A stretch of DNA of 64,000 nucleotides from Escherichia phage vB_EcoM_G2540. Of the stretch, positions 1 through 64,000 are shown one piece after another (positions within the stretch are counted from its first letter, which is position 1; every line of letters begins with the position of its first letter). The stretch is taken from sequence record MK327936.1; one strand, written 5' to 3'. The position numbers and the translations under genes are program-made. The notes beneath the pieces were generated by a model, which was given only the letters and a program-made list of their open reading frames with translations, was not told where the DNA came from and made no database searches.

Positions 1-2178
1 TTAGGCCGCAAGGGCCTTCATAGTTTTAGCGATTTGGGAAACTTCATCATCACTTAAAGAGTTGCGATAACCGATGAAGTCGGAAACAATACGGAATTTC
101 TTGGTAAACTCAGCAACCATTTTATCACTGTTTTTTGAAGCATTATTTGATAATATATCAAAAAGATTAGTTACTGTCCAGATGTCATGACCGATGGTAT
201 CTTTTCCACCATTAAAATATACGCCGCGCAATGAACTAACTATATTAGCGAGTCGTGTATATTCTTCAGAAACTTCATCTGTACTGAAGTACTTCATCAT
301 AAAATCTAGTTCAGGATACTTGATAATTTTATCAATATATCGTTGAGCTGAACTTGAATAACCTACATACTTATCATAATCTACATCATCAAAAGCATCT
401 ACATATAAATCACGCAAAGCTTCAAAAATACATTGGCACTGACCGAGTTCTTTTACCTTTTTCTGCAAAAGCGGACGAATAACATAAAACTCATTAATGC
501 CAATAAGATTAGCCATACGAATCAAAATATTCATAGATGGATGACAAAGAGATGTAGTACCATCCATAGAGAAAATATCAGAACGATGCATATACGCTAC
601 ATACCCAGTAATTTCATCTGCTTCTGATGTGAGCGTAAATAATTCCTCTTTTTCCCAGCGCCCGTCTTTAATTTCAAACTTAAATGCTGTAGCAGCTTTA
701 GGACGAGGAGCTTTACTTTTAACTACCTTTGGAATATAGCTTTTAACTAAAGCTTCAATTTCTGACAAATAATGAATGTTAACTTCATCACTTTCAAACA
801 TCGCCATAATATCAGGAAGCAAATCAATCTGCGATTCTACTTCTGGATTAATAAACAGAAGGCGTTCGTTGTGATGAATATTCAAAGTGTTATTAAATTC
901 ACTATCATCTAACGCATGTGCTAATCCACGGACAATATTAACACGATTTTTAATATTATCAATAACGATATTAATTTTTGTTGCATTAATACCAAACAGA
1001 CGATAACTTGATGCAACGGCTGAAGTTTCATGACTTTGCTTAATGCGCTTCAGTCGAGGGTCAAGATTTACTTCATACACAACTCCTGCATTGCATAACT
1101 TACTGTCAGGTTCAAACATGCTCTGCATCTTTTTATATGACAGATTTTTAGTCGTAAATTTGACTGAATTACTAATCATATAATCTCGAGCAGAATACCC
1201 CATCTTCATCAATTCACGATATGTATGACGGGGAGATGTGGATTCTTTAAATCGTTTTACATCTTCATTAAATGCTTTCTCACTGAGTTCTTTAACTCGT
1301 TCAATAATATTTTTACGAGTACGATCATCCAGTGAAAGAGCCTCGCGAGATGGAGCAATATCAAGTGAACCCATTGGAAACTTAATGTAATTCACTTCAT
1401 TGCGAATGCTTAGCCAGTTACGGTCTCTAATAACACCATCGATAGGATAAACAATACCGCCATAGATAGCATATAATCCACCACGATCAGGCCAGTATCT
1501 TTCTGGATTTACACCGTAATAGTCATTAAAATCCGGAAAATAATCAATTTCGCGGTCAAGACCATTAATGATAGCCAAATCTTTGAATGGTCGCATGATA
1601 TAAGAAACTTCATAAGCAAAGTTTCTAAAGTCTTTTTCTTCAACTGGAACTACGATTTCAATACCAGTTTTATCATCTGGACCCATTTCTTTTACGAATG
1701 TAGGTTTAATCTGTGGACCATCACCATCCATGTAAGCTACATAACCACGAATTTCACCTTTATGATACGAAGTAATACTAAATGTATCAGTATAACTAAA
1801 CGGAGATTTAGAACCTAAACCAAACCCGCCAATAAAGTCATTAGATTCAGCCTTAGATGAACTGAAGTATGAATTATATAACCCAGGAGAATTATCATCA
1901 CCCTGAATATCAAAATCACTCATACCCGGACCAAAATCTCGACAAACAAATCGCGGATCTAATCGTCCTGGAACTTGTATGATAAATTTTTCAGGATTTC
2001 CATTAAGTGCATGGGCATCAATCATATTAGTAATTAATTCACGGACTACTGCACGAATCTTGTTTGTATACAAATCAGATGACAGAATTTTAAATACTTT
2101 AGGAGATGCTGTGATGCTAAATGCTTTTGATTTAGAACCATTGCCAAGAATTGTTTCTTTTTCAGTGGTGATAATCAT
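1..2178 (-). CDS. rIIA: rIIA protein, 725 aa
   Basis: 725-aa ORF ending at window position 1; length and N-terminus ([14 protein letters not shown]...) match recalled T4 rIIA. Confidence 0.85.
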
Positions 2179-2188
2179 AATTTCCTCA

Positions 2189-2392
2189 TTAATTCATATT
2201 ACGCTTAATAACTTCAGCAACTTCTAGTAATTCATCTTTAGTTGCAGTGTCGGATTGAATTTTATCTCTAATATCTTTAAAGCGGTTTTTAAATTCTTCG
2301 GCTTCTCCCATATCGAAAAAGCGTTGAATGATTCTATATTCTCGATGAACTGCTTTATCAAAAAGTTCTAAATTTACTTTATATGATTTCAT
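2189..2392 (-). CDS. small conserved protein downstream of rIIA (rIIA.1 position)
   Basis: 67-aa ORF in the rIIA.1 position by synteny. Confidence 0.55.
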
Positions 2393-2417
2393 TTCAATAT
2401 CCTCATTTGCCCAATTA

Positions 2418-2447
2418 ATTATACCACATCCTTGTGGTAAAGTAAAC
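2418..2447 (-). promoter_or_regulatory. T4-type early promoter
   Basis: minus-strand -35 GTTTAC (plus gtaaac 2442-2447), 18-bp spacer, -10 TATAAT (plus attata 2418-2423) preceded by GTGG; upstream of rIIA.1/rIIA. Confidence 0.6.
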
Positions 2448-4267
2448 TACTGGCTCATCCATTCTTTACGAAGGTCAGCATTATCTCCCATGAGCATTTC
2501 AAAAAGCTCTTTCCAGTTCTCAGGAAGTTTAACAACATCATATACTGGATTTTGAATCATCTCACGATATTCAGATTTTTCCAAAGAGCCAAGTCCTTTA
2601 ATATAACGGATGCTATGTTTAGGTAGAGCATCTTTAGCACTCTCATATTCAGCGACTGTATAAAACCATTCTTGTTTTTTACCAATCTGTGCGATGATTA
2701 CAGGAGTTTTGACAAAGCGAATTCGTCCTTGCTCAAACAGTTCTGGCCAATTACTAAAAAATCCAAGCAGAGAAGGATAAATGCTTCCTAGACCATCATG
2801 GTCAGCATCAGTCATAATAGCAATATTATGATAATTCAAGTTTTCAGCTTTTTCACCGAGAACTAATCCAGTGATTGCGCAAATATCAAACAGTTCTTTG
2901 TTTTTAAGCATGTCAGCATATGACATACCCCAACTGTTGAGAACTTTACCACGTAATGGATAACCACCGTGAAGTTCTTTATCACGAACATCAATAAGAT
3001 ATCCGATAGCCGAATCACCCTCAGTCAAGAAAAGAGTAGTATCAGCATCTTTACCACAAAGATTCGCTTTAATATGTTTATGAACCTTAGCTTTAGAAGC
3101 CTTTTTAGCTGCTTTAGTTTCTGCTGCTTTTTCTGCCGCTAATTTACGAGCCAAAGCAGCTTCAATAATCGGCATTAGAATTGCTTCATTATTTAGAATA
3201 GCACGTGAAATCTTTTTAGCATCAAGTTGAATATGACTACGGATTTCACCAAATGGAGAAGTCAAACGCTCTTTAGTTTGAGAATCAAATCGCATGTTTT
3301 TCATATCACGGACAAACATAACGATAGTCAAACATTCTTTAACGCGTGCTTTAGTCACATCAATTTTGAACTTACGTTTGATTTGTGGAATAAGGTCTTC
3401 ACAAATATCATCCATAACACAGTCAATGTGATGGCCACCATTCTTAGTGTGAATGTTATTCACATAAGTTAATTGACGAAAACCATCCGGTGAACGACCA
3501 ACCGCAATAGAGCAATTTTCTTGTTCTTGAACGATAGCATGCTCATCATATTGGCGTGCATATTTCTTAAAATTGCCCTGAACCTTTTTACCATTAAAGG
3601 TAAATTGAATATCAGGATAAACTACTGCAAGTGTCTGGAGACGATCTAGTGTAATGTCAAGATAAACTTGGGACAGCTCATTAGTTTCAAATGACATAAA
3701 ATCAGGAATGAAAGTAACGCGAGTTCCTTTCCATTTTCCTGGAATAGTTTCCCATGATTTATTTTCCATGCCATTTGAACAACGAACTACAATATTATTT
3801 TGACCATCACCAGTTTCACCGACAAACATCACAGAAAAAATGTTTGTCAAACTAGAACCAACACCATTCATACCACCGGTGACGCGTTCTTTATCATCAC
3901 CGAAGTTACCACCTGCTTTTGGAATAGTCCAGGCAGCAACAGGACCAGGAATTTCTTCACCAGTAGGTGTTTTGACCATCGCTTGTGGAATACCGCGACC
4001 GTTATCTTCAACTGTTACTTGATTGTTTTTAATAGTAATATTAATTTTATTTGCGAATTTAAACTTAGTACGAATACCTTCATCTACTGAGTTATCGATA
4101 ATTTCATCAATAAGCTTAACAAGACCAGGTACATACTGAACACTTTCCCATTTACCAAACAGAAAGCGCTCATGCATTTCATTAGCAGAAGAGCCAATAT
4201 ACATGCCGCTACGCTTTTTGATATGTTCAATATCGCTCAGAATTTTAATTTCATTCTTAATCATCAC
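2447..4267 (-). CDS. 39: DNA topoisomerase II large subunit (GyrB-like ATPase), unsplit 606-aa form
   Basis: N-terminus MMIKNEIKILSDIEHIKKRSGMYIGS..., GHKL ATPase motifs (EDNGRGIP); single ORF covers what T4 splits into genes 39 and 60. Confidence 0.85.
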   Translation of the reverse strand: MMIKNEIKILSDIEHIKKRSGMYIGSSANEMHERFLFGKWESVQYVPGLVKLIDEIIDNSVDEGIRTKFKFANKINITIKNNQVTVEDNGRGIPQAMVKTPTGEEIPGPVAAWTIPKAGGNFGDDKERVTGGMNGVGSSLTNIFSVMFVGETGDGQNNIVVRCSNGMENKSWETIPGKWKGTRVTFIPDFMSFETNELSQVYLDITLDRLQTLAVVYPDIQFTFNGKKVQGNFKKYARQYDEHAIVQEQENCSIAVGRSPDGFRQLTYVNNIHTKNGGHHIDCVMDDICEDLIPQIKRKFKIDVTKARVKECLTIVMFVRDMKNMRFDSQTKERLTSPFGEIRSHIQLDAKKISRAILNNEAILMPIIEAALARKLAAEKAAETKAAKKASKAKVHKHIKANLCGKDADTTLFLTEGDSAIGYLIDVRDKELHGGYPLRGKVLNSWGMSYADMLKNKELFDICAITGLVLGEKAENLNYHNIAIMTDADHDGLGSIYPSLLGFFSNWPELFEQGRIRFVKTPVIIAQIGKKQEWFYTVAEYESAKDALPKHSIRYIKGLGSLEKSEYREMIQNPVYDVVKLPENWKELFEMLMGDNADLRKEWMSQ

Positions 4268-4316
4268 TTATCCTCGTTTGGTTTCGGGAATATTATACTC
4301 CGGTAATCATAAAGCT

Positions 4317-4334
4317 AAAGGCCCGAAGGCCTTT
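4317..4334 (-). terminator. intrinsic terminator hairpin
   Basis: aaaggcc-cgaa-ggccttt stem-loop (UUCG tetraloop on the transcript) immediately 3' of the 4334..4603 ORF. Confidence 0.5.
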
Positions 4335-4603
4335 TATTTAAAACGAATAGTCGAATCCTTGAAGAATAGTCCAGAACATACTGTTCCTTCTACTTTCTGC
4401 CCAGTAGGTCCAATAGCACGAAATCCAGTATGCTGGAAATCATTTTCAGAGCAACCGAACCAATTATATCCAGTGATTTCAATATTAGTAAAACCACTTG
4501 AAGACAAAACTTTGGTTGCATTATCAGCATCAGTACATCCTATTAAAGACACTGCTAATACTAATGCTGCGATAGAACGATTAATATATTTCATAATTTT
4601 CAC
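4334..4603 (-). CDS. putative lipoprotein, 89 aa
   Basis: signal peptide with lipobox-like LIGC motif (MKIMKYINRSIAALVLAVSLIGC). Confidence 0.5.
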   Translation of the reverse strand: MKIMKYINRSIAALVLAVSLIGCTDADNATKVLSSSGFTNIEITGYNWFGCSENDFQHTGFRAIGPTGQKVEGTVCSGLFFKDSTIRFK

Positions 4604-4971
4604 TTAAATTTAATGGCTTGAAGAAGACTAATAATTCTCAAGCGACTTCCTTCATCTTTAACTGTAAAAGAAAGAGGGTCACCAGATTTCATAGTGATAG
4701 TGCATTCAAAAGCAAAACCTTCGGGAACTTCTTCGAAGAAGTCAAATTCTTCATCATAAATTAGAACATTACTCTGAAAACTGTGAAGAATTTTTCCGTC
4801 ATTTCCAGATGCTGTACTAATCATTGTAACATTATTACCTTTCATATCTTCAACGATAAATTCGCTTGTAGATATTACAGCATTAATAGAACCATTCCTA
4901 TAAATAGCAGAAAATAGATATTTCTTTTCTTCACCTTCGCGAATGCGATATTTCTTACCGATTTTAAACAT
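4600..4971 (-). CDS. hypothetical protein, 123 aa
   Basis: ORF tightly packed with neighbours (start overlaps stop of upstream ORF). Confidence 0.45.
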   Translation of the reverse strand: MFKIGKKYRIREGEEKKYLFSAIYRNGSINAVISTSEFIVEDMKGNNVTMISTASGNDGKILHSFQSNVLIYDEEFDFFEEVPEGFAFECTITMKSGDPLSFTVKDEGSRLRIISLLQAIKFK

Positions 4972-4973
4972 AA

Positions 4974-5150
4974 TTACCCTTTAAGTAAGTCGTAAAATCC
5001 GCCATTCACATGCTTAGGGGCAGAGACTAACCGAATAGCAATCCGATGACAATCAGGACATACATCAGTATCTCTTTCAGAAATTTTCTTGATTTTTTCG
5101 TATTCTTTTGCGCAGTCTTTTGATTGACATTTATAATCATAAAGCGGCAT
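4974..5150 (-). CDS. small zinc-ribbon protein, 58 aa (below the ORF-track size cut-off)
   Basis: hand translation MPLYDYKCQSKDCAKEYEKIKKISERDTDVCPDCHRIAIRLVSAPKHVNGGFYDLLKG; two CxxC pairs; fills the gap between flanking ORFs. Confidence 0.45.
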   Translation of the reverse strand: MPLYDYKCQSKDCAKEYEKIKKISERDTDVCPDCHRIAIRLVSAPKHVNGGFYDLLKG

Positions 5151-5152
5151 AA

Positions 5153-5566
5153 TTATTCCTTAAAGTGAGCTTTCAACATCTGATACAAGGACCATGCCTG
5201 TTCATCATTTTCAATAGTAACTTTCATTACAGGGAATTTAGATTGATCAGTTATCGGTGCAGATTCTTCCTGCTCTTCAGCTGCCTGGTATGGATTTTCA
5301 ACTTCATTAAAGAATTCAGCTTCATTCGATGAAAGCCAAATAAAATCTTCATCCAAAATATCTTTACCAGAAGATAGTACTAAATTTCCAGCAAATGACA
5401 TAATTTTAATAGGACGCCCAAGAGCATCCACATCTAAAATTTTAAAAGGATGCATACCTAAACGGCGTGCATAGATTCCGTTATCAGTATGGTCTTTAAT
5501 AAAATTTTCTTGAGCTTGTTTATTTTTAAACTGATACCATTTATTAACTTCAAATTTAATAGCCAT
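5153..5566 (-). CDS. hypothetical protein, 137 aa (goF position by synteny)
   Basis: ORF in the position and approximate size of T4 goF; no motif recognised. Confidence 0.4.
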
Positions 5567-5781
5567 TAATAAATTTCCTTCCAGTAAGTTGTACCATCTT
5601 CAGTGATTTCACGAAATACACCGTAAATTGGTTGTTTATCCCCAACCTTTTCATACACATAAACCGAAGTCAAGTGAGTAAACTTAGCAGTGTGTTCCTT
5701 TTGAACTACTACCAAATCTGGATCGAATAACACATCTTCAAATTCGTCATTAGTGCAGTTCTGAACAATTTTACGTTTCAT
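5566..5781 (-). CDS. hypothetical protein, 71 aa (cef position by synteny)
   Basis: 71-aa ORF, size and position consistent with T4 cef; sequence identity not verified. Confidence 0.35.
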
Positions 5782-5953
5782 TACAATTTCCTCGTTAATT
5801 GAACATTGGAGCGATGCGTTTCAGAAGAGTAGCAGCACCTTTGGCAAATTTTCCATTTTATTCTCCAAATTATTTTCTATATCAGTAGTTGATATTGATA
5901 TAGTACCATAATCAACTACTGATGTATATAGTTTTATGAAAAAATTTTAAACT

Positions 5954-6445
5954 TTATGCATAGCGAGCTTTGCTGTAGTGTTTAATCCAACTTTCAGGAA
6001 TGACTTTGTATGTTCCTAAAAATACCGCGTTGTATAACTTAACGCCATCTTCTACCCATTGATCAGTAATGTATGCACACATAGCGCGAGTACGCTGAGG
6101 AAGTGGTTGTCCACCTTCGGTAAATTCAAACTCATAAGGAGCAATGAACTTGATAGCTTGACCAAGTTTCCACTTAAAGTCTACACCTACATGCGAAGTA
6201 TCAATCGTTTCAATTCCTTTAGCAGGAACAGCTTTCAAAAACGCAGGCTCAAGAAATTTCCATCGAACATAACCAAACTGGGGCTTAGACATTCCATCTT
6301 TAGCAATGATACGTACTTTTACTTCAGAATCTTCATCTTTAACACCATGTTTAAGCTGAATGCTTACAACTTCGACCAATTTTCCTGCTGCTTTAGAACG
6401 GGATTTATCAGATACACGAGCAATTTCACCGATATTAATATTCAT
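5954..6445 (-). CDS. motB: MotB-like protein, 163 aa
   Basis: size (T4 MotB 162 aa) and position; a frameshifted paralogue with a similar C-terminus lies immediately upstream. Confidence 0.5.
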   Translation of the reverse strand: MNINIGEIARVSDKSRSKAAGKLVEVVSIQLKHGVKDEDSEVKVRIIAKDGMSKPQFGYVRWKFLEPAFLKAVPAKGIETIDTSHVGVDFKWKLGQAIKFIAPYEFEFTEGGQPLPQRTRAMCAYITDQWVEDGVKLYNAVFLGTYKVIPESWIKHYSKARYA

Positions 6446-6489
6446 AATTATCTCTCACTTGTTAAAAAGATTTTATACTCCACAGGACC

Positions 6490-6519
6490 ATTATACTCTG
6501 GTCCCAAGAGTTTGTAAAC
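6490..6519 (-). promoter_or_regulatory. T4-type early promoter
   Basis: plus gtaaac 6514-6519 (-35 GTTTAC), 18-bp spacer, plus attata 6490-6495 (-10 TATAAT); upstream of motB. Confidence 0.5.
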
Positions 6520-7066
6520 TAGCTTAAACGAACATTAATCACTGCGCTACGAGGAACTACAGAGTATTCTCCAGCATGAACTACGTTCAGAAGTTCAACG
6601 CCATCTTCAATCCACTGGTCTGTTACCCAACCACAGATAGGATTATCAAAAGGACGACGGATAGACACAGCAGCACACAACAGGTCTGTAGGGTCTTGTT
6701 CTTCAACTTCTTGGAACAGGATGAACTCATCTTCATAAACCAGGTTTTCTTTATTTTGTTATTATCTAACCGGCGACCGTGGATGACGTAAGATTTGTCA
6801 AACCACTCACTTTTGGCAAATTCTTCAACAATAAATTCGCCTTCGCCAAAAACATCAGTCAGAGTTTTATGACCAGAAATCAAGGCATTAGTTTTAATTT
6901 TAGGTTCAACCAGTTTGTAGGTTTTGCCGATTTCAATAGCGGTAGTCATAATAGGTTCCTTAATTTCCAGTGGTTTAACAGGGCATACATAAGTGCTTAC
7001 AACATCAAAATCAATCAGTTTAGCTACCGGATTTGGTATGTATTCAGGATTATAATTAAATTTCAT
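6519..7066 (-). pseudogene. motB-family paralogue interrupted by a frameshift
   Basis: N-terminal frame (6623..7066) runs into a junk tail; a second frame (6519..6758) with no Met encodes ...CGWVTDQWIEDGVELLNVVHAGEYSVVPRSAVINVRLS, matching the MotB C-terminus; frames switch in an A/T-rich tract near 6745-6775. Confidence 0.5.
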
Positions 7067-7068
7067 AA

Positions 7069-7569
7069 TTATCTCATTTCAATAAAATCTACGAGTTCAG
7101 CATGCGATTTGCGGAACATTACTTGGTGCCCACCAATGATAACTTCATCTTCAGGAACTTCGTATACAGCGAGATAAAATCCTTTAGAAGATAATTCTTC
7201 CCGCTCTTCTCGTGTGAACCATCTCATCATATCATATTCACTAGCGAAAGCAAAATGATAAAGACCTATAAACCATCCTGGAATATGATATTCTACTCCA
7301 ACATAATCTTTCTTGAACTTAGTATTAATTACTATATTAGCGTTTTTAACTAATAGTTTATCTTCGTGTGGTAAAGGAATTCTTTTATTATTATCGCTAT
7401 GATGCATAAAATTAGGTCTGTCATAACCTACGTGTAATAGCCACTCTTCGCTCCATGAATCTATTATACTCCTGTACGGCGTTATTTGAACACAAAGATT
7501 TCGACGTATTGTTATAGCATCTTCATAATCAAGAATACTAAACGATGATTCAACACGATAAATTTTCAT
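7069..7569 (-). CDS. hypothetical protein (~166 aa from internal Met)
   Basis: ORF 7069..7608; start placed at MKIYRVESS (GAGGA Shine-Dalgarno upstream) because the ORF-track start overlaps the promoter. Confidence 0.45.
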   Translation of the reverse strand: MKIYRVESSFSILDYEDAITIRRNLCVQITPYRSIIDSWSEEWLLHVGYDRPNFMHHSDNNKRIPLPHEDKLLVKNANIVINTKFKKDYVGVEYHIPGWFIGLYHFAFASEYDMMRWFTREEREELSSKGFYLAVYEVPEDEVIIGGHQVMFRKSHAELVDFIEMR

Positions 7570-7596
7570 TTTATTATCCTCAGTAGCTATGGTGTT

Positions 7597-7626
7597 ATAA
7601 TACCACAACTAACCGAGGAAGTAAAC
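7597..7626 (-). promoter_or_regulatory. T4-type early promoter
   Basis: plus gtaaac 7621-7626, 18-bp spacer, plus ataata 7597-7602 with GTGG context. Confidence 0.5.
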
Positions 7627-7632
7627 AACTTT

Positions 7633-8316
7633 TTATCGTTTTGTTGTAAGAGATAGAGGATCGCAATCTTCCTCTGACGGAGCATCTTCAAGACCCATAG
7701 CATATCGCAAAGCATACTTCATCATCAGAATATCTTTCGCACAGTCATGAATAGAATCATGCGCAACGAATCCATCTAAAGTTCCTTTTGGAAGAGGACA
7801 CGTGGTCATATCACGAACAAGCAGAAGTGCTTCAATTCTGGTACGAATATCACGCTGATTCCAGAATTTACATGGTTCTAACTTAAATGTGTCAAGCTCA
7901 TTCTCAGAAACACCATTAAGACGTTGAATATCACGAATGAGATCGACTAAAATTGGAAAATCAAACGACATTCCACGGCACCAGCCTTGAGATTTCCAAG
8001 GATCGATATTATGTGCATTGATGTAATCATTAAATTTTGCAATACCATCGATGGTGCTTACATCTTCATCTGATGGTGCAATATTTTTTCGAGCTTCAGG
8101 AGACTGATTTTTCCACCATTCGATAGTGCTTTTAGTAAAAAGACGATGTCCTTTTTGGCTTTTTAAATCAAATTTGATTTTAATGCCGCGTGAAACTAAT
8201 TCATCAAATGTTTCAACTACTTCTGGGTTAGGGTCAAAAGCAATTACAGCTAAATCAATAACAGCTGCTTTTTCACCACTTCCCATTGTTTCAAAATCTA
8301 TAATAAAATCAAACAT
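7633..8316 (-). CDS. dexA: exonuclease A (DEDD 3'-5' exonuclease), 227 aa
   Basis: 227 aa as in T4 DexA; N-terminal acidic exonuclease motif (FDFIIDFETMG); synteny upstream of dda. Confidence 0.75.
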   Translation of the reverse strand: MFDFIIDFETMGSGEKAAVIDLAVIAFDPNPEVVETFDELVSRGIKIKFDLKSQKGHRLFTKSTIEWWKNQSPEARKNIAPSDEDVSTIDGIAKFNDYINAHNIDPWKSQGWCRGMSFDFPILVDLIRDIQRLNGVSENELDTFKLEPCKFWNQRDIRTRIEALLLVRDMTTCPLPKGTLDGFVAHDSIHDCAKDILMMKYALRYAMGLEDAPSEEDCDPLSLTTKR

Positions 8317-8591
8317 TAAATTTTCCTTGCTAAATCGCGAATTTGACCTACAGTATAGTCTTGAATATAAACTTTATTAATAGGTTCATCAATAAATTTT
8401 GCCATAGATTCAATATCTTTTTGCATCTCTTCAAGACTGTATATTATCTTTAAAGCTTTTTCGCGAATAGTAATATTTTCAGGACCAGAATTTTTCTCAA
8501 TGACAGCTTTAACATTTGTCATAAGAGATTTAAACTGACACCAACTTAATTCAATCATTAATAACCGCCTTATAAAGATGGCTAATTTCAC
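8316..8591 (-). CDS. small hypothetical protein (start uncertain)
   Basis: one of three small tandem ORFs between dexA and dda; C-terminus resembles the next ORF. Confidence 0.35.
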   Translation of the reverse strand: MKLAIFIRRLLMIELSWCQFKSLMTNVKAVIEKNSGPENITIREKALKIIYSLEEMQKDIESMAKFIDEPINKVYIQDYTVGQIRDLARKI

Positions 8592-8811
8592 CTAAAATGT
8601 AATCACTGATTGTAACAGTTTTTACTTCACCACAAAAGAATTCTAACGCAATCAAATCTCGTTCAATTTCTTCCAATTGAAGCATTAACTTGCCTGATTC
8701 AATTTTCACGTTTTTGCGATTTTTACTATAAGCTATTTCATAAATTTCGCTAACTTTATCCTGAAGAAGATAAAACTGATCTTTAGTTATTTCCACGAAT
8801 AGCTTCCTCAA
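8551..8811 (-). CDS. small hypothetical protein (start uncertain)
   Basis: C-terminal motif ...ISDYILGEI resembles ...IQDYTVGQI of the downstream ORF. Confidence 0.35.
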   Translation of the reverse strand: MRKLFVEITKDQFYLLQDKVSEIYEIAYSKNRKNVKIESGKLMLQLEEIERDLIALEFFCGEVKTVTISDYILGEISHLYKAVIND

Positions 8812-9043
8812 ATTTAATTAGTAATTTACAGACACTTTCATCTAGTGTAATTACCGTATCTGTATTACTGTGATATGATTGTTTTTCAATTCGTTTAATT
8901 GCTAATATAGTATCACTTATAAGATAAAGCTTATGAAGGAGCTCAGCTCCTGTTACCATAACATTAAGATTATCTTGCTTATTAGTATGCTTCCTTATAC
9001 CATCTATTAGACGATTTAAATATTTTGAATTGATGTTAATCAT
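8783..9043 (-). CDS. small hypothetical protein
   Basis: 86-aa ORF in tandem array. Confidence 0.35.
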   Translation of the reverse strand: MININSKYLNRLIDGIRKHTNKQDNLNVMVTGAELLHKLYLISDTILAIKRIEKQSYHSNTDTVITLDESVCKLLIKFEEAIRGNN

Positions 9044-9049
9044 ATAGCC

Positions 9050-10369
9050 TCACACATAAAACACATCATAACGACCACGGGTAACACCAACATAAAGAAG
9101 TTGTTGGGCCAATTCAGCATCTGCATAATGAATACAAGGCGTATAAATGAAAGCACGGTCTACAGACATACCCTGAGCTTTATGGAATGTTGATGCAGGA
9201 AGTGCTTTCACTTTACTAAACTGTGATTTAGCATCCCAAAAATCACTCCATGGAGCTTTTCCGCCTTTGTTCCAATTTTTATAAGTTTCTGCCGTTTTAC
9301 CTAAAAATAGGTTAAACTTATATAACTCTTCATCAGATGAAATTATTTTAATCTTTTCACGATAATATTCATCATCGCCGTAAGTTTCTACTGTTAAATC
9401 CCAATGACGAATTAAGTATTCTCCAGGAACACCACGAGCTTTAACAAACGTCGATGTATACTCTGCTTCTATAATACGAACTAATTGTCCGTTATTAAAA
9501 ATAATTTCTGACACAGGCTTTCCATCAATTTTATATGTTTTAATTAATGGTTCCTGCATTACAATAATTTCACCGACAATAAAATCTTTATCAGTTTCAA
9601 AAATCTTTTTACGAATAATGCTATTTAACTTGTCAACAGATTTATTCGTAAATGCCATTACGCGATTTTCAAACAAATCATCTAGTGATTTTACGATTGA
9701 AAAATAATTTACCATAAAATCGCGTAAAGCGGTATCACCAGTAAATCCACGTACTCCATGCCCGTCAACAATTTTATCATAAATCCACTTACCGTTACGA
9801 ACGTCAGTAGCTACATCAATAATAGGAGCATTACTGCGTTTAACTTCAGTGAGTTCACACTGATAAAAATCTTTGTGTGTAAAGAATGGACTGATATAAG
9901 CAGTGTTTTCTCCTGGGTCAACAGGTCTAATCTGCTTATTATCACCTATTCCAATTATAGTACACCACGGCGGGATAGTTGAAAGCAAAATTTTGAAGAG
10001 CTTTCTATCATACATTGACACTTCGTCGCAGATTAATACCCTGCATTTAGCTAAATCTGGTACTTCTTTTTGTTCAAAAAGAACGTTTTCTTCATACGTA
10101 ACTGGGTTAATTTTAAGAATACTATGAATAGTACTCGCTTCTTTCCCTGACAGTTTTGAAAGAATCTTTTTAGCCGCATGCGTAGGAGCTGCTAAAATAA
10201 TACCAGTTTCACCCGTAGATATTAAAGCTTCAATGATGAACTTAGTAAGAGTAGTCTTACCAGTACCGGCAGGTCCATTAATAGTTACATGGTGTTTCTT
10301 TTCTTTAATAGCCTTCATAACAATGTTAAAGGCATTTTTCTGGCCTTCGGTCAAATCATCAAATGTCAT
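9050..10369 (-). CDS. dda: Dda DNA helicase (SF1B), 439 aa
   Basis: 439 aa as in T4; Walker A GPAGTGKTT; N-terminus MTFDDLTEGQKNAF. Confidence 0.85.
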   Translation of the reverse strand: MTFDDLTEGQKNAFNIVMKAIKEKKHHVTINGPAGTGKTTLTKFIIEALISTGETGIILAAPTHAAKKILSKLSGKEASTIHSILKINPVTYEENVLFEQKEVPDLAKCRVLICDEVSMYDRKLFKILLSTIPPWCTIIGIGDNKQIRPVDPGENTAYISPFFTHKDFYQCELTEVKRSNAPIIDVATDVRNGKWIYDKIVDGHGVRGFTGDTALRDFMVNYFSIVKSLDDLFENRVMAFTNKSVDKLNSIIRKKIFETDKDFIVGEIIVMQEPLIKTYKIDGKPVSEIIFNNGQLVRIIEAEYTSTFVKARGVPGEYLIRHWDLTVETYGDDEYYREKIKIISSDEELYKFNLFLGKTAETYKNWNKGGKAPWSDFWDAKSQFSKVKALPASTFHKAQGMSVDRAFIYTPCIHYADAELAQQLLYVGVTRGRYDVFYV

Positions 10370-10677
10370 CGTAAATTCCCTGCAATTGGTATACTAACAA
10401 TACGCCCAGTATCTAAAATTCGCTGATATAATCTTTGCGTGTCTACGTCAGGCTTAACATGTTTAACTTCTATTTTATTAAACCAAAACTTGCGTGGAGT
10501 CTCAACTAATCTTGGAATTCCCTTACCTAAAGCTAGTCGATACTGCTCTTTAAGAGTAGTAAATACTTTATCAGCAATATTCCATTCAAAAAATACAGCA
10601 GGACGATGTTCATCAAGCGGAACTGGCGCCGTAAATCCGTCTTTGTCTCGGTAAACTATCGCATATACATAAACCAT
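10366..10677 (-). CDS. hypothetical protein (dda.1 position)
   Basis: 103-aa ORF overlapping dda start; synteny. Confidence 0.5.
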   Translation of the reverse strand: MVYVYAIVYRDKDGFTAPVPLDEHRPAVFFEWNIADKVFTTLKEQYRLALGKGIPRLVETPRKFWFNKIEVKHVKPDVDTQRLYQRILDTGRIVSIPIAGNLR

Positions 10678-10678
10678 A

Positions 10679-11425
10679 TTATCCTCGGATAAGTTTAAAA
10701 ATTGAACAATTTAGCGGGTATCCTCTTTTCAGTTTAAGTTTATCAATAAAAGACAAATTTTGATACCGCTCTACACCTTGAATAATTTTATCACACATAT
10801 CATATTGCATTTCTGCTTCTGACAGCTTTTTCACAATTTTCCAATCCGAGCCTTTAAGAAGAACGTTCAATTTAACAACTTCAGCGCCTTCTGCTATGCG
10901 AGAACCATCAATACGTGCTTTAAGTGCTATAATCCTTAGCTTAATGTCAGAGGTCTGTTTTGATTTAGAAAGCTGAGAAATGTGTTCAATTCGGTTTTCA
11001 CGTTTTTTCTGTATAGCTTTAATTTGATTATAAGTCTTTTTGATTTTAGCCCATTTCTTTTCATCTAAATTTAGTTTATGAACTTTTTTCGCAGATGAAC
11101 GACCAATTCGCAAAGCAAATAAATCACGCTTTTCGATCAACTCTTCTAAAGTATAATCAGAACGAAATGTATTATACTTTTTCTTTACTGCAATAACATT
11201 CCCTTTAATGTATCCAACGTTATTATCAAAACGTTCTAATGATAATTTCTCTCCTTCAATACGATTATCAAAAGGTTCTCCTGAATAGGCACAAACTTTT
11301 TGATCTAAAATATTCTTAATATAATTGAAGTCTAAGTTAAAATCTTTAGAACGTCTTTTTGCAGATGCCTGAGTATGCTCTAGACGACGTTTAATTTTAC
11401 GAATTTGGTTATTAGACAGCTTCAT
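10679..11425 (-). CDS. srd: Srd-position protein, 248 aa
   Basis: between dda.1 and modA as srd is in T4, similar size; assigned by synteny only. Confidence 0.45.
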   Translation of the reverse strand: MKLSNNQIRKIKRRLEHTQASAKRRSKDFNLDFNYIKNILDQKVCAYSGEPFDNRIEGEKLSLERFDNNVGYIKGNVIAVKKKYNTFRSDYTLEELIEKRDLFALRIGRSSAKKVHKLNLDEKKWAKIKKTYNQIKAIQKKRENRIEHISQLSKSKQTSDIKLRIIALKARIDGSRIAEGAEVVKLNVLLKGSDWKIVKKLSEAEMQYDMCDKIIQGVERYQNLSFIDKLKLKRGYPLNCSIFKLIRG

Positions 11426-11451
11426 ATTTTTCTCACATCTTACGGACGGTT

Positions 11452-11481
11452 AACTACTTATACTATAACATTTTTACCTTA
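11452..11481 (-). promoter_or_regulatory. candidate T4-type early promoter
   Basis: plus gtaaac 11476-11481; weaker -10 (plus actata region 11452-11458). Confidence 0.35.
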
Positions 11482-11548
11482 ACTTGTAAACAACTTTATG
11501 TAAAAATGCTTTAAAACTTTCATGGTATAATGAATCTAAGTCCTTCCA

Positions 11549-12151
11549 TTATAGATTAAATCCTTCAAAATCAAGAGTATAGATAGTGTATGTTGAATAC
11601 TTTTTGTACTCATATCTATCTGCAATTCTAAATACACTTCCAGCTGGTATCATTACTTCTTGTTCATCTGAAACTAATTCCATATTACGATAACGATGGC
11701 TATCCGGAAACTTAAAGTTTGGATTGTATTCTTTACAACGTAGAGCTTTTATAGCATACTCCTGGAAATTGAATACCATAGGAGCTTTGAATTCAAAAAT
11801 AACTTGTGTGTTATACTCTAAACCGGAAGCAAAATGTAGAGCTATATTTTTATCATATGAAGCTGATACGACTTTATCAAATGTAATAATATCAATTCCT
11901 TGATTTAATACTTGCTTAGTCTCAGCTGGAACACCTCTCCAAAGAGGTTTATCGTTTGGTTCCAAACGAGATTTGATTATTTCATTTAACCAAGTATGGT
12001 CATCTGGTTTATTAGTAATACAATGAATTAAAAGTTCAATTTCAGATAAATTAAACCCTTCAGAAAGTAATTCTTCACGAATAGAAGCACGCACCGATGC
12101 ATCCATTGATTTTATTTTAAAATCTTTTAGTTGCATTACTGAGTATTTCAT
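11549..12151 (-). CDS. modA: ADP-ribosyltransferase ModA, 200 aa
   Basis: 200 aa as in T4 ModA; adjacent paralogue of 207 aa (ModB); start overlaps modB stop. Confidence 0.7.
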   Translation of the reverse strand: MKYSVMQLKDFKIKSMDASVRASIREELLSEGFNLSEIELLIHCITNKPDDHTWLNEIIKSRLEPNDKPLWRGVPAETKQVLNQGIDIITFDKVVSASYDKNIALHFASGLEYNTQVIFEFKAPMVFNFQEYAIKALRCKEYNPNFKFPDSHRYRNMELVSDEQEVMIPAGSVFRIADRYEYKKYSTYTIYTLDFEGFNL

Positions 12152-12771
12152 TCAACTACCTCAATATCATAAACTTTAAATGTTCCAAATGAATCGTGTA
12201 ATTTTTCTTTTGAAATAGAAGTTATTCTATACTTTCCAATTGGAATCATCCATTCTTGTTCACGCACAATCATCATTAAGTTATCAGTACGCTCTGAATC
12301 TAGCCCATCAGTATCTTCATACGTGTACTTAAACTCAGTATTAGGAGAAGAAAGTATAATATCGCTGATATGGTCAGAATAATTAAAAGCTTTATCAGTT
12401 TTTAAGCGAAATATTATTTCAGTGAAATACTCAACATAAGAAAAACCACATGCTGTGTGCAAACTAGTAGTAAATGAATCTACCCTATTCGTTGAAAACA
12501 CTTCTCCAACTTGTAAATCTTTAATGAGTTCTTTTGTCGATTTTGATATACCACGATATAACTGATAAGGTGATTTAGTTAAATGCTTTTTAACGATTTT
12601 ATTCAACTGCCGATGAAGAGCTTCATTCTTTTTAGCTTCCATACATTGCCAAAGAATTGACTGCTCAAAGTCAGTAAATTTTTCACAGACTTTTTTATAC
12701 ATATCATATTGAAAATCAACGCTTTCAGCTTTTATAGATAACTGTTCAACATCTGCAAGATTAATAATCAT
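12148..12771 (-). CDS. modB: ADP-ribosyltransferase ModB, 207 aa
   Basis: 207 aa as in T4 ModB; paralogous to the downstream 200-aa ORF. Confidence 0.7.
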   Translation of the reverse strand: MIINLADVEQLSIKAESVDFQYDMYKKVCEKFTDFEQSILWQCMEAKKNEALHRQLNKIVKKHLTKSPYQLYRGISKSTKELIKDLQVGEVFSTNRVDSFTTSLHTACGFSYVEYFTEIIFRLKTDKAFNYSDHISDIILSSPNTEFKYTYEDTDGLDSERTDNLMMIVREQEWMIPIGKYRITSISKEKLHDSFGTFKVYDIEVVE

Positions 12772-12797
12772 GATAGCCTCCGTATACTTCAGAAGCT

Positions 12798-12827
12798 ATC
12801 ATATCATCGTTAGAAAGGAAAGTAAAC
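12798..12827 (-). promoter_or_regulatory. T4-type early promoter
   Basis: plus gtaaac 12822-12827, 18-bp spacer, plus atcata 12798-12803 (-10 TATGAT). Confidence 0.5.
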
Positions 12828-12838
12828 AACTTTTTGAA

Positions 12839-13021
12839 TTATTTTGCCCAGGGAGCCCAAGGCGGAGGGTCAAGATGGTATGAAGCTAGTTCTTCTAGAA
12901 GAGCATCTGGGGCTTCAATTCCATAATTCTGTAATACTATACGGTATTCTTTCTTATAATCACTAGAATCATTCTGGATATTCGTAGAATGATTATCTTC
13001 TAACATCTCAAATAAATCCAT
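12839..13021 (-). CDS. small hypothetical protein, 60 aa
   Basis: ORF in the modB-soc variable block. Confidence 0.35.
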   Translation of the reverse strand: MDLFEMLEDNHSTNIQNDSSDYKKEYRIVLQNYGIEAPDALLEELASYHLDPPPWAPWAK

Positions 13022-13029
13022 ACTAATTC

Positions 13030-13512
13030 CTAGCGATAAAAACCAAATTGACGATTAGCTTCAATAATCTTTCTTTCTTCTTCAGATATTCTCCAGCGTA
13101 GTCCAACATCAAAATGAGCCCAGACCATCTTAACAAATGCATTTATATCTTTAATATCTTCAATAATGAATGTTTTACTTTTAGAAGGTTGACCTGCTAA
13201 ATTAAGTGCTAATTTAACTTTATCGTCTTCAAACAGGGCAAAAAGACCATATTCATGAGCTCTTTTATAGCCTTTAATAGTTAAAGCTTCAGAAGAAGAA
13301 AACGGTGAATCAGTATTCTGTAAAATATCTTCAGTATGCTTTATAATTAGAATAACATTTTCTGGATATTTTCTTTCTTTTATATCTTTAATTAAAAGAT
13401 CCGGATTTTCTGCTAAAGGAATAATTAATGAGCATTTTTTATCAAGTGCATTTACTGATTTACCTTCTTTAGACATAAATTCTATTGAATAATGTTTTGC
13501 TACTTCAATCAT
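13030..13512 (-). CDS. hypothetical protein, 160 aa
   Basis: ORF in the modB-soc variable block; no motif recognised. Confidence 0.45.
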
Positions 13513-13665
13513 GTGATTTCCTTTTGCCTACTAATGGGCCGTCAGGAATTTTGTTTTCCTGGATATATTTCTCATTTTCTTCCATCATTTTACTGCCAAT
13601 TTTAAGAAGCAAATCCAGTGCTTCATTTGCTTTTGCTTTAGCCTCTTCTAACGTTATATCTTTGT

Positions 13666-13869
13666 TCATGATTTATCACCATAGATGTCTCTCATCAATT
13701 TAAGCGCTGAGCGTTCTAATTTCTTTTCTTTCTCAGCACTAATCATTGATTTCATCCATTCTTCCGATTCGTTCTGCATTTCTTTATTTGCTTGTTCAAC
13801 CCAACCATCGTCAATATACATTGAGTTTGGTCTATTGAACCATTCAAGAATCTTCTTGGGAGCTTTCAT
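13666..13869 (-). CDS. small hypothetical protein, 67 aa
   Basis: ORF overlapping next gene by a few codons. Confidence 0.35.
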
Positions 13870-14341
13870 TTATTTTACCTAAAACAATAGTAGGAGCATC
13901 GTCAAATTTATGAATTTTTAGTAAATTTGGATTTAACTTATTCCATAAAGAGGTAATAAAATATGATAGCGCACTTTCGTCCGTAATTATAAATTTATTT
14001 CCTTTATCTATTTTCCAATCATATATTGAATCATATGAATAGAAGGATAACGGTTTATTATTATAATATGCTTCACTAACATCAATATAGTTAGATTTAG
14101 TAAATGCTTGAATTGCCATAAATGGAGAATTTTGTACAGTTTCAATAATTCCGATCTTTTTAAGTTTTATTTCAACATCTTCTGGAATTGGCATTGAAAT
14201 AAAATCTTCTACTAGATACATGTTATTGTCATATCTTTTATCAATCATTACTGCTACGGTAATTGGAACATCCTTGACAAACGCCATACTAATACTATTG
14301 ATAAACATTTCAAACAAAATTGCTTCCATAATTTTCCTCAA
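13844..14341 (-). CDS. hypothetical protein, 165 aa
   Basis: ORF; no motif recognised. Confidence 0.45.
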
Positions 14342-14679
14342 TCACAAGATGTAGATGAACAACTAGAATCACAAGAACTTCCACATGAATCACCTGCCCA
14401 TACGTGAACAGGAACATTTGTATCATATGAATCAGAACTAGACTGTGTTTTCTGTGCATTAGATGATGTAGTAGGTGTTGACCAGCGCCAAGGATTTTTA
14501 TAATATTCTTGGGCTTCTTCATAAGTCATAGTAACTGCTTCTACTGTTCCATCTCCCATATAAACATACTCAACTACAGTTAAAGGAAGGTAGTCATTTG
14601 AAATAGGAACTACACCTTCTCCGGGAGTTGTAGAGAAAAAATCTGTAAAGAAACTTTTAAACCAATTAAAGATAAACAT
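14338..14679 (-). CDS. hypothetical protein with Cys/Ser-rich C-terminal tail, 113 aa
   Basis: C-terminus ...[20 protein letters not shown] (five Cys in 18 aa). Confidence 0.45.
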
Positions 14680-14885
14680 TACAAAAAGCCTTTCTTGAAT
14701 TCGACTTGCTTCTCACCATAATCATATCGAATTTCTGCATTAAATTCGACAGAACCATCTGCGTACATCATAAATGAATGCACAACAACTTCTGTAGACC
14801 ATGGTTGTAGTTCATATTTCTTCATTACGTGTCGTGAAATGATAATATCTAAATCTTCATTCGGTTTAATCCAACGATTTAACAT
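14679..14885 (-). CDS. small hypothetical protein, 68 aa
   Basis: ORF directly downstream of an early promoter. Confidence 0.4.
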   Translation of the reverse strand: MLNRWIKPNEDLDIIISRHVMKKYELQPWSTEVVVHSFMMYADGSVEFNAEIRYDYGEKQVEFKKGFL

Positions 14886-14912
14886 AGCGCTCTCCTCTAT
14901 AAGATAATTCTA

Positions 14913-14941
14913 TTATACCATACTCATTTTGGAAAGTAAAC
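14913..14941 (-). promoter_or_regulatory. T4-type early promoter
   Basis: plus gtaaac 14936-14941, 17-bp spacer, plus attata 14913-14918. Confidence 0.5.
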
Positions 14942-14950
14942 CATTTAAAT

Positions 14951-14977
14951 GAAAAAAGGACTCCCGAAGGAGTCCTT
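14951..14977 (-). terminator. intrinsic terminator after soc
   Basis: aggactc-ccgaa-ggagtcct hairpin followed on the transcript by a U-run; lies just 3' of the soc stop. Confidence 0.6.
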
Positions 14978-14983
14978 GAATTA

Positions 14984-15229
14984 TTAACCACCAGTTACTT
15001 TCCACAAATCTTCGTTTGCAGCAATCCATTCAGTACGCTGATTTTCTTCATATACAGTAGTATATGCTGCTTTTTCTGAAGGGAACGTCTGGTAATGAGC
15101 ACCAGAAATTTTGTGAACGTCAGAATAAAGAGGGAAAGCTACTGAAATTTCCTTTCCTTCAATTTTCTTATTTCCATCTAATTTCTGCTCAAATGTTTTG
15201 ATATTAACATAACCGCGAGTACTAGCCAT
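14984..15229 (-). CDS. soc: small outer capsid protein Soc, 81 aa
   Basis: MASTRGYVNIKTFEQKLDGNKKIEGKEISVAFPLYSDVHK... matches recalled T4 Soc; late promoter upstream. Confidence 0.8.
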   Translation of the reverse strand: MASTRGYVNIKTFEQKLDGNKKIEGKEISVAFPLYSDVHKISGAHYQTFPSEKAAYTTVYEENQRTEWIAANEDLWKVTGG

Positions 15230-15259
15230 GTAATTCTCCTTTTATTTAAATTACATGAT

Positions 15260-15267
15260 TATTTATA
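15260..15267 (-). promoter_or_regulatory. late promoter (TATAAATA) for soc
   Basis: plus tatttata at 15260-15267 is the reverse complement of the T4 late consensus TATAAATA, ~30 bp upstream of the soc start. Confidence 0.6.
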
Positions 15268-15297
15268 ATAAATTCTCGCGGCTTTTAAGACGAGCTG

Positions 15298-15816
15298 TTA
15301 ATAACCTCGGTCTTGACGAGCGAAATTTTCAGCATTTTTCAGATAATAAAGTTTAAAGATTTCTTCAGCCGTAAGACCGAGGCCTTGGAACATGTTCAGA
15401 ACGAAATGAAGAATATCAATCATTTCGAATTTAATTTCCAACTGGTCTTGTGGAGACAAATCAGTAATCAGAGTTTCACGTCGTTCACCATGTTGAGCTT
15501 TCCAAGGCTTCCATACAGCAGATGCATCTTTTTCACCATTGCTCATACCACCAAGAGAAGTCAGAAGTTCGCGGAATTCATCATCAATATAATCTTTCTG
15601 ATTACGCAGCCAATCAACAACTTCACCTGCAGTAGCCAAATCATCAGGATGACGGTTATATTCAGGTTTATCTTTAGCTAAACGAATCTGCAGAGATTTC
15701 TGCATGTCAAGCATTACCTGCAGCGGGTCTTTTTCATCACCGAGAATATCCCAATATTCATTTTGAGCTTTATCAGCGCCTTCGATCAGTTGACTACATT
15801 CGTTAAAGTAAGCCAT
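15298..15816 (-). CDS. 56: dCTP pyrophosphatase (dCTPase/dUTPase, MazG-like), ~171 aa
   Basis: matches recalled T4 gp56; start placed at MAYFNE giving 171 aa (ORF track extends to 15831). Confidence 0.75.
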   Translation of the reverse strand: MAYFNECSQLIEGADKAQNEYWDILGDEKDPLQVMLDMQKSLQIRLAKDKPEYNRHPDDLATAGEVVDWLRNQKDYIDDEFRELLTSLGGMSNGEKDASAVWKPWKAQHGERRETLITDLSPQDQLEIKFEMIDILHFVLNMFQGLGLTAEEIFKLYYLKNAENFARQDRGY

Positions 15817-15876
15817 TATTTTTCCTTTCAATTCATCAATAAGTTAAATAATTATATCATTTGAGTATGTAAGCAA

Positions 15877-17216
<1,340 letters not shown>

Positions 17217-17241
17217 TATATCATCCTCAGCAATTTATTTT

Positions 17242-17271
17242 ATAATACCATAACAAGCTGAGAAAGTAAAC
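17242..17271 (-). promoter_or_regulatory. T4-type early promoter
   Basis: plus gtaaac 17266-17271, 18-bp spacer, plus ataata 17242-17247; upstream of the nuclease-like ORF and dam. Confidence 0.5.
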
Positions 17272-17315
17272 AAATTTATGAAATTTGTGATAAATATTAA
17301 TTTAAAGGAGGACAT

Positions 17316-17516
17316 ATGGCACAAAAATTAATGGCACTTGTTAATGCCATAAAAGGTAATAAAAAACGTATAGCTTTTACTATTTCTGCTATGGTAGGAA
17401 TTTTACTCTGGAACTTTATTTTATCACCAATTGCAATTGCGCATGGTGTTAATATTCCAGTAGTTACTCTTGATACATTCGTAGATCTAGCATTTGCTTT
17501 AGTTGGGTTAATTTAA
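17316..17516 (+). CDS. small hydrophobic (membrane) protein, 66 aa, plus strand
   Basis: strong Shine-Dalgarno AAGGAGG 5 nt upstream of the ATG; hydrophobic sequence; GATAAATA (one mismatch to the late consensus) at 17289-17296. Confidence 0.5.
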   Translation: MAQKLMALVNAIKGNKKRIAFTISAMVGILLWNFILSPIAIAHGVNIPVVTLDTFVDLAFALVGLI

Positions 17517-18541
17517 ATCTTGGCATATTTAGATAACCGCATTTTAGCCATTAACCCCTGGGCAATATTATTTTTCATATATTCCATAATTTGTTCAGGG
17601 GTTGCACCTTCCTTTCTAATCATATCATTAACATCTTTTGATTTCCAGGGAGATTTATCCCAAAACATAACCCTTTCTCCTGCATCAACTAATTTAGTCA
17701 TTCGCTTGATAGTGTCAGGGTGACGAGGCTCATTATCTAAAACCCACACTCGTCTATCTTTAAATGGAACAACTTCTAGGTCTAATTGACCACCCGTAAT
17801 AGCTATACCATTTTCAATAAAAAGTGAATCTATAGGTCCTTCTAGAACATATACATCACCATCTTTAACTCGTTCGACTCCATATATTTTTGTTGCCTCA
17901 GGATAAGCTTTGATGGTGATATATTTTTGAGGAGCATCTTTCTTTAATGCACGTCCTTGAAAAGACTCAGCTTTTCCATTAGCATTATAAATTGGAATAA
18001 CAAGACGAGGCTCAGAAATTTCCTTTTTGTATGTTCCCGGTGCTATGCTATTAACTAATTTAGGCCATTCGGTTGTAAACCAAAGATATTTCCATTTATC
18101 CTTTGGAATACAACGAGCTTTTACATATTTTATAATTGGATGGTCTTCCGCCAGTTTATCTAATCTAACACATGACGGAAGAGATTTAATTATTTTCTTC
18201 TCAGGATGTTTAGGAAGTTCTTTAGGTTTTTCTACTGGACGACTTTTACCTTTTTCTTTTCTTATTTCAAAGATATACTCACGATATAAATCAGGTTCAA
18301 ACTCCTTTAAATATATTCCGATTGGCGCATGATAGTTACAGTTATAACAATGAATATTTCCTTCATTATTATCACCATAATACCATCCACGCGCTTTATT
18401 TTGGTCGGTTTTTGAATCTCCACAAACTGGGCATCTAAACCGTAATTTAAAAGTTGAACTATTATTTACTTGTGTGAATTTAGGTAAATGAGCTAATGCA
18501 CGATATGCAAACTCATTATCAATCCAAGCTATTGATGACAT
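17513..18541 (-). CDS. 61: DNA primase gp61, 342 aa
   Basis: 342 aa as in T4; N-terminal zinc-binding domain (CPVCGDS...CYNCNYH) and TOPRIM-like core. Confidence 0.85.
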   Translation of the reverse strand: MSSIAWIDNEFAYRALAHLPKFTQVNNSSTFKLRFRCPVCGDSKTDQNKARGWYYGDNNEGNIHCYNCNYHAPIGIYLKEFEPDLYREYIFEIRKEKGKSRPVEKPKELPKHPEKKIIKSLPSCVRLDKLAEDHPIIKYVKARCIPKDKWKYLWFTTEWPKLVNSIAPGTYKKEISEPRLVIPIYNANGKAESFQGRALKKDAPQKYITIKAYPEATKIYGVERVKDGDVYVLEGPIDSLFIENGIAITGGQLDLEVVPFKDRRVWVLDNEPRHPDTIKRMTKLVDAGERVMFWDKSPWKSKDVNDMIRKEGATPEQIMEYMKNNIAQGLMAKMRLSKYAKI

Positions 18542-18544
18542 TCT

Positions 18545-18709
18545 TTACTCTTCTTTTTCTTTAGATTCCTCTTTTTTCTTTTTAGGAATCTGTTCAGGAC
18601 CTTTATTTACTACAGCACCTGATGTTGTTCCAGTAGAGATATTTTCAGGATTACCACCTGAATCTCCAGCAACCATATCTTCTTTAATAAATTCTTTATA
18701 TGTTTTCAT
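18545..18709 (-). CDS. small protein with internal-protein-like N-terminus, 54 aa (61.1 position)
   Basis: hand translation MKTYKEFIKEDMVAGDSGGNPENISTGTTSGAVVNKGPEQIPKKKKEESKEKEE; below the ORF-track cut-off. Confidence 0.45.
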   Translation of the reverse strand: MKTYKEFIKEDMVAGDSGGNPENISTGTTSGAVVNKGPEQIPKKKKEESKEKEE

Positions 18710-18710
18710 A

Positions 18711-19067
18711 TTAACCTCTATTCATAAAAGCATTAAAAATTTGGTCATCAATAGATGGAATAGCAACCTTTTCGGCATCATTTAGCAAATCATTAATTTC
18801 ATCAGATAGCATAACACATGTGCCTTTATTTCCTGTAATTGTTACTGCACAATTACGAACGTTTTCTTTATTAAATTTTAGGTTAATATTTTCGTAATGA
18901 AAATCCTTTAATGCTGAATATATTTTTAAAATAAAATTGTCTTTTACTACAATAAACCCAACCTCACTATTAAAACGTGGTTCATGGAAACTGTAATAAA
19001 CCTTTTCATCTATAAAATCGTATGAAATTTTTTCCATTTTTAAATATGAAAATTCAGAACTATACAT
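18711..19067 (-). CDS. hypothetical protein, 118 aa (61.2 position)
   Basis: ORF between gene 61 and sp. Confidence 0.45.
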   Translation of the reverse strand: MYSSEFSYLKMEKISYDFIDEKVYYSFHEPRFNSEVGFIVVKDNFILKIYSALKDFHYENINLKFNKENVRNCAVTITGNKGTCVMLSDEINDLLNDAEKVAIPSIDDQIFNAFMNRG

Positions 19068-19079
19068 ACTAACCTCTAA

Positions 19080-19373
19080 TTACTCACCTACCACTTCAGC
19101 GATGATATTTTTATTATTAAAGTTTTTATCGCAATACAGAACATAATTATACTGCATTACACCACCAGATTTAAGTTGTTTTTGCACTTCAGCTTTCATT
19201 TCAGGACGATCACGTTCAACGATATTCATAATATCCGCTTCAATTTGAATTTCAACTTCAGTCTGATCTGCAGTCATAGACCATTCGCACAAATCTTTGT
19301 CATAACCCGCCATAGCAGGCTGAGCAGCGCAAGAAGATAAAGCAAAAATTGCAGCAAAGATAAATTTTTTCAT
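19080..19373 (-). CDS. sp: Spackle-like periplasmic protein, 97 aa
   Basis: 97 aa with signal peptide (MKKFIFAAIFALSSCAAQPAMA); size and position as T4 sp (superinfection exclusion). Confidence 0.6.
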   Translation of the reverse strand: MKKFIFAAIFALSSCAAQPAMAGYDKDLCEWSMTADQTEVEIQIEADIMNIVERDRPEMKAEVQKQLKSGGVMQYNYVLYCDKNFNNKNIIAEVVGE

Positions 19374-19401
19374 GATAATCTCCTCAGTAGTTTATGTTTA
19401 T

Positions 19402-19431
19402 ATAGTATCTCAATTTCCAATAAAAGTAAAC
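19402..19431 (-). promoter_or_regulatory. T4-type early promoter
   Basis: plus gtaaac 19426-19431, 18-bp spacer, plus atagta 19402-19407. Confidence 0.45.
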
Positions 19432-19433
19432 AG

Positions 19434-19733
19434 TTATTTTAAAACTTCTGCATAATCACATGTTACAAACTGTTTCTCTAACTTGGCGATTTTACGAAAG
19501 TATCTTTTGCATTGACGAATCTGTCGCTTTGTAGGGCGCACAGCAAACTTAATAAATTCCACTCGACCAAATGGAGGGCTTTCTTCTGCCGGAATATCTA
19601 ATACTAATTCCCACGTATCTGCAATAAGTGCTTTGAATTGAGTATTTTTCCTGACATTATACGGAGTAGGTTTAAATAAAACGATATGCATATTATCCTC
19701 GGCAATCCACTTCACATACCTTCTTGTCATCAA
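19434..19733 (-). CDS. hypothetical protein, 99 aa (61.4 position)
   Basis: ORF between dmd and sp; overlaps dmd 3' end. Confidence 0.45.
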   Translation of the reverse strand: MMTRRYVKWIAEDNMHIVLFKPTPYNVRKNTQFKALIADTWELVLDIPAEESPPFGRVEFIKFAVRPTKRQIRQCKRYFRKIAKLEKQFVTCDYAEVLK

Positions 19734-19875
19734 TGAAAGATTTAACTAGTGCTTTATTAACTTCAGCATATTGAGTAGTAGCCCATTGAACGTCATCTTT
19801 CATCATTGTGATCTCTTTAGTAAACATGCTTTCGTTCTTAAACCACCCCATAAAAACTACCTTTACCAATTCCAT
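19693..19875 (-). CDS. dmd: Dmd-like antitoxin (inhibitor of RnlA/LsoA RNases), 60 aa
   Basis: 60 aa directly downstream of gene 41, as T4 dmd (61.5); N-terminus MELVKVVF... Confidence 0.55.
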   Translation of the reverse strand: MELVKVVFMGWFKNESMFTKEITMMKDDVQWATTQYAEVNKALVKSFIDDKKVCEVDCRG

Positions 19876-19903
19876 AACAATCTCCTCATTTAACCAACAA
19901 GAC

Positions 19904-19934
19904 TACTATACCATAGTCTTGTCAGCTTGTAAAC
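19904..19934 (-). promoter_or_regulatory. candidate early promoter
   Basis: plus gtaaac 19929-19934 overlapping the gene 41 stop; -10-like plus actata 19904-19909 (19-bp spacer). Confidence 0.4.
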
Positions 19935-21361
19935 TAAAATTTTAATTCATTTGCCAAAGCATCTAACTGAGCTCGAGCGGATTCGTTTCTTTGATAGCGA
20001 TTCTGTTCAGCCTGAATTTGCTGTGAACCTGCTACTTCGTTCACTTCAGTTGGAGTAGAATCTTGTTCAATTTCTACCCATTTCTGATTTCCTTTTTGAA
20101 CACCCATCAAAAACTTATTCCATTTATTCTTATCACCGTATCGTGATTTGATTTGCTTAATGAGTTGTTGTTCAGCAGCTGCTAGCTCCTCGGTTTCAAT
20201 GACCGCAAGCATAAAATCAGCTGTTGCTGGAAGACCGGCAGATTCTGCAATATCGCTCATGTTAACATCAGAAGAATCCCAAGCTTGTTTACCAACCTGT
20301 GCTGCAGTCCAAAGAACAGTTTCGGTTTCAACAGCAAGAGCACGTAATTCCTCTGCAATGGCTTTAACAGTTGTGTAACTATTTTCTGAGTAAACTCTAA
20401 TGCGGCAAGATTTACAAATACCCAGATAGTCGACAATAATGATTGTTGGAACAAAATTCTTCTTGAGCTTTAATTCGTTTAAAAGCGATCGAAATGTATT
20501 AGCATCTGCTCCACCAGTAGGATACTGTTTAACTATTAAACGACCGAGAGTAGATTTCTCGCGCCATTTTTCCATTTTTCCTTTATACTCAGCGTAAGAA
20601 ATATGCCCGTCATCAATGTCATCAAGAGAAACATCAAGCATATTAGCATCAATACGCTTAGCACAGACTTCTTCTGCCATTTCCATGGAAATGTAAAGAA
20701 CATTATGTCCGAGCTGCAAATAATCTGCTGCCAATGAACACAGACCTAATGACTTACCGACGTTAACACCAGCCATTAAAACGTTCAGTGTTCCAGTTTC
20801 AGCTCCACCTTTAGTAATTTTATTTAGAATTTTGAGTCTAAATGGAACCTTACGAGCTTTATTCATATAAGATAGCCAACGTGCTTCGTAGTCATCCATC
20901 CAATCATGACCAACGTAACTATCAAATGAAATTGATAATGCTTGGCGCATGATGTCAGGAATAGCACCTACATCTGGCATTTTCTTATTTCGTTTTTCCG
21001 GAGGAAGCTCAGCATTAGTTTGAATTTCGATTATTTTAGACGTAGCATTAAACATCGCCCTTTGCTGAACATATTTTTCTGTTTCTTTTATTAACCAACT
21101 GTGGTCTTCCGGAGAATCAGCCAGTTTTGAAATAAGTGTTTTTACACCAGAATATTCTGTTTCAGTAAATGAACTATTTTCTAATGCAACATTTAACGCA
21201 TTAATAGATGGAACGCTATGATACTCATTAACATGAGATTTAATTAATTTGAATGTATTTTTAGCTGGACCACTTTCAAAATATTCTGAATCCATATATG
21301 GCCAAACTTTTGAAAAATAAGCTTGATCAAATATGAGATGAGAAAGAATAATTTCTACCAC
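19934..21361 (-). CDS. 41: replicative DNA helicase gp41 (DnaB-like), 475 aa
   Basis: 475 aa as in T4; RecA-fold Walker A (MAGVNVGKSLGL). Confidence 0.85.
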   Translation of the reverse strand: MVEIILSHLIFDQAYFSKVWPYMDSEYFESGPAKNTFKLIKSHVNEYHSVPSINALNVALENSSFTETEYSGVKTLISKLADSPEDHSWLIKETEKYVQQRAMFNATSKIIEIQTNAELPPEKRNKKMPDVGAIPDIMRQALSISFDSYVGHDWMDDYEARWLSYMNKARKVPFRLKILNKITKGGAETGTLNVLMAGVNVGKSLGLCSLAADYLQLGHNVLYISMEMAEEVCAKRIDANMLDVSLDDIDDGHISYAEYKGKMEKWREKSTLGRLIVKQYPTGGADANTFRSLLNELKLKKNFVPTIIIVDYLGICKSCRIRVYSENSYTTVKAIAEELRALAVETETVLWTAAQVGKQAWDSSDVNMSDIAESAGLPATADFMLAVIETEELAAAEQQLIKQIKSRYGDKNKWNKFLMGVQKGNQKWVEIEQDSTPTEVNEVAGSQQIQAEQNRYQRNESARAQLDALANELKF

Positions 21362-21370
21362 ACTTACTCC

Positions 21371-21715
21371 TTAAAAGAATTTAAACTTTTTCTTTGACCT
21401 TTTATTGAATGCATCTTGCAGTTGCATTGTAATACATTTTTCTACATGAGGAGCTAACTCAGCTTTTCTTTCTTGGTCAAGAACAGCAAAGTCCATTACA
21501 ACCTTTCCATCAACCCAATCCAGTTTAGTTACATACACTATATGTGTAGAACCATCTTCTAGTTTAATGACAATCTCCTGGATAACATTTTCCATAGCGG
21601 ATTTAATTATCTTAAGAGACTCATTAAAAAGACGTTCTTTTCTTTCTTCTTCCCCCTCCGAAGAGGGGGATTCATCGATAATTTCTAGATCTAAATCTAA
21701 ATCATCTTTATTCAT
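21371..21715 (-). CDS. 40: gp40-position protein (~114 aa from second Met)
   Basis: uvsX-40-41 synteny; ATGAATAA overlap with the uvsX stop if started at MNKDDLD. Confidence 0.55.
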   Translation of the reverse strand: MNKDDLDLDLEIIDESPSSEGEEERKERLFNESLKIIKSAMENVIQEIVIKLEDGSTHIVYVTKLDWVDGKVVMDFAVLDQERKAELAPHVEKCITMQLQDAFNKRSKKKFKFF

Positions 21716-22883
21716 TAAATTCTTCCATATCACTTAACTGTTCGAGGTCAGTTTCTAAATCAGCAGCTGATTTACTTTTACTTTCTGGAGATTTAAATTT
21801 TTCAACCTTTGAGTTAATCAATTCATCAACTTCAGCTTCAACAATTTCATTACTATCAATAGCACCTAACTGATAAGCACGTTTAATAGCATCTCGGAAT
21901 GGTTGATGCTTAAATAAAGGACCCCAGAATGTAGTGCAGTTAGTATCTTTTGCACGCCAAGATTTTTCTTCGCGAATCATCTCGCCGGTTTCTTCATCAA
22001 GAAATTCACGAGCATACCAACCATTTTTAGGTTTTACCACAAATCCTAATTCTAGAGCCATATCTAACAATCCAGAATAAGGATCGATACCACCGTCAAA
22101 TTTAACATCAATAAAGAATTTACTTTTTTCTTTAACGGTACGAGATTTTTCTACATTTAGAACAAATTGATACCCCTGAAGATCAGAACCATCTTTAATC
22201 TGACGCTTACCGATAATGAATACGGTATCAGCCGAATACATTACGCCTGTACCACCTGTCATCACGGTTTTACTAAACATTTCAATGGTTTCAATTGTAT
22301 GGTTAACTGCAACACATGGAATATTTTTAATGCTAAAATAAGGAGTAACAATACGGAATAATGACTTCAGTGATTTAGCACGAGTCATATCTGCCACAGA
22401 TTTTTCATTCAAGGCATCTTCAGTTTCTTTCTTAGAAGCCATATTACCAATTGAATCGATGAATACAATAACTTTTTCACCACGCTCAATAGTTTCAAGC
22501 TGATTCACCATATCAATTTTCAGCTGTTCAACTGACTGGATTGGCGTATGAATTACTCGTTCTGGGTCAACTCCCATAGACTTAAGATAAGCCGGAGTGA
22601 TACCAAACTCTGAGTCATAGAACAAACAGATAGCATCAGGATACTTATTCAAATAAGCTGCTACCATTGTCAGTGACATATTAGATTTAAAATGTTTAGA
22701 AGGCCCTGCGAAAATAGTTAAACCAGACTGCATACCACCGTCCAACGCACCGCTAATTGCAATATTCAGCATTGGAATTTTAGTACGAACCACATCCTTT
22801 TCATTAAAGAACTTGCTTTTAGTAAGCTCTGCAGTCATTTTAGAAGTGGAAGCTTTAATCAAACGGGATTTTAAATCAGACAT
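21708..22883 (-). CDS. uvsX: UvsX recombinase (RecA-like), 391 aa
   Basis: 391 aa as in T4; RecA core with Walker A (FAGPSKHFKS). Confidence 0.85.
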   Translation of the reverse strand: MSDLKSRLIKASTSKMTAELTKSKFFNEKDVVRTKIPMLNIAISGALDGGMQSGLTIFAGPSKHFKSNMSLTMVAAYLNKYPDAICLFYDSEFGITPAYLKSMGVDPERVIHTPIQSVEQLKIDMVNQLETIERGEKVIVFIDSIGNMASKKETEDALNEKSVADMTRAKSLKSLFRIVTPYFSIKNIPCVAVNHTIETIEMFSKTVMTGGTGVMYSADTVFIIGKRQIKDGSDLQGYQFVLNVEKSRTVKEKSKFFIDVKFDGGIDPYSGLLDMALELGFVVKPKNGWYAREFLDEETGEMIREEKSWRAKDTNCTTFWGPLFKHQPFRDAIKRAYQLGAIDSNEIVEAEVDELINSKVEKFKSPESKSKSAADLETDLEQLSDMEEFNE

Positions 22884-22999
22884 TATATTTTTCCATAGGC
22901 AGCATTATATTTTACTCATGTTTATAATAAAGGGTATTGTTATACCCAGAGTTTAACTACATCATATTTAATAATGAGATAATTATATCACCTTATCAT

Positions 23000-23113
23000 T
23001 TAGCATTTACTTTTTGATTTCTTACTTTCATAAAGGTCATACAGATACAATCCAGCAAGACTAACTGCGGCAAATATTCCTAAGCCAGTAATGAATAATA
23101 AAGGTCCTAACAT
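23000..23113 (-). CDS. candidate small hydrophobic peptide, 37 aa
   Basis: hand translation MLGPLLFITGLGIFAAVSLAGLYLYDLYESKKSKSKC in the uvsX-bgt intergenic region. Confidence 0.3.
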   Translation of the reverse strand: MLGPLLFITGLGIFAAVSLAGLYLYDLYESKKSKSKC

Positions 23114-23125
23114 ATTAACCTCAAA

Positions 23126-24203
23126 TTAAGCGGTGATATCGAGAACGCGAAGAAGCTCTTCTTGCCATTCTGATTTTAAACTTTGATACTTAAATAGGGT
23201 TTGATGTTGTATTGTAATCAATTCCCGCCTCAAGCACTCATTGGTTTTTAACTCATTTACTAAAGTTTCAAAATCATTTTTATTCTTAACGTAGAATCTA
23301 GGGTCGTCAATAATAAGATGCTCGCTATCAAACTCTTCATCGATAAGCATCACAGCATCTGATGCCATGGCCTCCCAGACTCTAATTGTGATAAAATTAT
23401 CATTGTAATCTTTATCACCAATGACTATAGTTGCTATCGCTTGGCTATTCGTGTCAATAACCAAATTTGATGCTATTTTTTTGACTGAATGATGGAGCTA
23501 CATTCCACGGAAATTTAGGATTTTTAAACTGTTTCTCTTTAATAGTTCCAAACATTTTAATATTTAAATTGGTATCAAAAAGAAATTCAACTATTTTAGA
23601 CTCTCGTTGCCCACCTCTAAACGCGCCGCAGTACACAACGTCATATTTTTTAATAGTTTGATTCGCAGGTTTAAGTTTCTGTGAATGAATAAAATATCTA
23701 TCTACAGGAAAGTAATCATACTCAAATTCTTTACCGTATCTTTCGGTTGTTTTCTTATGAGCCTTTTTAGCAATTTCTAGATTTCTGCCCTGAGATATTA
23801 CTTTAAAGTCAGATGACACAAATAAGTCTTCATCTTTGTATTCACTTGAAAATTTCTTTCTGCGAACTACCGGAAGAACTTGCATAAATCCAAGACGGCC
23901 ATCAGTAAAAATATAATAAATTTTACTTCTATATTCAGCCATCAATTTATATGAATTTAAAACGATTGGATTTTTCTTTCCACCGAAGAAATTGATAGCG
24001 CCATTAATTACTATTAGTCTATCGTATGAATTTATATCAGTTACTACATCAAATGATATAGTGTATTCAGTATTTCGCATTGAAATTATATCAACGGAAT
24101 GCCCTAATTCAGTTAAAGACCTGCCTATTAAAATAGTTTCGGCTGATGATACTATTTTAAAATCACTCACAGTATTACTTAAATTTAGAATAGCTATTTT
24201 CAT
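23126..24203 (-). pseudogene. bgt: beta-glucosyltransferase-like gene split by a frameshift in an A7 run
   Basis: 249-aa N-terminal ORF plus 112-aa C-terminal ORF together resemble recalled T4 beta-gt (~60% identity); frames switch at the T7 run 23476-23482; removing one base restores FSQKIASNLVIDTNSQAIA, colinear with T4. Confidence 0.65.
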
Positions 24204-25057
24204 GATATTTCCGTAACTTCAACTTTGTGAATAGCATTAAACTTATGAAATGCTTCTGATTTTTCTTTACGCGAAACGCACATGCGAAGAACCTTTAATG
24301 GCTCGTCTTCTTCACCCAACGATTTTCGTTTTTCAATATTAGAAGTTTTCCAACGAGCTTGCTCTGGAAACTCTCTATTGATTTGCTCAAGCGCTCTATT
24401 ATGTTTAGAATTACTACGAATTGAACTACACCCGCCAGGAGCTTGTGCTTTTCCAGATACAACTAGATATTTGAACAAGGCCAAATGCGGATAACCTTGA
24501 TTAATTAAATTGAGAAATGCATACATATCTTCGCATAAATCAATTTTTCCATACCCAATTTGTTCTGTCGTAAGTTTTCCGAGGTCATACCATGTATTCG
24601 TGAATCCATATGAATTTTCACGATAATTACCCCAAGATGAAGTAATTTTAAAAATTGGTAGACGAGCATGACCGTGATAATACCCGCAATCCATGGCATC
24701 TTCAACATATTGAATCAATTCATAGAACTGTTCACGAGTCAATTGATTGACTTTATCTACGCAACGCCGATCATCTCTTTTTCGCATTGAACTCATACGA
24801 ATAGTAGTATCATCGTCAATCATCCAGATTCGTTGACCTGCATACATATCAGTAATTGCTTTACGAGTACCAGCAATTCCATTTACATCATCAGGAATAG
24901 TTATAATTTTAGCTCTAGACCCATAGGCATCATAATAAGCTTTTTCTTCGTGTTCACGTACTACAATATGTGGTTCATAATCAGTCGGAAACATATCAAG
25001 GGCAGAAACTGCCCCTACACGTTGATAGCTTGGAATTACGAATTGAATCATTTCCAC
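24200..25057 (-). CDS. putative GT-A-fold glycosyltransferase, 285 aa
   Basis: N-terminal QFVIPSYQR resembles the GT2 VIPTYN motif; DxD-like IWMIDDDTT ~80 aa in; sits between bgt and gene 42. Confidence 0.4.
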   Translation of the reverse strand: MEMIQFVIPSYQRVGAVSALDMFPTDYEPHIVVREHEEKAYYDAYGSRAKIITIPDDVNGIAGTRKAITDMYAGQRIWMIDDDTTIRMSSMRKRDDRRCVDKVNQLTREQFYELIQYVEDAMDCGYYHGHARLPIFKITSSWGNYRENSYGFTNTWYDLGKLTTEQIGYGKIDLCEDMYAFLNLINQGYPHLALFKYLVVSGKAQAPGGCSSIRSNSKHNRALEQINREFPEQARWKTSNIEKRKSLGEEDEPLKVLRMCVSRKEKSEAFHKFNAIHKVEVTEIS

Positions 25058-25788
25058 TCACCGTTATAATCTTTTTTCACAATATGAGTTTCGCCAGTAT
25101 TCCACCAATGATCAACCAAGTAAAAATGACGAGAATATACATGAAGACTTCCAACATTCCATATAATAGAACCTGCTTTATACTGACGAGTTGAATCGCC
25201 TGCATTCAAATCAGATACTAATTTATCTAATACGTATTTTTGCCATGCATAATCATTACGGAATCCGAAGACCACGTCATTTGAGCGCATGCTTACTACT
25301 GCATTGACTTTCTTATCACGAATCAGGTACTGTACTGTATTAGTACACATGAAATCTGACATACCATCTTTATTGTAGTCAAATTGCATGGATGGACGAG
25401 TATAAATCATGATACCACGTCGAGAATCAGGATTTTGACCAAGTTCAGCTAAACACATATCATACTGGGCATAGTTATCTTCTGACCAAATAGCCCAACC
25501 ATAATTCGAGTTAATTTCACCTTTAGAAGATGCTACCTGCTGCCAAATTTTCGGTGTTTCACCTGGAATATCTTTAACAAACAAGCTTTTAGATTTATAC
25601 CATTCAAGTTCACGCTGAATGTATTCATCATTAAGAGCGCCAAAAATAAACGGTTCATCTGCTACAAATGATGCGCCAATAATTTCAATAGTTTTAACGC
25701 CAGTTTTATCAACTACGAAATCTTTTTCTTTTAATGCAGTTCCCAAATAAAAACGGATTTCTTCAACTGTCATAGAGTCATTAATCAT
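25048..25788 (-). CDS. 42: dCMP hydroxymethylase gp42, 246 aa
   Basis: 246 aa as in T4; N-terminus ...DSMTVEEIRFYLG... matches recalled gp42. Confidence 0.85.
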   Translation of the reverse strand: MINDSMTVEEIRFYLGTALKEKDFVVDKTGVKTIEIIGASFVADEPFIFGALNDEYIQRELEWYKSKSLFVKDIPGETPKIWQQVASSKGEINSNYGWAIWSEDNYAQYDMCLAELGQNPDSRRGIMIYTRPSMQFDYNKDGMSDFMCTNTVQYLIRDKKVNAVVSMRSNDVVFGFRNDYAWQKYVLDKLVSDLNAGDSTRQYKAGSIIWNVGSLHVYSRHFYLVDHWWNTGETHIVKKDYNGEWK

Positions 25789-25941
25789 TTAAACCTCAAT
25801 TGATGCATTCATATTTAAATTGTAACAGTAATAAACCCCACCCTATGATAAGAGTTGGAATCATAGCAGGAACTGTTACGCTATAGTATATACTTATTAT
25901 AACCATCAAGATTAAAAGCAACACTGTTATAATTTTGCTTT

Positions 25942-26193
25942 TCATTCCTTCTCTCTGATGATAATTACCTGATTTGGTTGTGCAGACTTTTTAGTTTCAC
26001 CCGCAATTGACCAAATAAATGTAATAAACCAACCAATAATTGACCAGTTAAACAGTAAAGACGTGAAAAAGATTCCTACTGTAGATTTTGACCCACGCAT
26101 CAAGGCGATAAACCACGGAAGCATGTATATAATAATAGCCAACACGCCTGAAACTAAAACCATAAAAATTGAACCTGCTACTAAAGTTTCCAT
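25942..26193 (-). CDS. imm: Imm superinfection-immunity membrane protein, 83 aa
   Basis: 83 aa with two hydrophobic helices; position between 42 and 43 as in T4. Confidence 0.65.
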   Translation of the reverse strand: METLVAGSIFMVLVSGVLAIIIYMLPWFIALMRGSKSTVGIFFTSLLFNWSIIGWFITFIWSIAGETKKSAQPNQVIIIREKE

Positions 26194-26208
26194 CTTTTCC
26201 TCACTTAG

Positions 26209-26580
26209 TCAAATTTTTACGCATGAATTATAAGAATTCACTACATACTCCATCGGAGCATTTTTACCAGTACGCCATTGGTAATTATTAGCCCAATTAG
26301 CCCAAAGCTCGGCGCAGTAGTTTTCAATTTTTTCTTCGCGTGTAATTACATCCGAATTACGATATGCTTGAGCAGATTCATCTGGACGAATAGCTTCGTC
26401 AAAATTCGCCTGCATTTGTTCTACTGTTTGCTTTGGAGCTTCTTTATAACACTTGACATTAGGATTATAAAATTTGCTTGAACAGTTTACAATTTTTCCT
26501 ACATCAGACTGATTTACTACCGGTCCTTGAGCTACACAACCAGTAAGACCTAATGCAATAACCAAAATAGCGATTTTCAT
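26209..26580 (-). CDS. putative lipoprotein, 123 aa
   Basis: signal peptide with lipobox (MKIAILVIALGLTGC). Confidence 0.5.
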   Translation of the reverse strand: MKIAILVIALGLTGCVAQGPVVNQSDVGKIVNCSSKFYNPNVKCYKEAPKQTVEQMQANFDEAIRPDESAQAYRNSDVITREEKIENYCAELWANWANNYQWRTGKNAPMEYVVNSYNSCVKI

Positions 26581-26590
26581 AATAATTTCC

Positions 26591-26827
26591 TCAAATGCAA
26601 GTAGTAATTACTCCAGTAGTGCTTATGCAGGTATTACCCATTTGCACACCTAAAGATCCATTGGTATTCACATGAAGATTATCATCAATTTTAACTGATA
26701 TTTTACCATTAGTGTGAATAACGGTGCTAGATTCAATCACAGGTTGAGTATCATTTTCAACACTAACAAATGGAACTGCTGCTAATGCAACTAAACAAAC
26801 TGCTAAGCATCCCATAACAATTTTCAT
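26591..26827 (-). CDS. small secreted protein (~78 aa from internal Met)
   Basis: signal-peptide-like MKIVMGCLAVCLVALAAVPFVSVE; the ORF-track N-terminal extension overlaps the promoter so start is trimmed. Confidence 0.4.
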   Translation of the reverse strand: MKIVMGCLAVCLVALAAVPFVSVENDTQPVIESSTVIHTNGKISVKIDDNLHVNTNGSLGVQMGNTCISTTGVITTCI

Positions 26828-26864
26828 TTTATTCTCCAAATCTGTATCAGTAGTTGATAGTTGT

Positions 26865-26894
26865 ATAGTACCATGGAAGAACAGTCTTGTAAAC
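26865..26894 (-). promoter_or_regulatory. T4-type early promoter (repeated cassette family)
   Basis: plus gtaaac 26889-26894, 18-bp spacer, plus atagta 26865-26870; shares the gatagttgtatagtacca block with promoters at 53.3, 55.2 and 58.8 kb. Confidence 0.5.
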
Positions 26895-26974
26895 AGTTTT
26901 GTGAAATTTTTTAGGGAATCCAAAGGGTCCAGAATCATCTGTTTTTCATAAGTATAGATTTATATTACTTGTAT

Positions 26975-26998
26975 GAAAAAGGGACCCGGAGGTCCCTA
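26975..26998 (-). terminator. intrinsic terminator after gene 43
   Basis: agggacc-cgga-ggtccct hairpin followed on the transcript by UUUUUC; 3' of the gene 43 stop. Confidence 0.6.
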
Positions 26999-27009
26999 GA
27001 TTTATTCTA

Positions 27010-29706
27010 TCAGCCAAACAGGAAGTCTAACGAAGCTTTTTCTTCATAGTCCATACCAGCCGATTCACACATACCCGCAAGCGGTTTAACAAACGATTTT
27101 TGGAACAAAGTTGAGTAGTCAATCCAAGACAGTACGTCAGAACGAATTTCTTTTGGAAGTTCTGTTCCCGACGGCCAAGCAATGCACTTGTCACCAAATG
27201 GATTTCCTTCACGCAATGGAAGAACCATTACCTTATTTCCATCCAAAATTGGAGCTACACCTAAACCGCTAACAGCTCGACGATAAGTTAGCACACCACG
27301 AATATGGAACGGACATTTAAATCCTGGCCAACCTTTATCATCATATTTCGCTATATCGTTCGCAGTTTTTACTTCAGCAATAACTTTATAGTCAAGCTGA
27401 CGATATTCTTTCTCGAAGTTTTTGTAATATTCTTGGACAGACTCTTCACCTTCCTGAAGAATACGACGAATACTTTCTTCGAGAGCTTCTTGCACTGCTT
27501 TTGGTGTTGAACTCTGCTGAGTTTCCATACCCATGATTTTTAGATGCGGTTCAGCAAATCGCTTATCTTCCATATCATAAACGTTCAGAGCATAACGCTT
27601 TTTCGCTTTCCAAAATCCGCCAACGCCCTTTGAACCAAGCGGAGGACAAGAAATAGCTTCACGGTCCATATGCATCAGATGCTCGCGGTTATTCATATAA
27701 TCACATAACTCACGATATGCAACATCAATCATAGGTTCCATCTTTTTCTTACCGAACTGATTCATAAATTCAACTAAATCGTTCTGCTCTTTGAATCGGT
27801 CAAGACCAACTTTTTCAATAACTTTATCTACACAAACATATACCGAATCAGTATCACCTGCTGCAATGAAATCTTCGCCATTAGTTCCGCATACTTTATT
27901 CAGATATTCATTAATTTTACGAGCAATCCACTGAATACCAACTTGGCCGAAAATTGTGATAGCAGTAGCATTTCGCAAATCATAGTAACGGAAATGAATA
28001 TTACCAAGAGCACCGTAAAGGCTGTTAATAAGAATTTTACGGTTCAGCTGATTTGTATTAGCAAGTGTAGCCGCTTTTTCACATTCTTCAATCAAACTAT
28101 TGAGAACAGATTCAGTATAATTCGATAGTTCATTTAAGAAATCATCACTGAACTTAACATATCGTTCAACTTCAGGTTTAGTTGAACAAGACCCTGCGCC
28201 TTTCATAATAATCTTTTTAATAGCTTCGGCATTCATTTCTTCAGCGAACATTTTCTTTTTCCAGTCTTTACGCTGGAAAAATACTTTAGCGATTTCCTTT
28301 GGAATGATACCTTCTTGATGCTTATCGTACATCCATCCATTCGGAGAACAAGAATATTCATCACTCGGTTTAGGAGCTGTTCCTGCGATATATTCATGAA
28401 TTGGATGAACTTTAAACTGACCACGAATAGTCTCAGGACTAATGTTAACCTGACGAATAATGCTCGGATACAGAGACGTCAAGTCAAAACTCATAATATA
28501 TCGACGAGCAATTGGTTTAGGTTCAAATACAAATGCACCCGGAAAACTTTGTTTAACGTGCGAACCTTGTTGAGGAATAACCTTGTGTTCACTTTTCAGT
28601 GAGTTAAAAATAATAGCATCCCAAGTTTTAATAGGACTCATTACACCAGAAAAAGGCATTTTAGCGTAATAAGACATACTTAAAACTAGATCGATAAACC
28701 CGCGAATTTTATCAATTGCTTGAACTGATTCTACGTCAATGATGTTATAACTGATGTATCGTTGATGATTAGTCTCACGAAGTTTATTAATAGGACCGTC
28801 GTATGGTAATTTGCCCTTTTTGGTTTCATGTTGAGCAACTGATTCCAAAGAGAATGACGGCAAATTAGTAAATGCGAATTTCTTGTACAAATCTAAATAA
28901 TCAAGAATAGATACGCCATCAATAGAATAAATTTCTTTGCTACCGTACACATTTTGAATTAGTTTAGATTTTACCCGACCGATTGGAGAGAAGCGTTTCA
29001 TACTGCGTTCACCAAGAACCATTTTAACGCGATTCATGATATACGGAACGTCAAATCCCTCAATATTCCAACCAGTAAAAATAGCAGGTCGTTTCTGTTC
29101 CCAGAGATTGATATATTCCATGAGCATATCACGCTCATTATCGAATGGCATATAAATTACTCGGTCAAGAATTTCTTGAGGAACTTCATCACCACCTTCA
29201 CAGTCAAGCTTAGCAGCTAACTTTGCATCCCATTTTGATACTGAACCATACATTGAATTCAAAAGGTCGAAAACATAAAAACGATCATCAATTGAATCGT
29301 AATGAGTGATAGCATCAATTTCATATTCAGCTTTCATTGGGTCAGGAAATTTATCACCAGTAACCTCAATGTCACAGTTAGCTACACGAACAAATTTTCG
29401 GTCATAAACAATTTCTGAACCGTATGTATCACTGATATAAGCGAGTTTAAAATCGTTCATACCGAGAGCTTCGAGACCGATGTCTTCCATTCGTTTCATC
29501 CAATCTCGAGCATCTTTCATTGATGGAAATTTTTGAGGAGCGCAGTTTTTACCATAGATGTCTTTGTACTTTGACTCTTCCTTACAATGCCTAAACATAG
29601 TTGGAAGATATTCTACTTCACGAGTACGTTCCTTTCCGTTTTCATCAATATAACGTTCAACAATGTTATTTCCGACTGTTTCGATAGAGATATAAAATTC
29701 TTTCAT
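27010..29706 (-). CDS. 43: DNA polymerase gp43 (family B), 898 aa
   Basis: 898 aa as in T4; exonuclease and polymerase motifs (YGDTDS-type AAGDTDSVYV). Confidence 0.9.
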   Translation of the reverse strand: MKEFYISIETVGNNIVERYIDENGKERTREVEYLPTMFRHCKEESKYKDIYGKNCAPQKFPSMKDARDWMKRMEDIGLEALGMNDFKLAYISDTYGSEIVYDRKFVRVANCDIEVTGDKFPDPMKAEYEIDAITHYDSIDDRFYVFDLLNSMYGSVSKWDAKLAAKLDCEGGDEVPQEILDRVIYMPFDNERDMLMEYINLWEQKRPAIFTGWNIEGFDVPYIMNRVKMVLGERSMKRFSPIGRVKSKLIQNVYGSKEIYSIDGVSILDYLDLYKKFAFTNLPSFSLESVAQHETKKGKLPYDGPINKLRETNHQRYISYNIIDVESVQAIDKIRGFIDLVLSMSYYAKMPFSGVMSPIKTWDAIIFNSLKSEHKVIPQQGSHVKQSFPGAFVFEPKPIARRYIMSFDLTSLYPSIIRQVNISPETIRGQFKVHPIHEYIAGTAPKPSDEYSCSPNGWMYDKHQEGIIPKEIAKVFFQRKDWKKKMFAEEMNAEAIKKIIMKGAGSCSTKPEVERYVKFSDDFLNELSNYTESVLNSLIEECEKAATLANTNQLNRKILINSLYGALGNIHFRYYDLRNATAITIFGQVGIQWIARKINEYLNKVCGTNGEDFIAAGDTDSVYVCVDKVIEKVGLDRFKEQNDLVEFMNQFGKKKMEPMIDVAYRELCDYMNNREHLMHMDREAISCPPLGSKGVGGFWKAKKRYALNVYDMEDKRFAEPHLKIMGMETQQSSTPKAVQEALEESIRRILQEGEESVQEYYKNFEKEYRQLDYKVIAEVKTANDIAKYDDKGWPGFKCPFHIRGVLTYRRAVSGLGVAPILDGNKVMVLPLREGNPFGDKCIAWPSGTELPKEIRSDVLSWIDYSTLFQKSFVKPLAGMCESAGMDYEEKASLDFLFG

Positions 29707-29764
29707 AGATATTCCTTAGTTTATAGCCCGAGTTATTAGGCTCTTGATATATTATACTCCAAAT

Positions 29765-29782
29765 AAGGGGCCGAAGCCCCTT
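29765..29782 (-). terminator. intrinsic terminator after regA
   Basis: ggggc-cgaa-gcccc hairpin directly 3' of the regA stop. Confidence 0.55.
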
Positions 29783-29784
29783 GC

Positions 29785-30153
29785 TTAATTACCAATCGTA
29801 TATTTAGGAACGAGTTTCCATTCATGTTTTTGTTTAAAAGAAATAACTCGGAAGTTATTAGTTAAATCTTTCATAAAAGTTCTTTGACCAGGAACGATTT
29901 CAATCAGTCCCCAATCTTCTAATAGCCATGCAATCGAATCACGACGAACTTCATCTTCTTCTGTCATTTCAACTTGGCGACCATCCATACGAAGCATTTC
30001 TTTAAAATGAACGATATAGTATAGTCCTTTTTTCTGAAGAATATGACAGGACTGATACAGAACTTTATCTTTATTATTAGCAATTCCCATACGAGTCAAA
30101 GTTTCTTTTACTTTCAGAAAATCTTCAGGTTTTTTAAGAGTAATTTCAATCAT
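29785..30153 (-). CDS. regA: translational repressor RegA, 122 aa
   Basis: 122 aa as in T4; position between 62 and 43. Confidence 0.8.
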   Translation of the reverse strand: MIEITLKKPEDFLKVKETLTRMGIANNKDKVLYQSCHILQKKGLYYIVHFKEMLRMDGRQVEMTEEDEVRRDSIAWLLEDWGLIEIVPGQRTFMKDLTNNFRVISFKQKHEWKLVPKYTIGN

Positions 30154-30154
30154 T

Positions 30155-30718
30155 TTACCATTCCAATGCTAGTTTTTTGAGTTGTTTCTGTTCTTTTACG
30201 TTCTTAGTCACTTCTTTCAAAAAATCATCCGTGACTAATCCTTTAAGTTCTTTTAATACTAAAGGTAGTTTTCCATTTTTAGTAAGAATTGATTTATAGT
30301 TAATTGCATCATTTGTATTAACTTGATACCGCTTAGCAAGTAACTTAATAATCAATACTTCGGTGGAATCTTCAACTAGTTTTGCCCATTTACCATATCT
30401 TTTACCACGAGGAACTGCAGCCATTAGATAATTAAAATGAGCTTCATCACTTAAACCTGATCCAATTAAATTCATAGCATATACAGCTGGCATGCACTCT
30501 GGAAATTGTGATAATGCATTTTCAACCATGAATTTTGAATAATCCTTTTGAGCAATAGAGCATTTAGTTTTATTATTAATAGCTCCAATTATTTCAAAAA
30601 ATTCATTTTCAGCTTTTTCTTTAAAAGAATCAGCAGCGGATTGGACAGCTGTCCAATCTTTTGAATACCAAGCAACTTGATGCTCGTTTAATTGAATATC
30701 ATCTTCAAATAAGCTCAT
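30155..30718 (-). CDS. 62: clamp loader small subunit gp62, 187 aa
   Basis: 187 aa as in T4; synteny with gene 44. Confidence 0.8.
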
Positions 30719-30719
30719 A

Positions 30720-31679
30720 TCACTTCCACTGCATTTCGCATGCTAATTGAATGAAAAGATAAGCTAAATGTAATTCAGTATTAGCTGCAATACCATGATA
30801 CTGATTATTTTCACCGACAATTTCGTACATACGAATAATACTCTGTGGTGTTACACGTGAATAGATTTCTTCGGCAAGTTTACCAATAAACCAAGAATAA
30901 TCTGCTGCATATTTTGGTGCTAAAGCTCTGAGTTGTTTAACATCTTTATTTTTGAGAGACTCAAGAACATCATCAATAGCACCACGATCGTTAGTAACCA
31001 GTGATAAAATACCAGCATCCAAAACACCTTTAGATGAATAACTATCGAGTTCGCCAATAGTTTTACGAAAATCAGGAAAATTCTTTTTAACCAAAGCTGC
31101 TACAACTTTCATATCAGCTATAGCAATTCCTTCATGCTTGCAGATTTCAGTCAATCGACGAATCATCTGCTTCATCATTTCAATTTTATCTTCATCAGTC
31201 GGTTGACCGAATGTAATAACTCGGCAGCGTGACTGAAGCGGTTTAATAATACCATCAATATTGTTAGCAGTAATAATAATACTACAGTTTGAACTATAAG
31301 CTTCCATAAAGGAACGAAGATGTCGCTGAGACTCTGCTAACCCTGAGCGGTCAAATTCATCAATAACGATTACTTTTTGACGACCATCAAATGAAGCTGC
31401 ACTAGCAAAATTAGTCAAAGGACCACGAACGAAATCAATTTTACAATCTGAACCATTCACAAACATCATATCAGCATTTACATCATGACACAATGCTTTT
31501 GCTACAGTTGTTTTACCTGTTCCTGGAGAAGGAGAATGAAGAATAATATGTGGAATCTTACCTTTACTTGTAATAGATTTAAAGGTTTCTTTATCAAAGG
31601 CGGGAAGAATACATTCATCGATAGTAGATGGACGATATTTCTGTTCAAGAATGTGTTCTTTTTCATTTACGGTAATCAT
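30720..31679 (-). CDS. 44: clamp loader ATPase gp44 (AAA+), ~319 aa
   Basis: Walker [11 protein letters not shown]; start placed at [17 protein letters not shown] (T4 length 319). Confidence 0.85.
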
Positions 31680-31711
31680 AATTTCCTCATTCAAGTTTTA
31701 GTGTAAATTAT

Positions 31712-31729
31712 AAAGGGCCGAAGCCCTCT
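31712..31729 (-). terminator. intrinsic terminator after gene 45
   Basis: agggc-cgaa-gccct hairpin directly 3' of the gene 45 stop. Confidence 0.55.
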
Positions 31730-31730
31730 A

Positions 31731-32417
31731 TTAAAAATCGTGGGTAGAATCAGCTTCAAGAGCTACCACATAATTCGCGTGTTCACCTTCAAATTTAGCA
31801 GCACCTTGTTTACCTTTTGCCCAGAGCAGAAGTTTATAATTTCCTGGTTGCATTTTCATATTTGCCATATTGATAATGAAATTAAATGTGTTTTCACCAT
31901 CATAATCACCAAGAGTCAAAGAATATTTAACACGAGTCAAAGCAGAATCTTCTACTTTATTAAAACCGTTAATTACGATTTTACCTTCTTTTACTGTGAT
32001 AGCAATTGTATCAATCTGCAGACCGCGAGATACACGCAACAGCTGTTGAAGGTCTTCAGCTTTAATTTCGGTAACAACAGATGCTACCGGGAATGGAATT
32101 GGTTTATTAGGAGCAACTACTGTACTCGGATCGGCTGCTGGCCAAAAAATTGTTGAACGGGCATCAGCAATTTTAATATTTCCATCTTCTGACTGGGAAA
32201 TTTCTGCATCATCATTAACTAGAGACAGAATACCGAGAAAACCGTTCAAATCGTAAATTGCTACATCAAAATCAATAGTGTCAGAAATATTTGCTTCCGC
32301 GTAAGTTGTACCATTAACTGCGCGAGTCATAATAAATTGACCGGATTTAAGCATAATACCAGAGTTAATAGTAGCGAAATTTTTGAGCAGAGCAGTAGTA
32401 TCTTTAGACAGTTTCAT
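31731..32417 (-). CDS. 45: sliding clamp gp45, 228 aa
   Basis: 228 aa as in T4; synteny 45-44-62. Confidence 0.85.
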   Translation of the reverse strand: MKLSKDTTALLKNFATINSGIMLKSGQFIMTRAVNGTTYAEANISDTIDFDVAIYDLNGFLGILSLVNDDAEISQSEDGNIKIADARSTIFWPAADPSTVVAPNKPIPFPVASVVTEIKAEDLQQLLRVSRGLQIDTIAITVKEGKIVINGFNKVEDSALTRVKYSLTLGDYDGENTFNFIINMANMKMQPGNYKLLLWAKGKQGAAKFEGEHANYVVALEADSTHDF

Positions 32418-32440
32418 GTAATTTCCTTCAATTCAAATGA

Positions 32441-32473
32441 GATTTAATTTTATAACTAATTTAATAAAGCAAT
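32441..32473 (-). promoter_or_regulatory. candidate MotA-dependent middle promoter for gene 45
   Basis: MotA-box-like TTGCTTTAT (plus aaagcaa 32466-32472) ~50 bp upstream of gene 45 with an A/T-rich -10. Confidence 0.35.
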
Positions 32474-32862
32474 TAACGATTAAAATCAGCCGCAATTGTT
32501 TCCGCAACAATTTGAGCAGCAACAATTAGACGTTCATCTGCATTACCGCAATAATCATCTTCAAGACGTTCACCACATGAAGTCATAATAAATTTAGCAC
32601 CGGCGTTTAGGGATTCTGTAGTATGTTTGCGCATTAGTTCAATCCATTTATTACTTACTTCACGATCGATAGCTTCATAATACGCATGACGAGCAGGTGC
32701 AGATTTAATTTTGTTCTGAATAACTTCCATTGCGTTATCAGAAAGAGACAAAACCCATGCTCGACGAATTTTATTTTGGTTTTGTGGATTTGATTCAGAA
32801 CGCACGTGTTTTGGCTGAATATCTTTTACATCAACAGTATAATTCACAGTAATTTTAGTCAT
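32473..32862 (-). CDS. rpbA: RNA polymerase-binding protein RpbA, 129 aa
   Basis: 129 aa as in T4; synteny upstream of gene 45. Confidence 0.7.
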
Positions 32863-32871
32863 AATACACCT

Positions 32872-33063
32872 TTAGTCATAATAATCAGTAACAGTCCAAG
32901 CTTCATTTCTATTGGACATTATTTTTGTATATTCTGCTTTAAATGCATTCCTAAGCATAGATTCAGTAACTATATGCTCTTCATTAGAAAAATTATTTCT
33001 CAGAATATATCGTTTTATTTCAGGAATAGTTAATAGATGCTGTCCGGTTGAATATTCTGCCAC
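32872..33063 (-). CDS. small conserved protein (45.2 position), 63 aa
   Basis: size and position. Confidence 0.5.
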   Translation of the reverse strand: MAEYSTGQHLLTIPEIKRYILRNNFSNEEHIVTESMLRNAFKAEYTKIMSNRNEAWTVTDYYD

Positions 33064-33073
33064 AGTTCCTCCG

Positions 33074-33081
33074 TATAAATA
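33074..33081 (+). promoter_or_regulatory. late promoter TATAAATA on the plus strand
   Basis: exact TATAAATA at 33074-33081, 34 bp upstream of the HNH ORF start, followed by an AAAGGA Shine-Dalgarno. Confidence 0.55.
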
Positions 33082-33114
33082 TGTTTATCACTCGCTGTAT
33101 CAAAAGGATATGTT

Positions 33115-33831
33115 ATGAATTATAAACTAATTTATGAAAAGTTAATCTCTAATGCTAAATCTCGAAAACTTGATTGTTATACTGAATCTCATCACATTAT
33201 ACCACGCTGTTTAAATGGCAGCGATGATGCTTCAAACTTAGTAGATTTAACACCAGAAGAGCACTATGTAGCTCATCAACTTTTAGTAAAAATTTATCCT
33301 TCTGAACCAAAATTAGTCTATGCTGCTAACATGATGACAGTTTCTACGAAATACGCTAAACGCAACAATAAAACTTTCGGTTGGATTCGTCGTAAACTCT
33401 GGGAAATAGAAAAGAATAAAGAATTCTCCCAGGAGACACGAAAGAAAATGTCTGATGCAGTAGCTAATAAAGCAAGACTAACTTGTCCTCATTGCGGTAA
33501 GTCTGGATTAAGCGGGAATATGAATCGTTGGCATTTTGATAACTGCCCAAATCACCCTAATCCTAAAGTTAGACCACCAATGTCTAAAGAACACAGAAAT
33601 AATATCTCAAACGGGCTTAAAGCAATCGTTCTTGAAGAAACATCCTGCGAATTCTGCGGAATGATAGGCAAGAAATGCGTTATCGCAGCGCATAGAAATT
33701 TCTGCAAGAAAAATCCAAATGGACGCAAGAAAACTGAAAAGACTGGTACTTGCGTCCATTGTGGTAAAGTTACCACTTTCGGAAATTTATCAAGATGGCA
33801 TAATGATAACTGTAAATATAAACTTAGCTAA
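33115..33831 (+). mobile_element. free-standing HNH homing endonuclease, 238 aa, with three C-terminal zinc-ribbon repeats
   Basis: HNH motif ESHHIIPRCLNGSDDASNLVDLTPEEHYVAHQ; three Cys-rich repeats (CPHCGK...RWHFDNC, CEFCG...AAHRNFC, CVHCGK...RWHNDNC); opposite strand to neighbours. Confidence 0.8.
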
Positions 33832-35512
33832 TCTTAGCTAAACTAAATCTACCAACTTTTTCCATCTGAATATGCTGACCATATTCTTGTGGGTCATGGT
33901 CTTTATGTGAAATTATGAAGAAGTTGGTATCCTTCAAACCATCTAAAATTTTAGCTACATTTTTAATACCTTCAGCATCAAATGCACCGTCATACACTTC
34001 ATCAAGAAATAAACAACTTATTTTAACACCTGAAACTTTTTCAGCAATATCACGCCAAGTAAATAAAAGAGCAATATCAATTCGTGCTTTTTCACCTTGA
34101 CTGAATGAAGCATAACTAAAATCTTCACGACCACGGGATTTAATTGTCTCATTAAATTCTTCATCTAATGTAAACACATAATCCGCTTCCATTATTTTAA
34201 GATAATGGTTAATCTGCTTATTAAATAATGGAATGTACTTTTTAATAATAGCACCTTTAATACCAGAATCTTTGAGCATATCAGTCAAAATTCCTCGGTG
34301 GTATTTTTCCATTACTAAATTAGTTTTTGTCTTAACAATTTTATCAAGTTCTTCTTGAAGCAGTGCTATTTCATCAGCATGGTCAATAAACTCAGAAGAT
34401 GCTTTTTCTATAGCCGCTTTAACTTTTTTAGCTTTATCTACCGTCGTGATTAGAGATTGCTTTTTATTGCGAATATCATTTGCCAGCGACTGCTGGGTTT
34501 TAATATTATCTCGGTATTCATCAACAAGAACTTTTAAATTATCACGATGTGTTGAAAGCTGTTCAAACGAATGCGTGCATTCAGAAACTTTATCTTTAAT
34601 TTTAGAAACAACTTTATCACCGGAACTTAATTGTGACAAACAGGTTGGACATAATCCACCTTCGTGATACATATTAATGACTTTATTATATGAGTCAATT
34701 TTTGATTTAATTAAAACTGCTTCTTGACCGATTTTATTAAATGCATCAGTCGGGTCTTCATCCAAAACAATATTAACTAATCTTTCATTAGCTTCTTCTA
34801 TTTCCGATTTTAGCGTTCTAGCTTCTTTTGCCAAATCATCGTACATATTTTGCAGACGAGTAAGGTTGTCACCCGTTAATTTTTTCTGGCGTTCAACGTT
34901 ATCATTATATATTTTAATTTGTTGGATAATACTATCTTTTTTAACATCAAGCACTTGGTTCTGCGAATTTAATTCACGTATTAGTGCTTTATTAAGCTTA
35001 TCCATTTCAGCTAATGTTCCTACCTCGAGCAGGTCTTCCACAAGCTTTCTTCGCGCAGGGGTCGACAAACCCATGAAAGGGGTATACCCTGCTGTACCAA
35101 GGACAACAATCTGCTTGAAACTGGCATATGACATTCCGATAAGCTGTTCAAATTCTGCTTGGAAATCTTTACTGCTGGCAGATTCATTAAGACGTGTACC
35201 GTTAACGGTGATTTCGAAAACGTTTGGTTTTTGTCCTCTTTTGATATAGTACTTTTTCTCATCATATTCCATCCACAGTTCAACTAAAAGTTCTTTCTTA
35301 TTTGTGCTGTTTATTAATTGACCTTTCTTTACATCACGGAATGGCTTGCCAAAAAGCCCAAATGTGATGGCTTCTAACATAGTAGACTTACCACCGCCAT
35401 TTCGTCCAGTAATAAGAGTTTTTTGAACCTTATCTAATTGAATGTCAATAGGATTTCCACCTACTGACATTATATTTTGATACCTAACTCGGTTTAGTTT
35501 AAAATTCTTCAC
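33824..35512 (-). CDS. 46: recombination nuclease subunit gp46 (Rad50/SbcC-like ATPase), 562 aa
   Basis: Walker A GRNGGGKST, long coiled-coil middle, signature/Walker B at C-terminus; T4 length ~560. Confidence 0.85.
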   Translation of the reverse strand: MKNFKLNRVRYQNIMSVGGNPIDIQLDKVQKTLITGRNGGGKSTMLEAITFGLFGKPFRDVKKGQLINSTNKKELLVELWMEYDEKKYYIKRGQKPNVFEITVNGTRLNESASSKDFQAEFEQLIGMSYASFKQIVVLGTAGYTPFMGLSTPARRKLVEDLLEVGTLAEMDKLNKALIRELNSQNQVLDVKKDSIIQQIKIYNDNVERQKKLTGDNLTRLQNMYDDLAKEARTLKSEIEEANERLVNIVLDEDPTDAFNKIGQEAVLIKSKIDSYNKVINMYHEGGLCPTCLSQLSSGDKVVSKIKDKVSECTHSFEQLSTHRDNLKVLVDEYRDNIKTQQSLANDIRNKKQSLITTVDKAKKVKAAIEKASSEFIDHADEIALLQEELDKIVKTKTNLVMEKYHRGILTDMLKDSGIKGAIIKKYIPLFNKQINHYLKIMEADYVFTLDEEFNETIKSRGREDFSYASFSQGEKARIDIALLFTWRDIAEKVSGVKISCLFLDEVYDGAFDAEGIKNVAKILDGLKDTNFFIISHKDHDPQEYGQHIQMEKVGRFSLAKIS

Positions 35513-35772
35513 AAAAGATTCCTTTTAATGTATCTTTTAGACCATTCTATCATATCATCATAATCTAAAAAGTATTCATCAAATTCAGCCATGCAAACAA
35601 CACCTTGTGCTGCTTTTGATGTGATATAAATTATTCCAACATATCTAGAATCTTCTTCGGTATAATCAATATTTGCTATGAATTCATCATTAATGTCAAA
35701 TGTCGAAAACTTCACAGTATGCATCCTTAATACAAGATACAGCCATATCTTGTAATGATTTAGGTGTGTCAT
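35509..35772 (-). CDS. small hypothetical protein (46.1 position)
   Basis: 87-aa ORF between 47 and 46. Confidence 0.4.
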   Translation of the reverse strand: MTHLNHYKIWLYLVLRMHTVKFSTFDINDEFIANIDYTEEDSRYVGIIYITSKAAQGVVCMAEFDEYFLDYDDMIEWSKRYIKRNLL

Positions 35773-35959
35773 TATCTAAAATGTTGAAGTTAAAAGATAC
35801 AGCCCAGTCAGTGCAGACCGTAACCTTTTTAATACAATTATCTTCAACCTCTAACGGTTCAAACCAATATTCAATAATTTCTTTATGACCAATATCATCT
35901 TTTACTTCGCATTCAAAATGCTGACTCATCATAACATTTTTAAATTCATCAAAAGTCAT
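35696..35959 (-). CDS. small hypothetical protein (46.2 position)
   Basis: 87-aa ORF overlapping the previous one; start uncertain. Confidence 0.4.
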   Translation of the reverse strand: MTFDEFKNVMMSQHFECEVKDDIGHKEIIEYWFEPLEVEDNCIKKVTVCTDWAVSFNFNILDNDTPKSLQDMAVSCIKDAYCEVFDI

Positions 35960-36975
35960 TGTGTTGCCTCTACATATAACTGATTTGCATATTGAATAAG
36001 TGCTTCACGGTCAGAATCAGTGATGTCTGGAATTGCATTAATGTATTCTTCCATCAACGTCTGAAGAGATTGAACTTCAACTTCTTCACTTTCATCTGAC
36101 TCGACAGAGTTATCAATCTTTGACACAACTCGTAATGAATGCACAACTTTTTCTAGTTCAGATTCGAACTTCGTTAGATTTTTGTCTACTTCAGTTACTA
36201 TAACACGTACTGATAGATTTGTAAAATCTTTATAGTCAATTTTTCCTTTAAATGGATAATGAATTCTGCGATGCCAAGTAGTGTTGTTTGGAATAAATTC
36301 CATTCGTTCTGTTTCTGTATCAAACATCCAGAACCCGCGAGGGTCATTCTCGTCACCTGCAGTTAGTGTCCATGGTGTCCCAATATATCTGACATTTGCA
36401 GCCTCAGAGATAGTATGGAAGTGACCAGACCACACTTCTTTATAAGTCTTAAGGAAATCAGGTTCAAGACCGTGAGATTTCATTCCTTTATAAAAATAAA
36501 ATCCATTCAGTTCCCAGTGACCAACACAAAAAGAAGCAGATGAAGTTTTGATGTGTTCAAGAATTTCACCAGTATTTTCTTCGCACATCCAAGGAATCAA
36601 ATCAATCAAACATCCGTCAAAATCTACTGTAGTAGGCTTATCATATACTTTAACATTAGGATATTTAGCCAAAAGCTCAGTAGAGGCATTTGGATGCATT
36701 ACATTTTTGTAGTGGAGATCGTGATTTCCTACAATAGTATGTAATGTGATTCCAGCGTCATCAAGCATTTGAACTATTTCACGGGCAAACTCCATAGTTT
36801 TATGCGTGATTGCTTTTCGCACATCAAAAATATCACCATATTGAATCCATACAGTAATTCCATTTTTCTTAGAATATTCTATCGCTTGCTTAATTCCATC
36901 AATTTGAATACCGCGAATCCACTCATCATCAGCTTTAACGCCTAAATGCCAATCACCCAAGTTTAGTATTTTCAT
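35956..36975 (-). CDS. 47: recombination nuclease subunit gp47 (Mre11/SbcD-like), 339 aa
   Basis: 339 aa as in T4; phosphoesterase motifs (LGDWHLG, GNHD). Confidence 0.85.
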   Translation of the reverse strand: MKILNLGDWHLGVKADDEWIRGIQIDGIKQAIEYSKKNGITVWIQYGDIFDVRKAITHKTMEFAREIVQMLDDAGITLHTIVGNHDLHYKNVMHPNASTELLAKYPNVKVYDKPTTVDFDGCLIDLIPWMCEENTGEILEHIKTSSASFCVGHWELNGFYFYKGMKSHGLEPDFLKTYKEVWSGHFHTISEAANVRYIGTPWTLTAGDENDPRGFWMFDTETERMEFIPNNTTWHRRIHYPFKGKIDYKDFTNLSVRVIVTEVDKNLTKFESELEKVVHSLRVVSKIDNSVESDESEEVEVQSLQTLMEEYINAIPDITDSDREALIQYANQLYVEATQ

Positions 36976-37576
36976 GGTGTCTTTTCCATCCTAATTTAGC
37001 TGCTTTTGAAACCAGTTCTTTAATTTTTCCTTTTGTCCATTCAGGACCAGGAGGTTCATGACATAACATTTGCTTAACTCCGTTATTATACCATTTTTTA
37101 CCTTTATTATGTGATGAAGCTTTAAATTTATTTGACCTTCCTTTTACATAACCTTCTGGAATATAAGGCAAAAAGGCAGATTTTCCTGTTAATGGATCAT
37201 GTGAATGTATATTTCCTTTACAATTATGAGAACCATATAATGGATGATTTTGTCCTTTATTATCTCTTCCAAATGAACCTTTTGGAGCAGCATATGACAT
37301 ATTAAAGAATAATGGATTTTTAACTGCATCATGCAATCGTTGATAATATAACTCGCATTTAATAGCTTCTTCACGCGTATCAAATTCAGCTAAAATGCAT
37401 GAATCAAATAAGTGAGGATTATCTGAAAGCTCTTTATTATAAATTTTCTTATACTTTTTAGATAAAACTGAACCATGATATCCAGCTAAATGCCTATCTA
37501 AAGACGTAGATCCAATATAAAAAGGAGGAAGTTTATCTCCACTATATATTGTTAAATAAGTTATATATTTTTTCAT
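36953..37576 (-). mobile_element. GIY-YIG (Seg-like) homing endonuclease, 207 aa
   Basis: GIY-YIG module YITYLTIY...FYIGSTS with downstream Arg and Glu; basic C-terminal region; 3' end overlaps the gene 47 start by 23 nt. Confidence 0.7.
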
Positions 37577-37736
37577 ATATCAAGAACCGTCATTGAAATG
37601 CAAAATAAAATTATTGAAATAAACCCATCTGGTGTGCTAAAGAACCCAATCCAACATGCTTTAGTGAATAGATAAAATGCAAGAAAAAGTATCACATATC
37701 CAAGAAATATCATTATATCAAACTCCGTATAAAGCT

Positions 37737-37754
37737 AAAGGGCCGAAGCCCTTT
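37737..37754 (-). terminator. intrinsic terminator after alpha-gt
   Basis: aaaggg-ccgaa-gcccttt hairpin overlapping/adjacent to the alpha-gt stop. Confidence 0.5.
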
Positions 37755-38955
37755 ATTTTGTAATAATGTCAAACTGTTCTTTAAAGCAGAAGCTTGAATC
37801 TTGATGCTGATACAAAAATTCATATGCTTTTTCACGCTCACGGTCATAAAGAGCTCGGTCAGATGACAGTTCTTTAATACGTTCAAATGTTGATTCCATA
37901 TCATTTTCATCAAACCAAATGATACCGCTATCATGCGAGGTCAAAGGAGTATTATCAACACGGAATTTTAAATTTTCGCCAGTAGATTTCCAAAATACCG
38001 GAATTGTTCCACATGCACCAAGCTCGAGATGAGTATATTCTAAAGAGCGCTGTAGATATTTTTTATCCAACTTACTCAACTGATAACCAAATCCGGATTT
38101 ACTCATACGTTCAAGCATTTCGCTATTTACATAACGATCGAGAATTTGCGTTGGTAAATTAGGAGCAATTTTAATTTGGTCTACTTGATGAAGACGATAA
38201 TACTCGTATGGAATTCCTTTTTCTTTAATAGGAATGAACGCTGGAGAACGTTCCAGACCTTCCATAATAGTACTTAGTCCTGCAGGTTTAAGATGTTTTT
38301 CGTGAAAATCAAACATCTGATAAAAACCTTTCCATGTAGTCGTACGACCAATCCAACGGTTGACATTCATGTTAATTTCAGAAACATCTTTCCAGTAGGT
38401 TGACCGAACCTTCGCAATATCCATAGGAGGCTGAAAGTTATATACGGTCGGCGCTTCTTCAATATCATCAAACAGAGAAACAGTTTCTGGATACCATTCT
38501 TTCATCAGAACTTTATTAAAATCACCATTATCAGAATGGCTAAAAATAACATCAGCTCGACGAACAGTTTCTTCTAATCCCAAATTTCGACGCAAAGAAA
38601 GAGAAGAATGGTCATGTTGATAAACTACAACACGAACCGAAGGTTTAATGTTATCAATAATTTTTTTATAGTTATTAATAGTGTCTTCTTCAACTGAAGT
38701 AGCAGGAACTGAATTGATAATTAGAATATCACAATCATTTACCAGCTTAAGTGTTTTATCGTATTCTTTTGCCAATAAAACCGGAATTGAAAATGATTTA
38801 TAATCATGCGCACAGTTACGAGTAAATGATTTATCTTTGGCATAAACCAAAGTTACTTCATGACCATTTTTAATAAACCAATCACGTTGCTCGAGTGAGA
38901 ATTTTGTTACACCACAACCTTCAAGACCTCGAGCCATAAAAATACATACTTTCAT
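37753..38955 (-). CDS. agt: DNA alpha-glucosyltransferase, 400 aa
   Basis: 400 aa; N-terminus M.VCIFMARGLEGCGVTKFSLEQRDWFIKNGHEVTLVYAKDKSF closely matches recalled T4 alpha-gt. Confidence 0.85.
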   Translation of the reverse strand: MKVCIFMARGLEGCGVTKFSLEQRDWFIKNGHEVTLVYAKDKSFTRNCAHDYKSFSIPVLLAKEYDKTLKLVNDCDILIINSVPATSVEEDTINNYKKIIDNIKPSVRVVVYQHDHSSLSLRRNLGLEETVRRADVIFSHSDNGDFNKVLMKEWYPETVSLFDDIEEAPTVYNFQPPMDIAKVRSTYWKDVSEINMNVNRWIGRTTTWKGFYQMFDFHEKHLKPAGLSTIMEGLERSPAFIPIKEKGIPYEYYRLHQVDQIKIAPNLPTQILDRYVNSEMLERMSKSGFGYQLSKLDKKYLQRSLEYTHLELGACGTIPVFWKSTGENLKFRVDNTPLTSHDSGIIWFDENDMESTFERIKELSSDRALYDREREKAYEFLYQHQDSSFCFKEQFDIITK

Positions 38956-39004
38956 TTAATATCCTCTTTGTTTTGGTTTATTTTACCAAAAATTTATAAA
39001 GCAA

Positions 39005-39024
39005 TATAGGAGCCGAAGCTCCTA
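39005..39024 (-). terminator. intrinsic terminator
   Basis: ataggagc-cgaa-gctcctat hairpin upstream of alpha-gt. Confidence 0.5.
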
Positions 39025-39198
39025 TCCGCATAATACGCCATACAAAGGCTCATTAGAACTTCTAAATTTTATGCGCTTATATGTTATAGTTCCTTCTGCT
39101 TTAGCTTTATCATAAGACTCTTTAAAGCGTCTCATCATTTCCTCTTTAGAGGAACGAATTTTATTATAATCTATTTCAGAAGTCTGGATGTTCATCTT

Positions 39199-39405
39199 TC
39201 ATAACTGCCACCATTTTTTGACTTGATAAGAATCAACCCACACTTTCATATTAGGGTCTGCTCTTACAATAGGAGGATTAACTTCTTTAATTGAACTATC
39301 ATGGTATTCTTTTTCAGAAATTTTCACACAAAGATGACCATTCAAAGATTCAGTAAATCCTGCATTAATTTTAAGACGCTTGAATTTTACGTGTGTAAGC
39401 ATCAA
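39199..39405 (-). CDS. small hypothetical protein, 68 aa
   Basis: ORF in the 55/alpha-gt interval. Confidence 0.35.
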   Translation of the reverse strand: MMLTHVKFKRLKINAGFTESLNGHLCVKISEKEYHDSSIKEVNPPIVRADPNMKVWVDSYQVKKWWQL

Positions 39406-39688
39406 TCATATCCTCAATTTGCGATCTAGTAGTCTTCCAAAGAATACTGATGAGTTCATCGTTATATGGCTGTTTTAGAATATCCCGACTTTTCTTGATA
39501 GCATATTCGTATTGAGCAAAATTATTATTTTCAGCCGCAATCTGAGCATACTTATAAAGACGATTCAGTTCGCGTTTGTTTTTAGACAATAACTTATTTG
39601 CTTTTCTTTCTGCTTCAAGACGGTTCTTTTCTTCAATAGAAGAAATAAGCTTTTCCACTTCATCATTAATTTCGGGTTTATCAGTCAT
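39371..39688 (-). CDS. hypothetical protein, 105 aa
   Basis: ORF; helical, charged. Confidence 0.4.
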   Translation of the reverse strand: MTDKPEINDEVEKLISSIEEKNRLEAERKANKLLSKNKRELNRLYKYAQIAAENNNFAQYEYAIKKSRDILKQPYNDELISILWKTTRSQIEDMIDAYTRKIQAS

Positions 39689-39689
39689 A

Positions 39690-39908
39690 TTATTTCTCTA
39701 ATATAAAATAAAAATCATCATCTGTTAAATGATACCTGTAATTTAATTCTACACCATTAGATTTAAAAGCGGTATCATACGGATTTTCTGGATCAATATC
39801 AATGTCAAGAGCTAAAACTTCCCTGAGATACATTTTAAGTAAATAGGGAATAGCTTCAACTTCAGGTATTTCTTCCAAGAATCCGGAGAGGTTAATCGTT
39901 AGCCTCAT
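39690..39908 (-). CDS. small hypothetical protein, 72 aa
   Basis: ORF directly downstream of gene 55. Confidence 0.4.
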
Positions 39909-40455
39909 ATAAAAAATCCAAACTAGGAGAATCGTCTACAACACTTTTCTTTTCAGCCCCCGGTGTTCTATAGGTTGATTCTTCGTAATGCGTCATTTTA
40001 TCGTAGATGTCTTGAATAAAAGTTTCATCTACTAACGCAACCATATCGTCGTCACGGCTGTCATAGACATTGTGAACGAAGTAACTATATTTCTTTGCAA
40101 CTTCCTTACGTTCTTTTTTAATACGTTGGACGAATGCATTAAAACAAGCTTGAGTTATATACGCATGTGGGTTTTTATATTTCGTTTCATCAAAATTATG
40201 AAGCCCCTTAATAGAAGCTTCTATACCATCTGCAATCATTTCTTGTTTCCAAGACTGGGTGTATCCTGAAAAGTTGAAACGTTTAGATAAGCCTTCTGCA
40301 ATAAGCATAATGGCTAATCCGATAGTATCATTTTGACGAACTACTTTATTTGGGTCTTTATTATTTGCTAATTCTGTTTTCCAATCAATAATAGCTTGTA
40401 AAAGCTCTTTATTGTTTACGTAATTATATTTAGGCTTAGTTTCTGACATTTTCAC
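39892..40455 (-). CDS. 55: late-transcription sigma factor gp55, ~187 aa
   Basis: size (T4 185 aa) and N-terminus [26 protein letters not shown]... Confidence 0.8.
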
Positions 40456-40527
40456 CTCTTAGCTCAATTCATAGATCTATTATATCATAATATTTGAAGA
40501 TCTATCTTAAAGCATAGAGGATATCAG

Positions 40528-40734
40528 TTATCTAAGTAAGCAGTATGCTTGGAACACTTTCTCCATCATCTTTTTAAATTCATGAATATCTATATAATGA
40601 CTAGTTAAATCAGCATGATATAAAAAGTCTAAAAACTTTTCATGTGTGCTAACATATTCACTTTCATTTAATTCAGAAACATGACTTTCCCAATATCCAA
40701 CACCAGTCTTATTTGGGAAAAATGAAATTTTCAT
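40528..40734 (-). CDS. small hypothetical protein, 68 aa
   Basis: ORF in the 55-nrdH variable block. Confidence 0.35.
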   Translation of the reverse strand: MKISFFPNKTGVGYWESHVSELNESEYVSTHEKFLDFLYHADLTSHYIDIHEFKKMMEKVFQAYCLLR

Positions 40735-40793
40735 GCATTAATCAACATAGAAAATGCCATAATTTTCAATAGTAATAGAAATATTAATAAATT

Positions 40794-41015
40794 TCATACA
40801 TTCATCAACTTAGCCGCTTCAAGAGCTGCATCTAGTGAATCAAATTGGTCAACATATTCAATCAATTCGCCATAATTGGCATATAACCACCATTGGCTAA
40901 ATTCATACTCAAGGATGAATCCGTTTCCTTCAATTTGAGTTAAACCAATGCCATTTGTATTTACTTCATATCCAGCAAGACGCAAATCGTTAATAAGAGC
41001 TTCGTTCATATTCAT
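40794..41015 (-). CDS. small hypothetical protein, 73 aa
   Basis: ORF. Confidence 0.4.
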   Translation of the reverse strand: MNMNEALINDLRLAGYEVNTNGIGLTQIEGNGFILEYEFSQWWLYANYGELIEYVDQFDSLDAALEAAKLMNV

Positions 41016-41338
41016 ACCTTAGCAATTTTCAGGTCAGCAAATTTTTTCTTGCGTTGATTTTTCATACGACGAATAGTTTTATCGGAAATTTCATGCTTTT
41101 GATAAGCTTTAGATTCTACGCCAAAAGCTTTAACATCAAATTCCGACAAGATATATTGAACCAGCAATTCACGGACAGTATTACGTCCAATTTTCTGATC
41201 ATTCTGTTTCATCGTCTGATGAAGCTCTTTTTCCCATTTATCCAAAATTTGAGGAGTTACAATATCGCCTTTTTCTAGCAAAGAAACTACTTTATCATAT
41301 GCGTAAGAATTGATGGCGTTTTTAATTTGAATAGTCAT
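41012..41338 (-). CDS. hypothetical protein, 108 aa
   Basis: ORF with basic C-terminus. Confidence 0.4.
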   Translation of the reverse strand: MTIQIKNAINSYAYDKVVSLLEKGDIVTPQILDKWEKELHQTMKQNDQKIGRNTVRELLVQYILSEFDVKAFGVESKAYQKHEISDKTIRRMKNQRKKKFADLKIAKV

Positions 41339-41375
41339 ACATTATCCTCAATTGCGTTAAAATTTTATTATCCAA

Positions 41376-41392
41376 AAAGGGCCGAAGCCCTT
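41376..41392 (-). terminator. intrinsic terminator
   Basis: gggc-cgaa-gccc hairpin flanked by A/T runs. Confidence 0.45.
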
Positions 41393-41591
41393 AGCTAAAC
41401 TTTTTGGCACCCTTCCAGCCTTCATACATCATTGCGGCTGATATTAATATTGCTCCTGAGCAACTTGAATATTTGTGATTCCAAAACCAGTTTAGAAAAA
41501 CTTCGTCATCAATACCTTGTGCTATCATATTTTCAAAGAACTGACGACGAGCTTCGGCAATTCGCTGCGATAATTTAGATTCAGGATTCAT
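41391..41591 (-). CDS. small hypothetical protein, 66 aa
   Basis: ORF. Confidence 0.35.
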   Translation of the reverse strand: MNPESKLSQRIAEARRQFFENMIAQGIDDEVFLNWFWNHKYSSCSGAILISAAMMYEGWKGAKKFS

Positions 41592-41723
41592 TTAAATTTT
41601 CCAATTACCGTTTTCATCAATGAATTTAATCCAGTCATTTACTGACCACTTAGTTGTATCGCCTTTTGGAGTAACATTTAAAGTATATAGCCCTTGCTTA
41701 AAAAGCATTCGTTTGATATTCAT
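41592..41723 (-). CDS. small hypothetical protein (~43 aa from internal Met)
   Basis: ORF 41592..41807 trimmed to an internal Met to avoid overlap. Confidence 0.3.
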   Translation of the reverse strand: MNIKRMLFKQGLYTLNVTPKGDTTKWSVNDWIKFIDENGNWKI

Positions 41724-41730
41724 AATTTCC

Positions 41731-42024
41731 TCAGCTGTAACGATAGCACTCGTTTGATTTACGTTTAGCAACTCGTTGAGAAGTATTATAATCAAAATCA
41801 TCGTCAATGTAAACTGATTTTTTCAACTTTCTTACTTCACCACGTAATTGGCGATTTAGCTCATCTTTAACTTCTGAATCAATACCTTTCATTCTACGCC
41901 ATTTATCTGAGCGAAAAATGTTTTCAACCATATCTTTATGACTTACCCCATCAGGAGCTTTACGCTTTCCGAAATAGTCATAATCACGCACTTTTAAGTC
42001 TTTACGACGATACGTTTTACCCAT
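41731..42024 (-). CDS. basic hypothetical protein (~97 aa from internal Met)
   Basis: ORF 41731..42063 trimmed to MGKTYRRKD...; Lys/Arg-rich. Confidence 0.35.
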   Translation of the reverse strand: MGKTYRRKDLKVRDYDYFGKRKAPDGVSHKDMVENIFRSDKWRRMKGIDSEVKDELNRQLRGEVRKLKKSVYIDDDFDYNTSQRVAKRKSNECYRYS

Positions 42025-42199
42025 GGAGTTTAATTTCCTTAGCAACTGAACTAAATGCAGCACGATCGCAAATCATGCGTTTATGTAACTTGAGTATAAT
42101 ATAGCAAACTTCAAAACTATTTACATGAGTAACACGAACAGCATTACCATTAATGAGATAATACTGTCCCTTTTTAATTTCTTTATCAACCATAACCAT
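42017..42199 (-). CDS. small hypothetical protein, 60 aa
   Basis: ORF downstream of an early promoter. Confidence 0.35.
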   Translation of the reverse strand: MVMVDKEIKKGQYYLINGNAVRVTHVNSFEVCYIILKLHKRMICDRAAFSSVAKEIKLHG

Positions 42200-42228
42200 A
42201 TCAATTCCTCAAAGGTAATTCATATGTT

Positions 42229-42259
42229 AATAATACCACGGTTTGAACTTGTTGTAAAC
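42229..42259 (-). promoter_or_regulatory. candidate T4-type early promoter
   Basis: plus gtaaac 42254-42259; -10-like plus ataata 42229-42234 with GTGG context (19-bp spacer). Confidence 0.4.
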
Positions 42260-42336
42260 AACTTTGTGAAAAATATTTCAGGGAATGATAAGAAAGGAAC
42301 GATAGCTTAGAATGGTAATATACAGAATGTAAGAAA

Positions 42337-42356
42337 GAAAGGCCCAGAGGGCCCAT
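42337..42356 (-). terminator. intrinsic terminator
   Basis: ggccc-agag-gggcc hairpin followed on the transcript by a UUUCUUUCUU tract; 3' of the glutaredoxin-like ORF. Confidence 0.55.
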
Positions 42357-42357
42357 C

Positions 42358-42681
42358 TTAGTCTTCTATGATATCTCTATCATATCCAAGTGAAATGAGA
42401 GTTTCTTTGAAGTGTTTAATGTTCTTTTGTCTGGAATCATTAATGAAAATGACTGGATAACGAATGTTAAGAGATGTGAATCCAGCGCGTTTAGCAAGAG
42501 ATACAATCAGTTGACGATCATACTCAATCTTACCATTATTAGTAAGAACTTTATAAAAAGTAAAAGGAACATTGAGCTCCTTTAGAAGTTTTGTAACTGA
42601 TTGACATCCAGGACAACGACCTACTTCATCTGGAATTCCATAGACTTCAATCTTATTCTTTAAGTTCGAGTTTTGTTCCAC
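42358..42681 (-). CDS. nrdH: glutaredoxin-like protein (NrdH position), start uncertain
   Basis: CPGC active-site motif; no in-frame ATG after the upstream stop, so a GTG start is assumed. Confidence 0.5.
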   Translation of the reverse strand: MEQNSNLKNKIEVYGIPDEVGRCPGCQSVTKLLKELNVPFTFYKVLTNNGKIEYDRQLIVSLAKRAGFTSLNIRYPVIFINDSRQKNIKHFKETLISLGYDRDIIED

Positions 42682-42964
42682 GAGAAATAATTCCTTGGTA
42701 AGCCCAATAAGGAGGATTAACAGAATCCTCACCAGAGTTTTCTTCAGGAAAATAAACCTGGATAACGAAGCCGGATTCATCAAAGGTAAAATAAACCGTA
42801 GGCAGTTCACCTAACAAATCGGCACGAGCGTTGATTTCGTCGAGGTCTTGTTCACGTCCAGCCCAGAAGCTTGGGTTCAGACTACATTCATAGAAATAAT
42901 AGTCATTACCGAACATATCAAAACCATTCCAACTCTCTACTACATACCGCTCAAAACTAATCAT
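42653..42964 (-). CDS. hypothetical protein, 103 aa
   Basis: ORF whose stop abuts the glutaredoxin domain. Confidence 0.4.
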   Translation of the reverse strand: MISFERYVVESWNGFDMFGNDYYFYECSLNPSFWAGREQDLDEINARADLLGELPTVYFTFDESGFVIQVYFPEENSGEDSVNPPYWAYQGIISRGTKLELKE

Positions 42965-42966
42965 AA

Positions 42967-43182
42967 TTAATCCTTTTTATCAAGAACCGCATTCAGCTTG
43001 TTAGTAATTTTATCCAGACGCTCATTGAACTCACTAGAAGATAAGCCCTTTTCTGGAGAAATTAAACTAATCACGAAAAATACAACAATAAAAGGAATAA
43101 GAAAAATAGCTCCAACCGCCATAAACAGAAAGAACGTTACAGTTGTAAGAAAATCAGCTAAACCTTTACGAAATTTATACAT
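42967..43182 (-). CDS. small membrane protein, 71 aa
   Basis: one long hydrophobic helix (TTVTFFLFMAVGAIFLIPFIVVFFVISLI). Confidence 0.4.
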   Translation of the reverse strand: MYKFRKGLADFLTTVTFFLFMAVGAIFLIPFIVVFFVISLISPEKGLSSSEFNERLDKITNKLNAVLDKKD

Positions 43183-43297
43183 ATTTTACCCTTAATTGAT
43201 TAACCAAGCATTGATAAGCACTAAACTATATTGCGAATAAAATTCTGGACCAAAATGAAAAATCATATCATTTATAGTGTCCATAATATAATTCAAT

Positions 43298-43768
43298 TTA
43301 ATCATGTTTCCACACCCCATCGGTATTTGACCAAAGTCGCTGATTATCTGATCCTCGCCACAGCTTTTTAGTCGGAAGATTTTTCTCATACTTCCCATCA
43401 ATAATAACATCAACATATTTAAGCATTTCTAGTTGTTTAATATCTTCAAACTTATATCCTGTCCACAACCAAATGCTTTTATTGGGATAAAGATTTTTTA
43501 CTGTTTGAACCACAGAGTGAATCACGTCTCTGTTATCAGGATAAAGAGGGTCACCTCCGGTTATAGTTAATCCTTCTATATAATCATTATTCAAACATTC
43601 AATTAATTGTTCTAGTGTTTCACCAGTGAATGGAATACCATTTCTAGCATTCCATGTTGATTTATTATAACACCCTTCGCATTTATGCAAACAACCTGTA
43701 ACGAAAAGAACGACCCTGCATCCAGGGCCATTCACAAAATCGCAAGGATAAAATCTATCATAATTCAT
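43298..43768 (-). CDS. nrdG: anaerobic ribonucleotide reductase activating protein NrdG, 156 aa
   Basis: 156 aa as in T4; radical-SAM-type Cys cluster (CxxxCxxC in GCLHKCEGCYN). Confidence 0.8.
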   Translation of the reverse strand: MNYDRFYPCDFVNGPGCRVVLFVTGCLHKCEGCYNKSTWNARNGIPFTGETLEQLIECLNNDYIEGLTITGGDPLYPDNRDVIHSVVQTVKNLYPNKSIWLWTGYKFEDIKQLEMLKYVDVIIDGKYEKNLPTKKLWRGSDNQRLWSNTDGVWKHD

Positions 43769-45582
43769 TGGTGTTTAACCCTATGCATGATTTCTTTATT
43801 TTTACCGAGATTAAATCCGCGTTCGTTCGGATTTCCCAAATAACCACATGTTCTTCTTATTGTGTTCATCTTTTTAGGATCAGTTTCTCCACAAATAGAA
43901 CAAACAAATCCGTTTTCAGTAGGAGTCATTTCATGGGTACTTCCACATGTAAAACATTTATCTACTGGCATATTAACACCAAAATAATCTAAATGTTGTG
44001 CAGCATAATCCCATACGGCCTCAAGGCCTTTCAAGTTATTTTTCATATCAGGAAGTTCAACATAAGAAATGTGACCACCTGTCGCAATGAAATGATATGG
44101 CGCTTCACGAGAAATCTTTTCAAACGGAGTAATATTTTCTTCTACTGAAACGTGGAAACTGTTAGTGTACCAGCCTTTATCGGTAACATCTTTTACACTT
44201 CCATATTTTTCTGTATCAAGTTTACAGAAGCGATAACAAAGGTTTTCAGCAGGAGTAGAATACAAACTAAAAGCAAACTCAGTTCTTTCAGTCCACTGTT
44301 TAAGACGAGCATTCATTTTAGTTAAAATTTCTCGTCCAATATCACGACCGACAAGAATATTCAATTCGTGAATACCAATGTATCCTAGAGACACTGAACT
44401 TCTACCATTTTTAAATAACTCAATTATATCGTCATCAGGTTTAAGACGAACCCCGAATGCACCTTCTTGGTAAAGAATAGGAGCAACAGTCGCTTTAACT
44501 CCTTTTAAGGAACTAATTCTACACATCAATGCTTCAAAACATAAATCCATTCGTTCATTGAACAATTCAACAAATTTCTGTTCATTGAATTGTGTTCCAA
44601 TATAAGAATCTAACGCGATACGAGGAAGATTCAGTGTTACAACACCGAGATTATTACGTCCATCAAGAATTTCATTACCAGTCGAATCTTTCCATACGCT
44701 CAAGAAACTACGGCAACCCATTGGAGAAACAGGAATAGATGAGCCGGTGATAGCTTTATTGTTCTTAGCTGAAATAATATCAGGATACATTCTTTTGCTT
44801 GCGCACTCTAGAGCAAGCTGTTTAATATCATAGTTCGGATCGTCTTTATAAAGATTAACACCTTCTTCAACAAACATAACAAGCTTAGGGAAAATAGGAG
44901 TTATCCCATCACGACCAAGACCTTTAATACGATTTTTCAGAATTGCTTTCTGAATCATTCGTTCAGTCCAGTCAGTTCCTGTACCAAATGTAATTGTTAC
45001 AAAAGGTGTTTGTCCGTTTGAACTAAAGAGAGTATTTACTTCATATTCATAAGCTTGGAATGCATCGTATACATCTTTTTCTGTTTTAGATTGAGCATAA
45101 TTCAACGCATCAGCGATTTGCCATTTTTCTGCATCCTCAATATGTTTTGCATAGGTGCGTTTAACATAAGGAGAAAGTACTTTATCTACATTAGCAAAAG
45201 TCGTTCCGCCGTATTGATGGGAAGCAACCTGTGCAGTAATTTGTGCCATAATTGCAGTAGCAACACCGATTGATTTAGGAGTTTCAATCTGTGCATTACC
45301 AAGCTTAAATCCATTCTCAAGCATTCCTTTTAAATCTACTAAACAACAATTAGTAAATGGAAGAGCAGGGGAATAATCAATATCGTGGAAATGAATAATT
45401 CCGCTTTCATGCGCTTTCATAATAAAAGACGGGACCATATTTTTGGCAATGTGTTTAGACACAATACCAGCCATAAGGTCCCGTTGAGTTGGAAAAACAC
45501 GAGAATCTTTATTAGCATTCTCGTTTAAAAGGTCTTTATTAGTTTTATGAATCAATCCTTCAATTTCTTTTTCAATTGTCAT
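43765..45582 (-). CDS. nrdD: anaerobic ribonucleoside-triphosphate reductase NrdD, 605 aa, uninterrupted
   Basis: 605 aa; C-terminal glycyl-radical region (...RTCGYLG) and Zn-ribbon CxxC...CxxC; no intron in the ORF. Confidence 0.85.
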   Translation of the reverse strand: MTIEKEIEGLIHKTNKDLLNENANKDSRVFPTQRDLMAGIVSKHIAKNMVPSFIMKAHESGIIHFHDIDYSPALPFTNCCLVDLKGMLENGFKLGNAQIETPKSIGVATAIMAQITAQVASHQYGGTTFANVDKVLSPYVKRTYAKHIEDAEKWQIADALNYAQSKTEKDVYDAFQAYEYEVNTLFSSNGQTPFVTITFGTGTDWTERMIQKAILKNRIKGLGRDGITPIFPKLVMFVEEGVNLYKDDPNYDIKQLALECASKRMYPDIISAKNNKAITGSSIPVSPMGCRSFLSVWKDSTGNEILDGRNNLGVVTLNLPRIALDSYIGTQFNEQKFVELFNERMDLCFEALMCRISSLKGVKATVAPILYQEGAFGVRLKPDDDIIELFKNGRSSVSLGYIGIHELNILVGRDIGREILTKMNARLKQWTERTEFAFSLYSTPAENLCYRFCKLDTEKYGSVKDVTDKGWYTNSFHVSVEENITPFEKISREAPYHFIATGGHISYVELPDMKNNLKGLEAVWDYAAQHLDYFGVNMPVDKCFTCGSTHEMTPTENGFVCSICGETDPKKMNTIRRTCGYLGNPNERGFNLGKNKEIMHRVKHQ

Positions 45583-46052
45583 TTTAAACTCTTTCTAAGC
45601 TGCTTCTTAAATGAAGCTATTAATTGTGTTTTGGTGTCAGATTCATTATATTCAAATCCTCTTTGAAGCATCTCGGCCATCATTTCCTCTTTTCCTAAAC
45701 GAGAAAATTCCTTTGATTTATCTCCAACGAAGTTAGGGTGAATATTATTTTGGGTGTAATCGGATTTTAAATAAGTAAGTAAATTTTCTAACCATTCAAG
45801 ATAATCAACGCCTTGTCCCTTTAAACCAGAGCGATTAAATTTATGTTTCATTTGACCTTCTGCAGCATTGCAGAGATTACAAAGCAATCCACGTACCTTT
45901 CCTGCTTTTGGTCCATTTAATTCATGGTCATGATCGAGGTGATTAGCTTGAACATCAGGATTTAGTTCTCGTTGGCAAATTAAGCATTTACCGTTTTGTG
46001 CATCATAAAATTTCTGTTTTTCTTCTTTATATAATTTGCCAGTCAATAACAT
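45579..46052 (-). CDS. 49: endonuclease VII gp49 (Holliday-junction resolvase), 157 aa
   Basis: 157 aa as in T4; Zn-binding CLICQ...CNLCN and HDHE motif. Confidence 0.8.
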   Translation of the reverse strand: MLLTGKLYKEEKQKFYDAQNGKCLICQRELNPDVQANHLDHDHELNGPKAGKVRGLLCNLCNAAEGQMKHKFNRSGLKGQGVDYLEWLENLLTYLKSDYTQNNIHPNFVGDKSKEFSRLGKEEMMAEMLQRGFEYNESDTKTQLIASFKKQLRKSLK

Positions 46053-46094
46053 AATAAAACCCTTACCTTAAATAGATAAGGGTATTTATTATTT

Positions 46095-46598
46095 TCAAGT
46101 ATTGTAAAACATTTGATGCAATCGCTTATATTGCCGAATCATTTGGTCAGAAAAAGAAATTTGAGTTTCAAGCCATTCAATGTATTCTGCGGCAGCTTGC
46201 ATCAGGTTACCTTCATAGCCATCGTTATTTTCTTGTGCAGCTAATTTAGCTAATGCGTATGAAATACGTTCACCTTGAAAATCGGCTTTAGGCTTCTGAA
46301 CAACTTGATTAGTTCGCTCTACAACTTCTTCAATTTCGCCATTTTCGACTGATTCAGTATTCCACAAACACCAATACGTAATTGGCTTATCGTAGATGTT
46401 AATAATCTTTCCATCAGAAAGTTCAATTTCAATAATTCCAGTATCAGGTTCTATATCATCTTCACATTCTTTTGCAAGTTCACGAACTTTAAAGACAGTA
46501 CCTGCACTAAGTTCCGGCCAGTAATTACACAGCCCTGTATCAGCACGATTAATTCTAAACCACTTATCTACTGTAATCATGTCCCATCTCCATATCAA
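46095..46598 (-). CDS. hypothetical protein, 167 aa (pin position by synteny)
   Basis: ORF adjacent to gene 49; identity as pin not verified. Confidence 0.35.
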   Translation of the reverse strand: MIWRWDMITVDKWFRINRADTGLCNYWPELSAGTVFKVRELAKECEDDIEPDTGIIEIELSDGKIINIYDKPITYWCLWNTESVENGEIEEVVERTNQVVQKPKADFQGERISYALAKLAAQENNDGYEGNLMQAAAEYIEWLETQISFSDQMIRQYKRLHQMFYNT

Positions 46599-46703
46599 TT
46601 AAGTCATTTATCGTTGGTTCATTATACACCGTTTCTTCATCAGTGTAAACCGGTTCTTCCGGCTCTGGCTCTACAGTTTCCCATCTAGCCGCCCACCAAG
46701 GTT

Positions 46704-47024
46704 TTATAGCGTAATCCATTCTCTTACTGTCTGAGTTACTACACGTTCTCGAAGCTCAACCAGTTCAACGGTAGGAACTGCATAATACCAATCAGAATGG
46801 TAAGAACCTGAGCGAGATTCATTTACAGCCACATGTACATTATGTTTTGGACTAAAATAAACACACTGACGATATTGGCATTTACCATCTTGCACCCAGT
46901 CTTCTATTTCGACAGGTTTAAGATAATCGGAAAAATCGAAATCATAGTTTTCTGAAAATGCATCATGGTCTTCAATGATTTCACTCAGAACTGCATCAAC
47001 ATCTAATTTATTTTCAATAGTCAT
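46704..47024 (-). CDS. hypothetical protein, 106 aa
   Basis: ORF. Confidence 0.4.
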   Translation of the reverse strand: MTIENKLDVDAVLSEIIEDHDAFSENYDFDFSDYLKPVEIEDWVQDGKCQYRQCVYFSPKHNVHVAVNESRSGSYHSDWYYAVPTVELVELRERVVTQTVREWITL

Positions 47025-47034
47025 TTTTCACCAA

Positions 47035-47244
47035 TTAATTTCGCAATTTATTAAGTTCTTCATAATCAATCCAGGATTCTAATCCTGATGGCAAATCAGA
47101 TTCAATTTCCCAAAGAAGTTCTTCAATTTTATGAAGACGATCTAGTTCTTCAGCAGGAATAGTAACCATTGACGGAGCTCTTGCTACATTAATATCGTAA
47201 ATCATATTTACCCCAGTTTGACCATACAATCGCCGTATTTCCAC
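47035..47244 (-). CDS. small hypothetical protein, 69 aa
   Basis: ORF. Confidence 0.35.
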   Translation of the reverse strand: MEIRRLYGQTGVNMIYDINVARAPSMVTIPAEELDRLHKIEELLWEIESDLPSGLESWIDYEELNKLRN

Positions 47245-47423
47245 TTAGAAATAGACTTTTCACCGTTAGAATAATAAACTTCAAGTTTAGCACGATTATT
47301 TTTAATTTGAATAACCTTTGCTGTCATCAAAGTTCCATACCCATAATAAACTGCAACTTCATCACCTACATATACCGCGCTTCCGCGGTAATCGTGAATA
47401 TAGTCAGTTCCTTCGAGCATCAT
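47208..47423 (-). CDS. small hypothetical protein, 71 aa
   Basis: ORF downstream of nrdC. Confidence 0.35.
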   Translation of the reverse strand: MMLEGTDYIHDYRGSAVYVGDEVAVYYGYGTLMTAKVIQIKNNRAKLEVYYSNGEKSISKWKYGDCMVKLG

Positions 47424-47683
47424 TTAAAATATTCTCGCAGTTGGTCAAATCCACCAATATGACTTCCATCAGGAGCAAATACTTGTGGCATTGTCAAACC
47501 AATTTGAGTATCACGACCTAGTTTAGCCAGAAGCTCAGCGATTTTCTCATCATCAAAAACACCTTTTTCCGGCATAATGTTGATAAATTCAAACGGCTGT
47601 TTCTTCACGGTCAAAAGACGTTTTGCATTATCGCAATACACACATTTATGAATGTTGCTATCATAACCATATACTTTAAACAT
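47420..47683 (-). CDS. nrdC: thioredoxin/glutaredoxin NrdC, 87 aa
   Basis: 87 aa as in T4; CVYC active site. Confidence 0.8.
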   Translation of the reverse strand: MFKVYGYDSNIHKCVYCDNAKRLLTVKKQPFEFINIMPEKGVFDDEKIAELLAKLGRDTQIGLTMPQVFAPDGSHIGGFDQLREYFK

Positions 47684-47684
47684 A

Positions 47685-47927
47685 TTATTCCTTAATTCCT
47701 AGTACTCGTTTAAAAGTCTCGTCGTAATCAAGACTTTGGCCCGTTTGTTCTTTATGTTTGTATATAATATCACTTACTTCTGATAGCATATTTTTATATG
47801 AACGAGTTAAAGCAGATTTAAGCACGCTGTATCTATCAGGAAATTTACCATGTTCATTATAATACGCTATTGCTAATTCACGGACTGCCTTTTCAGCAGT
47901 CTCCATATATTCTTTACGCTTTGTCAT
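47685..47927 (-). CDS. small hypothetical protein, 80 aa
   Basis: ORF. Confidence 0.4.
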
Positions 47928-47929
47928 TT

Positions 47930-48319
47930 TTAATCCAAAATATTATTAGGCATTGGTTGAACACTCACAAGTTCTTTAAAGAACTCAGTAGAATCAGGCA
48001 ATTTAACCATTTCCGGAGCATGCTTACTGAATTTATGTTTACATTGACGGCATTTATATTCAAGCTCTGGTTTACGCCAGTTAATCAATTGAACTTGTTC
48101 AGTACCGCATTCAGGGCAATTAGGAACGTTTTTAGAAGCTCTTTCACGTCGTTCAACCATAGCCATAATAGCATCCCATGCTGGAGGTTTAAAATCTAAA
48201 TCGTCGCAGCCGTGAATCTTTCCACGCATTTCCATATCATCTTCCTCACCAGCCATAATAATTTTAATTAAACTGGAATTACTTGAAGCTGCAATGTCTT
48301 CTAATAAACGCTTTTTCAT
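47930..48319 (-). CDS. zinc-ribbon protein, 129 aa
   Basis: CPECG...CRQCKH four-Cys motif. Confidence 0.45.
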
Positions 48320-49245
48320 TTCAATACCTCAATAGCATTACGTAAACCATTTGCTTTTGCATTAAGAGCTTTTAACAATTTGGTGTGTTCTGCAATTTGG
48401 GCTTCAACTCCAATCAAACGGGCATTGAGATATTCACGTTCTTCACTCAGATTATCAACCTTTTCTACTTTAGGCTCTTTTACAACTGTCTTATATGTAT
48501 TAGGGTTCTTCAGTTTAATTAGAATGCGTGAACTGTATAACATTGAATCATTATCTTCGGTTTCGTCATACATTTCTACTACATCCATAATTTTTAACAT
48601 CATGCGGAGTTTATAAGACAACGAACGAATAGTTTTGTTGTGCTTATTAATTTCTTTAGCTGTCATGGTGCCGAGATTACGTGAGTAATAATAAGGAACC
48701 TGGATATTAATTAATACTGATGAACCACCTGGCTTGTGTGTTACTTCATCAGCAATAACCCAGTCCTTAACATGAACTGTATTTGTACGGTCATCACCCG
48801 CGGTAAACAGTTTGCGAGCATGCTTAAAAAGCATATTCACTTGGTCATTGAATTGACAAGCAAATTTATCAGCAAATTTAGTTTCAGGAATGGTAGATAA
48901 CCAATCAGCCAAATGAGTCTTTTTAACATCGTTAACAATAGTAAATTCAACCAAATCGGTTATAGATGTCTCAGATTTAATAAAGCTCGGCTTCATAAAG
49001 TTTTTAATGTTATCGTGAGCTACAGTAGAAGATAACATACGAGAACGTTTAAACCATTCAAGCAAATTACCTAACGAATGAGAATAAGCGTTTTGAGTAT
49101 CTTTACAGATATGATTTTCCTGGCCAACATATTGAAGGAAATCACGAAGAATATTATTGATTACTGCTCTGTGTCCTATCTGATAATTACGGTGTTTAGT
49201 AATAAGACTGTCAAAATAATCAATATAATGTTTACGAGTTTTCAT
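48316..49245 (-). CDS. paralogue family member 1 (C-terminal coiled coil), 309 aa
   Basis: N-terminus MKTRKH...; C-terminal heptad-like ...[42 protein letters not shown]. Confidence 0.5.
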   Translation of the reverse strand: MKTRKHYIDYFDSLITKHRNYQIGHRAVINNILRDFLQYVGQENHICKDTQNAYSHSLGNLLEWFKRSRMLSSTVAHDNIKNFMKPSFIKSETSITDLVEFTIVNDVKKTHLADWLSTIPETKFADKFACQFNDQVNMLFKHARKLFTAGDDRTNTVHVKDWVIADEVTHKPGGSSVLINIQVPYYYSRNLGTMTAKEINKHNKTIRSLSYKLRMMLKIMDVVEMYDETEDNDSMLYSSRILIKLKNPNTYKTVVKEPKVEKVDNLSEEREYLNARLIGVEAQIAEHTKLLKALNAKANGLRNAIEVLK

Positions 49246-49297
49246 GTTCTTCTCACTTGGTTAATGGTTTATACTCCGAGCCATCCTTGGCTTTAAA

Positions 49298-50299
49298 TTA
49301 CTTAATTAACTGTAAAGCTTGTTCAAGACGATCAAGACGATTAACGGATTCTTCCCAAATCTTTTTAGCCTGCTCATATTCTTTCTGCGCTTTATTAGAA
49401 ATTTCTAGAACTTCTTTATAAGCTTTTTCTAGTGCAATAACTTCTGGACGAATTTCTACCGGTTCAGGAGAATCATCAAGATTATCCATTAGTTCCTCAA
49501 GGGTAGTTTCTTCTTTAGGAGTATTCACAATTTCATCACATTTTTGTTGGTAAATTTCTTTATCAGTCGGTGAGTACGCACACTTTACTTCACGAAGACT
49601 AATTATAATTTTATATCCTTCCCATCCACACATATTTTTGAAAGGATATGTATGAATACTTTTTACAGTTTCCATACAGCCCAAAGCCGTCTCTAATTGA
49701 TGAGTTATAGTGCTAGCAATTGAGAAAAATTTATTAATGTTCTTTTGGTTAGTTTCTGGTGTAAAAAATCCATAATTCACAAAAATAGCTACTTTATTTT
49801 TATCAAGTTCATATTCTTTTATGATAATCATATCAGAAGCCAAAGGATGAATTTGACGATAATCGCCATAGCATAATTTAGAAGCTGATTTTAGAATTTG
49901 CTTCTTAAAAAGTCTGAAATTACTAATCCAACGACGAGTAAAAATATTCTCAGGGTCTTCTTTATTATTAAGATGATAAGAATTAACATCACCGAACCAA
50001 TTATATCCTACTACATCTTTGGTTCGTTTAATTTCTTTCCCAAAATTACCAAGAATATCCCGATTAACCAAATATGAAAGAAGACGAGACTCTTTAAAGG
50101 TTTTCTTGATAACATCTTTATCTACACGGCTAGAAATTTTACGAATTTCATGAATAAATTTAGTAGAAGAAACAATACTTGCATCAACACTATTGAGCCA
50201 TTGATTGATAATAGAAAGAACGATATTTTGACCAAACATCGGTATAGCTTTATCATCAATAACGCTATTGAATGATTTGATATATTCGTTACGAGTCAT
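49298..50299 (-). CDS. paralogue family member 2, ~333 aa
   Basis: start trimmed to MTRNEYIKSF (GAGGAGA Shine-Dalgarno) because the ORF-track start overlaps the promoter; motif FRLFKKQILKSASKL; C-terminal coiled coil. Confidence 0.5.
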   Translation of the reverse strand: MTRNEYIKSFNSVIDDKAIPMFGQNIVLSIINQWLNSVDASIVSSTKFIHEIRKISSRVDKDVIKKTFKESRLLSYLVNRDILGNFGKEIKRTKDVVGYNWFGDVNSYHLNNKEDPENIFTRRWISNFRLFKKQILKSASKLCYGDYRQIHPLASDMIIIKEYELDKNKVAIFVNYGFFTPETNQKNINKFFSIASTITHQLETALGCMETVKSIHTYPFKNMCGWEGYKIIISLREVKCAYSPTDKEIYQQKCDEIVNTPKEETTLEELMDNLDDSPEPVEIRPEVIALEKAYKEVLEISNKAQKEYEQAKKIWEESVNRLDRLEQALQLIK

Positions 50300-50327
50300 A
50301 TTAATCTCCTCATTAGAAAGTAAGAAC

Positions 50328-50357
50328 ATTATACCACATCCTTGTGGCGAAGTAAAC
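50328..50357 (-). promoter_or_regulatory. T4-type early promoter (near-identical to the one at 2418-2447)
   Basis: plus gtaaac 50352-50357, 18-bp spacer, plus attata 50328-50333; block ataccacatccttgtgg..agtaaac shared with the rIIA.1 promoter. Confidence 0.55.
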
Positions 50358-51382
50358 TAGTTTAGTGCATTTAGTGCATTGTTCAGTTTAGAACGTTGCT
50401 TTGTCAGATTTTGAACCCTTGACTGAGCTTGTTCTAACACCTTTTCAGCTTCTAGCACTTCATTGGTCGCTTTAACGAGTTCATCATCTACTGCCTTAAG
50501 AGACTTCTCAATCGCGCCAGCGTGCCATTTTTCTACAGGTTTAAGACTCGGATTTTCAACAGGAAGAAAATTCACTTTATTGAATTTCCATGCATCATTA
50601 TTACCTGAACTATACATCCAAAATTTAGAATCGTTTGATGAGCAATTGGATAAATTTAAATTTAAGTTATCTTGCACTTCTTGCTTTTTCTCTTGCGGGA
50701 CTTCGTCCTTTCTCAAAAAATCGTATTTAAATGAAACAATCATATCAAGTTCATATGTTGTCGTATCTAACTTAAATCGTTCAAAACGAGGTAAAATCTT
50801 AGATTGAACAGCAGCAACAACATCCATATACTTAAATGCTTCTGTCAACTGTGATTTAAGGCATTCACAAATTGAAAGAGAATTTTTTGTATTAGGTTTA
50901 AAGCTAATTCGTGCAGTTCTGTTATTTTCTTTTAATGGTCTTACTTCCATCTGAAGAGTATAACCATCAAATTTCAGATTCTTTAAGTTAATATCAGAAC
51001 CTTTTAATCGACTAGCCGTCGACAAAATTTGCTTTAATTGTTTACGGAATAGAGCAATAAATCTCCACTCAATACGATAATGATTTGGATTAAAAAATCC
51101 TGTTGATAAATCAACCTTACTCTGACCAACGCCTTGAACAAATAGAGGATTTTTATAATCAATAGTTTTACAGAAATCGGTGAGCTGCTCACGAGCCGTC
51201 ATTTGTGTAATATACCCCGCTTTACTAAAATGACGTAACCATTCACTGCTATTCATATATTTAAAGTGAATATCACGATTAACTTTATCAGGGTCTAAAT
51301 TATTTTGGCACAAAAATGTCATAACATCACGAGTATAACTGGCATTACGAACCATATCTTCAATTTGAGAACGAGTTTTCAT
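50357..51382 (-). CDS. paralogue family member 3, 341 aa
   Basis: N-terminus MKTRSQ...; motif FIALFRKQLKQILSTASRL; C-terminal coiled coil ...VLEAEKVLEQAQSRVQNLTKQRSKLNNALNALN. Confidence 0.5.
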   Translation of the reverse strand: MKTRSQIEDMVRNASYTRDVMTFLCQNNLDPDKVNRDIHFKYMNSSEWLRHFSKAGYITQMTAREQLTDFCKTIDYKNPLFVQGVGQSKVDLSTGFFNPNHYRIEWRFIALFRKQLKQILSTASRLKGSDINLKNLKFDGYTLQMEVRPLKENNRTARISFKPNTKNSLSICECLKSQLTEAFKYMDVVAAVQSKILPRFERFKLDTTTYELDMIVSFKYDFLRKDEVPQEKKQEVQDNLNLNLSNCSSNDSKFWMYSSGNNDAWKFNKVNFLPVENPSLKPVEKWHAGAIEKSLKAVDDELVKATNEVLEAEKVLEQAQSRVQNLTKQRSKLNNALNALN

Positions 51383-51390
51383 GGTGTTCC

Positions 51391-52293
51391 TTAAAATTTA
51401 AGTAAATCAACGATTTTAATTAATTTTTCACGCTCAGATTTAGCTTTACTACTCAATCCAGATAGTCTGAAAATTTCATCATCATATTGCTGAATAGAAA
51501 TATTTAGCTCTTCAATCTGTTTATTAAAATAATCAATTTGTTCAGAATGTTTTTCGTTACTACGAACTGGTACAGGTTTTGTAGGCAATTTAGTTGAACT
51601 GGATTCATCCGGGCGATAAATTAAAATACAACTTGAACCAATAGGGCATTTTGCACCAGATGAATATTCTAATGTTCCGGCTTCTTTTAAAACTTCAAAA
51701 GCTAAACAGAGATGATGCCCCATATTGACATAATCTGTAGAGTGAGCTCTGATGTAATAATCATCTCCACGAGTACTAAATTTAAAGCATTTAAGGTCTT
51801 CTGTATTATTGGTCTTAAAAATCATTTGTTTATCTAGACCTTTAGCTAATCGAGCGCCTAATGCTAATAATCGTCGTTGATTTTCCCACAAATCCGCAAT
51901 CATTTGGTCAAATGATAATTTCGGCATTAGTCGACCATAAAGGTCATATCCTTTATTATAATTGCGAAGGATTTCACTCGCATTAATACGAGACAACGCT
52001 CCAATTTTATTAAGGGCTTTCATGATGCGATTAGATAAACCCATTCCAGATCCGTTTGTTCGTTGCAAATGTTTATCTAATCCAAACCCAATATCAACTT
52101 TAAATTTATCTAAAATTTCAGCATGAACATCTCTGTCAATAACATTCAAATCCAAAGTTGGGTTAAATCTATGAAAAAATTTATCTGGCTCTCCACGACG
52201 AAGTACAGTCCATTCATTTAATTTTTTATTAACTAAAGATTTAATTACTGCATTGACATTATTAATTACTACTGACATATTTTTCTCACTCAA
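51391..52293 (-). CDS. paralogue family member 4, 300 aa
   Basis: C-terminal coiled coil ...IEELNISIQQYDDEIFRLSGLSSKAKSEREKLIKIVDLLKF; weaker internal similarity. Confidence 0.45.
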   Translation of the reverse strand: MSEKNMSVVINNVNAVIKSLVNKKLNEWTVLRRGEPDKFFHRFNPTLDLNVIDRDVHAEILDKFKVDIGFGLDKHLQRTNGSGMGLSNRIMKALNKIGALSRINASEILRNYNKGYDLYGRLMPKLSFDQMIADLWENQRRLLALGARLAKGLDKQMIFKTNNTEDLKCFKFSTRGDDYYIRAHSTDYVNMGHHLCLAFEVLKEAGTLEYSSGAKCPIGSSCILIYRPDESSSTKLPTKPVPVRSNEKHSEQIDYFNKQIEELNISIQQYDDEIFRLSGLSSKAKSEREKLIKIVDLLKF

Positions 52294-52694
52294 TTTTCAA
52301 TTTTACTAAATACACAGAATATGATGGAAAAGACTATATAAGCACCGCATACAGATTGAACTAATACCATTCCAAAGAACCAAACAATATTATCAAACAA
52401 TGTCTGTTTTACGTCGAAAGGACGTAAACTTACAGTAATATTATCACCTTTTTCTATTGAAGAATACATCTCTGGGGAAATATATTCACTAAATCTATAA
52501 CCGTCTTTGAGTTCATATACAGCAATAAACGATAAACTAGACCCCTTTCCTTGAGTTCCTGTAAAGGTATTAACTACAGTAACATCATAATCTTTATAAT
52601 GCATATAATCATTAATTGCGTAATAACCATATGCAACTACTACACATAAACAACATATCAATAAATTCAATCTTTTAATTATCAACTGTTTCAT
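52290..52694 (-). CDS. membrane protein, 134 aa
   Basis: hydrophobic N- and C-terminal helices; stop overlaps the next start. Confidence 0.45.
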   Translation of the reverse strand: MKQLIIKRLNLLICCLCVVVAYGYYAINDYMHYKDYDVTVVNTFTGTQGKGSSLSFIAVYELKDGYRFSEYISPEMYSSIEKGDNITVSLRPFDVKQTLFDNIVWFFGMVLVQSVCGAYIVFSIIFCVFSKIEN

Positions 52695-52749
52695 AATAAT
52701 CTCAATTAAAAGGGCTTAGAACCATTATACCATCCTTGGTATAAAGCGG

Positions 52750-53277
52750 TTATGCGAGTACCGTCTTTAACCGTTCTTCAAACTTCCGAAGAGTATTCTG
52801 GCGTTCAGCTCTTTGCTTTTTGTAAGTTTCAATACGCTCTGAAATGAGAGTGTATCGTTCATTTACTGATTCTTTCATAAAATCAGGAATTTCACGAGAA
52901 GCTTTAATCTCGTCAAATTTATCAATAACTGCTTGCTCTTCAGCAATTAAGTTATCATACATCAAAATATCTTTCTTGATGAACTCAATATCTTCTTGAG
53001 TTACACGAGATAATTTAGATGCTTTATCCTTTTTGTACTGTTCGTTAGTATCACGAGACCAGTGTAATGTACGATTTTTATTCGTATTCTTGTAAATTTC
53101 TACAATACCAATCTCATCGATAATAACGATCCAATTCCAACGAGATTTGTAAATTTGTCCTCCGTCAACCGTGATTTCACCTCCGATTGAGATGTCATTA
53201 AAGAACTTGCTTTGTGCTTCAGATTTAAATTTACCATCGTTGTAATTTACCAGGTTGAAAATATCTTTAGCGTTCAT
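52750..53277 (-). CDS. hypothetical protein, 175 aa
   Basis: ORF with GGAGG Shine-Dalgarno; helical, charged C-terminus. Confidence 0.45.
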   Translation of the reverse strand: MNAKDIFNLVNYNDGKFKSEAQSKFFNDISIGGEITVDGGQIYKSRWNWIVIIDEIGIVEIYKNTNKNRTLHWSRDTNEQYKKDKASKLSRVTQEDIEFIKKDILMYDNLIAEEQAVIDKFDEIKASREIPDFMKESVNERYTLISERIETYKKQRAERQNTLRKFEERLKTVLA

Positions 53278-53305
53278 TTTGTGTTCCTCCGTAGTTGATA
53301 GTTGT

Positions 53306-53335
53306 ATAGTACCACAGAGGAACAGTCTTGTAAAC
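53306..53335 (-). promoter_or_regulatory. T4-type early promoter (repeated cassette family)
   Basis: plus gtaaac 53330-53335, 18-bp spacer, plus atagta 53306-53311; shares the gtagttgatagttgtatagtacca block. Confidence 0.5.
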
Positions 53336-53337
53336 CA

Positions 53338-53652
53338 CTAAAAGAAACTTCTTTCACAATTTTTTCCACTGAACCATGCGCTTACCGCTTTCTTAGTCTC
53401 AGGAGCAGTGTTATCCATAAACCATTCAAAGGCAGCCTTTTTATGATTCTGGAGGGCTTCTCGGGCTTTAATCTGCTCACGGTCTATTAACACTAACATA
53501 TGAGCCTTTCTTGTCACCATGGGCTTCTTATGATTTTTTGAATACTCCCAGTCATTTGTCCATCGCATTGTCGTTGCGAACTTAAATACTGCTTCTTTAA
53601 TTTTAGTTTCGTAAATTTCACGAGCCTTTGAGTATAACATCATTACCTCCAT
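53338..53652 (-). CDS. hypothetical protein, 104 aa
   Basis: ORF. Confidence 0.4.
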   Translation of the reverse strand: MEVMMLYSKAREIYETKIKEAVFKFATTMRWTNDWEYSKNHKKPMVTRKAHMLVLIDREQIKAREALQNHKKAAFEWFMDNTAPETKKAVSAWFSGKNCERSFF

Positions 53653-53742
53653 TCACCAGTTTAATTCTAGTCATCTTTTTAATGGCAGTCCATATAATCT
53701 ATTTCTGAACTGCCTTTTTGTCATAGAAGTCCTCTTATGAAT

Positions 53743-54711
53743 TTATTTCAGAAGAGTAACCTCAGCGATTTCTTCCCAACCGTTTTTGTCGGTCATAATA
53801 AAGTCAGCAAGATAAAGAGCAGTACGCAGTGAAACATTGCGTAAACGATTAACATTAACTTTCATCCATGATAATGCTTTATAAGTTTCTTCATCAGAAA
53901 GACCGCGCTTTTGCATCATGTCGGTTGAAAGAATAACATCTTCAACCCTGACCATAATTTCTTCATTAGTGTGAACACCCAAATCTAAATAAACTGAGCG
54001 GGACACTAATGCTTGTAAATGTGGAGCAAGTTTAGTACCGCGGTCTAATTCGCGGTCAATGTCAACGTTTGTGATAAAAACAATCGTTCCTTTAAATTCA
54101 AACTCACGGTCAATGCCTTTTTCTTCTAAGTAAGAAGATGCAGTGCTCCAGCAGACTTTACGGGTCTCTCCAGTGTCCAGAGCAGCTTTTAGAAGATTAA
54201 GAATGTCCATATCAGAGAAAACATCCACATCATCAATCAAAAGGACAGAGTTCTCTTCACGATTATACCAAAGCTGCTCATAAAGACCAATACCAGAGAT
54301 TTTACCATTAATGCTTTTATATTCAATGTATCCAATATCGTTTGCTTTATTTAAAGCTTTATCTAAAGAATACGTTTTACCAATACCTGCTGCGCCAGAG
54401 ATAATTAATGAACGAATATTTCCATTAATAATACCATTCGTCATCATTCCCATAACATTAAATCTTTTATTAATGCGGGTTTTCATATCTTCATATGATT
54501 CTTTAACTTCTTCAACTTTTACACCATCATATGAAATATCTGATTTGTAAACCCAAACACCACGACGTTTACCGTCAATTTCAACAAAAACTTTACCATC
54601 TCCTTGTGCATCTACCGGAGCATTATCTGGGAACCATTCGCCTAAGAGCTCAAAAGTTCCAGAGATTTCTTTACCGAAGTAGATACCCTTATTGATAGTT
54701 ACAGTTTTCAT
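53743..54711 (-). CDS. P-loop AAA+-type ATPase, ~322 aa
   Basis: Walker A SGAAGIGKTYSL and Walker B VLLIDDVD; start placed at MKTVTINKG (GGAGAA Shine-Dalgarno). Confidence 0.55.
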   Translation of the reverse strand: MKTVTINKGIYFGKEISGTFELLGEWFPDNAPVDAQGDGKVFVEIDGKRRGVWVYKSDISYDGVKVEEVKESYEDMKTRINKRFNVMGMMTNGIINGNIRSLIISGAAGIGKTYSLDKALNKANDIGYIEYKSINGKISGIGLYEQLWYNREENSVLLIDDVDVFSDMDILNLLKAALDTGETRKVCWSTASSYLEEKGIDREFEFKGTIVFITNVDIDRELDRGTKLAPHLQALVSRSVYLDLGVHTNEEIMVRVEDVILSTDMMQKRGLSDEETYKALSWMKVNVNRLRNVSLRTALYLADFIMTDKNGWEEIAEVTLLK

Positions 54712-54747
54712 TTTATTCTCCAATCTCACATTTGTTTTGATAGGGTA

Positions 54748-54777
54748 ATAGTATCACACTACTACCCTTTTGTAAAC
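54748..54777 (-). promoter_or_regulatory. T4-type early promoter
   Basis: plus gtaaac 54772-54777, 18-bp spacer, plus atagta 54748-54753. Confidence 0.5.
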
Positions 54778-54780
54778 AAT

Positions 54781-55044
54781 TTATTTTAACGTTCGCCAAA
54801 TTTTTACTGCTTCACGGCGAGATACTTCTACAGCTCCAAGTTCTACAGCTTTTTGGCGTCGGCGAGCGTGTAAGTCATAATGTTTAATGCGTTTATCTTG
54901 AAACCAAGAACGTTTCATTCCTATTGCTTCTGCCATTTCATGAAGCTCTTCAATATCTCCATCAGTGAACATATGACAATTTTTAGTTGGATGACCGCGA
55001 AGTTTCCATCCATGATTCATTAAAACATCTACGTAAACTGTCAT
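54781..55044 (-). CDS. hypothetical protein, 87 aa
   Basis: ORF; His/Arg-rich. Confidence 0.4.
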   Translation of the reverse strand: MTVYVDVLMNHGWKLRGHPTKNCHMFTDGDIEELHEMAEAIGMKRSWFQDKRIKHYDLHARRRQKAVELGAVEVSRREAVKIWRTLK

Positions 55045-55190
55045 TGATTCTTCTCCAAATAAGTTTCGATAATTTTCTGAGCGAGATAAACTGCATTATC
55101 TTCAGTTGCATCTTCTAAGAAACTTTCAAAACACTCTGAAATTTCTTCTGTATCAATCAACTTTTTTACTTCAATTGGTGTAATTTTCAT
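55041..55190 (-). CDS. small hypothetical protein (~49 aa from internal Met)
   Basis: ORF 55041..55361 trimmed to MKITPIEVKK because upstream sequence is promoter/terminator. Confidence 0.3.
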   Translation of the reverse strand: MKITPIEVKKLIDTEEISECFESFLEDATEDNAVYLAQKIIETYLEKNQ

Positions 55191-55227
55191 TTTGTTTTTC
55201 CGTTTAAGTGTTTGTTTTGATAGTTGT

Positions 55228-55257
55228 ATAGTACCATAAAGCTTTATGCTTGTAAAC
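55228..55257 (-). promoter_or_regulatory. T4-type early promoter (repeated cassette family)
   Basis: plus gtaaac 55252-55257, 18-bp spacer, plus atagta 55228-55233. Confidence 0.5.
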
Positions 55258-55282
55258 AATTTTGTGAAAAATTTTTGAAATA

Positions 55283-55308
55283 AAAAAAGGGAGCCCGAAG
55301 GCTCCCTA
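55283..55308 (-). terminator. intrinsic terminator
   Basis: agggagc-ccgaa-ggctccct hairpin followed on the transcript by UUUUUUUAUUU; 3' of the 328-aa ORF. Confidence 0.6.
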
Positions 55309-56295
55309 TCATTTATAATAACTTCGGTGGTTTTCAAGATAAACCCTCTCAAGGAAGTCATCCCAAAAACCCATGTCTACTTTTTGCTGCATACCGTTCT
55401 TAGAAGCTTCAGTAGATGCTGCTTCTACTTGATCGACCACATCTTCCAAAAACTCTTGAACCGTTTTAAATGGATGTTTACCCAACTTCACGTCGAGAAT
55501 AAATGGAGCATCTTGGAGTGGATAAACCAAGTCACCAGTTTTGTAAATTTCCAATAGTTGGAGTCCACCACGGCAAGCATGACTCAGAGCTTTCCAGTCA
55601 ATACCTTCATTGGCTTCGGCCTTACGAGCACGTTCACCGTATTCAGCATCTAATTTGTTCAGTGACTGCTTAAGCTCAATAAGAGAAAGCGTTGTCTGAT
55701 ATTTACGACCCAACACTGTGTAGAACGTCTGTGGGCCTGTTTTCTCATGATTATGGAACACCCATTCACAGAATTCGTTTTCTGGAAGACGATGCTTAAT
55801 ATCTTCAACTTTAGTACGACGCTGCTTAATAGAACCATCTTCTTGGTAATCAACCCATTGCTCAGGGATTTGATTAACTACTTTCAATACATCACGTAAT
55901 GCAGCCAAACGAGAACCCTTAACGCCGTATTTAGAAGCTTGCTTACGGACATATCCTAAATAGGATTTCATGTTAGTCGTATAAAAACGAGAACGGTTGT
56001 CTTGAATAAACTTCCACACATCAGGCAAATCAGATTTAACCACTAGTTCAGGTGGAGTGTGAAGCATATCTAACGCTACAGTTTCACCATCTGCTGCTAA
56101 TTTAAAGAAATATTTAAGACTGTATAGTTCATGGTCAATATCATCTTTAGTGTTTTTAGATGATGTGTTGTTAGTGTTTTTACTCATGTGCTCTTTAACA
56201 TTTCCGATAAGAATATCACGAGCAGGAGGAACAAAGATTTCTTTAAAATCTACATCAGATTCTGGGGGTAGAAGTTCCATAAAGATGACTACCAA
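55309..56295 (-). CDS. hypothetical protein, 328 aa
   Basis: large ORF with no motif I can name; directly upstream of the AAA+ ATPase block. Confidence 0.5.
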   Translation of the reverse strand: MVVIFMELLPPESDVDFKEIFVPPARDILIGNVKEHMSKNTNNTSSKNTKDDIDHELYSLKYFFKLAADGETVALDMLHTPPELVVKSDLPDVWKFIQDNRSRFYTTNMKSYLGYVRKQASKYGVKGSRLAALRDVLKVVNQIPEQWVDYQEDGSIKQRRTKVEDIKHRLPENEFCEWVFHNHEKTGPQTFYTVLGRKYQTTLSLIELKQSLNKLDAEYGERARKAEANEGIDWKALSHACRGGLQLLEIYKTGDLVYPLQDAPFILDVKLGKHPFKTVQEFLEDVVDQVEAASTEASKNGMQQKVDMGFWDDFLERVYLENHRSYYK

Positions 56296-56319
56296 AATAG
56301 CTTTTCATTACTGTTTTCA

Positions 56320-56781
56320 TCATTCAGCCTTATATTCAATAACAGGACATACTTTAGCTTTACGAGCTTTTAAAAATTCAACGATAATCGATTTCTTGGG
56401 TTGAATAGGAGGTAAACCTTTATACGCCCTATCAATATTTTCTACGTGTAAAGCATAATCCTTTTTCCATTTATAATCTTTATATTTTTCACGCAGTTGT
56501 GCAGGAATAACAAATGAACCGATAATAAGTAAAACAAGCAAAATGGCAAGTATAAATGCTGATGGAATAAGAGTCCATAAACTACCAAAAATAAGCCATT
56601 TCTGTATGATTTCTGCGCAGATGATAGTTAGACCTACGAGTATAGTACATCCGAAAAAAGAAACGAAAAATGTAGGAATAACAATAGACCAAAAATACGC
56701 GCACAGTGTCTTAGGTCGTTTCCATTCATCATTAAACATTTTGAATAATTTATAATGCCAAGAGTTTTCATTAATAATCAT
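56320..56781 (-). CDS. membrane protein, 153 aa
   Basis: two to three predicted TM helices. Confidence 0.45.
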   Translation of the reverse strand: MIINENSWHYKLFKMFNDEWKRPKTLCAYFWSIVIPTFFVSFFGCTILVGLTIICAEIIQKWLIFGSLWTLIPSAFILAILLVLLIIGSFVIPAQLREKYKDYKWKKDYALHVENIDRAYKGLPPIQPKKSIIVEFLKARKAKVCPVIEYKAE

Positions 56782-56783
56782 AA

Positions 56784-57305
56784 TTATCCTTTCATTGAAG
56801 GTGTAACAGTTGTTAAATACTTAATCATAGCTTCAGCTTCTGATTTTGATAATGAAATTTCTCCATTGTTTTGACGAATAGAAATAAAATCCGGATGACG
56901 GTCACCACCAGCTTTTAAAACACACATATAAGTATCAGTTTCATCTTCAATATTTGAAATGATTGAAGCAGTTCCACATGAATGTGGTTTTTGATAAATC
57001 AATACAGCTTTTCTTCCACCGTTTGACTGTTCATAAACTTTTAACACATCAAACAAATCACTTCTTTTATCAATAGCTAAGATGTTGTTTTCATCTTCAA
57101 TGTTAAATCCTTCGGATACTTCATAAAGCGTTACCCATAAATCACCTATATCGATAGTAGCATTTTCCTTTCCATGACTTTCAAGAGCATGACAAATTTT
57201 CTTGATTTCATCATAACTCATTTTAATAATATCATCTCCTTGAATAAGGAAGATGTCATTTTTAAATTCAACACGAATTAAACCGCTTCCACTTGAAATA
57301 AACAT
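56784..57305 (-). CDS. hypothetical protein, 173 aa (paralogue pair)
   Basis: C-terminus ...SKSEAEAMIKYLTTVTPSMKG resembles that of the adjacent 188-aa ORF. Confidence 0.45.
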   Translation of the reverse strand: MFISSGSGLIRVEFKNDIFLIQGDDIIKMSYDEIKKICHALESHGKENATIDIGDLWVTLYEVSEGFNIEDENNILAIDKRSDLFDVLKVYEQSNGGRKAVLIYQKPHSCGTASIISNIEDETDTYMCVLKAGGDRHPDFISIRQNNGEISLSKSEAEAMIKYLTTVTPSMKG

Positions 57306-57311
57306 ATTTCC

Positions 57312-57878
57312 TCACTTTGAAATCATAGTTGGAATGGCAGAATCAAGATAAGTCTTTAGCGCAATAGCTTCGTCTTTTGTAAATGTAACAATATGTGCTC
57401 GAAAATCGTCAATTTGGCGAATAGTTAAGACATCTCCTTCTTCATAACATTTTGATACATTTAAAACAGTTTCATCATTCTGATCGCACTGATCGCAAGC
57501 GTTAGTAATAATAGCATTGCAATTTTTGAGCCATTTTAAACTATGTTTTCTTTCATTAGAATAATAAAAATATTTAATCTTAGCTATAAAACTATCCCAA
57601 TGGATAACTGATAAACACATTGACTCACTTTTAATATTAAATCCTGGGCATGAAGAATAAAAATGAATTTTGTGCTCATCATTGATGCTTACTATTTTAT
57701 CAGTATAAGGATATTCAATTTGGATTAAATGAACGATTTCACTAGGCGTAAAATATAGCATATCGTCTTCTTGCGTCAAACGATACATGTTATTTACTTT
57801 TTCTATAGCCAATTCACCAAAAAGCGGACTAACTTCTAATACTAATCGTTTCATATTGATTCTCTTCGACTCACTCAC
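57312..57878 (-). CDS. hypothetical protein, 188 aa (paralogue pair)
   Basis: C-terminus ...TKDEAIALKTYLDSAIPTMISK; probable GTG start with AAGGAG Shine-Dalgarno. Confidence 0.45.
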   Translation of the reverse strand: MSESKRINMKRLVLEVSPLFGELAIEKVNNMYRLTQEDDMLYFTPSEIVHLIQIEYPYTDKIVSINDEHKIHFYSSCPGFNIKSESMCLSVIHWDSFIAKIKYFYYSNERKHSLKWLKNCNAIITNACDQCDQNDETVLNVSKCYEEGDVLTIRQIDDFRAHIVTFTKDEAIALKTYLDSAIPTMISK

Positions 57879-58013
57879 AATTACATACTCCTTTGAATAA
57901 TATCAATAATGTTGTTCACCAGATTATAAGTAAACATTGGGTAATTATATTGAATCATCACATACACAACAAACAAAACTTTCATTCTCTTCTCCTTGAC
58001 CGTTGACAAGATT

Positions 58014-58043
58014 ACTATACCATAACCTTGTCAACTTGTAAAC
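58014..58043 (-). promoter_or_regulatory. T4-type early promoter
   Basis: plus gtaaac 58038-58043, 18-bp spacer, plus actata 58014-58019. Confidence 0.45.
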
Positions 58044-58208
58044 CATTAAATGACGTTTTCAATAAAATTCTGAAGCTTTGTGTGAGCATCAACCATAATT
58101 TTCATTTCTTCCTTTGCGAAAGCTGTACCTCTTTCCCGAGCAGAATACTCATAGTCAGAAACTGCATTAGCATATTCTTCAATTAGCTTCATTAAAAACA
58201 TTTGCTTT

Positions 58209-58439
58209 TCAGTTTTCATTATTCCACCTAATCATTTCAAGATATTGAACTAACTTAGCTTTGGATTTATCCAAATCCTTTTTAGCTGCTTCTATACCGT
58301 CGTATGAATATCCTTCACAGTGCTCAACTGCCAATTGATATGAATCTATTTCAATATCACGTGCTAATTTAATGATTTTTTCAAACTGTTCACGTGTTAG
58401 CATACTAAACTCTCGTATTATGATCAATAATTTCATCAA
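58209..58439 (-). CDS. small hypothetical protein, 76 aa
   Basis: ORF. Confidence 0.35.
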   Translation of the reverse strand: MMKLLIIIREFSMLTREQFEKIIKLARDIEIDSYQLAVEHCEGYSYDGIEAAKKDLDKSKAKLVQYLEMIRWNNEN

Positions 58440-58644
58440 GAAACATATCTAACGCTTCTAAAGCATTATCAACTTTAGCTTCAAATTTTTCAATACCTTT
58501 ATTTGCAATGCCTGCCGAAAACCAAGCAAAGTCACTAAGTTCCTCATCTGCTTTGCGAATTAAAGCTACCAATTCTTTAATTTTATCTGCTTGTTCAATT
58601 CTAGTCATTATTCCACCACATATGAAAGAGAGAATATTGCACAC
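58405..58644 (-). CDS. small hypothetical protein, 79 aa
   Basis: ORF. Confidence 0.35.
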
Positions 58645-58796
58645 GCCATATGAGTTGCAGCTTCATCACACATATCATAACGTTTCTTAAGAAGTTCTAC
58701 AAGTTCTTCACTAGTAACTTCATCCATGTCGACGAAAAAATCACCATTAATGATGACGTAGATATTTCCTTCTTGATTGAGTGCTTCAATTTTCAT
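58608..58796 (-). CDS. small hypothetical protein (~62 aa from internal Met)
   Basis: ORF 58608..58841 trimmed to MKIEALNQ (GGAG Shine-Dalgarno) because the upstream part overlaps the promoter. Confidence 0.35.
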
Positions 58797-58824
58797 GATG
58801 TTCTCCTCTTTATCCGATAGTTGT

Positions 58825-58854
58825 ATAGTACCACAGCTCAAACGGAAAGTAAAC
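58825..58854 (-). promoter_or_regulatory. T4-type early promoter (repeated cassette family)
   Basis: plus gtaaac 58849-58854, 18-bp spacer, plus atagta 58825-58830. Confidence 0.5.
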
Positions 58855-58864
58855 CGGCAAAATG

Positions 58865-58888
58865 AAAAAAGTCTCCCGAAGGAGACTA
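58865..58888 (-). terminator. intrinsic terminator
   Basis: agtctc-ccgaa-ggagact hairpin followed on the transcript by UUUUUUC; 3' of the 128-aa ORF. Confidence 0.6.
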
Positions 58889-58891
58889 ATG

Positions 58892-59278
58892 TTATTCGAG
58901 GGAAAGAAGATACTTACTCTGGTAAAACATTCCAGTAATATCATCTATCGTGCTTTGAATGGCTGGAGGCATTTCTTTATAAATGCTGTTAGATTGATCT
59001 AGTATGCGATCAATCATTTTAATTGTGTCGGTAGGAAGTTTACTGGCATCTGGAATTGAAGGCGTGTATTTTCTACCAGAATACCCCAAATATTGCTCAC
59101 CAAATTTATCAATCAAATCTGGCAACTCGGAGAAAATAAAATCGTATGCTTTGTGTCTAGCATAACTTTTAGTTTCAAAATGTGCAGAATGAAAATAAGC
59201 TTGTGCAGCCATTAATAAACCTAAGTATTCATCTGCCTTTGAAGGTTTTCCACTTTGTGAAAAGTCGCTGAATTTCAT
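58892..59278 (-). CDS. hypothetical protein, 128 aa (rI.-1 position)
   Basis: ORF directly downstream of rI. Confidence 0.45.
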
Positions 59279-59568
59279 TCAGTCTCCAATTTAATGTTCA
59301 TAATTCTAGCGTATGATTGTGCCATCTCCGCGCCTCGCTCTATACATTCAAAATCGGAAGAGCACGGGTCATTTTTATAAGTCGTTCGCATAAAACTATA
59401 GAACTGTTCAGATGATTCTACGCTTTTGTTTTCAAAAAGCATATAAACGTGTCTAATACCAGATTCCATAAATTTATCAAAATGAGAATCGACATTCGCT
59501 TCAATTGGTGGAGATAAAGCAAATGCTAATCCTAGCATGGCAAATAGTGCCGTTGCTTTTAAGGCCAT
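59275..59568 (-). CDS. rI: lysis-inhibition regulator RI, 97 aa
   Basis: 97 aa; MALKATALFAMLGL...[69 protein letters not shown] matches recalled T4 RI. Confidence 0.8.
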   Translation of the reverse strand: MALKATALFAMLGLAFALSPPIEANVDSHFDKFMESGIRHVYMLFENKSVESSEQFYSFMRTTYKNDPCSSDFECIERGAEMAQSYARIMNIKLETE

Positions 59569-59580
59569 AAAGGCCTCCTA

Positions 59581-59793
59581 TCATTTTTGTCCTGTATTTA
59601 CTTTATGCCGATGCACGGCCTTAACTTTATCAAGGTATTTTTCAAAATTTCGCAATCTAGTATAGTCTGCCGGAGATTGGTTGAGTGATACTTCTCGACG
59701 CAAAGCTGAAATGATATTTCCAACTTCCCTACGAATTTCATCTAATTGAAGAACAGTAAGATTGCGAAGTTGCTTTTCAGTTAATTGTAGCAT
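59581..59793 (-). CDS. small hypothetical protein, 70 aa (rI.1 position)
   Basis: ORF between the late promoter and rI. Confidence 0.4.
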
Positions 59794-59818
59794 ATATACC
59801 CCTTTAGTTAGATAAACC

Positions 59819-59826
59819 TATTTATA
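59819..59826 (-). promoter_or_regulatory. late promoter (TATAAATA)
   Basis: plus tatttata 59819-59826 is the reverse complement of TATAAATA; lies in the tk-rI.1 intergenic region. Confidence 0.5.
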
Positions 59827-59835
59827 ACTTTTGCA

Positions 59836-60417
59836 CTAACCGAGCTTTTTAGTTAATTCATTCCAATGTTTTCTACACAAAGAAACATAAATTTCATCAC
59901 CAATACAGATTTGATTACCTTCTTTAACTGGTGTTCCATCTTCCATTAATCGAGCTGTTATAATAGCTTTTTTACCACAATGACAAACTGCCTTTAGTTC
60001 AATAAGTTTATCTGCAATCGCCAAAAGTTCTTTAGAACCTTCAAATAATTTTCCAGCGAAATCAGTCCTTAGCCCATAAGCCATAACAGGAACATTATAT
60101 GTATCAACAATTCGACTTAATTGATGCACCTGTTCAGTTTTTAAAAACTGAGCTTCATCTACAAATACACAATGAATATCTTTTTGTGCTTCAGCCCATT
60201 TATAGAACTCAAAAATATCCATATCATCCGTAATAATATTCGCTTCCTGCTTAATTCCAATGCGAGAAACGACTTCACAGACAGAATCGCGAGTATCAAT
60301 AGCAGGCTTAAGAACTAATACACCCATTCCGCGTTCTTTATAATTATGTGCAGCAGTCAAAAGAGAAGCAGATTTTCCAGCATTCATTGCTGCGTAAGTA
60401 AAAATTAAACTCGCCAT
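59836..60417 (-). CDS. tk: thymidine kinase, 193 aa
   Basis: 193 aa as in T4; P-loop (AAMNAGKS) and C-terminal Zn-binding Cys pairs. Confidence 0.8.
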   Translation of the reverse strand: MASLIFTYAAMNAGKSASLLTAAHNYKERGMGVLVLKPAIDTRDSVCEVVSRIGIKQEANIITDDMDIFEFYKWAEAQKDIHCVFVDEAQFLKTEQVHQLSRIVDTYNVPVMAYGLRTDFAGKLFEGSKELLAIADKLIELKAVCHCGKKAIITARLMEDGTPVKEGNQICIGDEIYVSLCRKHWNELTKKLG

Positions 60418-60426
60418 ATCACCTTC

Positions 60427-60612
60427 TTAAAGCATATTCACATAAGCTATTAATTCGTTTTCTTTCTTATCAAACCGATCAGCAAATTCTTCTTGCTGTT
60501 CGGGAGATAGCGGGCCGTATTCATCATAAAAGGTGTTTGCTTCTGTATGCTCATCTAGAAGTTCATGGATAAGCTCAAACAATTTATCTTTTTGTTCTTT
60601 ACTCAGACTCAT
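60427..60612 (-). CDS. small acidic protein, 61 aa
   Basis: ORF immediately downstream... positioned next to tk. Confidence 0.4.
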   Translation of the reverse strand: MSLSKEQKDKLFELIHELLDEHTEANTFYDEYGPLSPEQQEEFADRFDKKENELIAYVNML

Positions 60613-60778
60613 ATATTAATTTCCAGGAGTTTTAAAATAATTCGCTTTTGCTTAAATATTTCCATAGTTAAATGACCAGTATCTTTTTGACCGATTCCAA
60701 TGGCAAAACCTTTATTGACAGCGAGTTCAATTAAATTATCAAGCTCACGTAACACTTCATACTGTAACTCAAAACTAT

Positions 60779-60991
60779 TCATTTCGGTTTACCTTCTTTA
60801 ACGAAATCTGGATAAGGATAAAATCCCGAATAAAATCCTTCACCTTTATGATTGATGCATCCTTTATTAGAACAATAGCACCAATAATCGAAATCACAAG
60901 CCATTTCATCGTTGCATAAAGCAAAAACAACTGGCCATTTACACTTTTCACAATGGGCATTTTTAAGAATACTAGTTTGGCTCATAACCAT
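60779..60991 (-). CDS. small Cys-rich protein, 70 aa
   Basis: ten Cys (CEKCKW...CNDEMACDFDYWCYCSNKGC); preferred over the overlapping alternative frame. Confidence 0.35.
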   Translation of the reverse strand: MVMSQTSILKNAHCEKCKWPVVFALCNDEMACDFDYWCYCSNKGCINHKGEGFYSGFYPYPDFVKEGKPK

Positions 60992-61209
60992 GTAACCTTT
61001 AAGCAGTATTCTTCTACATGCTGTTTACGACCTTTCTTATCAATAAAGGTATATTCAACGAATGTTCCAATGTAGTCTTTATCTACATCATGCGGACTAT
61101 TAATTGGACATTTAGTACGGCAAATGCGTTCCCATTGACGAATAATTACTGCCTTATTCTTTGGGTCATATGGATGTGGATAATGTATATTCATAATAAC
61201 GGTTCCCAA
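60982..61209 (-). CDS. small hypothetical protein, 75 aa
   Basis: ORF. Confidence 0.35.
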   Translation of the reverse strand: MGTVIMNIHYPHPYDPKNKAVIIRQWERICRTKCPINSPHDVDKDYIGTFVEYTFIDKKGRKQHVEEYCLKVTWL

Positions 61210-61658
61210 TCAACAATCACAATTTCTAATTTAGAGGAATATGTATCTAAAATCCCCTCAATAATATCCCAGTTCCCTTTACCTATGCCTGCACCAATCC
61301 TAGGCATATAGATTGTAGGTTTAATCAGTTTATTTTCACCAAACTCATTTAATTCTAACATACAATTCATTAAAGCGGAATACTCAAAATTTGGCCCTGG
61401 TTGAAATTGAGTATAAAGGTTGAAGCAATACGCTTTATGAGTCCTAAAATATTTTTCATAGACTGAGTAAGAACCGAGTTTAGTTACATCACCCCATTCA
61501 GTCTGTAATTTATCAGCTTCCAAAATTTTAGGGAAAGCTTTGGTTAATTGACCCGCTACGCCTGAACCCATAGTATGAAAACAATTGCATCCATGCGCAA
61601 TATTTTTACCTTCAGCGAAAAGGGCGACAATATCGCCCTTGATATATTTTACAATCAT
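61191..61658 (-). CDS. macro-domain protein (candidate ADP-ribose binding/hydrolase), 155 aa
   Basis: macro-domain-like motifs: IAHGCNCFHTMGSGVAGQL (cf. NAAN...GGGV loop) and PRIGAGIGKGNW (cf. PAISTGIYG). Confidence 0.5.
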   Translation of the reverse strand: MIVKYIKGDIVALFAEGKNIAHGCNCFHTMGSGVAGQLTKAFPKILEADKLQTEWGDVTKLGSYSVYEKYFRTHKAYCFNLYTQFQPGPNFEYSALMNCMLELNEFGENKLIKPTIYMPRIGAGIGKGNWDIIEGILDTYSSKLEIVIVDWEPLL

Positions 61659-61996
61659 CTAGTACTCAATCCTCGATTATAAGAATCTACCAAACGGTCA
61701 ACCATTGAATGACAAGCGGCTTTATCTTTCTCCTCCGCAACTGAACATTCTAAGGTATTCCACTTTTTAGCATATCGTTTTAACAATGTATCATTTTTAT
61801 ATCTGCTTGATTTATCTCTTTCTCCGTCTTTATATGCATATATTAATTTCTGCGCAAATTCAGCTTGGCATGCTTTATTTTTCCCGCAATAATCCGCGGC
61901 AGTACGGTTTACATACTCTCTAATTTCAGTATATGATGTATCTGCTAACGCAGAAAATGAAATTAATCCTATACATAAAACCAAAATTTTAGTCAT
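61655..61996 (-). CDS. secreted protein, 113 aa
   Basis: signal peptide MTKILVLCIGLISFSALA; several Cys. Confidence 0.45.
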   Translation of the reverse strand: MTKILVLCIGLISFSALADTSYTEIREYVNRTAADYCGKNKACQAEFAQKLIYAYKDGERDKSSRYKNDTLLKRYAKKWNTLECSVAEEKDKAACHSMVDRLVDSYNRGLSTR

Positions 61997-62534
61997 TTAC
62001 TATTTCCAAAAGTTTATTATTTTTAAGGTAATTAGCCTTTTCTAGGACTTCAGAAGCATATTTAGAACCTGCTTTAACATTCCATCCCGAATTATAAGAG
62101 GATATTGCTTTTCTTATATCGCCCTTATGTATATTTAACCAATAAGAAAGTTCAATGTACGCCCAGGAAGCTGAATTGGACCGTTTATTCAACATTCTTT
62201 TTATTTCTGCATCGGTCATATTATAACCAAGTTCCTTAACTCTTGCTCGCATAGTAGGCAAATAATTTTGGAACATTCCGTAGGCGTGATGCTTTGGTTT
62301 AGATTTTAAATTAACTCCGCCAGAGCTTTCTTGCCATAAAATAGCAGCCATTATATGACCTAATCCGCTCTTATGGATATTTTTGTGTGTTTTATATTTT
62401 CCATCCTTAGAAAATTGTTCCCCGAATTGATACGCGTAACGCATGTTATCGAGTTGGACATTACTGAAAGTATGCTCGGAGCTATGTGCCATCATTGAAA
62501 TGGCCAATAGACCAGCGAGTAGTGCTTTTCTCAT
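61989..62534 (-). CDS. periplasmic lytic transglycosylase (SLT domain), 181 aa
   Basis: signal peptide MRKALLAGLLAISMMAHS; catalytic-Glu motif AAILWQESSGG and downstream YN.G-type motif. Confidence 0.55.
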   Translation of the reverse strand: MRKALLAGLLAISMMAHSSEHTFSNVQLDNMRYAYQFGEQFSKDGKYKTHKNIHKSGLGHIMAAILWQESSGGVNLKSKPKHHAYGMFQNYLPTMRARVKELGYNMTDAEIKRMLNKRSNSASWAYIELSYWLNIHKGDIRKAISSYNSGWNVKAGSKYASEVLEKANYLKNNKLLEIVND

Positions 62535-62541
62535 GCTTACC

Positions 62542-63003
62542 TCATTGAGTTTTAATTACTGCTTTAGAAGCCTTTCCTGGTAAACGACGACTGTTGATAA
62601 TTGCCATCCTGCATTGAAGTGACGGGTTTTTGAACTTCTCATTAGGCTTACAAACCGTAAATCCAAGCCAAAGATTTCCATCTGTGATTTCTAAACGTCC
62701 AGGACGATATTCAACCCCATCAATAAAATCCTCGTCAATGTCAGGACGCGGAGGCATACTCAGGAATTCATTAACTTCTAAAACATGGTCTTTTATTTTA
62801 TGGAATAATTCAAAAACATATGTCTCATCAATCTCCCGTTGAATTGCACGATCAAGAAGATGCTGAGAATATTTTAGATGAAACGATGAGACTCCTGCTG
62901 CTTTTGATGCCTCACGAATCTCATTGTTAATTTGACGAAACTCCGACTCAAAGTGACGACGAAGCTTATTTCGACGGATAAAAACTTCTGTATTGATAGT
63001 CAT
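62542..63003 (-). CDS. regB: endoribonuclease RegB, 153 aa
   Basis: 153 aa as in T4; position between the vs block and denV. Confidence 0.75.
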   Translation of the reverse strand: MTINTEVFIRRNKLRRHFESEFRQINNEIREASKAAGVSSFHLKYSQHLLDRAIQREIDETYVFELFHKIKDHVLEVNEFLSMPPRPDIDEDFIDGVEYRPGRLEITDGNLWLGFTVCKPNEKFKNPSLQCRMAIINSRRLPGKASKAVIKTQ

Positions 63004-63030
63004 GTTATTCTCCTCTTAACTGATAGAAAA

Positions 63031-63060
63031 ATTATACCACAGTCAAGAGGAAAAGTAAAC
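63031..63060 (-). promoter_or_regulatory. T4-type early promoter
   Basis: plus gtaaac 63055-63060, 18-bp spacer, plus attata 63031-63036; upstream of regB. Confidence 0.5.
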
Positions 63061-63062
63061 AG

Positions 63063-63650
63063 TTATTCTTTAAATCTAATCAATTTATTCATAGACTTTG
63101 AAACTTCTGCACGAACCTCATGTAAGTTTTTAAGCTGTTCAAGACGCTGCTCATAGTAAGCAATTTCATCTTCTTCGAGACAGTCCTGTGAATCTTCTTT
63201 AAGATAACGTGCATAGTCCTGAAAAGCTTTACGGACTACTTCCTGGAAGTCATCAAGACTTTGAATTTTCTTAGGAGCGGCAGATACACGACGAGGTGCA
63301 GTATAATACTCATAACCAAACCCTGCACTTAATTGAGCCATTAGTATTTTTCCTCTGGTTGGAATATCGCTGATGTCAGGAACTTCAGTATCTTTTATAC
63401 TAAACCCACGTTTTAAGCATTCCGTTATAATGTCTGATTGACGCTTTCGCAAAAATTCTAACTTATCGTAAAAGAACGTAACATGACCAGAGCCTAAAAT
63501 AAACTCGGAAGATATTTTAAAATCTTTAACCCGCTTACCATTTGCCACATGTTTACGAACTATACCAAAAACACGCGGCAATTCACGATACTCAGCCATA
63601 AGATGTTGGTCGGTCAGTTCAGAAACAAGTGTTAAATTGATACGAGTCAT
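63063..63650 (-). CDS. denV: endonuclease V (pyrimidine-dimer DNA glycosylase) homologue with divergent, extended C-terminus, ~195 aa
   Basis: first ~100 aa match recalled T4 DenV ([12 protein letters not shown]...[10 protein letters not shown]); T4 is 138 aa; start placed at MTRINL after a GGAGGA Shine-Dalgarno. Confidence 0.7.
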
Positions 63651-63677
63651 AATTTCCTCCAAGTAGTTGATGAATGT

Positions 63678-63707
63678 ATAGTATCAAAGTCCTTGGAGGA
63701 AGTAAAC
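63678..63707 (-). promoter_or_regulatory. T4-type early promoter
   Basis: plus gtaaac 63702-63707, 18-bp spacer, plus atagta 63678-63683; upstream of denV. Confidence 0.45.
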
Positions 63708-63708
63708 A

Positions 63709-63990
63709 CTATTTTTCTGAAGCGCCTGAAATATATTTTTCAAGACGTTGTTTCATTAGCGAGCCGTTCTTAGCGATTTCTTCTGGTTTATCGCACATAC
63801 GCAACAAGGCTTCAAGCTTAACGATATCGCTGGTACGTTCAAATTTGCGAGTATCTATCTTACTAGCAAGTTCAGAAATACGTGCTAATAGACTTTCAGC
63901 TTCAACCAAAGCTGCACCTAGCTTAGTTGCAAATGTGTCAGTAGCTTCGTTAAGAATAGATTCTGATAAAAATTCACTATATGTTTTCAT
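63709..63990 (-). CDS. internal protein (IPII-like) with capsid-targeting N-terminus, 93 aa
   Basis: N-terminus MKTYSEFLSE resembles the T4 internal-protein capsid-targeting sequence (MKTYQEFIAE); position next to denV. Confidence 0.55.
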   Translation of the reverse strand: MKTYSEFLSESILNEATDTFATKLGAALVEAESLLARISELASKIDTRKFERTSDIVKLEALLRMCDKPEEIAKNGSLMKQRLEKYISGASEK

Positions 63991-64000
63991 ATATACGCTT

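Follow-up and report, generated by a model that had tools for sequence, protein, structure and literature searches.

Phages T4 and T6 encode an ATP-dependent, DNA-relaxing topoisomerase II that acts together with gp52 (PMC11461880). In T4, the large subunit is divided between two genes, 39 and 60, and the split divides a metal-binding site (Manning & Atkins, bioRxiv 2022). The inserted material forms a pendant on the Toprim domain and has little effect on activity (PMC11461880). A MobA homing-endonuclease cassette splits the T4 gene after codon 473, adding tails to both halves and bringing with it a 50-nt translational bypass. The insertion point, including a 64-nt deletion, has already been mapped with phage RB14 as the numbering reference (Manning & Atkins, bioRxiv 2022). 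Both that study and the 2024 structure paper (PMC11461880) credit the homing experiments to Bonocora et al. 2011. Manning & Atkins 2022 cite that work as having found that MobA nicks the naive gene in the region equivalent to homR, that a T2 recipient is converted to the split form by MobA in mixed infection, and that the bypass insert shields its carriers from being cut again. The unsplit form of gene 39 is itself already documented, in T2/T4 comparisons, by Manning & Atkins 2022, and in the cryo-EM structures of T6 gp39.

Here, we describe the corresponding gene of Escherichia phage vB_EcoM_G2540 (MK327936.1), hereafter G2540, within a window that comprises the whole 64,000-nt stretch of DNA analyzed. 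With a probability of about 97%, we read positions 2447 to 4264 of the minus strand as a Tequatrovirus gene 39 that encodes a complete 605-aa large subunit of a type IIA topoisomerase and is in the naive, uninvaded state. Such a naive gene 39 would either never have received the MobA cassette or have kept no trace of it. The features of the locus are collected in Table 1.

Results and Discussion

Extent of the gene 39 reading frame

An ORF search of the 64-kb window returned a minus-strand frame of 606 codons that runs from a GTG at 4267 to position 2447. With a stop probability of about 0.079 per codon for this strand at the base composition of the window, a frame this long would stay free of stops with a probability of about 2e-22, and it is therefore a real gene. 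The ORF finder takes the first ATG, GTG, or TTG past a stop as the start, and the GTG lies one codon upstream of an ATG. The Shine-Dalgarno sequence is spaced 7 nt from the ATG at 4264 and 4 nt from the GTG, T4 gp39 begins with MIKNEIK, and the interval from the ATG onward is the one annotated for gene 39 in T2, T6, RB14, and vB_EcoM_G2540-3. For these reasons, translation almost certainly starts at the ATG, giving a product of 605 aa. A preliminary description of this DNA, made from the sequence, had assigned the whole large subunit to one 606-aa ORF; the single gene holds, and the length is corrected by one residue.

Table 1 Features of the gene 39 locus and positions of T4 elements relative to the window
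Feature	Position	Strand	Description and basis
Gene 39 ("60plus39"), DNA topoisomerase II large (ATPase + Toprim) subunit	2447..4264	-	605 aa plus stop codon; ORF, Pfam, PHROG 543, T6 alignment, and T2/T6/RB14 coordinates
64-nt segment replaced in T4 by the 1117-nt mobA/bypass cassette	2783..2846	-	Third base of codon 473 and all of codons 474-494; includes the target region of MobA in the naive gene
Gly491 (GGT) and Leu492 (CTA), contiguous	2789..2794	-	Counterparts of Gly46 (take-off codon GGA) and Leu47 in T4 gp60, between which T4 has the 50-nt coding gap
Toprim acidic metal-binding cluster DADHDG, aa 486-491	2792..2809	-	Motif search
Toprim catalytic Glu motif EGDSA, aa 415-419	3008..3022	-	Motif search
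GTG codon, start in the preliminary description	4265..4267	-	Probably 5' UTR; ATG favored by Shine-Dalgarno spacing and annotated homologues
Putative Shine-Dalgarno sequence GAGGA	4271..4275	-	Direct reading of the sequence
TATAAT after the GGCCTTCGGGCC hairpin	4297-4292	-	Sequence; putative promoter element
Hairpin GGCCTTCGGGCC upstream of gene 39	4320..4331	-	Sequence; putative terminator in the MK327944 annotation
T4-side gap, segF, 659 nt	15268-15297		
T4-side gap, segA, 988 nt	22884-23281		
T4-side gap, mobB, 861 nt	38947-38970		
T4-side gap, mobC, 601 nt	~43748-43768		
T4-side gap, I-TevII intron, 1035 nt	45045-45046		

One gene covers both T4 gp39 and T4 gp60

In blastp comparisons, residues 1-473 of the G2540 product aligned with T4 gp39 1-473 at 98% identity, and residues 472-605 aligned with T4 gp60 27-160 at 95% (about 95% when restricted to 477-605 against gp60 32-160). 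The ORF is thus collinear with gp39 1-473 followed by gp60 32-160, and the position of the Gly46/Leu47 bypass shows neither an insertion nor a deletion. A codon-by-codon comparison placed the end of the gp39 homology at Ala473, after which T4 enters a 43-aa tail encoded by the cassette. T4 gp60 in turn begins with 31 unique residues, and its homology resumes at Asn32, which corresponds to Asn477 of G2540. The three residues in between, E474-N475-L476, have no counterpart in T4, and the lengths of the proteins balance accordingly (516 + 160 - 605 = 71 = 43 + 31 - 3). Codons 477-494, equivalent to gp60 32-49, share only 68.5% nucleotide identity with T4, mainly through synonymous changes, compared with 97.6% over the remaining gp60 arm.

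At the nucleotide level, blastn aligned window positions 1-2782 with T4 12-2793 and window positions 2847-4596 with T4 3911-5661. The breakpoints therefore fall at 2782/2847 in the window and 2793/3911 in T4, leaving 64 nt in the former against 1117 nt in the latter. This segment agrees with the 64-nt deletion mapped by Manning & Atkins 2022. An insertion of the T4 type would place about 1.1 kb after codons 466-473, whereas the ORF of G2540 is continuous there. The signature of a bypass is missing as well: matched GGA codons are absent, Gly491 does not precede a stop, and no bases have been inserted. In T4 gp60, by contrast, a TAG comes after the Gly46 codon, and Leu47 lies beyond the 50-nt gap.

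T4 and G2540 thus share the same enzyme and the flanks of its gene, and they differ in what lies between the breakpoints. T4 has the 43-aa gp39 tail, the 31-aa unique head of gp60, a recoded homologous stretch of 18 codons, the 50-nt untranslated gap, and a decayed HNH endonuclease gene (the mobA/60.1 cassette), and G2540 has none of these. The preliminary description had stated that the gene split into 39 and 60 in T4 is a single gene here and that both the insertion and any bypass-like coding gap are absent. The alignments to T4 gp39 plus gp60, T2, T6, and RB14 that it called for bear this out and map the insertion point. They also dispose of the objection that it had itself raised, that the ORF might lack the gp60-equivalent C-terminal region.

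A separate difference between the two phages lies just ahead of the QTK loop. Codons 326-328 of gene 39 (window positions 3281-3289) read MR-LIR-QTK in the T4 record NC_000866 and MR-FDS-QTK in G2540 and T6, owing to two indels (-1/+1) that compensate each other, CGATTGATTCGTCAA versus CGATTTGATTCTCAA. The LIR reading could stem from an early sequencing mistake in the T4 record, or it could be genuine and peculiar to T4.

The gene bears no trace of a lost cassette

We searched for remnants of the cassette by three routes. A blastn-short search with the T4 50-nt gap and its flanks gave only chance-level matches of 10 to 14 nt across the 64-kb window. In tblastn searches, the intact MobA of HY01, the T4 CTE (the gp39 tail), and the T4 NTE (the gp60 head) had no significant match in or beside gene 39. 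Over the whole window, there was no MobA orthologue, CTE or NTE tail, or bypass sequence, the sole MobA relative being a 38%-identical paralogue at 33115-33462. Third, none of the 17 T4-type homR substitutions was present in gene 39 of G2540. Instead, codons 470-499, which span the entire segment replaced in T4, are identical to those of T2 at the nucleotide level.

These results bear on the history of the locus. An ancestor of G2540 might have carried the MobA/bypass cassette and later had its gene restored, through recombination with a naive phage or through a deletion that fused the two halves again; the term "pre-insertion" would then be historically wrong. In favor of such a history, Manning & Atkins (bioRxiv 2022) described progressive loss of the element and a single clade in which the ORFs had become fused secondarily. 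T-even genomes are also highly mosaic: over the first 25 kb of the window, the best match of any record was 98.7%, and over the first 7 kb all differences from MK327944 fall within rIIA. However, the re-fused genes in that study retain the CTE and NTE tails, and G2540 has neither. Since the gene lacks homR substitutions and tail remnants and has exactly the 605-aa length found in T2, T6, and RB14, a re-fusion that left scars is ruled out. A naive allele swapped in by recombination would have the same sequence and function and would leave no trace. With the 64-nt region identical to that of T2, we regard a secondary restoration of either kind as highly improbable; if true, it would exemplify complete, scarless loss of a bypass cassette. 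Scarless loss after a past invasion by MobA, or the related idea that flanking synonymous differences have changed the susceptibility to MobA relative to T2, is likewise given little weight and seems to us very unlikely.

The unsplit gene is the majority state

The naive, uninvaded reading of the G2540 gene is matched by its closest described counterparts. T6 gp39 (YP_010067157; PDB 8ylu) is also 605 aa long and collinear, occupies the same coordinates in a genome that likewise starts at rIIA, and has the same architecture, with 97.4% nucleotide identity and three conservative substitutions (I76V, Q526H, and I527V). T2 gp39, again 605 aa, shows 96.0% nucleotide identity and four amino acid differences, and near the site it differs synonymously at codons 466, 467, 469, and 500. 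The RB14 gene "60plus39" (YP_002854339) agrees in length and position and shows 97.6% nucleotide identity and three amino acid differences, with two synonymous differences within the 64-nt segment, at codons 485 and 492. Against RB14, T6, and T2, there are 44 to 73 nucleotide differences versus only 3 to 4 amino acid differences, and the gene is under purifying selection.

To count the two states, we used a 251-nt query across the junction and scored it as uninterrupted when it matched as one piece with at least 80% coverage. By this measure, 455 of 496 phage records (~92%) were uninterrupted. The T4 cassette matched 43 records (~8% of the relatives), with 41 of the matches being nearly full length, and its carriers include T4 strains, RB55, RB59, vB_EcoM_112, G50, HY01, HY03, and several Salmonella phages. 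This count replaces an earlier one of 498 of 520 records, in which the two pieces of T4 had been joined as one place and split and unsplit genes could not be separated.

The unsplit gene 39 is therefore the majority state, and the cassette, which is not specific to T4, is a weak taxonomic marker. The preliminary description had offered G2540 as a clean reference for the pre-insertion state. The unsplit state is as it said, although such a reference already exists in T2, T6, and RB14, and "pre-insertion" is a claim about history.

Domains and identity of the gene 39 product

Three Pfam models matched the 605-aa product over their cut-offs: HATPase_c at residues 48-150 (E 2e-9), DNA_gyraseB at 251-385 (E 1.5e-13), and TOPRIM_C at 520-605. 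The Toprim model PF01751 itself had no match at E<=0.001, and this domain is recognized through TOPRIM_C and its motifs. PHROG 543, "DNA topoisomerase II large subunit," covered residues 1-605 with an E value of 7.5e-295. A motif search found the N-box, G1, and G2 motifs of a GHKL ATPase (EIIDNSVDE at 54-62, DNGRGIP at 87-93, and GGMNGVG at 130-136), the QTK loop of the transducer domain at 329-331, in addition to the DNA_gyraseB match, and the catalytic Glu and DxD acidic cluster of Toprim (EGDSA, with PLRGK at 436-440, and DADHDG) in one polypeptide. In T4, the DADHDG cluster lies on gp60, apart from the EGDSA motif on gp39.

The nearest solved structure is T6 gp39 (PDB 8ylu_C and five further entries), which aligns over 1-605 on 1-605. 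It is followed by the fused T4 gp39-gp60, then by eukaryotic Topo II (E ~1e-59) and bacterial GyrB (E ~1e-36). The order rIIA, rIIA.1, 39, 39.1 is the same in T2, T6, and RB14, with gene 39 between rIIA.1 and 39.1. On sequence grounds, its collinearity over ~605 aa and this position make the product a T-even Topo II large subunit of the uninterrupted form.

That the gene instead encodes a cellular-type DNA gyrase B, which would work with a GyrA partner and introduce negative supercoils, is hardly credible: several near-identical GenBank records are annotated "DNA gyrase subunit B," and NCBIfam gyrB and parE models do match at E ~1e-50 to 1e-69, but their scores of 233, 218, 210, 207, and 170 bits compare with curated cut-offs of 740, 882, 796, 900, and 723, eukaryotic Topo II is nearer than GyrB among the non-phage solved structures, and the T4 and T6 enzymes were assayed as DNA-relaxing Topo II with gp52 (PMC11461880). 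With scores so far under the cut-offs, we rejected membership in the cellular GyrB/ParE families; the protein is homologous to them without being a member. The proper name is accordingly "DNA topoisomerase II large subunit" rather than "gyrase B," and the wording "GyrB-like" of the preliminary description is fair.

As a topoisomerase II large subunit, the gene 39 product combines the GHKL ATPase, the transducer with its QTK loop, and the Toprim domain. Judging from its T6 homologue, it would pair with gp52 as a heterotetramer, and the enzyme would be expected to use ATP to move one DNA duplex through a temporary break made in a second duplex. Because codons 470-499 are identical to those of T2, the G2540 gene is a predicted target of MobA; in a mixed infection, we would expect this allele to be cut and converted to the split form, making the phage a potential recipient for MobA homing. 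Beyond correct annotation, the finding has little importance.

Genome context and other mobile elements

The nearest records to G2540 are unclassified Tequatrovirus isolates, and vB_EcoM_G2540-3 (MK327944) and Ptacy1496 match it at 100% identity across the gene 39 region. Against the first 50 kb of T4, 43.6 kb of the window could be aligned, at a mean identity of 94.1%. Besides mobA, the T4 homing elements segF, segA, mobB, mobC, and the I-TevII intron of nrdD are missing. This identity and the absence of five more homing-endonuclease elements place the phage outside T4 proper, as had been proposed from the unsplit gene, and they are firmer grounds for doing so than that gene by itself.

Over the first 7 kb, G2540 and MK327944 differ at 17 positions, all within rIIA (1-2178), with 11 of them clustered at 1714-1918. 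Lying beside an identical gene 39 region, these differences form a local mosaic typical of T-even recombination.

The set of mobile endonucleases is different from that of T4, not simply smaller. The MobA paralogue mentioned above is part of a 238-aa Mob-family HNH homing endonuclease (33115-33831, plus strand; phrog_655, E 7.5e-69) located between 45.2 and 46, on the strand opposite to all its neighbors. Its similarity is to the N-terminus of HY01 MobA, and it does not occur in T4, but 59 phage records contain it, RB32 and RB33 among them. A free-standing endonuclease of 207 aa lies between gene 47 and a-gt (36953-37576, minus strand), where T4 has none. It matched Pfam GIY-YIG slightly under the cut-off and phrog_10820 with E 1e-94, and of the 499 records with a match, about 65 have it at full length.

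Two glucosyltransferase genes occupy 23126-24203 and 24200-25057 on the minus strand. One is a beta-glucosyltransferase homologue with ~65% identity to T4 b-gt. It is broken into an ORF of 249 aa and one of 112 aa, which overlap and correspond to positions 1-243 and 249-357 of phrog_7922, and judging from this arrangement it may be a frameshifted pseudogene. Adjoining it is a T2/T6-type beta-glucosyl-HMC-alpha-glucosyltransferase (phrog_842, Pfam TAGT), which T4 does not have.

A 540-nt segment that T4 lacks contains a 186-aa ORF (16656-17216, minus strand; phrog_8706) whose start/stop overlaps with the dam methyltransferase gene at 15877-16656. Its sub-threshold Pfam matches to the restriction endonucleases DpnII (GATC; E 0.0045) and BanI (E 0.0093) are a hint only.

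Upstream of gene 39, there are two further minus-strand ORFs. The nearer one, at 4334-4603, encodes 89 aa with a lipoprotein-like N-terminus (…LVLAVSLIGCTD) and belongs to phrog_902. The other, at 4600-4971, encodes 123 aa, belongs to phrog_622, resembles RB32ORF005c, and lies in a 372-nt segment that T4 lacks.

Follow-up and report, generated by a model that had tools for sequence, protein, structure and literature searches.

We found that the gene upstream of motB in Escherichia phage vB_EcoM_G2540 is an orthologue of motB.1 which is disrupted by a 1-nt deletion. The gene is located at 6519..7066 on the minus strand of the DNA stretch analyzed here (64,000 nucleotides of sequence record MK327936.1, referred to as the window). 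Alignment placed the deletion in a run of four T on the plus strand at 6745..6748 (A4 on the coding strand) where the relatives have T5/A5. The allele is rare among related phages and is linked to a haplotype block which the window shares with a second phage from the same sample. The deletion is likely a real inherited mutation that arose recently. We infer that the DNA itself, and not the assembly alone, has the deletion and that slippage was the mutational mechanism. On a plain reading this is ordinary gene decay, in which dispensable genes are occasionally hit by real slippage mutations. The A5 run would have lost one A where codon 107 meets codon 108, a change typical of polymerase slippage, and translation would yield 107 native residues followed by 40 missense residues and a stop. 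The phage would tolerate the loss since motB.1 is dispensable for growth and motB appears to keep its own promoter, and the deletion would travel with the 6.7-kb haplotype block of the two co-isolated siblings. The finding adds little new biology, as it concerns a loss-of-function allele of a known, dispensable gene and the paralogy of MotB and MotB.1 has already been published (PMC7827196).

The motB.1 locus and its relation to MotB

The genome is that of a Tequatrovirus (T4-like), and the locus belongs to its early block, which is transcribed leftward. On the minus strand the genes follow in the order dda, three small ORFs, dexA, motB.2, motB.1, motB, cef and goF, with dexA at 7633..8316 (minus strand). 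The upstream neighbour of the disrupted gene is an intact motB.2 orthologue of 166 aa (7069..7569, minus strand; phrog_1106, E=1.4e-55). Downstream, motB (5954..6445, minus strand) is intact with 163 aa, matches PF17613 over its full length with 312.9 bits and shares the C-terminal domain with motB.1. The order dexA-motB.2-motB.1-motB on one strand is the same in fFiEco06 and T4. Moreover, the orthologue carries the label 'MotB.1' in the fFiEco06 annotation, and the T4 gene at the equivalent position is motB.1.

The assignment was based on this synteny, on alignment with the intact ORFs of Paracelsus and PYps35T and on phrog_2333. As restored protein we used the Paracelsus allele of 182 aa, which differs from the window by the missing A alone, this being the sole difference across the gene. 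In a profile match, residues 1-180 of the restored protein aligned with positions 1-209 of the 210 positions of phrog_2333 (E=1.4e-88). The database search returned 232 homologues; the restored protein was 97% identical to cluster P0001, and the more than 100 clusters of 177-183 aa all contained PF17613. In the restored protein, PF17613 (motB) was found at residues 140-176 with 36.7 bits (gathering cut-off 25), and BLASTP against the window's own MotB gave 17/33 identities (E=2e-11). These two matches bear out the sequence-only reading of this region, which had proposed a MotB-family paralogue upstream of motB. In the Pfam search PF17613 had no match in the 147-aa ORF that the window really encodes.

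Judged by its sequence, the locus represents motB.1 of this phage, a known gene and not a new paralogue, because the C-terminal domain shared by MotB and MotB.1 as well as the fold and the dispensability of MotB.1 have already been published. According to Patterson-West et al., a C-terminal domain is common to MotB and MotB.1, probably as the result of a duplication (Patterson-West et al. 2021, PMC7827196). The gene motB.1 is early and non-essential (PMC7827196, PMC12152347), and T4 lacking motB.1 showed wild-type burst size and latent period (PMC12152347). T4 MotB, the PF17613 protein, binds DNA and co-purifies with H-NS. Its C-terminal domain is shared with MotB.1, whereas the N-terminal domains are unrelated, being KOW-like in MotB and LSm/SH3-like in MotB.1 (PMC7827196, PMC12152347). 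The LSm/SH3-like N-terminal domain of MotB.1 forms a barrel and has GoF and Frd.2 as relatives (PMC12152347). In line with this LSm-like GoF/Frd.2/MotB.1 family of the Tevenvirinae, residues 44-125 of the restored protein matched phrog_622 weakly. Unlike the members of this family, the protein encoded in the window is predicted to lose the last strand of the LSm-like domain.

The closest known system is MotB.1 of T4, which has 143 aa in resequenced T4 (ADJ39729.1, QPI17238.1) and is encoded at the same place between motB.2 and motB. It is 60% identical to residues 103-153 of the restored protein (E=2e-21), and the C-terminal motif GWVTDQWIEDGVELLNVVHAGEYSVVPRSAV is common to both. Compared with T4 MotB.1, the proteins of the lineage studied here (177-183 aa) have an N-terminal extension of about 40 aa and a divergent N-terminal domain. 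In contrast to the T4 gene, the allele of the window is frameshifted at codon 108.

The frameshift and its predicted products

The gene spans 548 nt, which is no multiple of 3, whereas the intact relatives have 549 nt and 182 aa. In Paracelsus (MZ501096), PYps35T (MT515754), Ptacy1496 (PQ863253) and fFiEco06 (MG781190) one 549-nt ORF encoding 182 aa is annotated at this place. Alignment with the intact ORFs of Paracelsus and PYps35T revealed a single gap, by which GAAAAAC on the coding strand becomes GAAAAC. A family member would be expected to have an uninterrupted frame of about 177-183 aa; in the window the frame switches at 6745..6748 within the 548-nt span. Therefore, this is a disrupted allele that is unable to encode the family-typical protein. 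A homopolymer-associated frameshift in an A/T-rich tract and the two frames had been recognized from the letters alone; the switch had been placed at 6745-6775, a range that contains the gap.

Frame 1 of the gene (minus strand) reads MKFNYNPEY...NNKIKK and then TWFMKMSS...LSVVG*. According to the alignment with T4 MotB.1, codons 1-107 are in the correct frame (6746..7066, minus strand). They cover the N-terminal extension of about 40 aa and most of the LSm/SH3-like N-terminal domain. The out-of-frame tail (6623..6745, minus strand) comprises 40 missense codons and the stop at 6623..6625. It is hydrophobic with a GRAVY of 1.06 and rich in cysteine and leucine (TWFMKMSS...LLIILSVVG). Together, both parts form the 147-aa ORF at 6623..7066. 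An identical 147-aa ORF is annotated as 'hypothetical protein' (QBO65422.1) in the record of vB_EcoM_G2540-3. Both the ORF at 6623..7066 and QBO65422.1 are a truncated MotB.1, and the annotation of the locus should mark the gene as disrupted.

The other frame ends at 6519 with ...NLVYEDEFILFQEVEEQDPTDLLCAAVSIRRPFDNPICGWVTDQWIEDGVELLNVVHAGEYSVVPRSAVINVRLS*. It contains the orphaned segment of the MotB-like C-terminal domain (6519..6744, minus strand; NLVYEDEF...CGWVTDQWIEDGVELLNVVHAGEYSVVPRSAVINVRLS*), which was recognized by PF17613 and by BLASTP to MotB. This frame has neither ATG nor GTG. Its lone start codon is a TTG at 6680, which is not preceded by a purine-rich ribosome-binding site. On these grounds, we rejected the idea that the C-terminal domain is expressed independently.

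For T4 MotB.1 the N-terminal domain has been described as residues 1-82 (PMC12152347). Mapped through the alignments, these correspond to roughly 43-121 here. An AF2 model was made of the intact homologue P0001; its mean pLDDT was 50.7, with 65-76 over residues 43-122 and values below 50 in the C-terminal domain. Between 43 and 122 the model has strands at 49-52, 77-85, 93-99, 104-109 and 118-120. The best PDB match of this low-confidence model in Foldseek was FeoA (6e55_A), which was not significant (E=0.08; probability 0.95, target-normalised TM-score 0.55). FeoA has SH3 topology, and the same nearest structural neighbours are given in PMC12152347, although the Foldseek E-value of 0.08 lacks significance. 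In the low-confidence model, which allows a rough placement only, the frameshift at codon 108 falls inside the predicted strand 104-109 of the N-terminal barrel and not in a linker or at a domain boundary. The last strand or strands of the barrel would thus be lost together with the entire MotB-like domain, which most likely makes the allele null or strongly hypomorphic.

Downstream of the disrupted gene, a sigma-70-type early-promoter-like site was identified by consensus match at 6490..6518 on the minus strand (TTTACA-17-TATAAT, 11/12 positions). It stands between the stop of motB.1 and the start of motB, and its sequence is conserved in T4. This suggests that motB has its own promoter, in which case no polarity is expected from the frameshift and motB should be unaffected.

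Rarity of the deletion and its linkage to haplotype blocks

The 60-mer with the run of four T was present in one of the 133 public phage records having this context, and the 61-mer with T5 was identical in 117 of them. Counting the window itself, two of 134 genomes carry the deletion. The one public carrier is vB_EcoM_G2540-3 (MK327944.1). In a large protein/contig index the truncated 147-aa product occurred on a single contig. Exact-pattern scans of IMG/VR gave no match for the A4 allele and one for the A5 allele, which is too few for use.

Between the window and G2540-3 there are no differences and no gaps over 1919..8664, a block of 6.7 kb which includes the deletion; within it, 5900..7700 matches G2540-3 to 100% at the same coordinates. 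SNP clusters flank the block. Beyond it there are a 232-nt indel and a divergence of 3-6% from G2540-3, and the annotation diverges beyond 8.8 kb. Therefore, two distinct genome records carry the allele. The idea that the window simply represents the G2540-3 record was rejected, since BLAST revealed a mosaic relationship. G2540 and G2540-3 have the same host and come from the same pig-manure sample (Korf et al. 2019), and their coverage was 537x and 410x, respectively (Korf et al. 2019 supplement). In that study PacBio RSII with HGAP3 or MiSeq with SPAdes was used per phage, and which phage was sequenced on which platform is not stated (Korf et al. 2019).

Outside the block, the window is 99.5-99.7% identical to G2540-3 over about 57300..63360, and KMB26 is its closest relative (98.9%) over 8-32 kb. 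The 232-nt indel that ends the G2540-3 block is marked by an extra 86-aa ORF (8783..9043, minus strand) between dexA.2 and dda. The window, Paracelsus, KMB26 and others have this ORF, whereas G2540-3, G8 and T4 lack it.

To place the deletion among other changes of its kind, the window was compared with KMB26, Ptacy1496, Paracelsus, fFiEco06 and G2540-3. Including motB.1, there are four frame-altering homopolymer changes of plus or minus one nucleotide in 64 kb, all in accessory genes; such a count had been proposed as a check by the sequence-only reading. In motB.1 the change at 6745 (T5 to 4 T) is mid-gene and common to G2540-3. The second, in a T4-type bgt-like gene, had also been noticed from the letters and was found as a mid-gene T7 at 23476..23482, shared by none of 11 other records, all of which have T6. 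It splits the gene into ORFs at 23126..23464 and 23454..24203 (minus strand), and KMB26 has an intact ORF of 1077 nt. The third is located in imm.1 (26209..26580, minus strand), where T6 is reduced to T5 at 26214..26218; none of the 159 other records shares this, as they all have T6. It affects the last four residues only, and Imm.1 ends with ...SCVKI* in the window versus ...SCVKNLTK*. The fourth concerns an nrdC.11-type nucleotidyltransferase gene (55309..56319, minus strand). There, a change from G4 to G5 at 56264..56268 puts the first ~19 codons out of frame and is common to phage G9062.

The 249-aa bgt fragment is specific to the window. The T4-type bgt-like gene adjoins a T2/T6-type beta-alpha-glucosyltransferase-like gene (24200..25057), and both are located between uvsX and gene 42. 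The adjoining glucosyltransferase-like pair (23126..25057) is also found in KMB26 and about 10 other phages, and most relatives have one of the two.

The sharing of the motB.1 and nrdC.11 changes bears on whether they are real. For motB.1, four further genomes of the same study (D5505, G29, G4500 and G9062) have an identical 41-nt context and were called T5. For nrdC.11, the G5 run was common to the window and G9062 only, among 495 records, and G4 was present in at least 484 of them. G9062 comes from the pig-manure sample of G2540 and G2540-3 as well. Over 54500..58500 the window differs from G9062 by 1 SNP, and G29 differs from the window at more than 100 positions. At nrdC.11, G2540-3 has G4 in an identical context of 20 nt on either side. 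The run in motB.1 thus has 4 T in the window and in G2540-3 and T5 in G9062, and the run in nrdC.11 has G5 in the window, G4 in G2540-3 and G5 in G9062. Since genomes from the same laboratory have intact alleles in an identical context, the frameshifts track haplotype blocks and not the laboratory or the context. At the level of the compared sequences, the allele pattern is one that fits inherited variants in a recombining local population, unlike systematic miscalls. The changes in motB.1 and nrdC.11, each of which the window has in common with a sibling phage, are therefore probably real. Comparing alleles across haplotype blocks in this manner offers a way of telling real frameshifts from pipeline errors without reads.

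Alternative explanations

The main alternative is a sequencing or assembly artefact, by which the DNA would have A5 and an intact 182-aa motB.1, the homopolymer having been under-called in the consensus. PacBio consensus on glucosyl-hydroxymethylcytosine DNA could be the route. Several observations are consistent with such an error. The allele is confined to one of 133 records and to one contig, with the intact form present in more than 100 protein clusters. The change is a homopolymer difference of one nucleotide; apart from it, the gene matches intact alleles exactly and has no further signs of decay. One laboratory and study supplied both carriers, and PacBio RSII was used there for part of the phages. 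Further homopolymer changes are private to the window at 23476 (0/11 share) and 26214 (0/159 share), and G2540-3 has private changes at 18491, 18663 and 46440. Besides, there is a precedent at this very locus, since the T4 reference motB.1 has an extra G which is absent from 13 other records. However, the same miscall would be required in two different genomes at 410-537x, and T5 was called in the four genomes of this study that have the identical 41-nt context. Moreover, the sharing partner switches from G2540-3 at motB.1 to G9062 at nrdC.11 along near-identical blocks, which an error caused by context or platform would not do. The genomes of other laboratories likewise contain 2-4 private 1-nt indels per 50 kb, most of them in intergenic regions or at the ends of genes. 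As this rate is similar, such variants are normal, and a clear excess of private indels in the genomes of this laboratory was not seen when tested against other laboratories. We therefore regard an artefact as unlikely. The systematic sequencing indels that had been named as one of two options from the letters alone are argued against by the T5 calls of the same study and by the segregation of the motB.1 and nrdC.11 alleles with haplotype blocks.

The private 1-nt indels of G2540-3 (MK327944.1) were determined against at least 4 relatives, and two map close to the 3' ends of the 61.1/61.2 gene region.

A real deletion could also belong to a reversible system, in which dispensable early genes of T4-like phages contain short homopolymer runs that act as on/off switches (phase variation) and 'off' alleles circulate and recombine locally. 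We consider such switching quite improbable. The sequence-only reading had raised the related view of slippage-prone accessory genes. As a special property of these genes it was not upheld: the runs have only 4-7 nt, recoding signals were not detected and the alleles are rare, the motB.1 deletion occurring in 1/133 public records plus the window and the nrdC.11 allele in one other phage among 495 records.

Recoding would likewise accept the deletion as real and assume that the ribosome slips by -1 at A_AAG_AAA_A, or that the RNA polymerase slips, so that some full-length MotB.1 is made. From the sequence, a -1 shift at AAG or AAA restores the native frame and gives ...IKKNLVY... or ...IKENLVY..., and A_AAG is a weakly shift-prone lysine site in E. 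coli. However, the canonical heptamer pattern X_XXY_YYZ is missing from ATA_AAG_AAA_ACC. A 111-nt stretch comprising the surroundings of the site and the downstream sequence folds like shuffled sequence (z=0.23), and inspection of the sequence upstream revealed no Shine-Dalgarno-like stimulator. The A4 run is far below the length for efficient transcriptional slippage. In addition, 117 of the 133 relatives encode a single-frame protein with the same flanks, so that there has been no selection for a frameshift signal. In view of the missing heptamer, the missing structure and a two-frame layout in 2 of 134 genomes, we rejected programmed frameshifting as well as transcriptional slippage, and production of full-length protein from this allele is accordingly highly improbable.

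Hardly more credible is a selected function of the 147-aa product which would explain its persistence in two phages: the strongly hydrophobic tail (GRAVY 1.06) could serve as a membrane anchor, the allele is common to two isolates, and C-terminal-only remnants of the family in RB69 (PMC7827196) mean that domain-level variants occur, but in the model the cut falls within a predicted strand of the N-terminal domain and not at a domain boundary, the tail is an accidental reading of the sequence coding for the C-terminal domain, the allele is absent from all other records, and linkage in the identical 6.7-kb block explains the sharing.

The motB.1 gene of the T4 reference

A single-base change also truncates the MotB-like C-terminal domain in the T4 reference motB.1 (NP_049627.1, 119 aa). 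The reference records NC_000866.4 and AF158101.6 have an extra G, at about 7304-7305 of NC_000866.4 (ATTGGAAG versus ATTGAAG). Here, the T4 reference reads ATTGGAAGATGG and every relative ATTGAAGATGG. The reference MotB.1 therefore ends with ...WIGRWR* and has 119 aa and 13,804 Da, whereas MotB.1 of resequenced T4 and T4T has 143 aa, ends with ...WIEDGVELLNVVHAGEYSVVPRSAVVAILN and possesses a complete MotB-like C-terminus. The two cases differ in that the T4 reference has an inserted G 29 codons from the end in one sequence lineage, and the window has a deletion found in two different genomes. The 60-mer with the extra G was present in the two reference records only and absent from 13 other T4-type records. 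As these were sequenced independently, the extra G is probably a legacy error in the T4 reference.

This matters to those who work on MotB.1, since the final 28 residues of the MotB-like domain are missing from the RefSeq protein. In PMC12152347, MotB.1 constructs were designed from NC_000866.4 and produced by gene synthesis, and the protein is given as 13.8 kDa. Therefore, that study probably examined a C-terminally truncated protein.

Follow-up and report, generated by a model that had tools for sequence, protein, structure and literature searches.

The mrh.1 locus

The window analysed here is the whole 64,000-nt stretch of DNA from Escherichia phage vB_EcoM_G2540 (MK327936.1). In it modB and soc flank an early gene block with the order soc, mrh.2, mrh.1, mrh, srh, modA.4, modA.3, modA.2, modB, which is also the order found in phages T4 and PP01. 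The features considered below are collected in Table 1. The original prediction had placed a 113-aa ORF in the modB-soc block, and both parts are confirmed, the ORF by its ATG start on the minus strand and its location by the coordinates of the two flanking genes.

Table 1. Coordinates of the genes, signals and protein segments discussed in the text (positions in the window).
Feature	Position	Strand	Remarks
modB	12148-12771		flanks the block
mrh	13844-14329	minus	161 aa from ATG at 14329; Pfam T4_MRH; GAGG Shine-Dalgarno overlaps mrh.1 stop codon
mrh.1	14338-14679	minus	ATG, 113 aa plus TGA stop; orthologue of T4 Mrh.1; Pfam DUF7206 / phrog_2031
C-terminal tail, G96-D113	14341-14394	minus	four Cys; predicted disordered
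Terminal unit S111-C112-D113-COOH	14341-14349	minus	C112 invariant in the family
Upstream unit S102-C103-D104-S105 (SCDS)	14365-14376	minus	in 109 of 117 family representatives
Variable linker, residues 53-95	14395-14523	minus	short helices, then a Ser/Thr/Asn-rich disordered stretch
Beta-hairpin, residues 34-52	14524-14580	minus	conserved; best-predicted part (pLDDT about 77-86)
PGEGVVPI motif, residues 19-26	14602-14625	minus	conserved in the family
N-terminal helix, residues 1-16	14632-14679	minus	family motif M-x-x-W/F-L/I-K-x-L-F
mrh.2	14679-14885	minus	68 aa, upstream gene; TAA stop overlaps mrh.1 ATG (TAATG at 14679)
Early-type sigma-70 promoter match	14912-14940	minus	TTTACT-17-TATAAT, TG extended
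Intrinsic-terminator-like hairpin	14956-14977	minus	3' of soc; sets soc apart from the mrh.2 unit
soc	14984-15229		flanks the block
PF23895 protein	60779-60991	minus	'Phage zinc binding domain'; 4 Cys in 14 residues

T4 Mrh.1 (UniProt P20706, gene T4p027) is the same protein as the one encoded here, with no difference of substance: both have 113 aa, their tails are identical, and at ~98% amino-acid identity the one or two substitutions (A/T, K/N around residues 74-77) fall in the linker. Both genes lie in the soc-modB early block, with mrh.2 on one side and mrh on the other. A tblastn search with the window protein returned 501 phage records at 86-100% identity, the T4 match being annotated as Mrh.1. 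For assignment to a Pfam family we took a score above the gathering threshold along the entire profile; against PF23836 (DUF7206) the protein scores 103 bits for a cut-off of 25.6 (E = 1.7e-29), with residues 3-113 aligned to positions 1-107 of the 107 in the profile, and it also matches PHROG 2031 (E = 3e-33). It carries all three marks of the family: the N-terminal helix W/F-L/I-K-x-L-F, the EYVYMGDG hairpin and the C-terminal C-x(n)-C-[DEN]-COOH. We regard the identity of the ORF as mrh.1 and the functionality of its tail as practically certain, and mrh.1 is an already catalogued early gene of phage T4 rather than a new gene.

No structure, paper or curated family (DUF7206; structure and literature searches) assigns Mrh.1 a function. 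Specifically, searches for 'mrh.1' in its phage sense, DUF7206 and PF23836 found no paper in the collection searched, the CRISPRi-ART text on T4 does not mention mrh.1, and PADLOC, which covers anti-phage defence and counter-defence, gave no family for the protein. A preprint on the Mosigvirus gene 'Emp' was considered as a source on mrh.1 and rejected, Emp being a different gene that adjoins motA.

The original prediction also put an early promoter beside the ORF. A match of the T4 early type is indeed present, but it adjoins mrh.2 and lies ~230 nt upstream of the mrh.1 ATG, from where this putative promoter would drive mrh.2-mrh.1-mrh-srh; the overlap of the mrh.2 stop with the mrh.1 start indicates translational coupling. 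T4 mrh.1 RNA has been classed as 'early' (PMC9697503, supplement file 4), and the soc-modB early block (mrh, srh, modA/B) modulates host transcription and stress responses (PMC6070864). In the neighbourhoods examined (T4, PP01, VR26, JS98, RB69, CF1, Merlin, CBH8, PWKp18, KLB31 and PS2), mrh.1 is accompanied only by genes for small early proteins (Mrh.2, Mrh, Srh, ModA.x) and by soc, gene 56 and modB, in sets that differ between genera. The copy in phage TadeuszReichstein (Bas43) is frameshifted, so that at least one isolate can do without the gene, unless this is a sequencing error.

The protein itself has a simple layout. Its N-terminal helix is amphipathic in most lineages, and Y40, G42, G44, E47 and C112 are invariant in an alignment of 60 sequences, whereas the linker differs widely among genera in length and sequence and carries indels even inside Tequatrovirus. 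AlphaFold2 was run twice on the 60-sequence alignment, and in both runs the pLDDT of the tail stayed below 50, against 77-86 for the hairpin, so that the tail is predicted to be flexible or disordered. Comparison of the largely low-confidence model with the PDB by Foldseek gave no match at E ≤ 0.001 (best 1.1), a profile search of the PDB gave only chance-level matches (the best, E = 0.043, to a capsid protein across the linker), and Pfam, NCBIfam, PDB and Foldseek revealed no enzyme domain ahead of the tail, only the helix and the beta-hairpin. Mrh.1 also has no signal peptide. Taken together, Mrh.1 is an early protein of small size, not secreted and disordered over much of its length, and it is found only in T4-like phages that infect Enterobacterales.

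Composition and conservation of the C-terminal tail

The 18-residue Cys-containing tail is present at the end of the ORF as originally described, but with four cysteines (C99, C103, C107 and C112) instead of the five then counted, spaced C-x3-C-x3-C-x4-C. Ser, Cys, Asp and Gly make up 94% of these last 18 residues; of the 175 remaining ORFs in the window that start with ATG and have 50 aa or more, none exceeds 39%. Two further ORFs of the window likewise pack four Cys into 14 residues, and one of them is a Pfam phage zinc-binding domain; it is conservation, and not composition alone, that takes the tail of Mrh.1 beyond chance.

Loss or frameshifting of the tail in relatives had been named in advance as refuting its importance, and the opposite was found: the tail is kept in 498 of 498 Tequatrovirus genomes and, as a two-Cys C-terminal motif, in 117 of 123 cluster representatives from other genera. 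Its DNA is covered in every one of the 498 Tequatrovirus genomes that have the mrh.1 region, no tail indel occurs among the Tequatrovirus records listed, and in the Tequatrovirus matches listed the record length equals that of the query, save for a mosaic with a linker insertion of ~50 aa (P0003), which still retains the tail. In T6 and Sf23 the tail is identical despite linker indels, and all tail differences among T4-type loci are synonymous.

Across the family, which spans eight or more genera of T4-like phages of Enterobacterales, the 117 representatives end in C-x(4-12)-C-[D/E/N]-COOH, and the six without this ending are truncated or frameshifted fragments. The commonest tail reads ...YDSG..S-C-D-S..(S/G)n..S-C-D-stop, with 4 to 12 residues of Ser/Gly filler between the two SCD units. 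The Y-D-S-G upstream of the Cys units occurs in 107 of the 117, and the last residue is D in 114, N in two and E in one. Exactly two Cys are present in the entire protein in 106 representatives, and in 111 there is no Cys outside the last 25 residues. On these comparisons the tail ranks among the two best-conserved parts of the family, and the four-Cys form is an elaboration of the two-Cys motif in the T4 lineage, with two extra fixed Cys at sites held by Ser, Gly or Tyr elsewhere. Derivation of an extra Cys from a Tyr-to-Cys change was considered and dropped, since alignment in this low-complexity region is ambiguous (A1 vs A2).

Could the tail be a non-functional low-complexity run, or be held in place by a constraint on the DNA such as a slippage-prone repeat, an overlapping gene or a downstream ribosome-binding site? 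Some overlap does exist: in phages of the genera Moonvirus, Winklervirus and Marfavirus the tail-coding DNA seems to contain the start of a ModA.4-like ORF, whose ATG falls within the Y-D codons behind an AGGAG supplied by the S-G-D codons, and the mrh Shine-Dalgarno of the window shares bases with the mrh.1 stop. However, no overlapping ORF is found in the T4, VR26, JS98 or RB69 types, and the sampled records of the 498 genomes have no length variation. The tail Ser codons swap between the TCN and AGY families across genera which, like the synonymous differences within T4-type loci, argues that selection acts on the protein. The C-D-stop ending persists while the downstream sequence and gene differ between genera; we reject a downstream ribosome-binding site as its cause for the same reason, the sequences 3' of the mrh.1 stop being unrelated between genera. 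Tandem repetition of the DNA was rejected as well: TRF reported none, and the sole repeat, of 10 nt, corresponds to the two SCD units, which are differently coded in other genera. Rfam gave no match on either strand. These sequence data refute the low-complexity or DNA-constraint explanation to a large degree, and we now give it hardly any credence. The pattern is instead that of a functional tail under strong purifying selection at the protein level, not of low-complexity drift.

The tail also occurs without the N-terminal module. Citrobacter phage Ci1 encodes a linker-plus-tail protein of 47/58 aa on its own, with its own Shine-Dalgarno sequence, 3' of dda. A search with a 46-aa tail profile retrieved, besides this mini-protein, only a single member of the family and a chance match (P0127). 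The early region of Ci1 also contains an Alt-like (ADP-ribosyltransferase) gene.

Possible roles of the tail

We tentatively favour, well short of an even chance, a flexible thiol/carboxylate tail that chelates a metal ion. The tail would be the working end of Mrh.1, acting through its thiolates and the neighbouring carboxylates, and would most likely hold a soft metal (Zn2+, Fe2+ or an Fe-S cluster) by chelation, perhaps between two chains or jointly with a site on a host protein. The N-terminal helix and hairpin might anchor it to the membrane or to a host target while the phage takes over the cell early in infection. That it is precisely the Cys residues that do not vary, and that the T4 lineage fixed two more, is consistent with metal binding or other thiol chemistry. 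Because Mrh.1 has no signal peptide its thiols would be reduced in the cytoplasm, which supports such chemistry, as does the precedent of the CCCDGAC motif of E. coli ZntA, a short unstructured Cys/Asp motif that binds metals (PMC10800456). Against metal binding, no known metal-binding family matches Mrh.1, Pfam at E ≤ 0.1 giving only DUF7206, and the protein has neither a CxxC zinc-ribbon spacing nor a Cys-x-Cys cluster (its spacings being x3, x3 and x4, with x4-x12 in the family), nor a His ligand. With only two Cys per chain, a high-affinity site would also call for a dimer or a partner. The frameshifted copy in TadeuszReichstein, if genuine, counts on the same side.

A peptide-recognition motif would account just as well for the position of the last Cys beside the free C-terminus and for the Tyr-Asp-Ser-Gly. 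In that case the two S-C-D units could form, with the free carboxylate, a bivalent docking motif read by a host protein, e.g., a dimeric enzyme, a chaperone or a protease adaptor, with the Cys as determinants of shape and hydrogen bonding rather than ligands, and Mrh.1 would be an inhibitor, a decoy or an adaptor. Without exception the last Cys is the penultimate residue, and the one after it is nearly always acidic, as is typical of motifs read with the free C-terminus; a conserved Y-D-S-G lies upstream. The tail is predicted to be disordered, as linear motifs are, it stands in a different N-terminal context in Ci1, and the restriction of the family to Enterobacterales phages suggests a host-specific target. 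What counts against docking is the spacer between the SCD units, whose variation from 4 to 12 residues of Ser/Gly filler is unusual for a single groove, and the fact that the T4 lineage put in two extra Cys while about 500 genomes kept the gene. Because the spacer varies in this way, and because the two additional thiols were gained and fixed, we infer that chemistry is the better explanation, and consider docking possible but doubtful. Disulfide formation tolerates a variable loop length, and a Cys pair in a tail predicted to be disordered could alternatively cycle between dithiol and disulfide with host thioredoxin or glutaredoxin or with phage NrdC/NrdH, making the tail a substrate, sink or decoy of these systems. 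The last pair of the T4 type is a C-x4-C one residue from the C-terminus, and from the numbering we take Cys754/Cys759 of the E. coli ribonucleotide reductase (RNR) alpha subunit to be a C-x4-C pair too. Such a redox role is nevertheless unlikely: there is no attached catalytic domain in need of reduction, RNR tails have neither an Asp behind each Cys nor the Ser context, and mrh.1 has no positional link to nrd genes.

The original prediction further suggested a modified or cross-linked peptide, and this found no support. Here the tail would be an acceptor of modification, or the Ser/Cys/Asp/Tyr core of a RiPP-like precursor with the N-terminal part as leader, altered by host or phage enzymes through heterocyclisation, thioether formation, ADP-ribosylation, phosphorylation or similar. 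The likeness to a leader, a variable spacer and a Cys/Ser-rich C-terminal core is superficial; among at least eight varied neighbourhoods examined there is no YcaO, LanM/LanB/C, radical-SAM or protease/exporter gene, and NCBIfam, which includes RiPP precursor models, gave no family for either the window protein or a two-Cys orthologue (P0018). ADP-ribosyltransferase genes do lie in the same early region (modA/modB; Alt-like in Ci1), but T4 ADP-ribosyltransferases are Arg-specific and the tail contains no Arg. Because of this, and because proximity to the mod genes is ordinary T4 synteny, the link is kept as a minor rival only. The C-terminal peptide of Mrh.1 has never been observed by mass spectrometry, and the protein was undetected in T4 proteomics (PMC9697503 supplement). 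However, the predicted tryptic peptides have 8, 53, 4 and 48 aa, the C-terminal one being the 48-aa peptide with all four Cys, so we rejected non-detection as a sign of modification and count it as equally uninformative with respect to metal binding. Altogether we consider a modified peptide quite improbable.

A broader and more speculative version of the chemical explanation is that the S-C-D...S-C-D-COOH tail, present on DUF7206 proteins and on its own in Ci1, is a phage effector module that is portable and has not been described before, and that would capture a metal or Fe-S cluster, or covalently link a host protein through its thiols, early in infection and so interfere with host metal/thiol homeostasis. 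We think this conceivable though somewhat doubtful, and its variant in which host enzymes turn the tail into a modified peptide less likely.

About half of the T4 genes are still without a function. Reducing the conserved core of Mrh.1 to two Cys-Asp units, one of them at the free C-terminus, turns a hypothetical protein into a concrete and cheaply testable hypothesis. If the tail binds metal or traps a host protein, it would represent a new small mechanism of host takeover for the best-studied of lytic phages; otherwise little is changed, mrh.1 being dispensable in the laboratory and already catalogued.

Comparison with known systems

Within the same window the PF23895 protein is likewise a small T4-type protein with clustered Cys, but its domain is a curated zinc-binding one with CxxC-type spacing in a folded context, while Mrh.1 matches no metal-binding model. 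The cores of RiPPs such as the linear azole peptides of the microcin B17 type and the lanthipeptides are rich in Ser, Cys and Gly. Like such precursors, Mrh.1 has an N-terminal part that is conserved, a spacer that varies and, running up to the stop codon, a segment rich in Ser and Cys. It differs in that its neighbourhoods contain no cognate modification, export or immunity gene, in matching no precursor model, in a 'leader' of about 90 aa and in being an early gene of a lytic phage.

The N-terminal CCCDGAC of ZntA resembles the tail in the alternation of Cys and Asp with small residues in a flexible segment, and it binds soft metals. Its Cys are vicinal and lie beside a folded GxxCxxC domain, in contrast to the isolated Cys of Mrh.1, 3-12 residues apart at the extreme C-terminus. 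The last ~24 residues of the E. coli RNR alpha subunit are disordered and contain the redox-active Cys754 and Cys759 (PMC4728125), so that this class Ia enzyme (NrdA) and Mrh.1 each have a Cys pair near the free C-terminus of a tail that is disordered, in Mrh.1 by prediction. This is an analogy of form only, not homology: the RNR tail serves an attached catalytic domain, which Mrh.1 does not have, and it lacks the acidic last residue, the S-C-D context and the variable x4-x12 spacing.

Identity of mrh.1 and composition of its tail

The last 18 residues of Mrh.1 (G96-D113, the tail) are functional and family-defining. In the window, which comes from a Tequatrovirus closely related to T4, 14338..14679 on the minus strand is an ATG ORF of 113 aa. 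The original prediction had this position, length and C-terminal sequence right, but it counted five cysteines in the tail where there are four (C99, C103, C107 and C112), spaced C-x3-C-x3-C-x4-C-D-stop. Ser, Cys, Asp and Gly make up 94% of the tail; the runner-up among the window's 175 remaining ATG ORFs of 50 aa or more reaches 39%. The Cys density itself is not unique: two further window ORFs hold 4 Cys in 14 residues. One of these (60779-60991, minus strand, 70 aa, MVMSQTSILKNAHCEKCKWPVVFALCNDEMACDFDYWCYCSNKGCINHKGEG...) is assigned by Pfam to PF23895, 'Phage zinc binding domain' (E = 2.6e-29); the other (31485-31706, plus strand) is without a Pfam match and may be a spurious ORF. No tandem repeat was found in the tail DNA, where the sole repeat is the 10-nt TCTTGTGATT, present in two copies 27 nt apart and coding for both Ser-Cys-Asp units, and no Rfam family matched either strand.

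The protein is matched by tblastn in 501 phage records at 86-100% identity, with the T4 and PP01 matches annotated 'Mrh.1 hypothetical protein'. It covers the whole profile of Pfam DUF7206 (PF23836) at 103 bits against a cut-off of 25.6, and its PHROGs match is phrog_2031, of unknown function. Some database labels are misleading: the T6 record AP018814.1 calls Mrh.1 (14332-14664) 'prohead assembly scaffold protein' and soc (14967-15212) 'terminase small subunit', and the Mrh.1 match in phage BW-1 (OR125554.1) bears the scaffold label too, so these are propagated errors.

The gene order soc, mrh.2, mrh.1, mrh, srh, modA.4, modA.3, modA.2, modB is the same as in T4 and places the ORF in the modB-soc block, as expected. 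The early promoter predicted beside it also has a match, with the form TTTACT-17-TATAAT and TG upstream, but this adjoins mrh.2 rather than mrh.1. The mrh.1 start overlaps the mrh.2 stop (TAATG), an arrangement of translational coupling, and the mrh.1 stop is overlapped by the GAGG Shine-Dalgarno of mrh. In time-resolved T4 omics the mrh.1 RNA is classed 'early', and the protein 'NA', i.e., not detected, with neighbouring proteins detected (PMC9697503 supplement file 4). This non-detection is uninformative, because the tryptic peptides of T4 Mrh.1 are 8, 53, 4 and 48 residues long. The region has been called dispensable, and late transcription is influenced by mrh and srh at 42 C as well as in rpoH mutants (PMC6070864).

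Mrh (13844-14341, minus; E = 1e-40) and ModA.3 (13030-13512, minus; E = 2e-36) both match Pfam T4_MRH (PF24070), as well as phrog_1234, and the block therefore holds two Mrh paralogues; VR26/JS98-type phages have the ModA.3-like copy only, with srh directly after mrh.1. On the other side of soc, a gap (15230-15297) leads to gene 56 (dCTPase, 15298-15831) and then dam. The homing endonuclease gene segF, next to soc in the T4 reference, is not in this part of the window, and this is therefore a phage without segF.

Coordinates of the mrh.1 neighbourhood and of related features in other phage loci (L handles, each with its own numbering)
Feature	Sequence	Coordinates	Strand	Position
soc	window	14984-15229	minus	first in block order
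terminator-like hairpin	window	14977..14956	minus	after soc
early-type promoter match	window	14940..14912	minus	precedes mrh.2
mrh.2	window	14679-14885	minus	between soc and mrh.1
mrh	window	13844-14329	minus	after mrh.1
srh	window	13666-13869	minus	after mrh
modA.4, modA.3, modA.2	window		minus	between srh and modB, in that order
modB	window	12148-12771	minus	end of block
flanking ORF, W-type start	L009	1840-2034
flanking ORF, W-type start	L020	1746-1925
flanking ORF, W-type start	L018	1331-1504
flanking ORF, W-type start	L019	1068-1268
47-aa mini-protein	L024	3001-3144		metagenome contigs
ModA.4-like overlap	L016	1856-1911
ModA.4-like overlap	L019	1880-1932
ModA.4-like overlap	L018	1841-1896
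ModA.4-like overlap	L017	about 1760-1803

Predicted anatomy

Mrh.1 is small, conserved, transcribed early and largely disordered, and its most constrained elements are a beta-hairpin and the C-terminal pair of Cys-Asp units. AlphaFold2 was run twice with a 60-sequence alignment, for the window protein and for its two-Cys orthologue P0018, and the models agree: a short N-terminal helix (residues 4-15 of the window protein), the hairpin (residues 34-52, pLDDT 77-86), one or two helices in the linker, and a tail with pLDDT below 50 in both runs. Family proteins range from 70 to 201 aa and the linker is highly variable in length. The predicted N-terminal helix is amphipathic in most lineages: for four of the six sequences tested, though not for RB69, at least 97% of shuffled versions have a lower hydrophobic moment; reading of the Mrh.1 sequence reveals neither a signal peptide nor a hydrophobic stretch of transmembrane length.

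The start M-x(0-9)-W-[LIFMV]-[KNE] occurs in only 4 of 176 window ORFs, three of them the neighbours mrh.2 (MLNRWIKPN), mrh.1 (MFIFNWFKS) and srh (..ILEWFNRPN), and the fourth Dmd. Small ORFs flanking mrh.1 in other genera start alike (MRITSWLKDWL, MNRVVKWFKSL, MNWIKRFLDW, ..PLPWIKAWIK). This common N-terminus may be a targeting or docking motif, or may reflect common ancestry of small early proteins.

Conservation of the tail

Absence or frameshifting of the tail in close relatives had been named as the result that would count against it. Instead, a 151-nt probe across the tail is covered to at least 80% in each of the 498 phage records with the region, and record and query lengths are equal in all listed rows except a known linker-insertion mosaic, so that the sampled tails are free of indels. 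Comparison of the window with seven T4-type loci shows only synonymous changes within the 18 codons of the tail (GGT/GGC, TCA/TCG, TGT/TGC at three sites, AGT/AGC). The most divergent Tequatrovirus copies, T6 and Sf23, have several linker substitutions and a 3-aa deletion relative to the window protein, with the 17-residue Cys-bearing core unchanged: T6 is identical at 18/18 residues, and Sf23 has one change, Gly to Ser at the first. Exceptions are few, namely fragments or frameshifts (P0005, P0006, P0008, P0009 and L008, 1-7 sequences each), compared with 515 + 3 + 17 + 1 intact members. In TadeuszReichstein (Bas43, MZ501106.1; L029 547-914) mrh.1 is frameshifted near codon 39 and the original frame downstream encodes an intact tail; the gene is annotated there as two hypothetical CDSs, the second a spurious alternative-frame ORF, and the split points to a recent pseudogene or else to a sequencing error.

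The mosaic P0003 (17 member sequences) retains the four-Cys tail despite an insertion of ∼50 aa related to the linker of other genera. Its representative, of 164 aa, is from Escherichia phage 235Ecol030PP (PP355091.1 13697-14006, H160) and joins a T4-type N-terminus to that tail; the insertion has its homologue in the linker of orthologues of the VR26/JS98 type (MEEIIRQPEKAGNVGAGALPLNSKKLKEHLD...). This mosaic is evidence of intergenus recombination inside mrh.1.

An exhaustive single-protein HMMER search found only 11 representatives. With a profile built on diverse members the search yielded 119 cluster representatives, all belonging to PF23836; the phages concerned infect Escherichia, Salmonella, Klebsiella, Enterobacter, Citrobacter, Serratia, Edwardsiella and Hafnia. 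Tequatrovirus, Mosigvirus, the VR26/JS98 group, Moonvirus, Winklervirus, Marfavirus, Kanagawavirus and others were inspected directly. Identity to the window protein drops to 25-50% in other genera. A C-terminal C-x(4-12)-C-[D/E/N]-COOH is present in 117 of 123 representatives, the other six being truncated fragments. Among these 117, S-C-D-S surrounds the upstream Cys in 109, the terminal residue is Asp in 114, the whole protein has exactly two Cys in 106, and 111 have their Cys confined to the last 25 residues. Strict invariance in the 60-sequence alignment is limited to Y40, G42, G44 and E47 of the hairpin and C112 of the tail; S102-C103-D104-S105, S111 and D113 reach at least 90% conservation. 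On this sequence comparison the four-Cys tail arose in the T4 lineage by elaboration of an ancestral motif with two Cys, which correspond to C103 and C112.

In CF1 and Merlin (Citrobacter), PWKp18 (Klebsiella) and CBH8 (Serratia) a ModA.4-like ORF overlaps the tail DNA in another frame. Its sole upstream ATG lies within the mrh.1 Tyr-Asp codons (tATGac), preceded by an AGGAG made of Ser-Gly-Asp codons, and its start is annotated differently between records. The T4, VR26, JS98 and RB69 types have no such overlap.

A profile of the C-terminal 46 residues also found a 47-aa protein outside DUF7206 (P0126), ending ...SSYDSCDSSSPSCD. Citrobacter phage Ci1 (OR515478.1 168703-168879; L027 2725-2901) has an annotated 58-aa CDS, MRYETPEQRRKREAEEQRRRNRNSGYTPSQTTYVDDYTPSYNSDSSYDSCDSSSPSCD, with the same ...SSYDSCDSSSPSCD end. 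In the contigs and the complete Ci1 genome the gene is separate, starting 6 nt past a Dda-type helicase gene, with its own GAGG Shine-Dalgarno and a terminator-like hairpin 3', near an Alt-like ADP-ribosyltransferase and an ADP-ribosylglycohydrolase. The mini-protein consists of a highly charged helix, the end of the DUF7206 linker and the tail, without N-terminal helix and hairpin. The related Cronobacter phage S13 lacks it and has in its place a small ORF of unrelated sequence. The stand-alone gene suggests, for one lineage only, that the tail is the working part, able to function on another scaffold.

Possible mechanisms

A non-functional run or a constraint on the DNA is extremely improbable: TCN and AGY codons are both used at homologous Ser positions, as are TGT and TGC for Cys, and the DNA past the stop and the identity of the downstream gene vary between genera, and thus selection is on the peptide, not the DNA. 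The tail would work through its thiolates and carboxylates, and our tentative preference is a metal/thiol mechanism, in which it would chelate a soft metal ion or a cluster, perhaps bridging two chains or holding it jointly with a host protein. Chelation is favored because the units are separated by Ser/Gly filler of variable length (x4-x12), and a chelate loop tolerates more such variation than a single groove; because the T4 lineage gained and fixed two extra thiols; because the protein has no other Cys than those of the tail, which the cytoplasm would keep reduced; and because metal binding by short unstructured Cys/Asp motifs is known, for example by CCCDGAC of ZntA (PMC10800456). However, no metal-binding family matched in the Pfam and PDB profile searches, CxxC and His are both absent, and most genera have just two thiols per chain.

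The fixed place beside a free C-terminus and the conserved Y-D-S-G suit a recognition motif equally well, and a bivalent C-terminal docking motif is a possible, somewhat less probable reading, to which the variable spacer is less congenial. The pair could also be a redox dithiol engaging thioredoxin or glutaredoxin, an analogue of the Cys754/Cys759 pair in the disordered tail of E. coli RNR alpha (PMC4728125), which we consider unlikely. A modification acceptor or RiPP-like core is more doubtful still, with no enzyme for it in any neighbourhood examined.

By every criterion of the DUF7206/Mrh.1 family the window protein is a member, and its gene is already catalogued as T4 mrh.1 (UniProt P20706, Pfam DUF7206, PHROG 2031). 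No function or comment on the tail was found in papers, structures or curated names, although an earlier remark is possible in older subscription-journal T4 literature. The tail gives a sharp and inexpensive experimental handle on this orphan T4 early gene. Mrh.1 belongs to none of the metal-binding, RiPP, redox and defence-related families tested, and what these share with it is a likeness of form only.

Follow-up and report, generated by a model that had tools for sequence, protein, structure and literature searches.

In phage T4, the genes t, e, rI and rIII and those of the spanins explain the lysis of infected cells in genetic terms, and thus no lysis function is obviously missing. The main T4 holin, gpT, belongs to class III, is 218 aa long and has a large domain in the periplasm. 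Together with RI and RIII, gpT is one of the small inner-membrane or periplasmic proteins that these phages encode themselves and that act on the timing of lysis, and all three are products of mapped and characterised genes. Lambdoid class II holins and pinholins, such as S21 68, have about 70 aa, two transmembrane (TM) helices and a charged C-terminus, and their genes lie within a lysis cassette. The GTA-type 3TM holins (PF11351; PHROG 3427), among them RHWG_00029 of Rhodobacter phage RC1 and Rhodobacter capsulatus relatives, have 140-190 aa and contain a hairpin of the form L-W-N-x-[IV]-[IL] ... L-P-P-x-P-x-[DE], which is followed by a small-residue-rich helix. The gene described here encodes a protein of 66 aa that aligns with the GTA-type holins over this hairpin and the helix behind it, and that has neither their N-terminal ~100 residues nor their basic C-terminal tail. 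Compared by description, it is like the S21 68-type holins in its size, its predicted two-helix core, its small/polar stripe and its putative late expression, whereas the charged C-terminus and the lysis cassette set those holins apart from it. Its likeness to gpT, RI and RIII, also by description, is one of general features.

We analysed a 64,000-nucleotide stretch of Escherichia phage vB_EcoM_G2540 (MK327936.1), hereafter called the window, in which an earlier note had pointed to a small plus-strand ORF next to the primase gene and had proposed that it was either a genuine late-expressed membrane peptide or an antisense transcription unit. Judging from comparisons of its sequence, we are highly confident that T-even-type phages have here a genuine gene for a late membrane protein. 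A small conserved phage gene for a membrane protein is an ordinary feature in kind. This one is mildly notable for its absence from the T4 reference, for a conserved putative late promoter that never starts with the consensus T, and for a membrane core that is probably related to that of GTA-type holins.

Gene layout

The coordinates of the window run parallel to the T4 map, which places the genes of early and middle transcription (mrh, soc, 56, dam, 61, sp, dmd and 41) on its minus strand. The 2-kb stretch around the small ORF shows 100% identity with several Tequatrovirus genomes, that of Escherichia phage vB_EcoM-fFiEco06 among them, and 95-99% identity with about 500 further genomes. The 66-aa hydrophobic plus-strand ORF of the earlier note was found where it had been placed (Table 1), and its translated product, MAQKLMALVNAIKGNKKRIAFTISAMVGILLWNFILSPIAIAHGVNIPVVTLDTFVDLAFALVGLI, has a GRAVY of +1.21. 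The convergence with gene 61 that the note had reported is equally real, the two stop codons sharing the same few nucleotides.

Table 1. Features of the small gene and its surroundings, in window coordinates.
Feature	Position	Strand	Remarks
T4 late-promoter-like octamer GATAAATA	17289-17296 (core ATAAATA 17290-17296)	+	19 nt before the ATG
Shine-Dalgarno AAGGAGG	17305-17311	+	4-nt spacer (ACAT) to the ATG
CDS, small membrane protein (predicted)	17316-17516	+	ATG 17316, TAA 17514-17516, 66 aa
Convergent stop overlap, small ORF (+) and primase gene 61 (-)	17513-17516	both	4 nt
Primase gene 61	17513-18541	-	converges with the small ORF
186-aa ORF, upstream neighbour of the small ORF	16656-17216	-
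dam	15877-16656	-	beyond the 186-aa ORF
Sigma-70-like promoter candidates for the divergent unit of the 186-aa ORF and dam	17237-17270	-	consensus scan
Terminator-like hairpin and T-run	17321-17350	-	consensus scan; within the 5' part of the small ORF
Predicted parts of the 66-aa protein (residue numbers)			basic N-terminal helix; TM helix ~16-42; turn G44-x-x-L47-P48; C-terminal helix 52-63

The sigma-70-like candidates on the minus strand consist of two overlapping 9/12 matches, which is no more than shuffles yield, and the record of phage JB75 has a phiSITE-predicted promoter at the equivalent place. Both are weak evidence for minus-strand promoter sites standing back-to-back with the late promoter. 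The terminator-like hairpin, also on the minus strand, is a possible candidate for the 3' end of gene 61 transcripts. It shows no variation within Tequatrovirus, and no counterpart was recognisable at the matching position in whole-region folds of other genera, so that covariation is uninformative about this hairpin. On the plus strand, no terminator-like site was found 3' of the small ORF between 17516 and 18700. For the neighbouring 186-aa ORF, a single-sequence AlphaFold2 model had a pLDDT of 54, too low for a fold search.

Annotation status and known relatives

Hundreds of T4-like genomes already list the small ORF under the name 'hypothetical protein', whereas the T4 reference does not. 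Existing annotations include KMC06_gp032, 'hypothetical protein', in fFiEco06, JB75_0238, 'putative membrane protein', in JB75, and RB69ORF029w. In T4 itself the ORF is intact (NC_000866, 17738-17938, MVQKLMALV...), with a spacer of 6 nt between Shine-Dalgarno and ATG as against 4 nt in the window, and it is unannotated in the reference record, as it is in the record of T2. Logan read-archive assemblies were the only place where the exact T4 protein sequence turned up, and no NCBI protein accession is listed for it.

The small protein matches the HMM of PHROG 2024 with an E-value of 1.6e-31, residues 3-66 aligning to profile positions 2-65 of 65, and the same profile is matched by all 24 of the diverse relatives tested; PHROG 2024 and the small protein are one and the same family, with no difference between them. 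Since PHROG 2024 is listed as 'function unknown', this membership is uninformative on mechanism. Queries with the protein or its family profile had no significant match in Pfam, NCBIfam, PADLOC or PDB sequences, and a search of the literature on T4 small proteins, transcription start maps, translation and gene-essentiality screens found no study of the ORF.

Conservation and coding constraint

Conservation of the ORF in related phages had been named beforehand as a check on its reality. By tblastn it was found in 692 phage records, 686 of the 692 matches covering at least 80% of the protein, and disruption in close relatives was not seen. About 500 of the records are Tequatrovirus, with 89-100% amino-acid identity, and about 190 are Mosigvirus and Gaprivervirus, with 44-56%. 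Intact orthologues are present in Tequatro-, Mosig-, Gapriver- and Gelderlandvirus, in T4-like phages of Klebsiella (Potts1, Marfa) and in T4-like metagenomic contigs. The dN/dS ratio (Nei-Gojobori) lies between 0.10 and 0.68 in all informative pairs, and mostly between 0.1 and 0.4. Comparisons between genera count 31-36 differences at the first codon position, 12-15 at the second, which is the least variable, and 36-44 at the third, the pattern that marks a frame as translated. Natural variants in the length of the protein, of 62-63 aa as against 65-66 aa, are due to whole codons. A constraint acting through the opposite strand does not account for this, since no minus-strand ORF lies over the small ORF beyond the stop overlap with primase. 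On these comparative grounds, the small ORF is a genuine protein-coding gene.

A profile search of a 5.8-billion-protein collection returned two subfamilies. The T4-type subfamily follows the pattern ...AIKGNKKR...WNF..P..AHG..P.V.LD..VD...GLI, and the second one, which begins MGTLFYQIWKL...LWNLLVVPIAATQGV.LPQVT.EH..., is found in T4-like phages of Klebsiella, e.g. Potts1 and Marfa. A copy of the second type is also present in tandem in Gaprivervirus VR25 (L005, 1701-1901). When 1.84 billion cluster representatives were searched exhaustively with an HMM, only 18 matches were obtained at E<=1e-3, almost all of 52-70 aa, and a scan of IMG/VR for the small gene gave 10 loci only.

Every T4-like locus examined has the small gene on the plus strand, flanked by gene 56 (or dam) and gene 61 and convergent with primase, even where identity is as low as ~25%. 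The 4-nt stop overlap with primase recurs in T4, Mosigvirus ST0, the L018 locus, S16 and Klebsiella phage Potts1. The interval is otherwise plastic, with dam, the 186-aa ORF, segF and soc paralogues gained or lost, while the small gene stays at the 3' end of primase. The non-T4 relatives have other neighbours, namely tail genes and endonuclease VII in two loci (L024, L033) and a RelA/SpoT-type gene in another (L025), and one relative is at the end of a prophage, ~1.5 kb from a lysozyme gene (L026).

Putative late promoter and Shine-Dalgarno

The octamer described by the earlier note as late-promoter-like is present, GATAAATA, and agrees at 7 of 8 positions with the T4 late-promoter element TATAAATA, whose place is about one helical turn ahead of the transcription start. 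As for the Shine-Dalgarno that the note had described, the AAGGAGG stands, whereas the spacer, given there as 5 nt, is one nucleotide shorter. A GGAG or GGAGG occupies the equivalent place in all orthologous loci inspected. Further upstream, ten lineages with otherwise unalignable upstream sequence have all kept NATAAATA at a distance of 16-22 nt from the ATG, and an eleventh lineage, Gelderlandvirus S16, has ATTAAATA instead. The form GATAAATA occurs in the window, in T4 and in L012 and L019/L020, AATAAATA in the dam-less Tequatrovirus loci (L009-L011) and in Mosigvirus, and CATAAATA in Gaprivervirus, in Klebsiella phage Potts1 (L030) and in L018, L023 and L032. Within Tequatrovirus there are three different upstream contexts, and the similarity between them starts a few bases before ATAAATA, or exactly at it.

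Across both strands of the 64-kb window ATAAATA occurs 6 times, versus 42.5 +/- 6.4 in dinucleotide shuffles, a ~7-fold depletion. Such strong avoidance makes each occurrence a good late-promoter candidate. Four of the other five copies lie shortly before an ATG, and two of the genes so preceded are soc and endonuclease VII, with elements at 15260 and 46083 (AATAAATA), respectively, both on the minus strand.

A list of 50 T4 late promoters comprises 32 perfect sites, 9 with an A at -13, the first position, and a remainder with other deviations, including TA-to-AT; among natural T4 late promoters, other bases at the first position are on record (PMC2988020). Since the first base is never the consensus T, the promoter of the small gene may be weak. 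The early and middle transcripts of T4 are all of the opposite polarity, while late transcripts are of either polarity (PMC2988020). With early and middle transcription on the other strand, a plus-strand gene at this place would be readable only from a late promoter, and late expression of the small gene is strongly implied. The late promoters of soc and gene 49 within the T4 early region are similar to this one, given that they too have NATAAATA shortly before a Shine-Dalgarno and an ATG amid early genes. However, soc and gene 49 belong to the early (minus) strand, where early transcripts can serve them as well, whereas the small gene is on the opposite strand, which leaves the late promoter as its only plausible mRNA source.

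Predicted membrane protein

From the family alignment, AlphaFold2 predicts helices at residues 2-12, 16-42 and 52-63 with a pLDDT of 77; the best 19-residue hydropathy window is 2.0, and the protein is predicted to be located in the inner membrane. All five basic residues lie within the N-terminal 18 residues, and the C-terminus reads ...DLAFALVGLI. Under the positive-inside rule the basic end of a membrane protein stays cytoplasmic, and from the distribution of its basic residues the N-terminus of the small protein should therefore be cytoplasmic.

Conserved columns are P38 (24/24), W32 and N33 (23/24 each), G44 and P48 (22/24 each) and G64 (20/24). Position 53 is acidic, D or E, in 24 of 24 sequences, and A40 and L47 are also conserved. 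The long TM helix, the predicted membrane span, has a near-invariant Asn at its centre and an invariant Pro, and D53, D57, A61 and G64 share one face of the short C-terminal helix. A buried Asn and small-residue stripes are classic drivers of the association of TM helices, and having both, the small protein would be expected to oligomerise. The last helix may either re-enter the membrane as a hairpin or lie at the periplasmic face.

A probable distant link to GTA-type holins

One divergent member of the family (P0117) matches phrog_3427, 'holin', at E=5e-4 unaided and has a weak match to PF11351, 'GTA_holin_3TM'. Used as a tblastn query, this member touches a 170-aa protein of Rhodobacter phage RC1 and, in Pseudanabaena phage Pan1, a 'GTA-like holin'. 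In RC1, RHWG_00029 is directly after the endolysin and matches PF11351 (E=5e-5) and phrog_3427 'holin' (E=9e-7). A holin-side profile was built from relatives of the RC1 protein, several of which have PF11351 or were named '3TM holin' at the source. The comparison by hhalign of the small-protein family with these PF11351-type proteins, which was picked after the weak matches had been seen and spans 39 columns of a hydrophobic segment, gave a probability of 86-88% and E-values of 3-5e-6. It aligns family residues 27-65 with holin residues 112-151, the last membrane hairpin, motif on motif. When the alignment columns were shuffled, so that composition was kept and order destroyed, scores averaged 10-11 (sd ~2, maximum 20) versus 36.3 for the real alignment, and none of 300 permutations reached the real score. 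With the real score so far above these nulls, we regard a distant relationship between the membrane core of the small protein and the last hairpin of these holins as likely.

This relationship does not extend to membership in PF11351. The window protein had no match to PF11351, and the 3 of 24 family members that touch it do so at E-values of at least 0.03, the best being 0.03. Proteins of the PF11351 class have three TM segments in ~120-170 aa, whereas the small protein has one long TM helix (16-42) and a short helix (52-63). We rejected membership since the small protein does not reach the Pfam gathering threshold for PF11351, has neither three TM segments nor a charged tail, and is not linked to an endolysin. 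Like holins in general, it is small, has at least one predicted TM domain and would be expressed late, judging from its promoter. The highly charged hydrophilic C-terminal tail of holins is absent from it, as is, in the T4-like loci, linkage to an endolysin or lysis cassette.

The outcome of comparing the AlphaFold2 model with BFVD by Foldseek was set aside: the sole significant match is a member of the family, and other holins came at E>4, which is meaningless for a 66-aa helical protein. One UniProt entry among the Foldseek matches is auto-named 'Holin'.

Proposed function and alternatives

In the explanation that we prefer, the small gene would be transcribed late only, from a gp55-type promoter (NATAAATA) 16-22 nt ahead of the start codon, and translated from the strong Shine-Dalgarno into a 66-residue inner-membrane protein with a cytoplasmic N-terminus. 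One long helix would cross the membrane, followed by the conserved G-x-x-L-P turn, the invariant acidic residue and a short C-terminal helix with an acidic/small-residue stripe. Given that its core is probably related to the GTA-type holin hairpin, self-association in the inner membrane late in infection is taken as the most likely mechanism, and would affect membrane integrity or the timing of lysis. The role would be accessory, either holin-like or holin-modulating, with gpT remaining the main T4 holin. What the analysis shows directly is the ORF with its coding constraint and synteny, the conservation of promoter and Shine-Dalgarno, the predicted helices and the profile similarity, whereas we infer that the gene is transcribed late in vivo, that its product inserts into the membrane with the topology given and oligomerises, and that it has any part in lysis. 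A holin-like or lysis-related job for the protein is a tentative proposal, and a rather doubtful one. The whole explanation, with late gene, inner-membrane protein and holin-like mechanism taken together, is possible, if somewhat short of an even chance.

The genuine late-expressed membrane peptide that the earlier note had considered is supported by purifying selection, intact orthologues, the conserved Shine-Dalgarno and a late-promoter core at a fixed distance. The ORF is nevertheless short and hydrophobic, is unannotated in NC_000866 and in the T2 record and belongs to no Pfam family, and as such could pass for an ORF that arose by chance in an AT-rich spacer between genes and was over-called by gene-finding programs. 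The probability of this is negligible in view of the purifying selection, of the 686 near full-length matches among 692, of the PHROG match (E=1.6e-31) and of orthologues at 25-55% identity that have the same locus, Shine-Dalgarno and promoter; the comparative data and the codon-level constraint effectively refute it. It is also very unlikely that the functional product is the late plus-strand RNA, which would run antisense into gene 61 and shut down primase, or stabilise or process the 3' end of its mRNA, the ORF being secondary. Such an RNA would be in keeping with the convergence and overlapping stops seen in most lineages, with the absence of a plus-strand terminator-like site between 17516 and 18700 and with the conserved attachment to the primase 3' end amid a plastic interval. 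However, it would leave unexplained why dN/dS is well below 1, why second codon positions are conserved, why length varies by whole codons, why Shine-Dalgarno and ATG are kept, and why a protein motif persists at ~25% identity, and the two tandem paralogous ORFs kept in Gaprivervirus point to protein dosage or diversification. The codon-level constraint led us to reject an RNA-only function, and the purely antisense unit over the primase 3' end, which was the other alternative of the earlier note, is incompatible with constraint at the amino-acid level. Read-through of antisense transcripts into gene 61 is plausible as a side effect besides the protein, given that no terminator-like site was found on the plus strand behind the ORF.

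The main alternative is that of a late small membrane protein with a role outside lysis, such as a helper in assembly or packaging, a superinfection or defence factor or a modulator of host membrane proteins, the resemblance to holins being one of shared hairpin architecture only. We consider this quite possible, without counting on it. All the evidence for a late membrane-protein gene fits it equally; in T4-like phages the gene is never adjacent to lysis genes, the protein has no charged C-terminal tail, PHROG 2024 has no assigned function, and the non-T4 relatives near tail genes and endonuclease VII or a RelA/SpoT-type gene show no clear holin-endolysin cassette. The match to PF11351-type holins is nevertheless far above composition-matched nulls and takes in the most conserved motif of the family (W-N ... 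L-P-x-x-x-[DE]), and one relative is situated at a prophage end ~1.5 kb from a lysozyme gene, all of which speaks against this alternative. A more elaborate version of the holin-like mechanism that we prefer would make the small protein a minimal, single-hairpin descendant of the GTA-type holins, expressed late at a deliberately low level and tuning lysis timing or inhibition alongside gpT, RI and RIII, while its promoter might double as a late antisense switch for primase. The low expression in this version is derived from the first promoter base, which is never T in eleven lineages. We consider it improbable.

Significance

Few genomes in biology have been annotated as thoroughly as that of T4, and still the small ORF is absent from its reference record, although the gene is conserved together with its putative late promoter in the enterobacterial T-even genera examined. 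Placing it on the T4 map is a minor but concrete correction. If the link to holins is not functional, the gene adds one more small phage membrane protein. If the link does reflect function, T-even phages would have an extra membrane-active late protein, which would bear on the incompletely understood control of their lysis timing.

Late-promoter core and its first base

ATAAATA, the core of the late promoter, is depleted about 7-fold across the whole 64 kb: six copies occur, counting both strands, where dinucleotide shuffles give 42.5 +/- 6.4. Five of the six lie 20-35 nt upstream of an ATG (see table). At the first position of the octamer, the consensus T is found in four of these six copies, whereas it is absent upstream of the 66-aa small membrane-protein ORF in all 11 lineages that we compared (the window and loci L003-L007, L009-L020, L023, L029, L030 and L032), which suggests that a weaker promoter may have been selected for this gene. 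The base is G, A or C in 10 lineages, while the Gelderlandvirus S16 has ATTAAATA. In Klebsiella phage Potts1 (L030), the CAT of CATAAATA doubles as the start codon (ATG) of a divergent minus-strand gene. We also found a perfect TATAAATA inside an oppositely oriented ORF, with neither a Shine-Dalgarno sequence nor an ORF downstream of it. This candidate for an orphan late promoter would yield antisense RNA over early genes.

Coordinates of the features described (L-numbers are compared loci)
Feature	Location	Strand	Remarks
ATAAATA before soc	15260	minus	
ATAAATA before endonuclease VII	46083	minus	AATAAATA
ATAAATA before 238-aa ORF	ORF 33115-33831	plus	
ATAAATA before 70-aa ORF	ORF 59581-59793		
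ATAAATA before 66-aa small ORF			fifth of the five copies near an ATG
Perfect TATAAATA	window 4899-4906	plus	antisense within minus-strand ORF 4600-4971
Terminator-like hairpin (ATGGCATTAACAAGTGCCAT + T-run)	window 17321-17350	minus	within small-ORF codons 6-12
186-aa ORF	window 16656-17216	minus	directly upstream of dam
Intact 66-aa ORF, T4 reference	L003 (NC_000866) 3739-3939 = T4 17738-17938	plus	
Two tandem small-membrane-protein paralogues	L005 (Gaprivervirus VR25) 1495-1692 and 1701-1901		head-to-tail, before primase
Region with distant homologue of small protein, non-T-even contigs	L024 4553-5210; L033 3543-4159		homologue directly after endonuclease VII-family gene

The small ORF and its relatives

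The ORF is intact in T4, with the same promoter and Shine-Dalgarno sequence as in the window, and carries no annotation in the reference genome; its exact T4 protein sequence was found in Logan read-archive assemblies only, with no NCBI protein accession. It appears to be unannotated in T2 too, since record LC348380 lists the primase gene alone under the match. The hairpin within the ORF lies about 165 nt past the primase stop, is without variation in Tequatrovirus and coincides with an annotated terminator in one GenBank record (MZ726795); whole-region folds of Mosigvirus and Gaprivervirus gave no recognisable counterpart.

The tandem VR25 paralogues are about 25% identical and represent one member of each subfamily of the small protein, of which the second type alone was found in Klebsiella T4-like phages and the first type alone in T4 and Mosigvirus. 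In the two contigs with a distant homologue, a large tail-like gene and a 94-aa ORF are followed by the endonuclease VII-family gene and then the homologue. These contigs are unrelated, and the three-gene arrangement recurs in both.

The 186-aa ORF beside dam

The stop of the 186-aa ORF overlaps the start of dam, and the two are probably co-transcribed. Its product seems to be a PD-(D/E)xK nuclease akin to type II restriction enzymes. It matches PADLOC REase_II at E=9e-5 and, below threshold, Pfam DpnII at E=0.0045, and it contains FD72-x12-E85-I-K87; a single-sequence AlphaFold2 model (pLDDT 54) was too poor for use. Roughly 146 Tequatrovirus records may carry this ORF, given that about 146 of the 503 matching records cover at least 80% of a 2-kb query containing it, and T4 retains only a C-terminal remnant (L003 3640-3702). 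A putative GATC-nuclease-like gene lying next to that of the GATC methylase Dam hints at a pair resembling a restriction-modification system.
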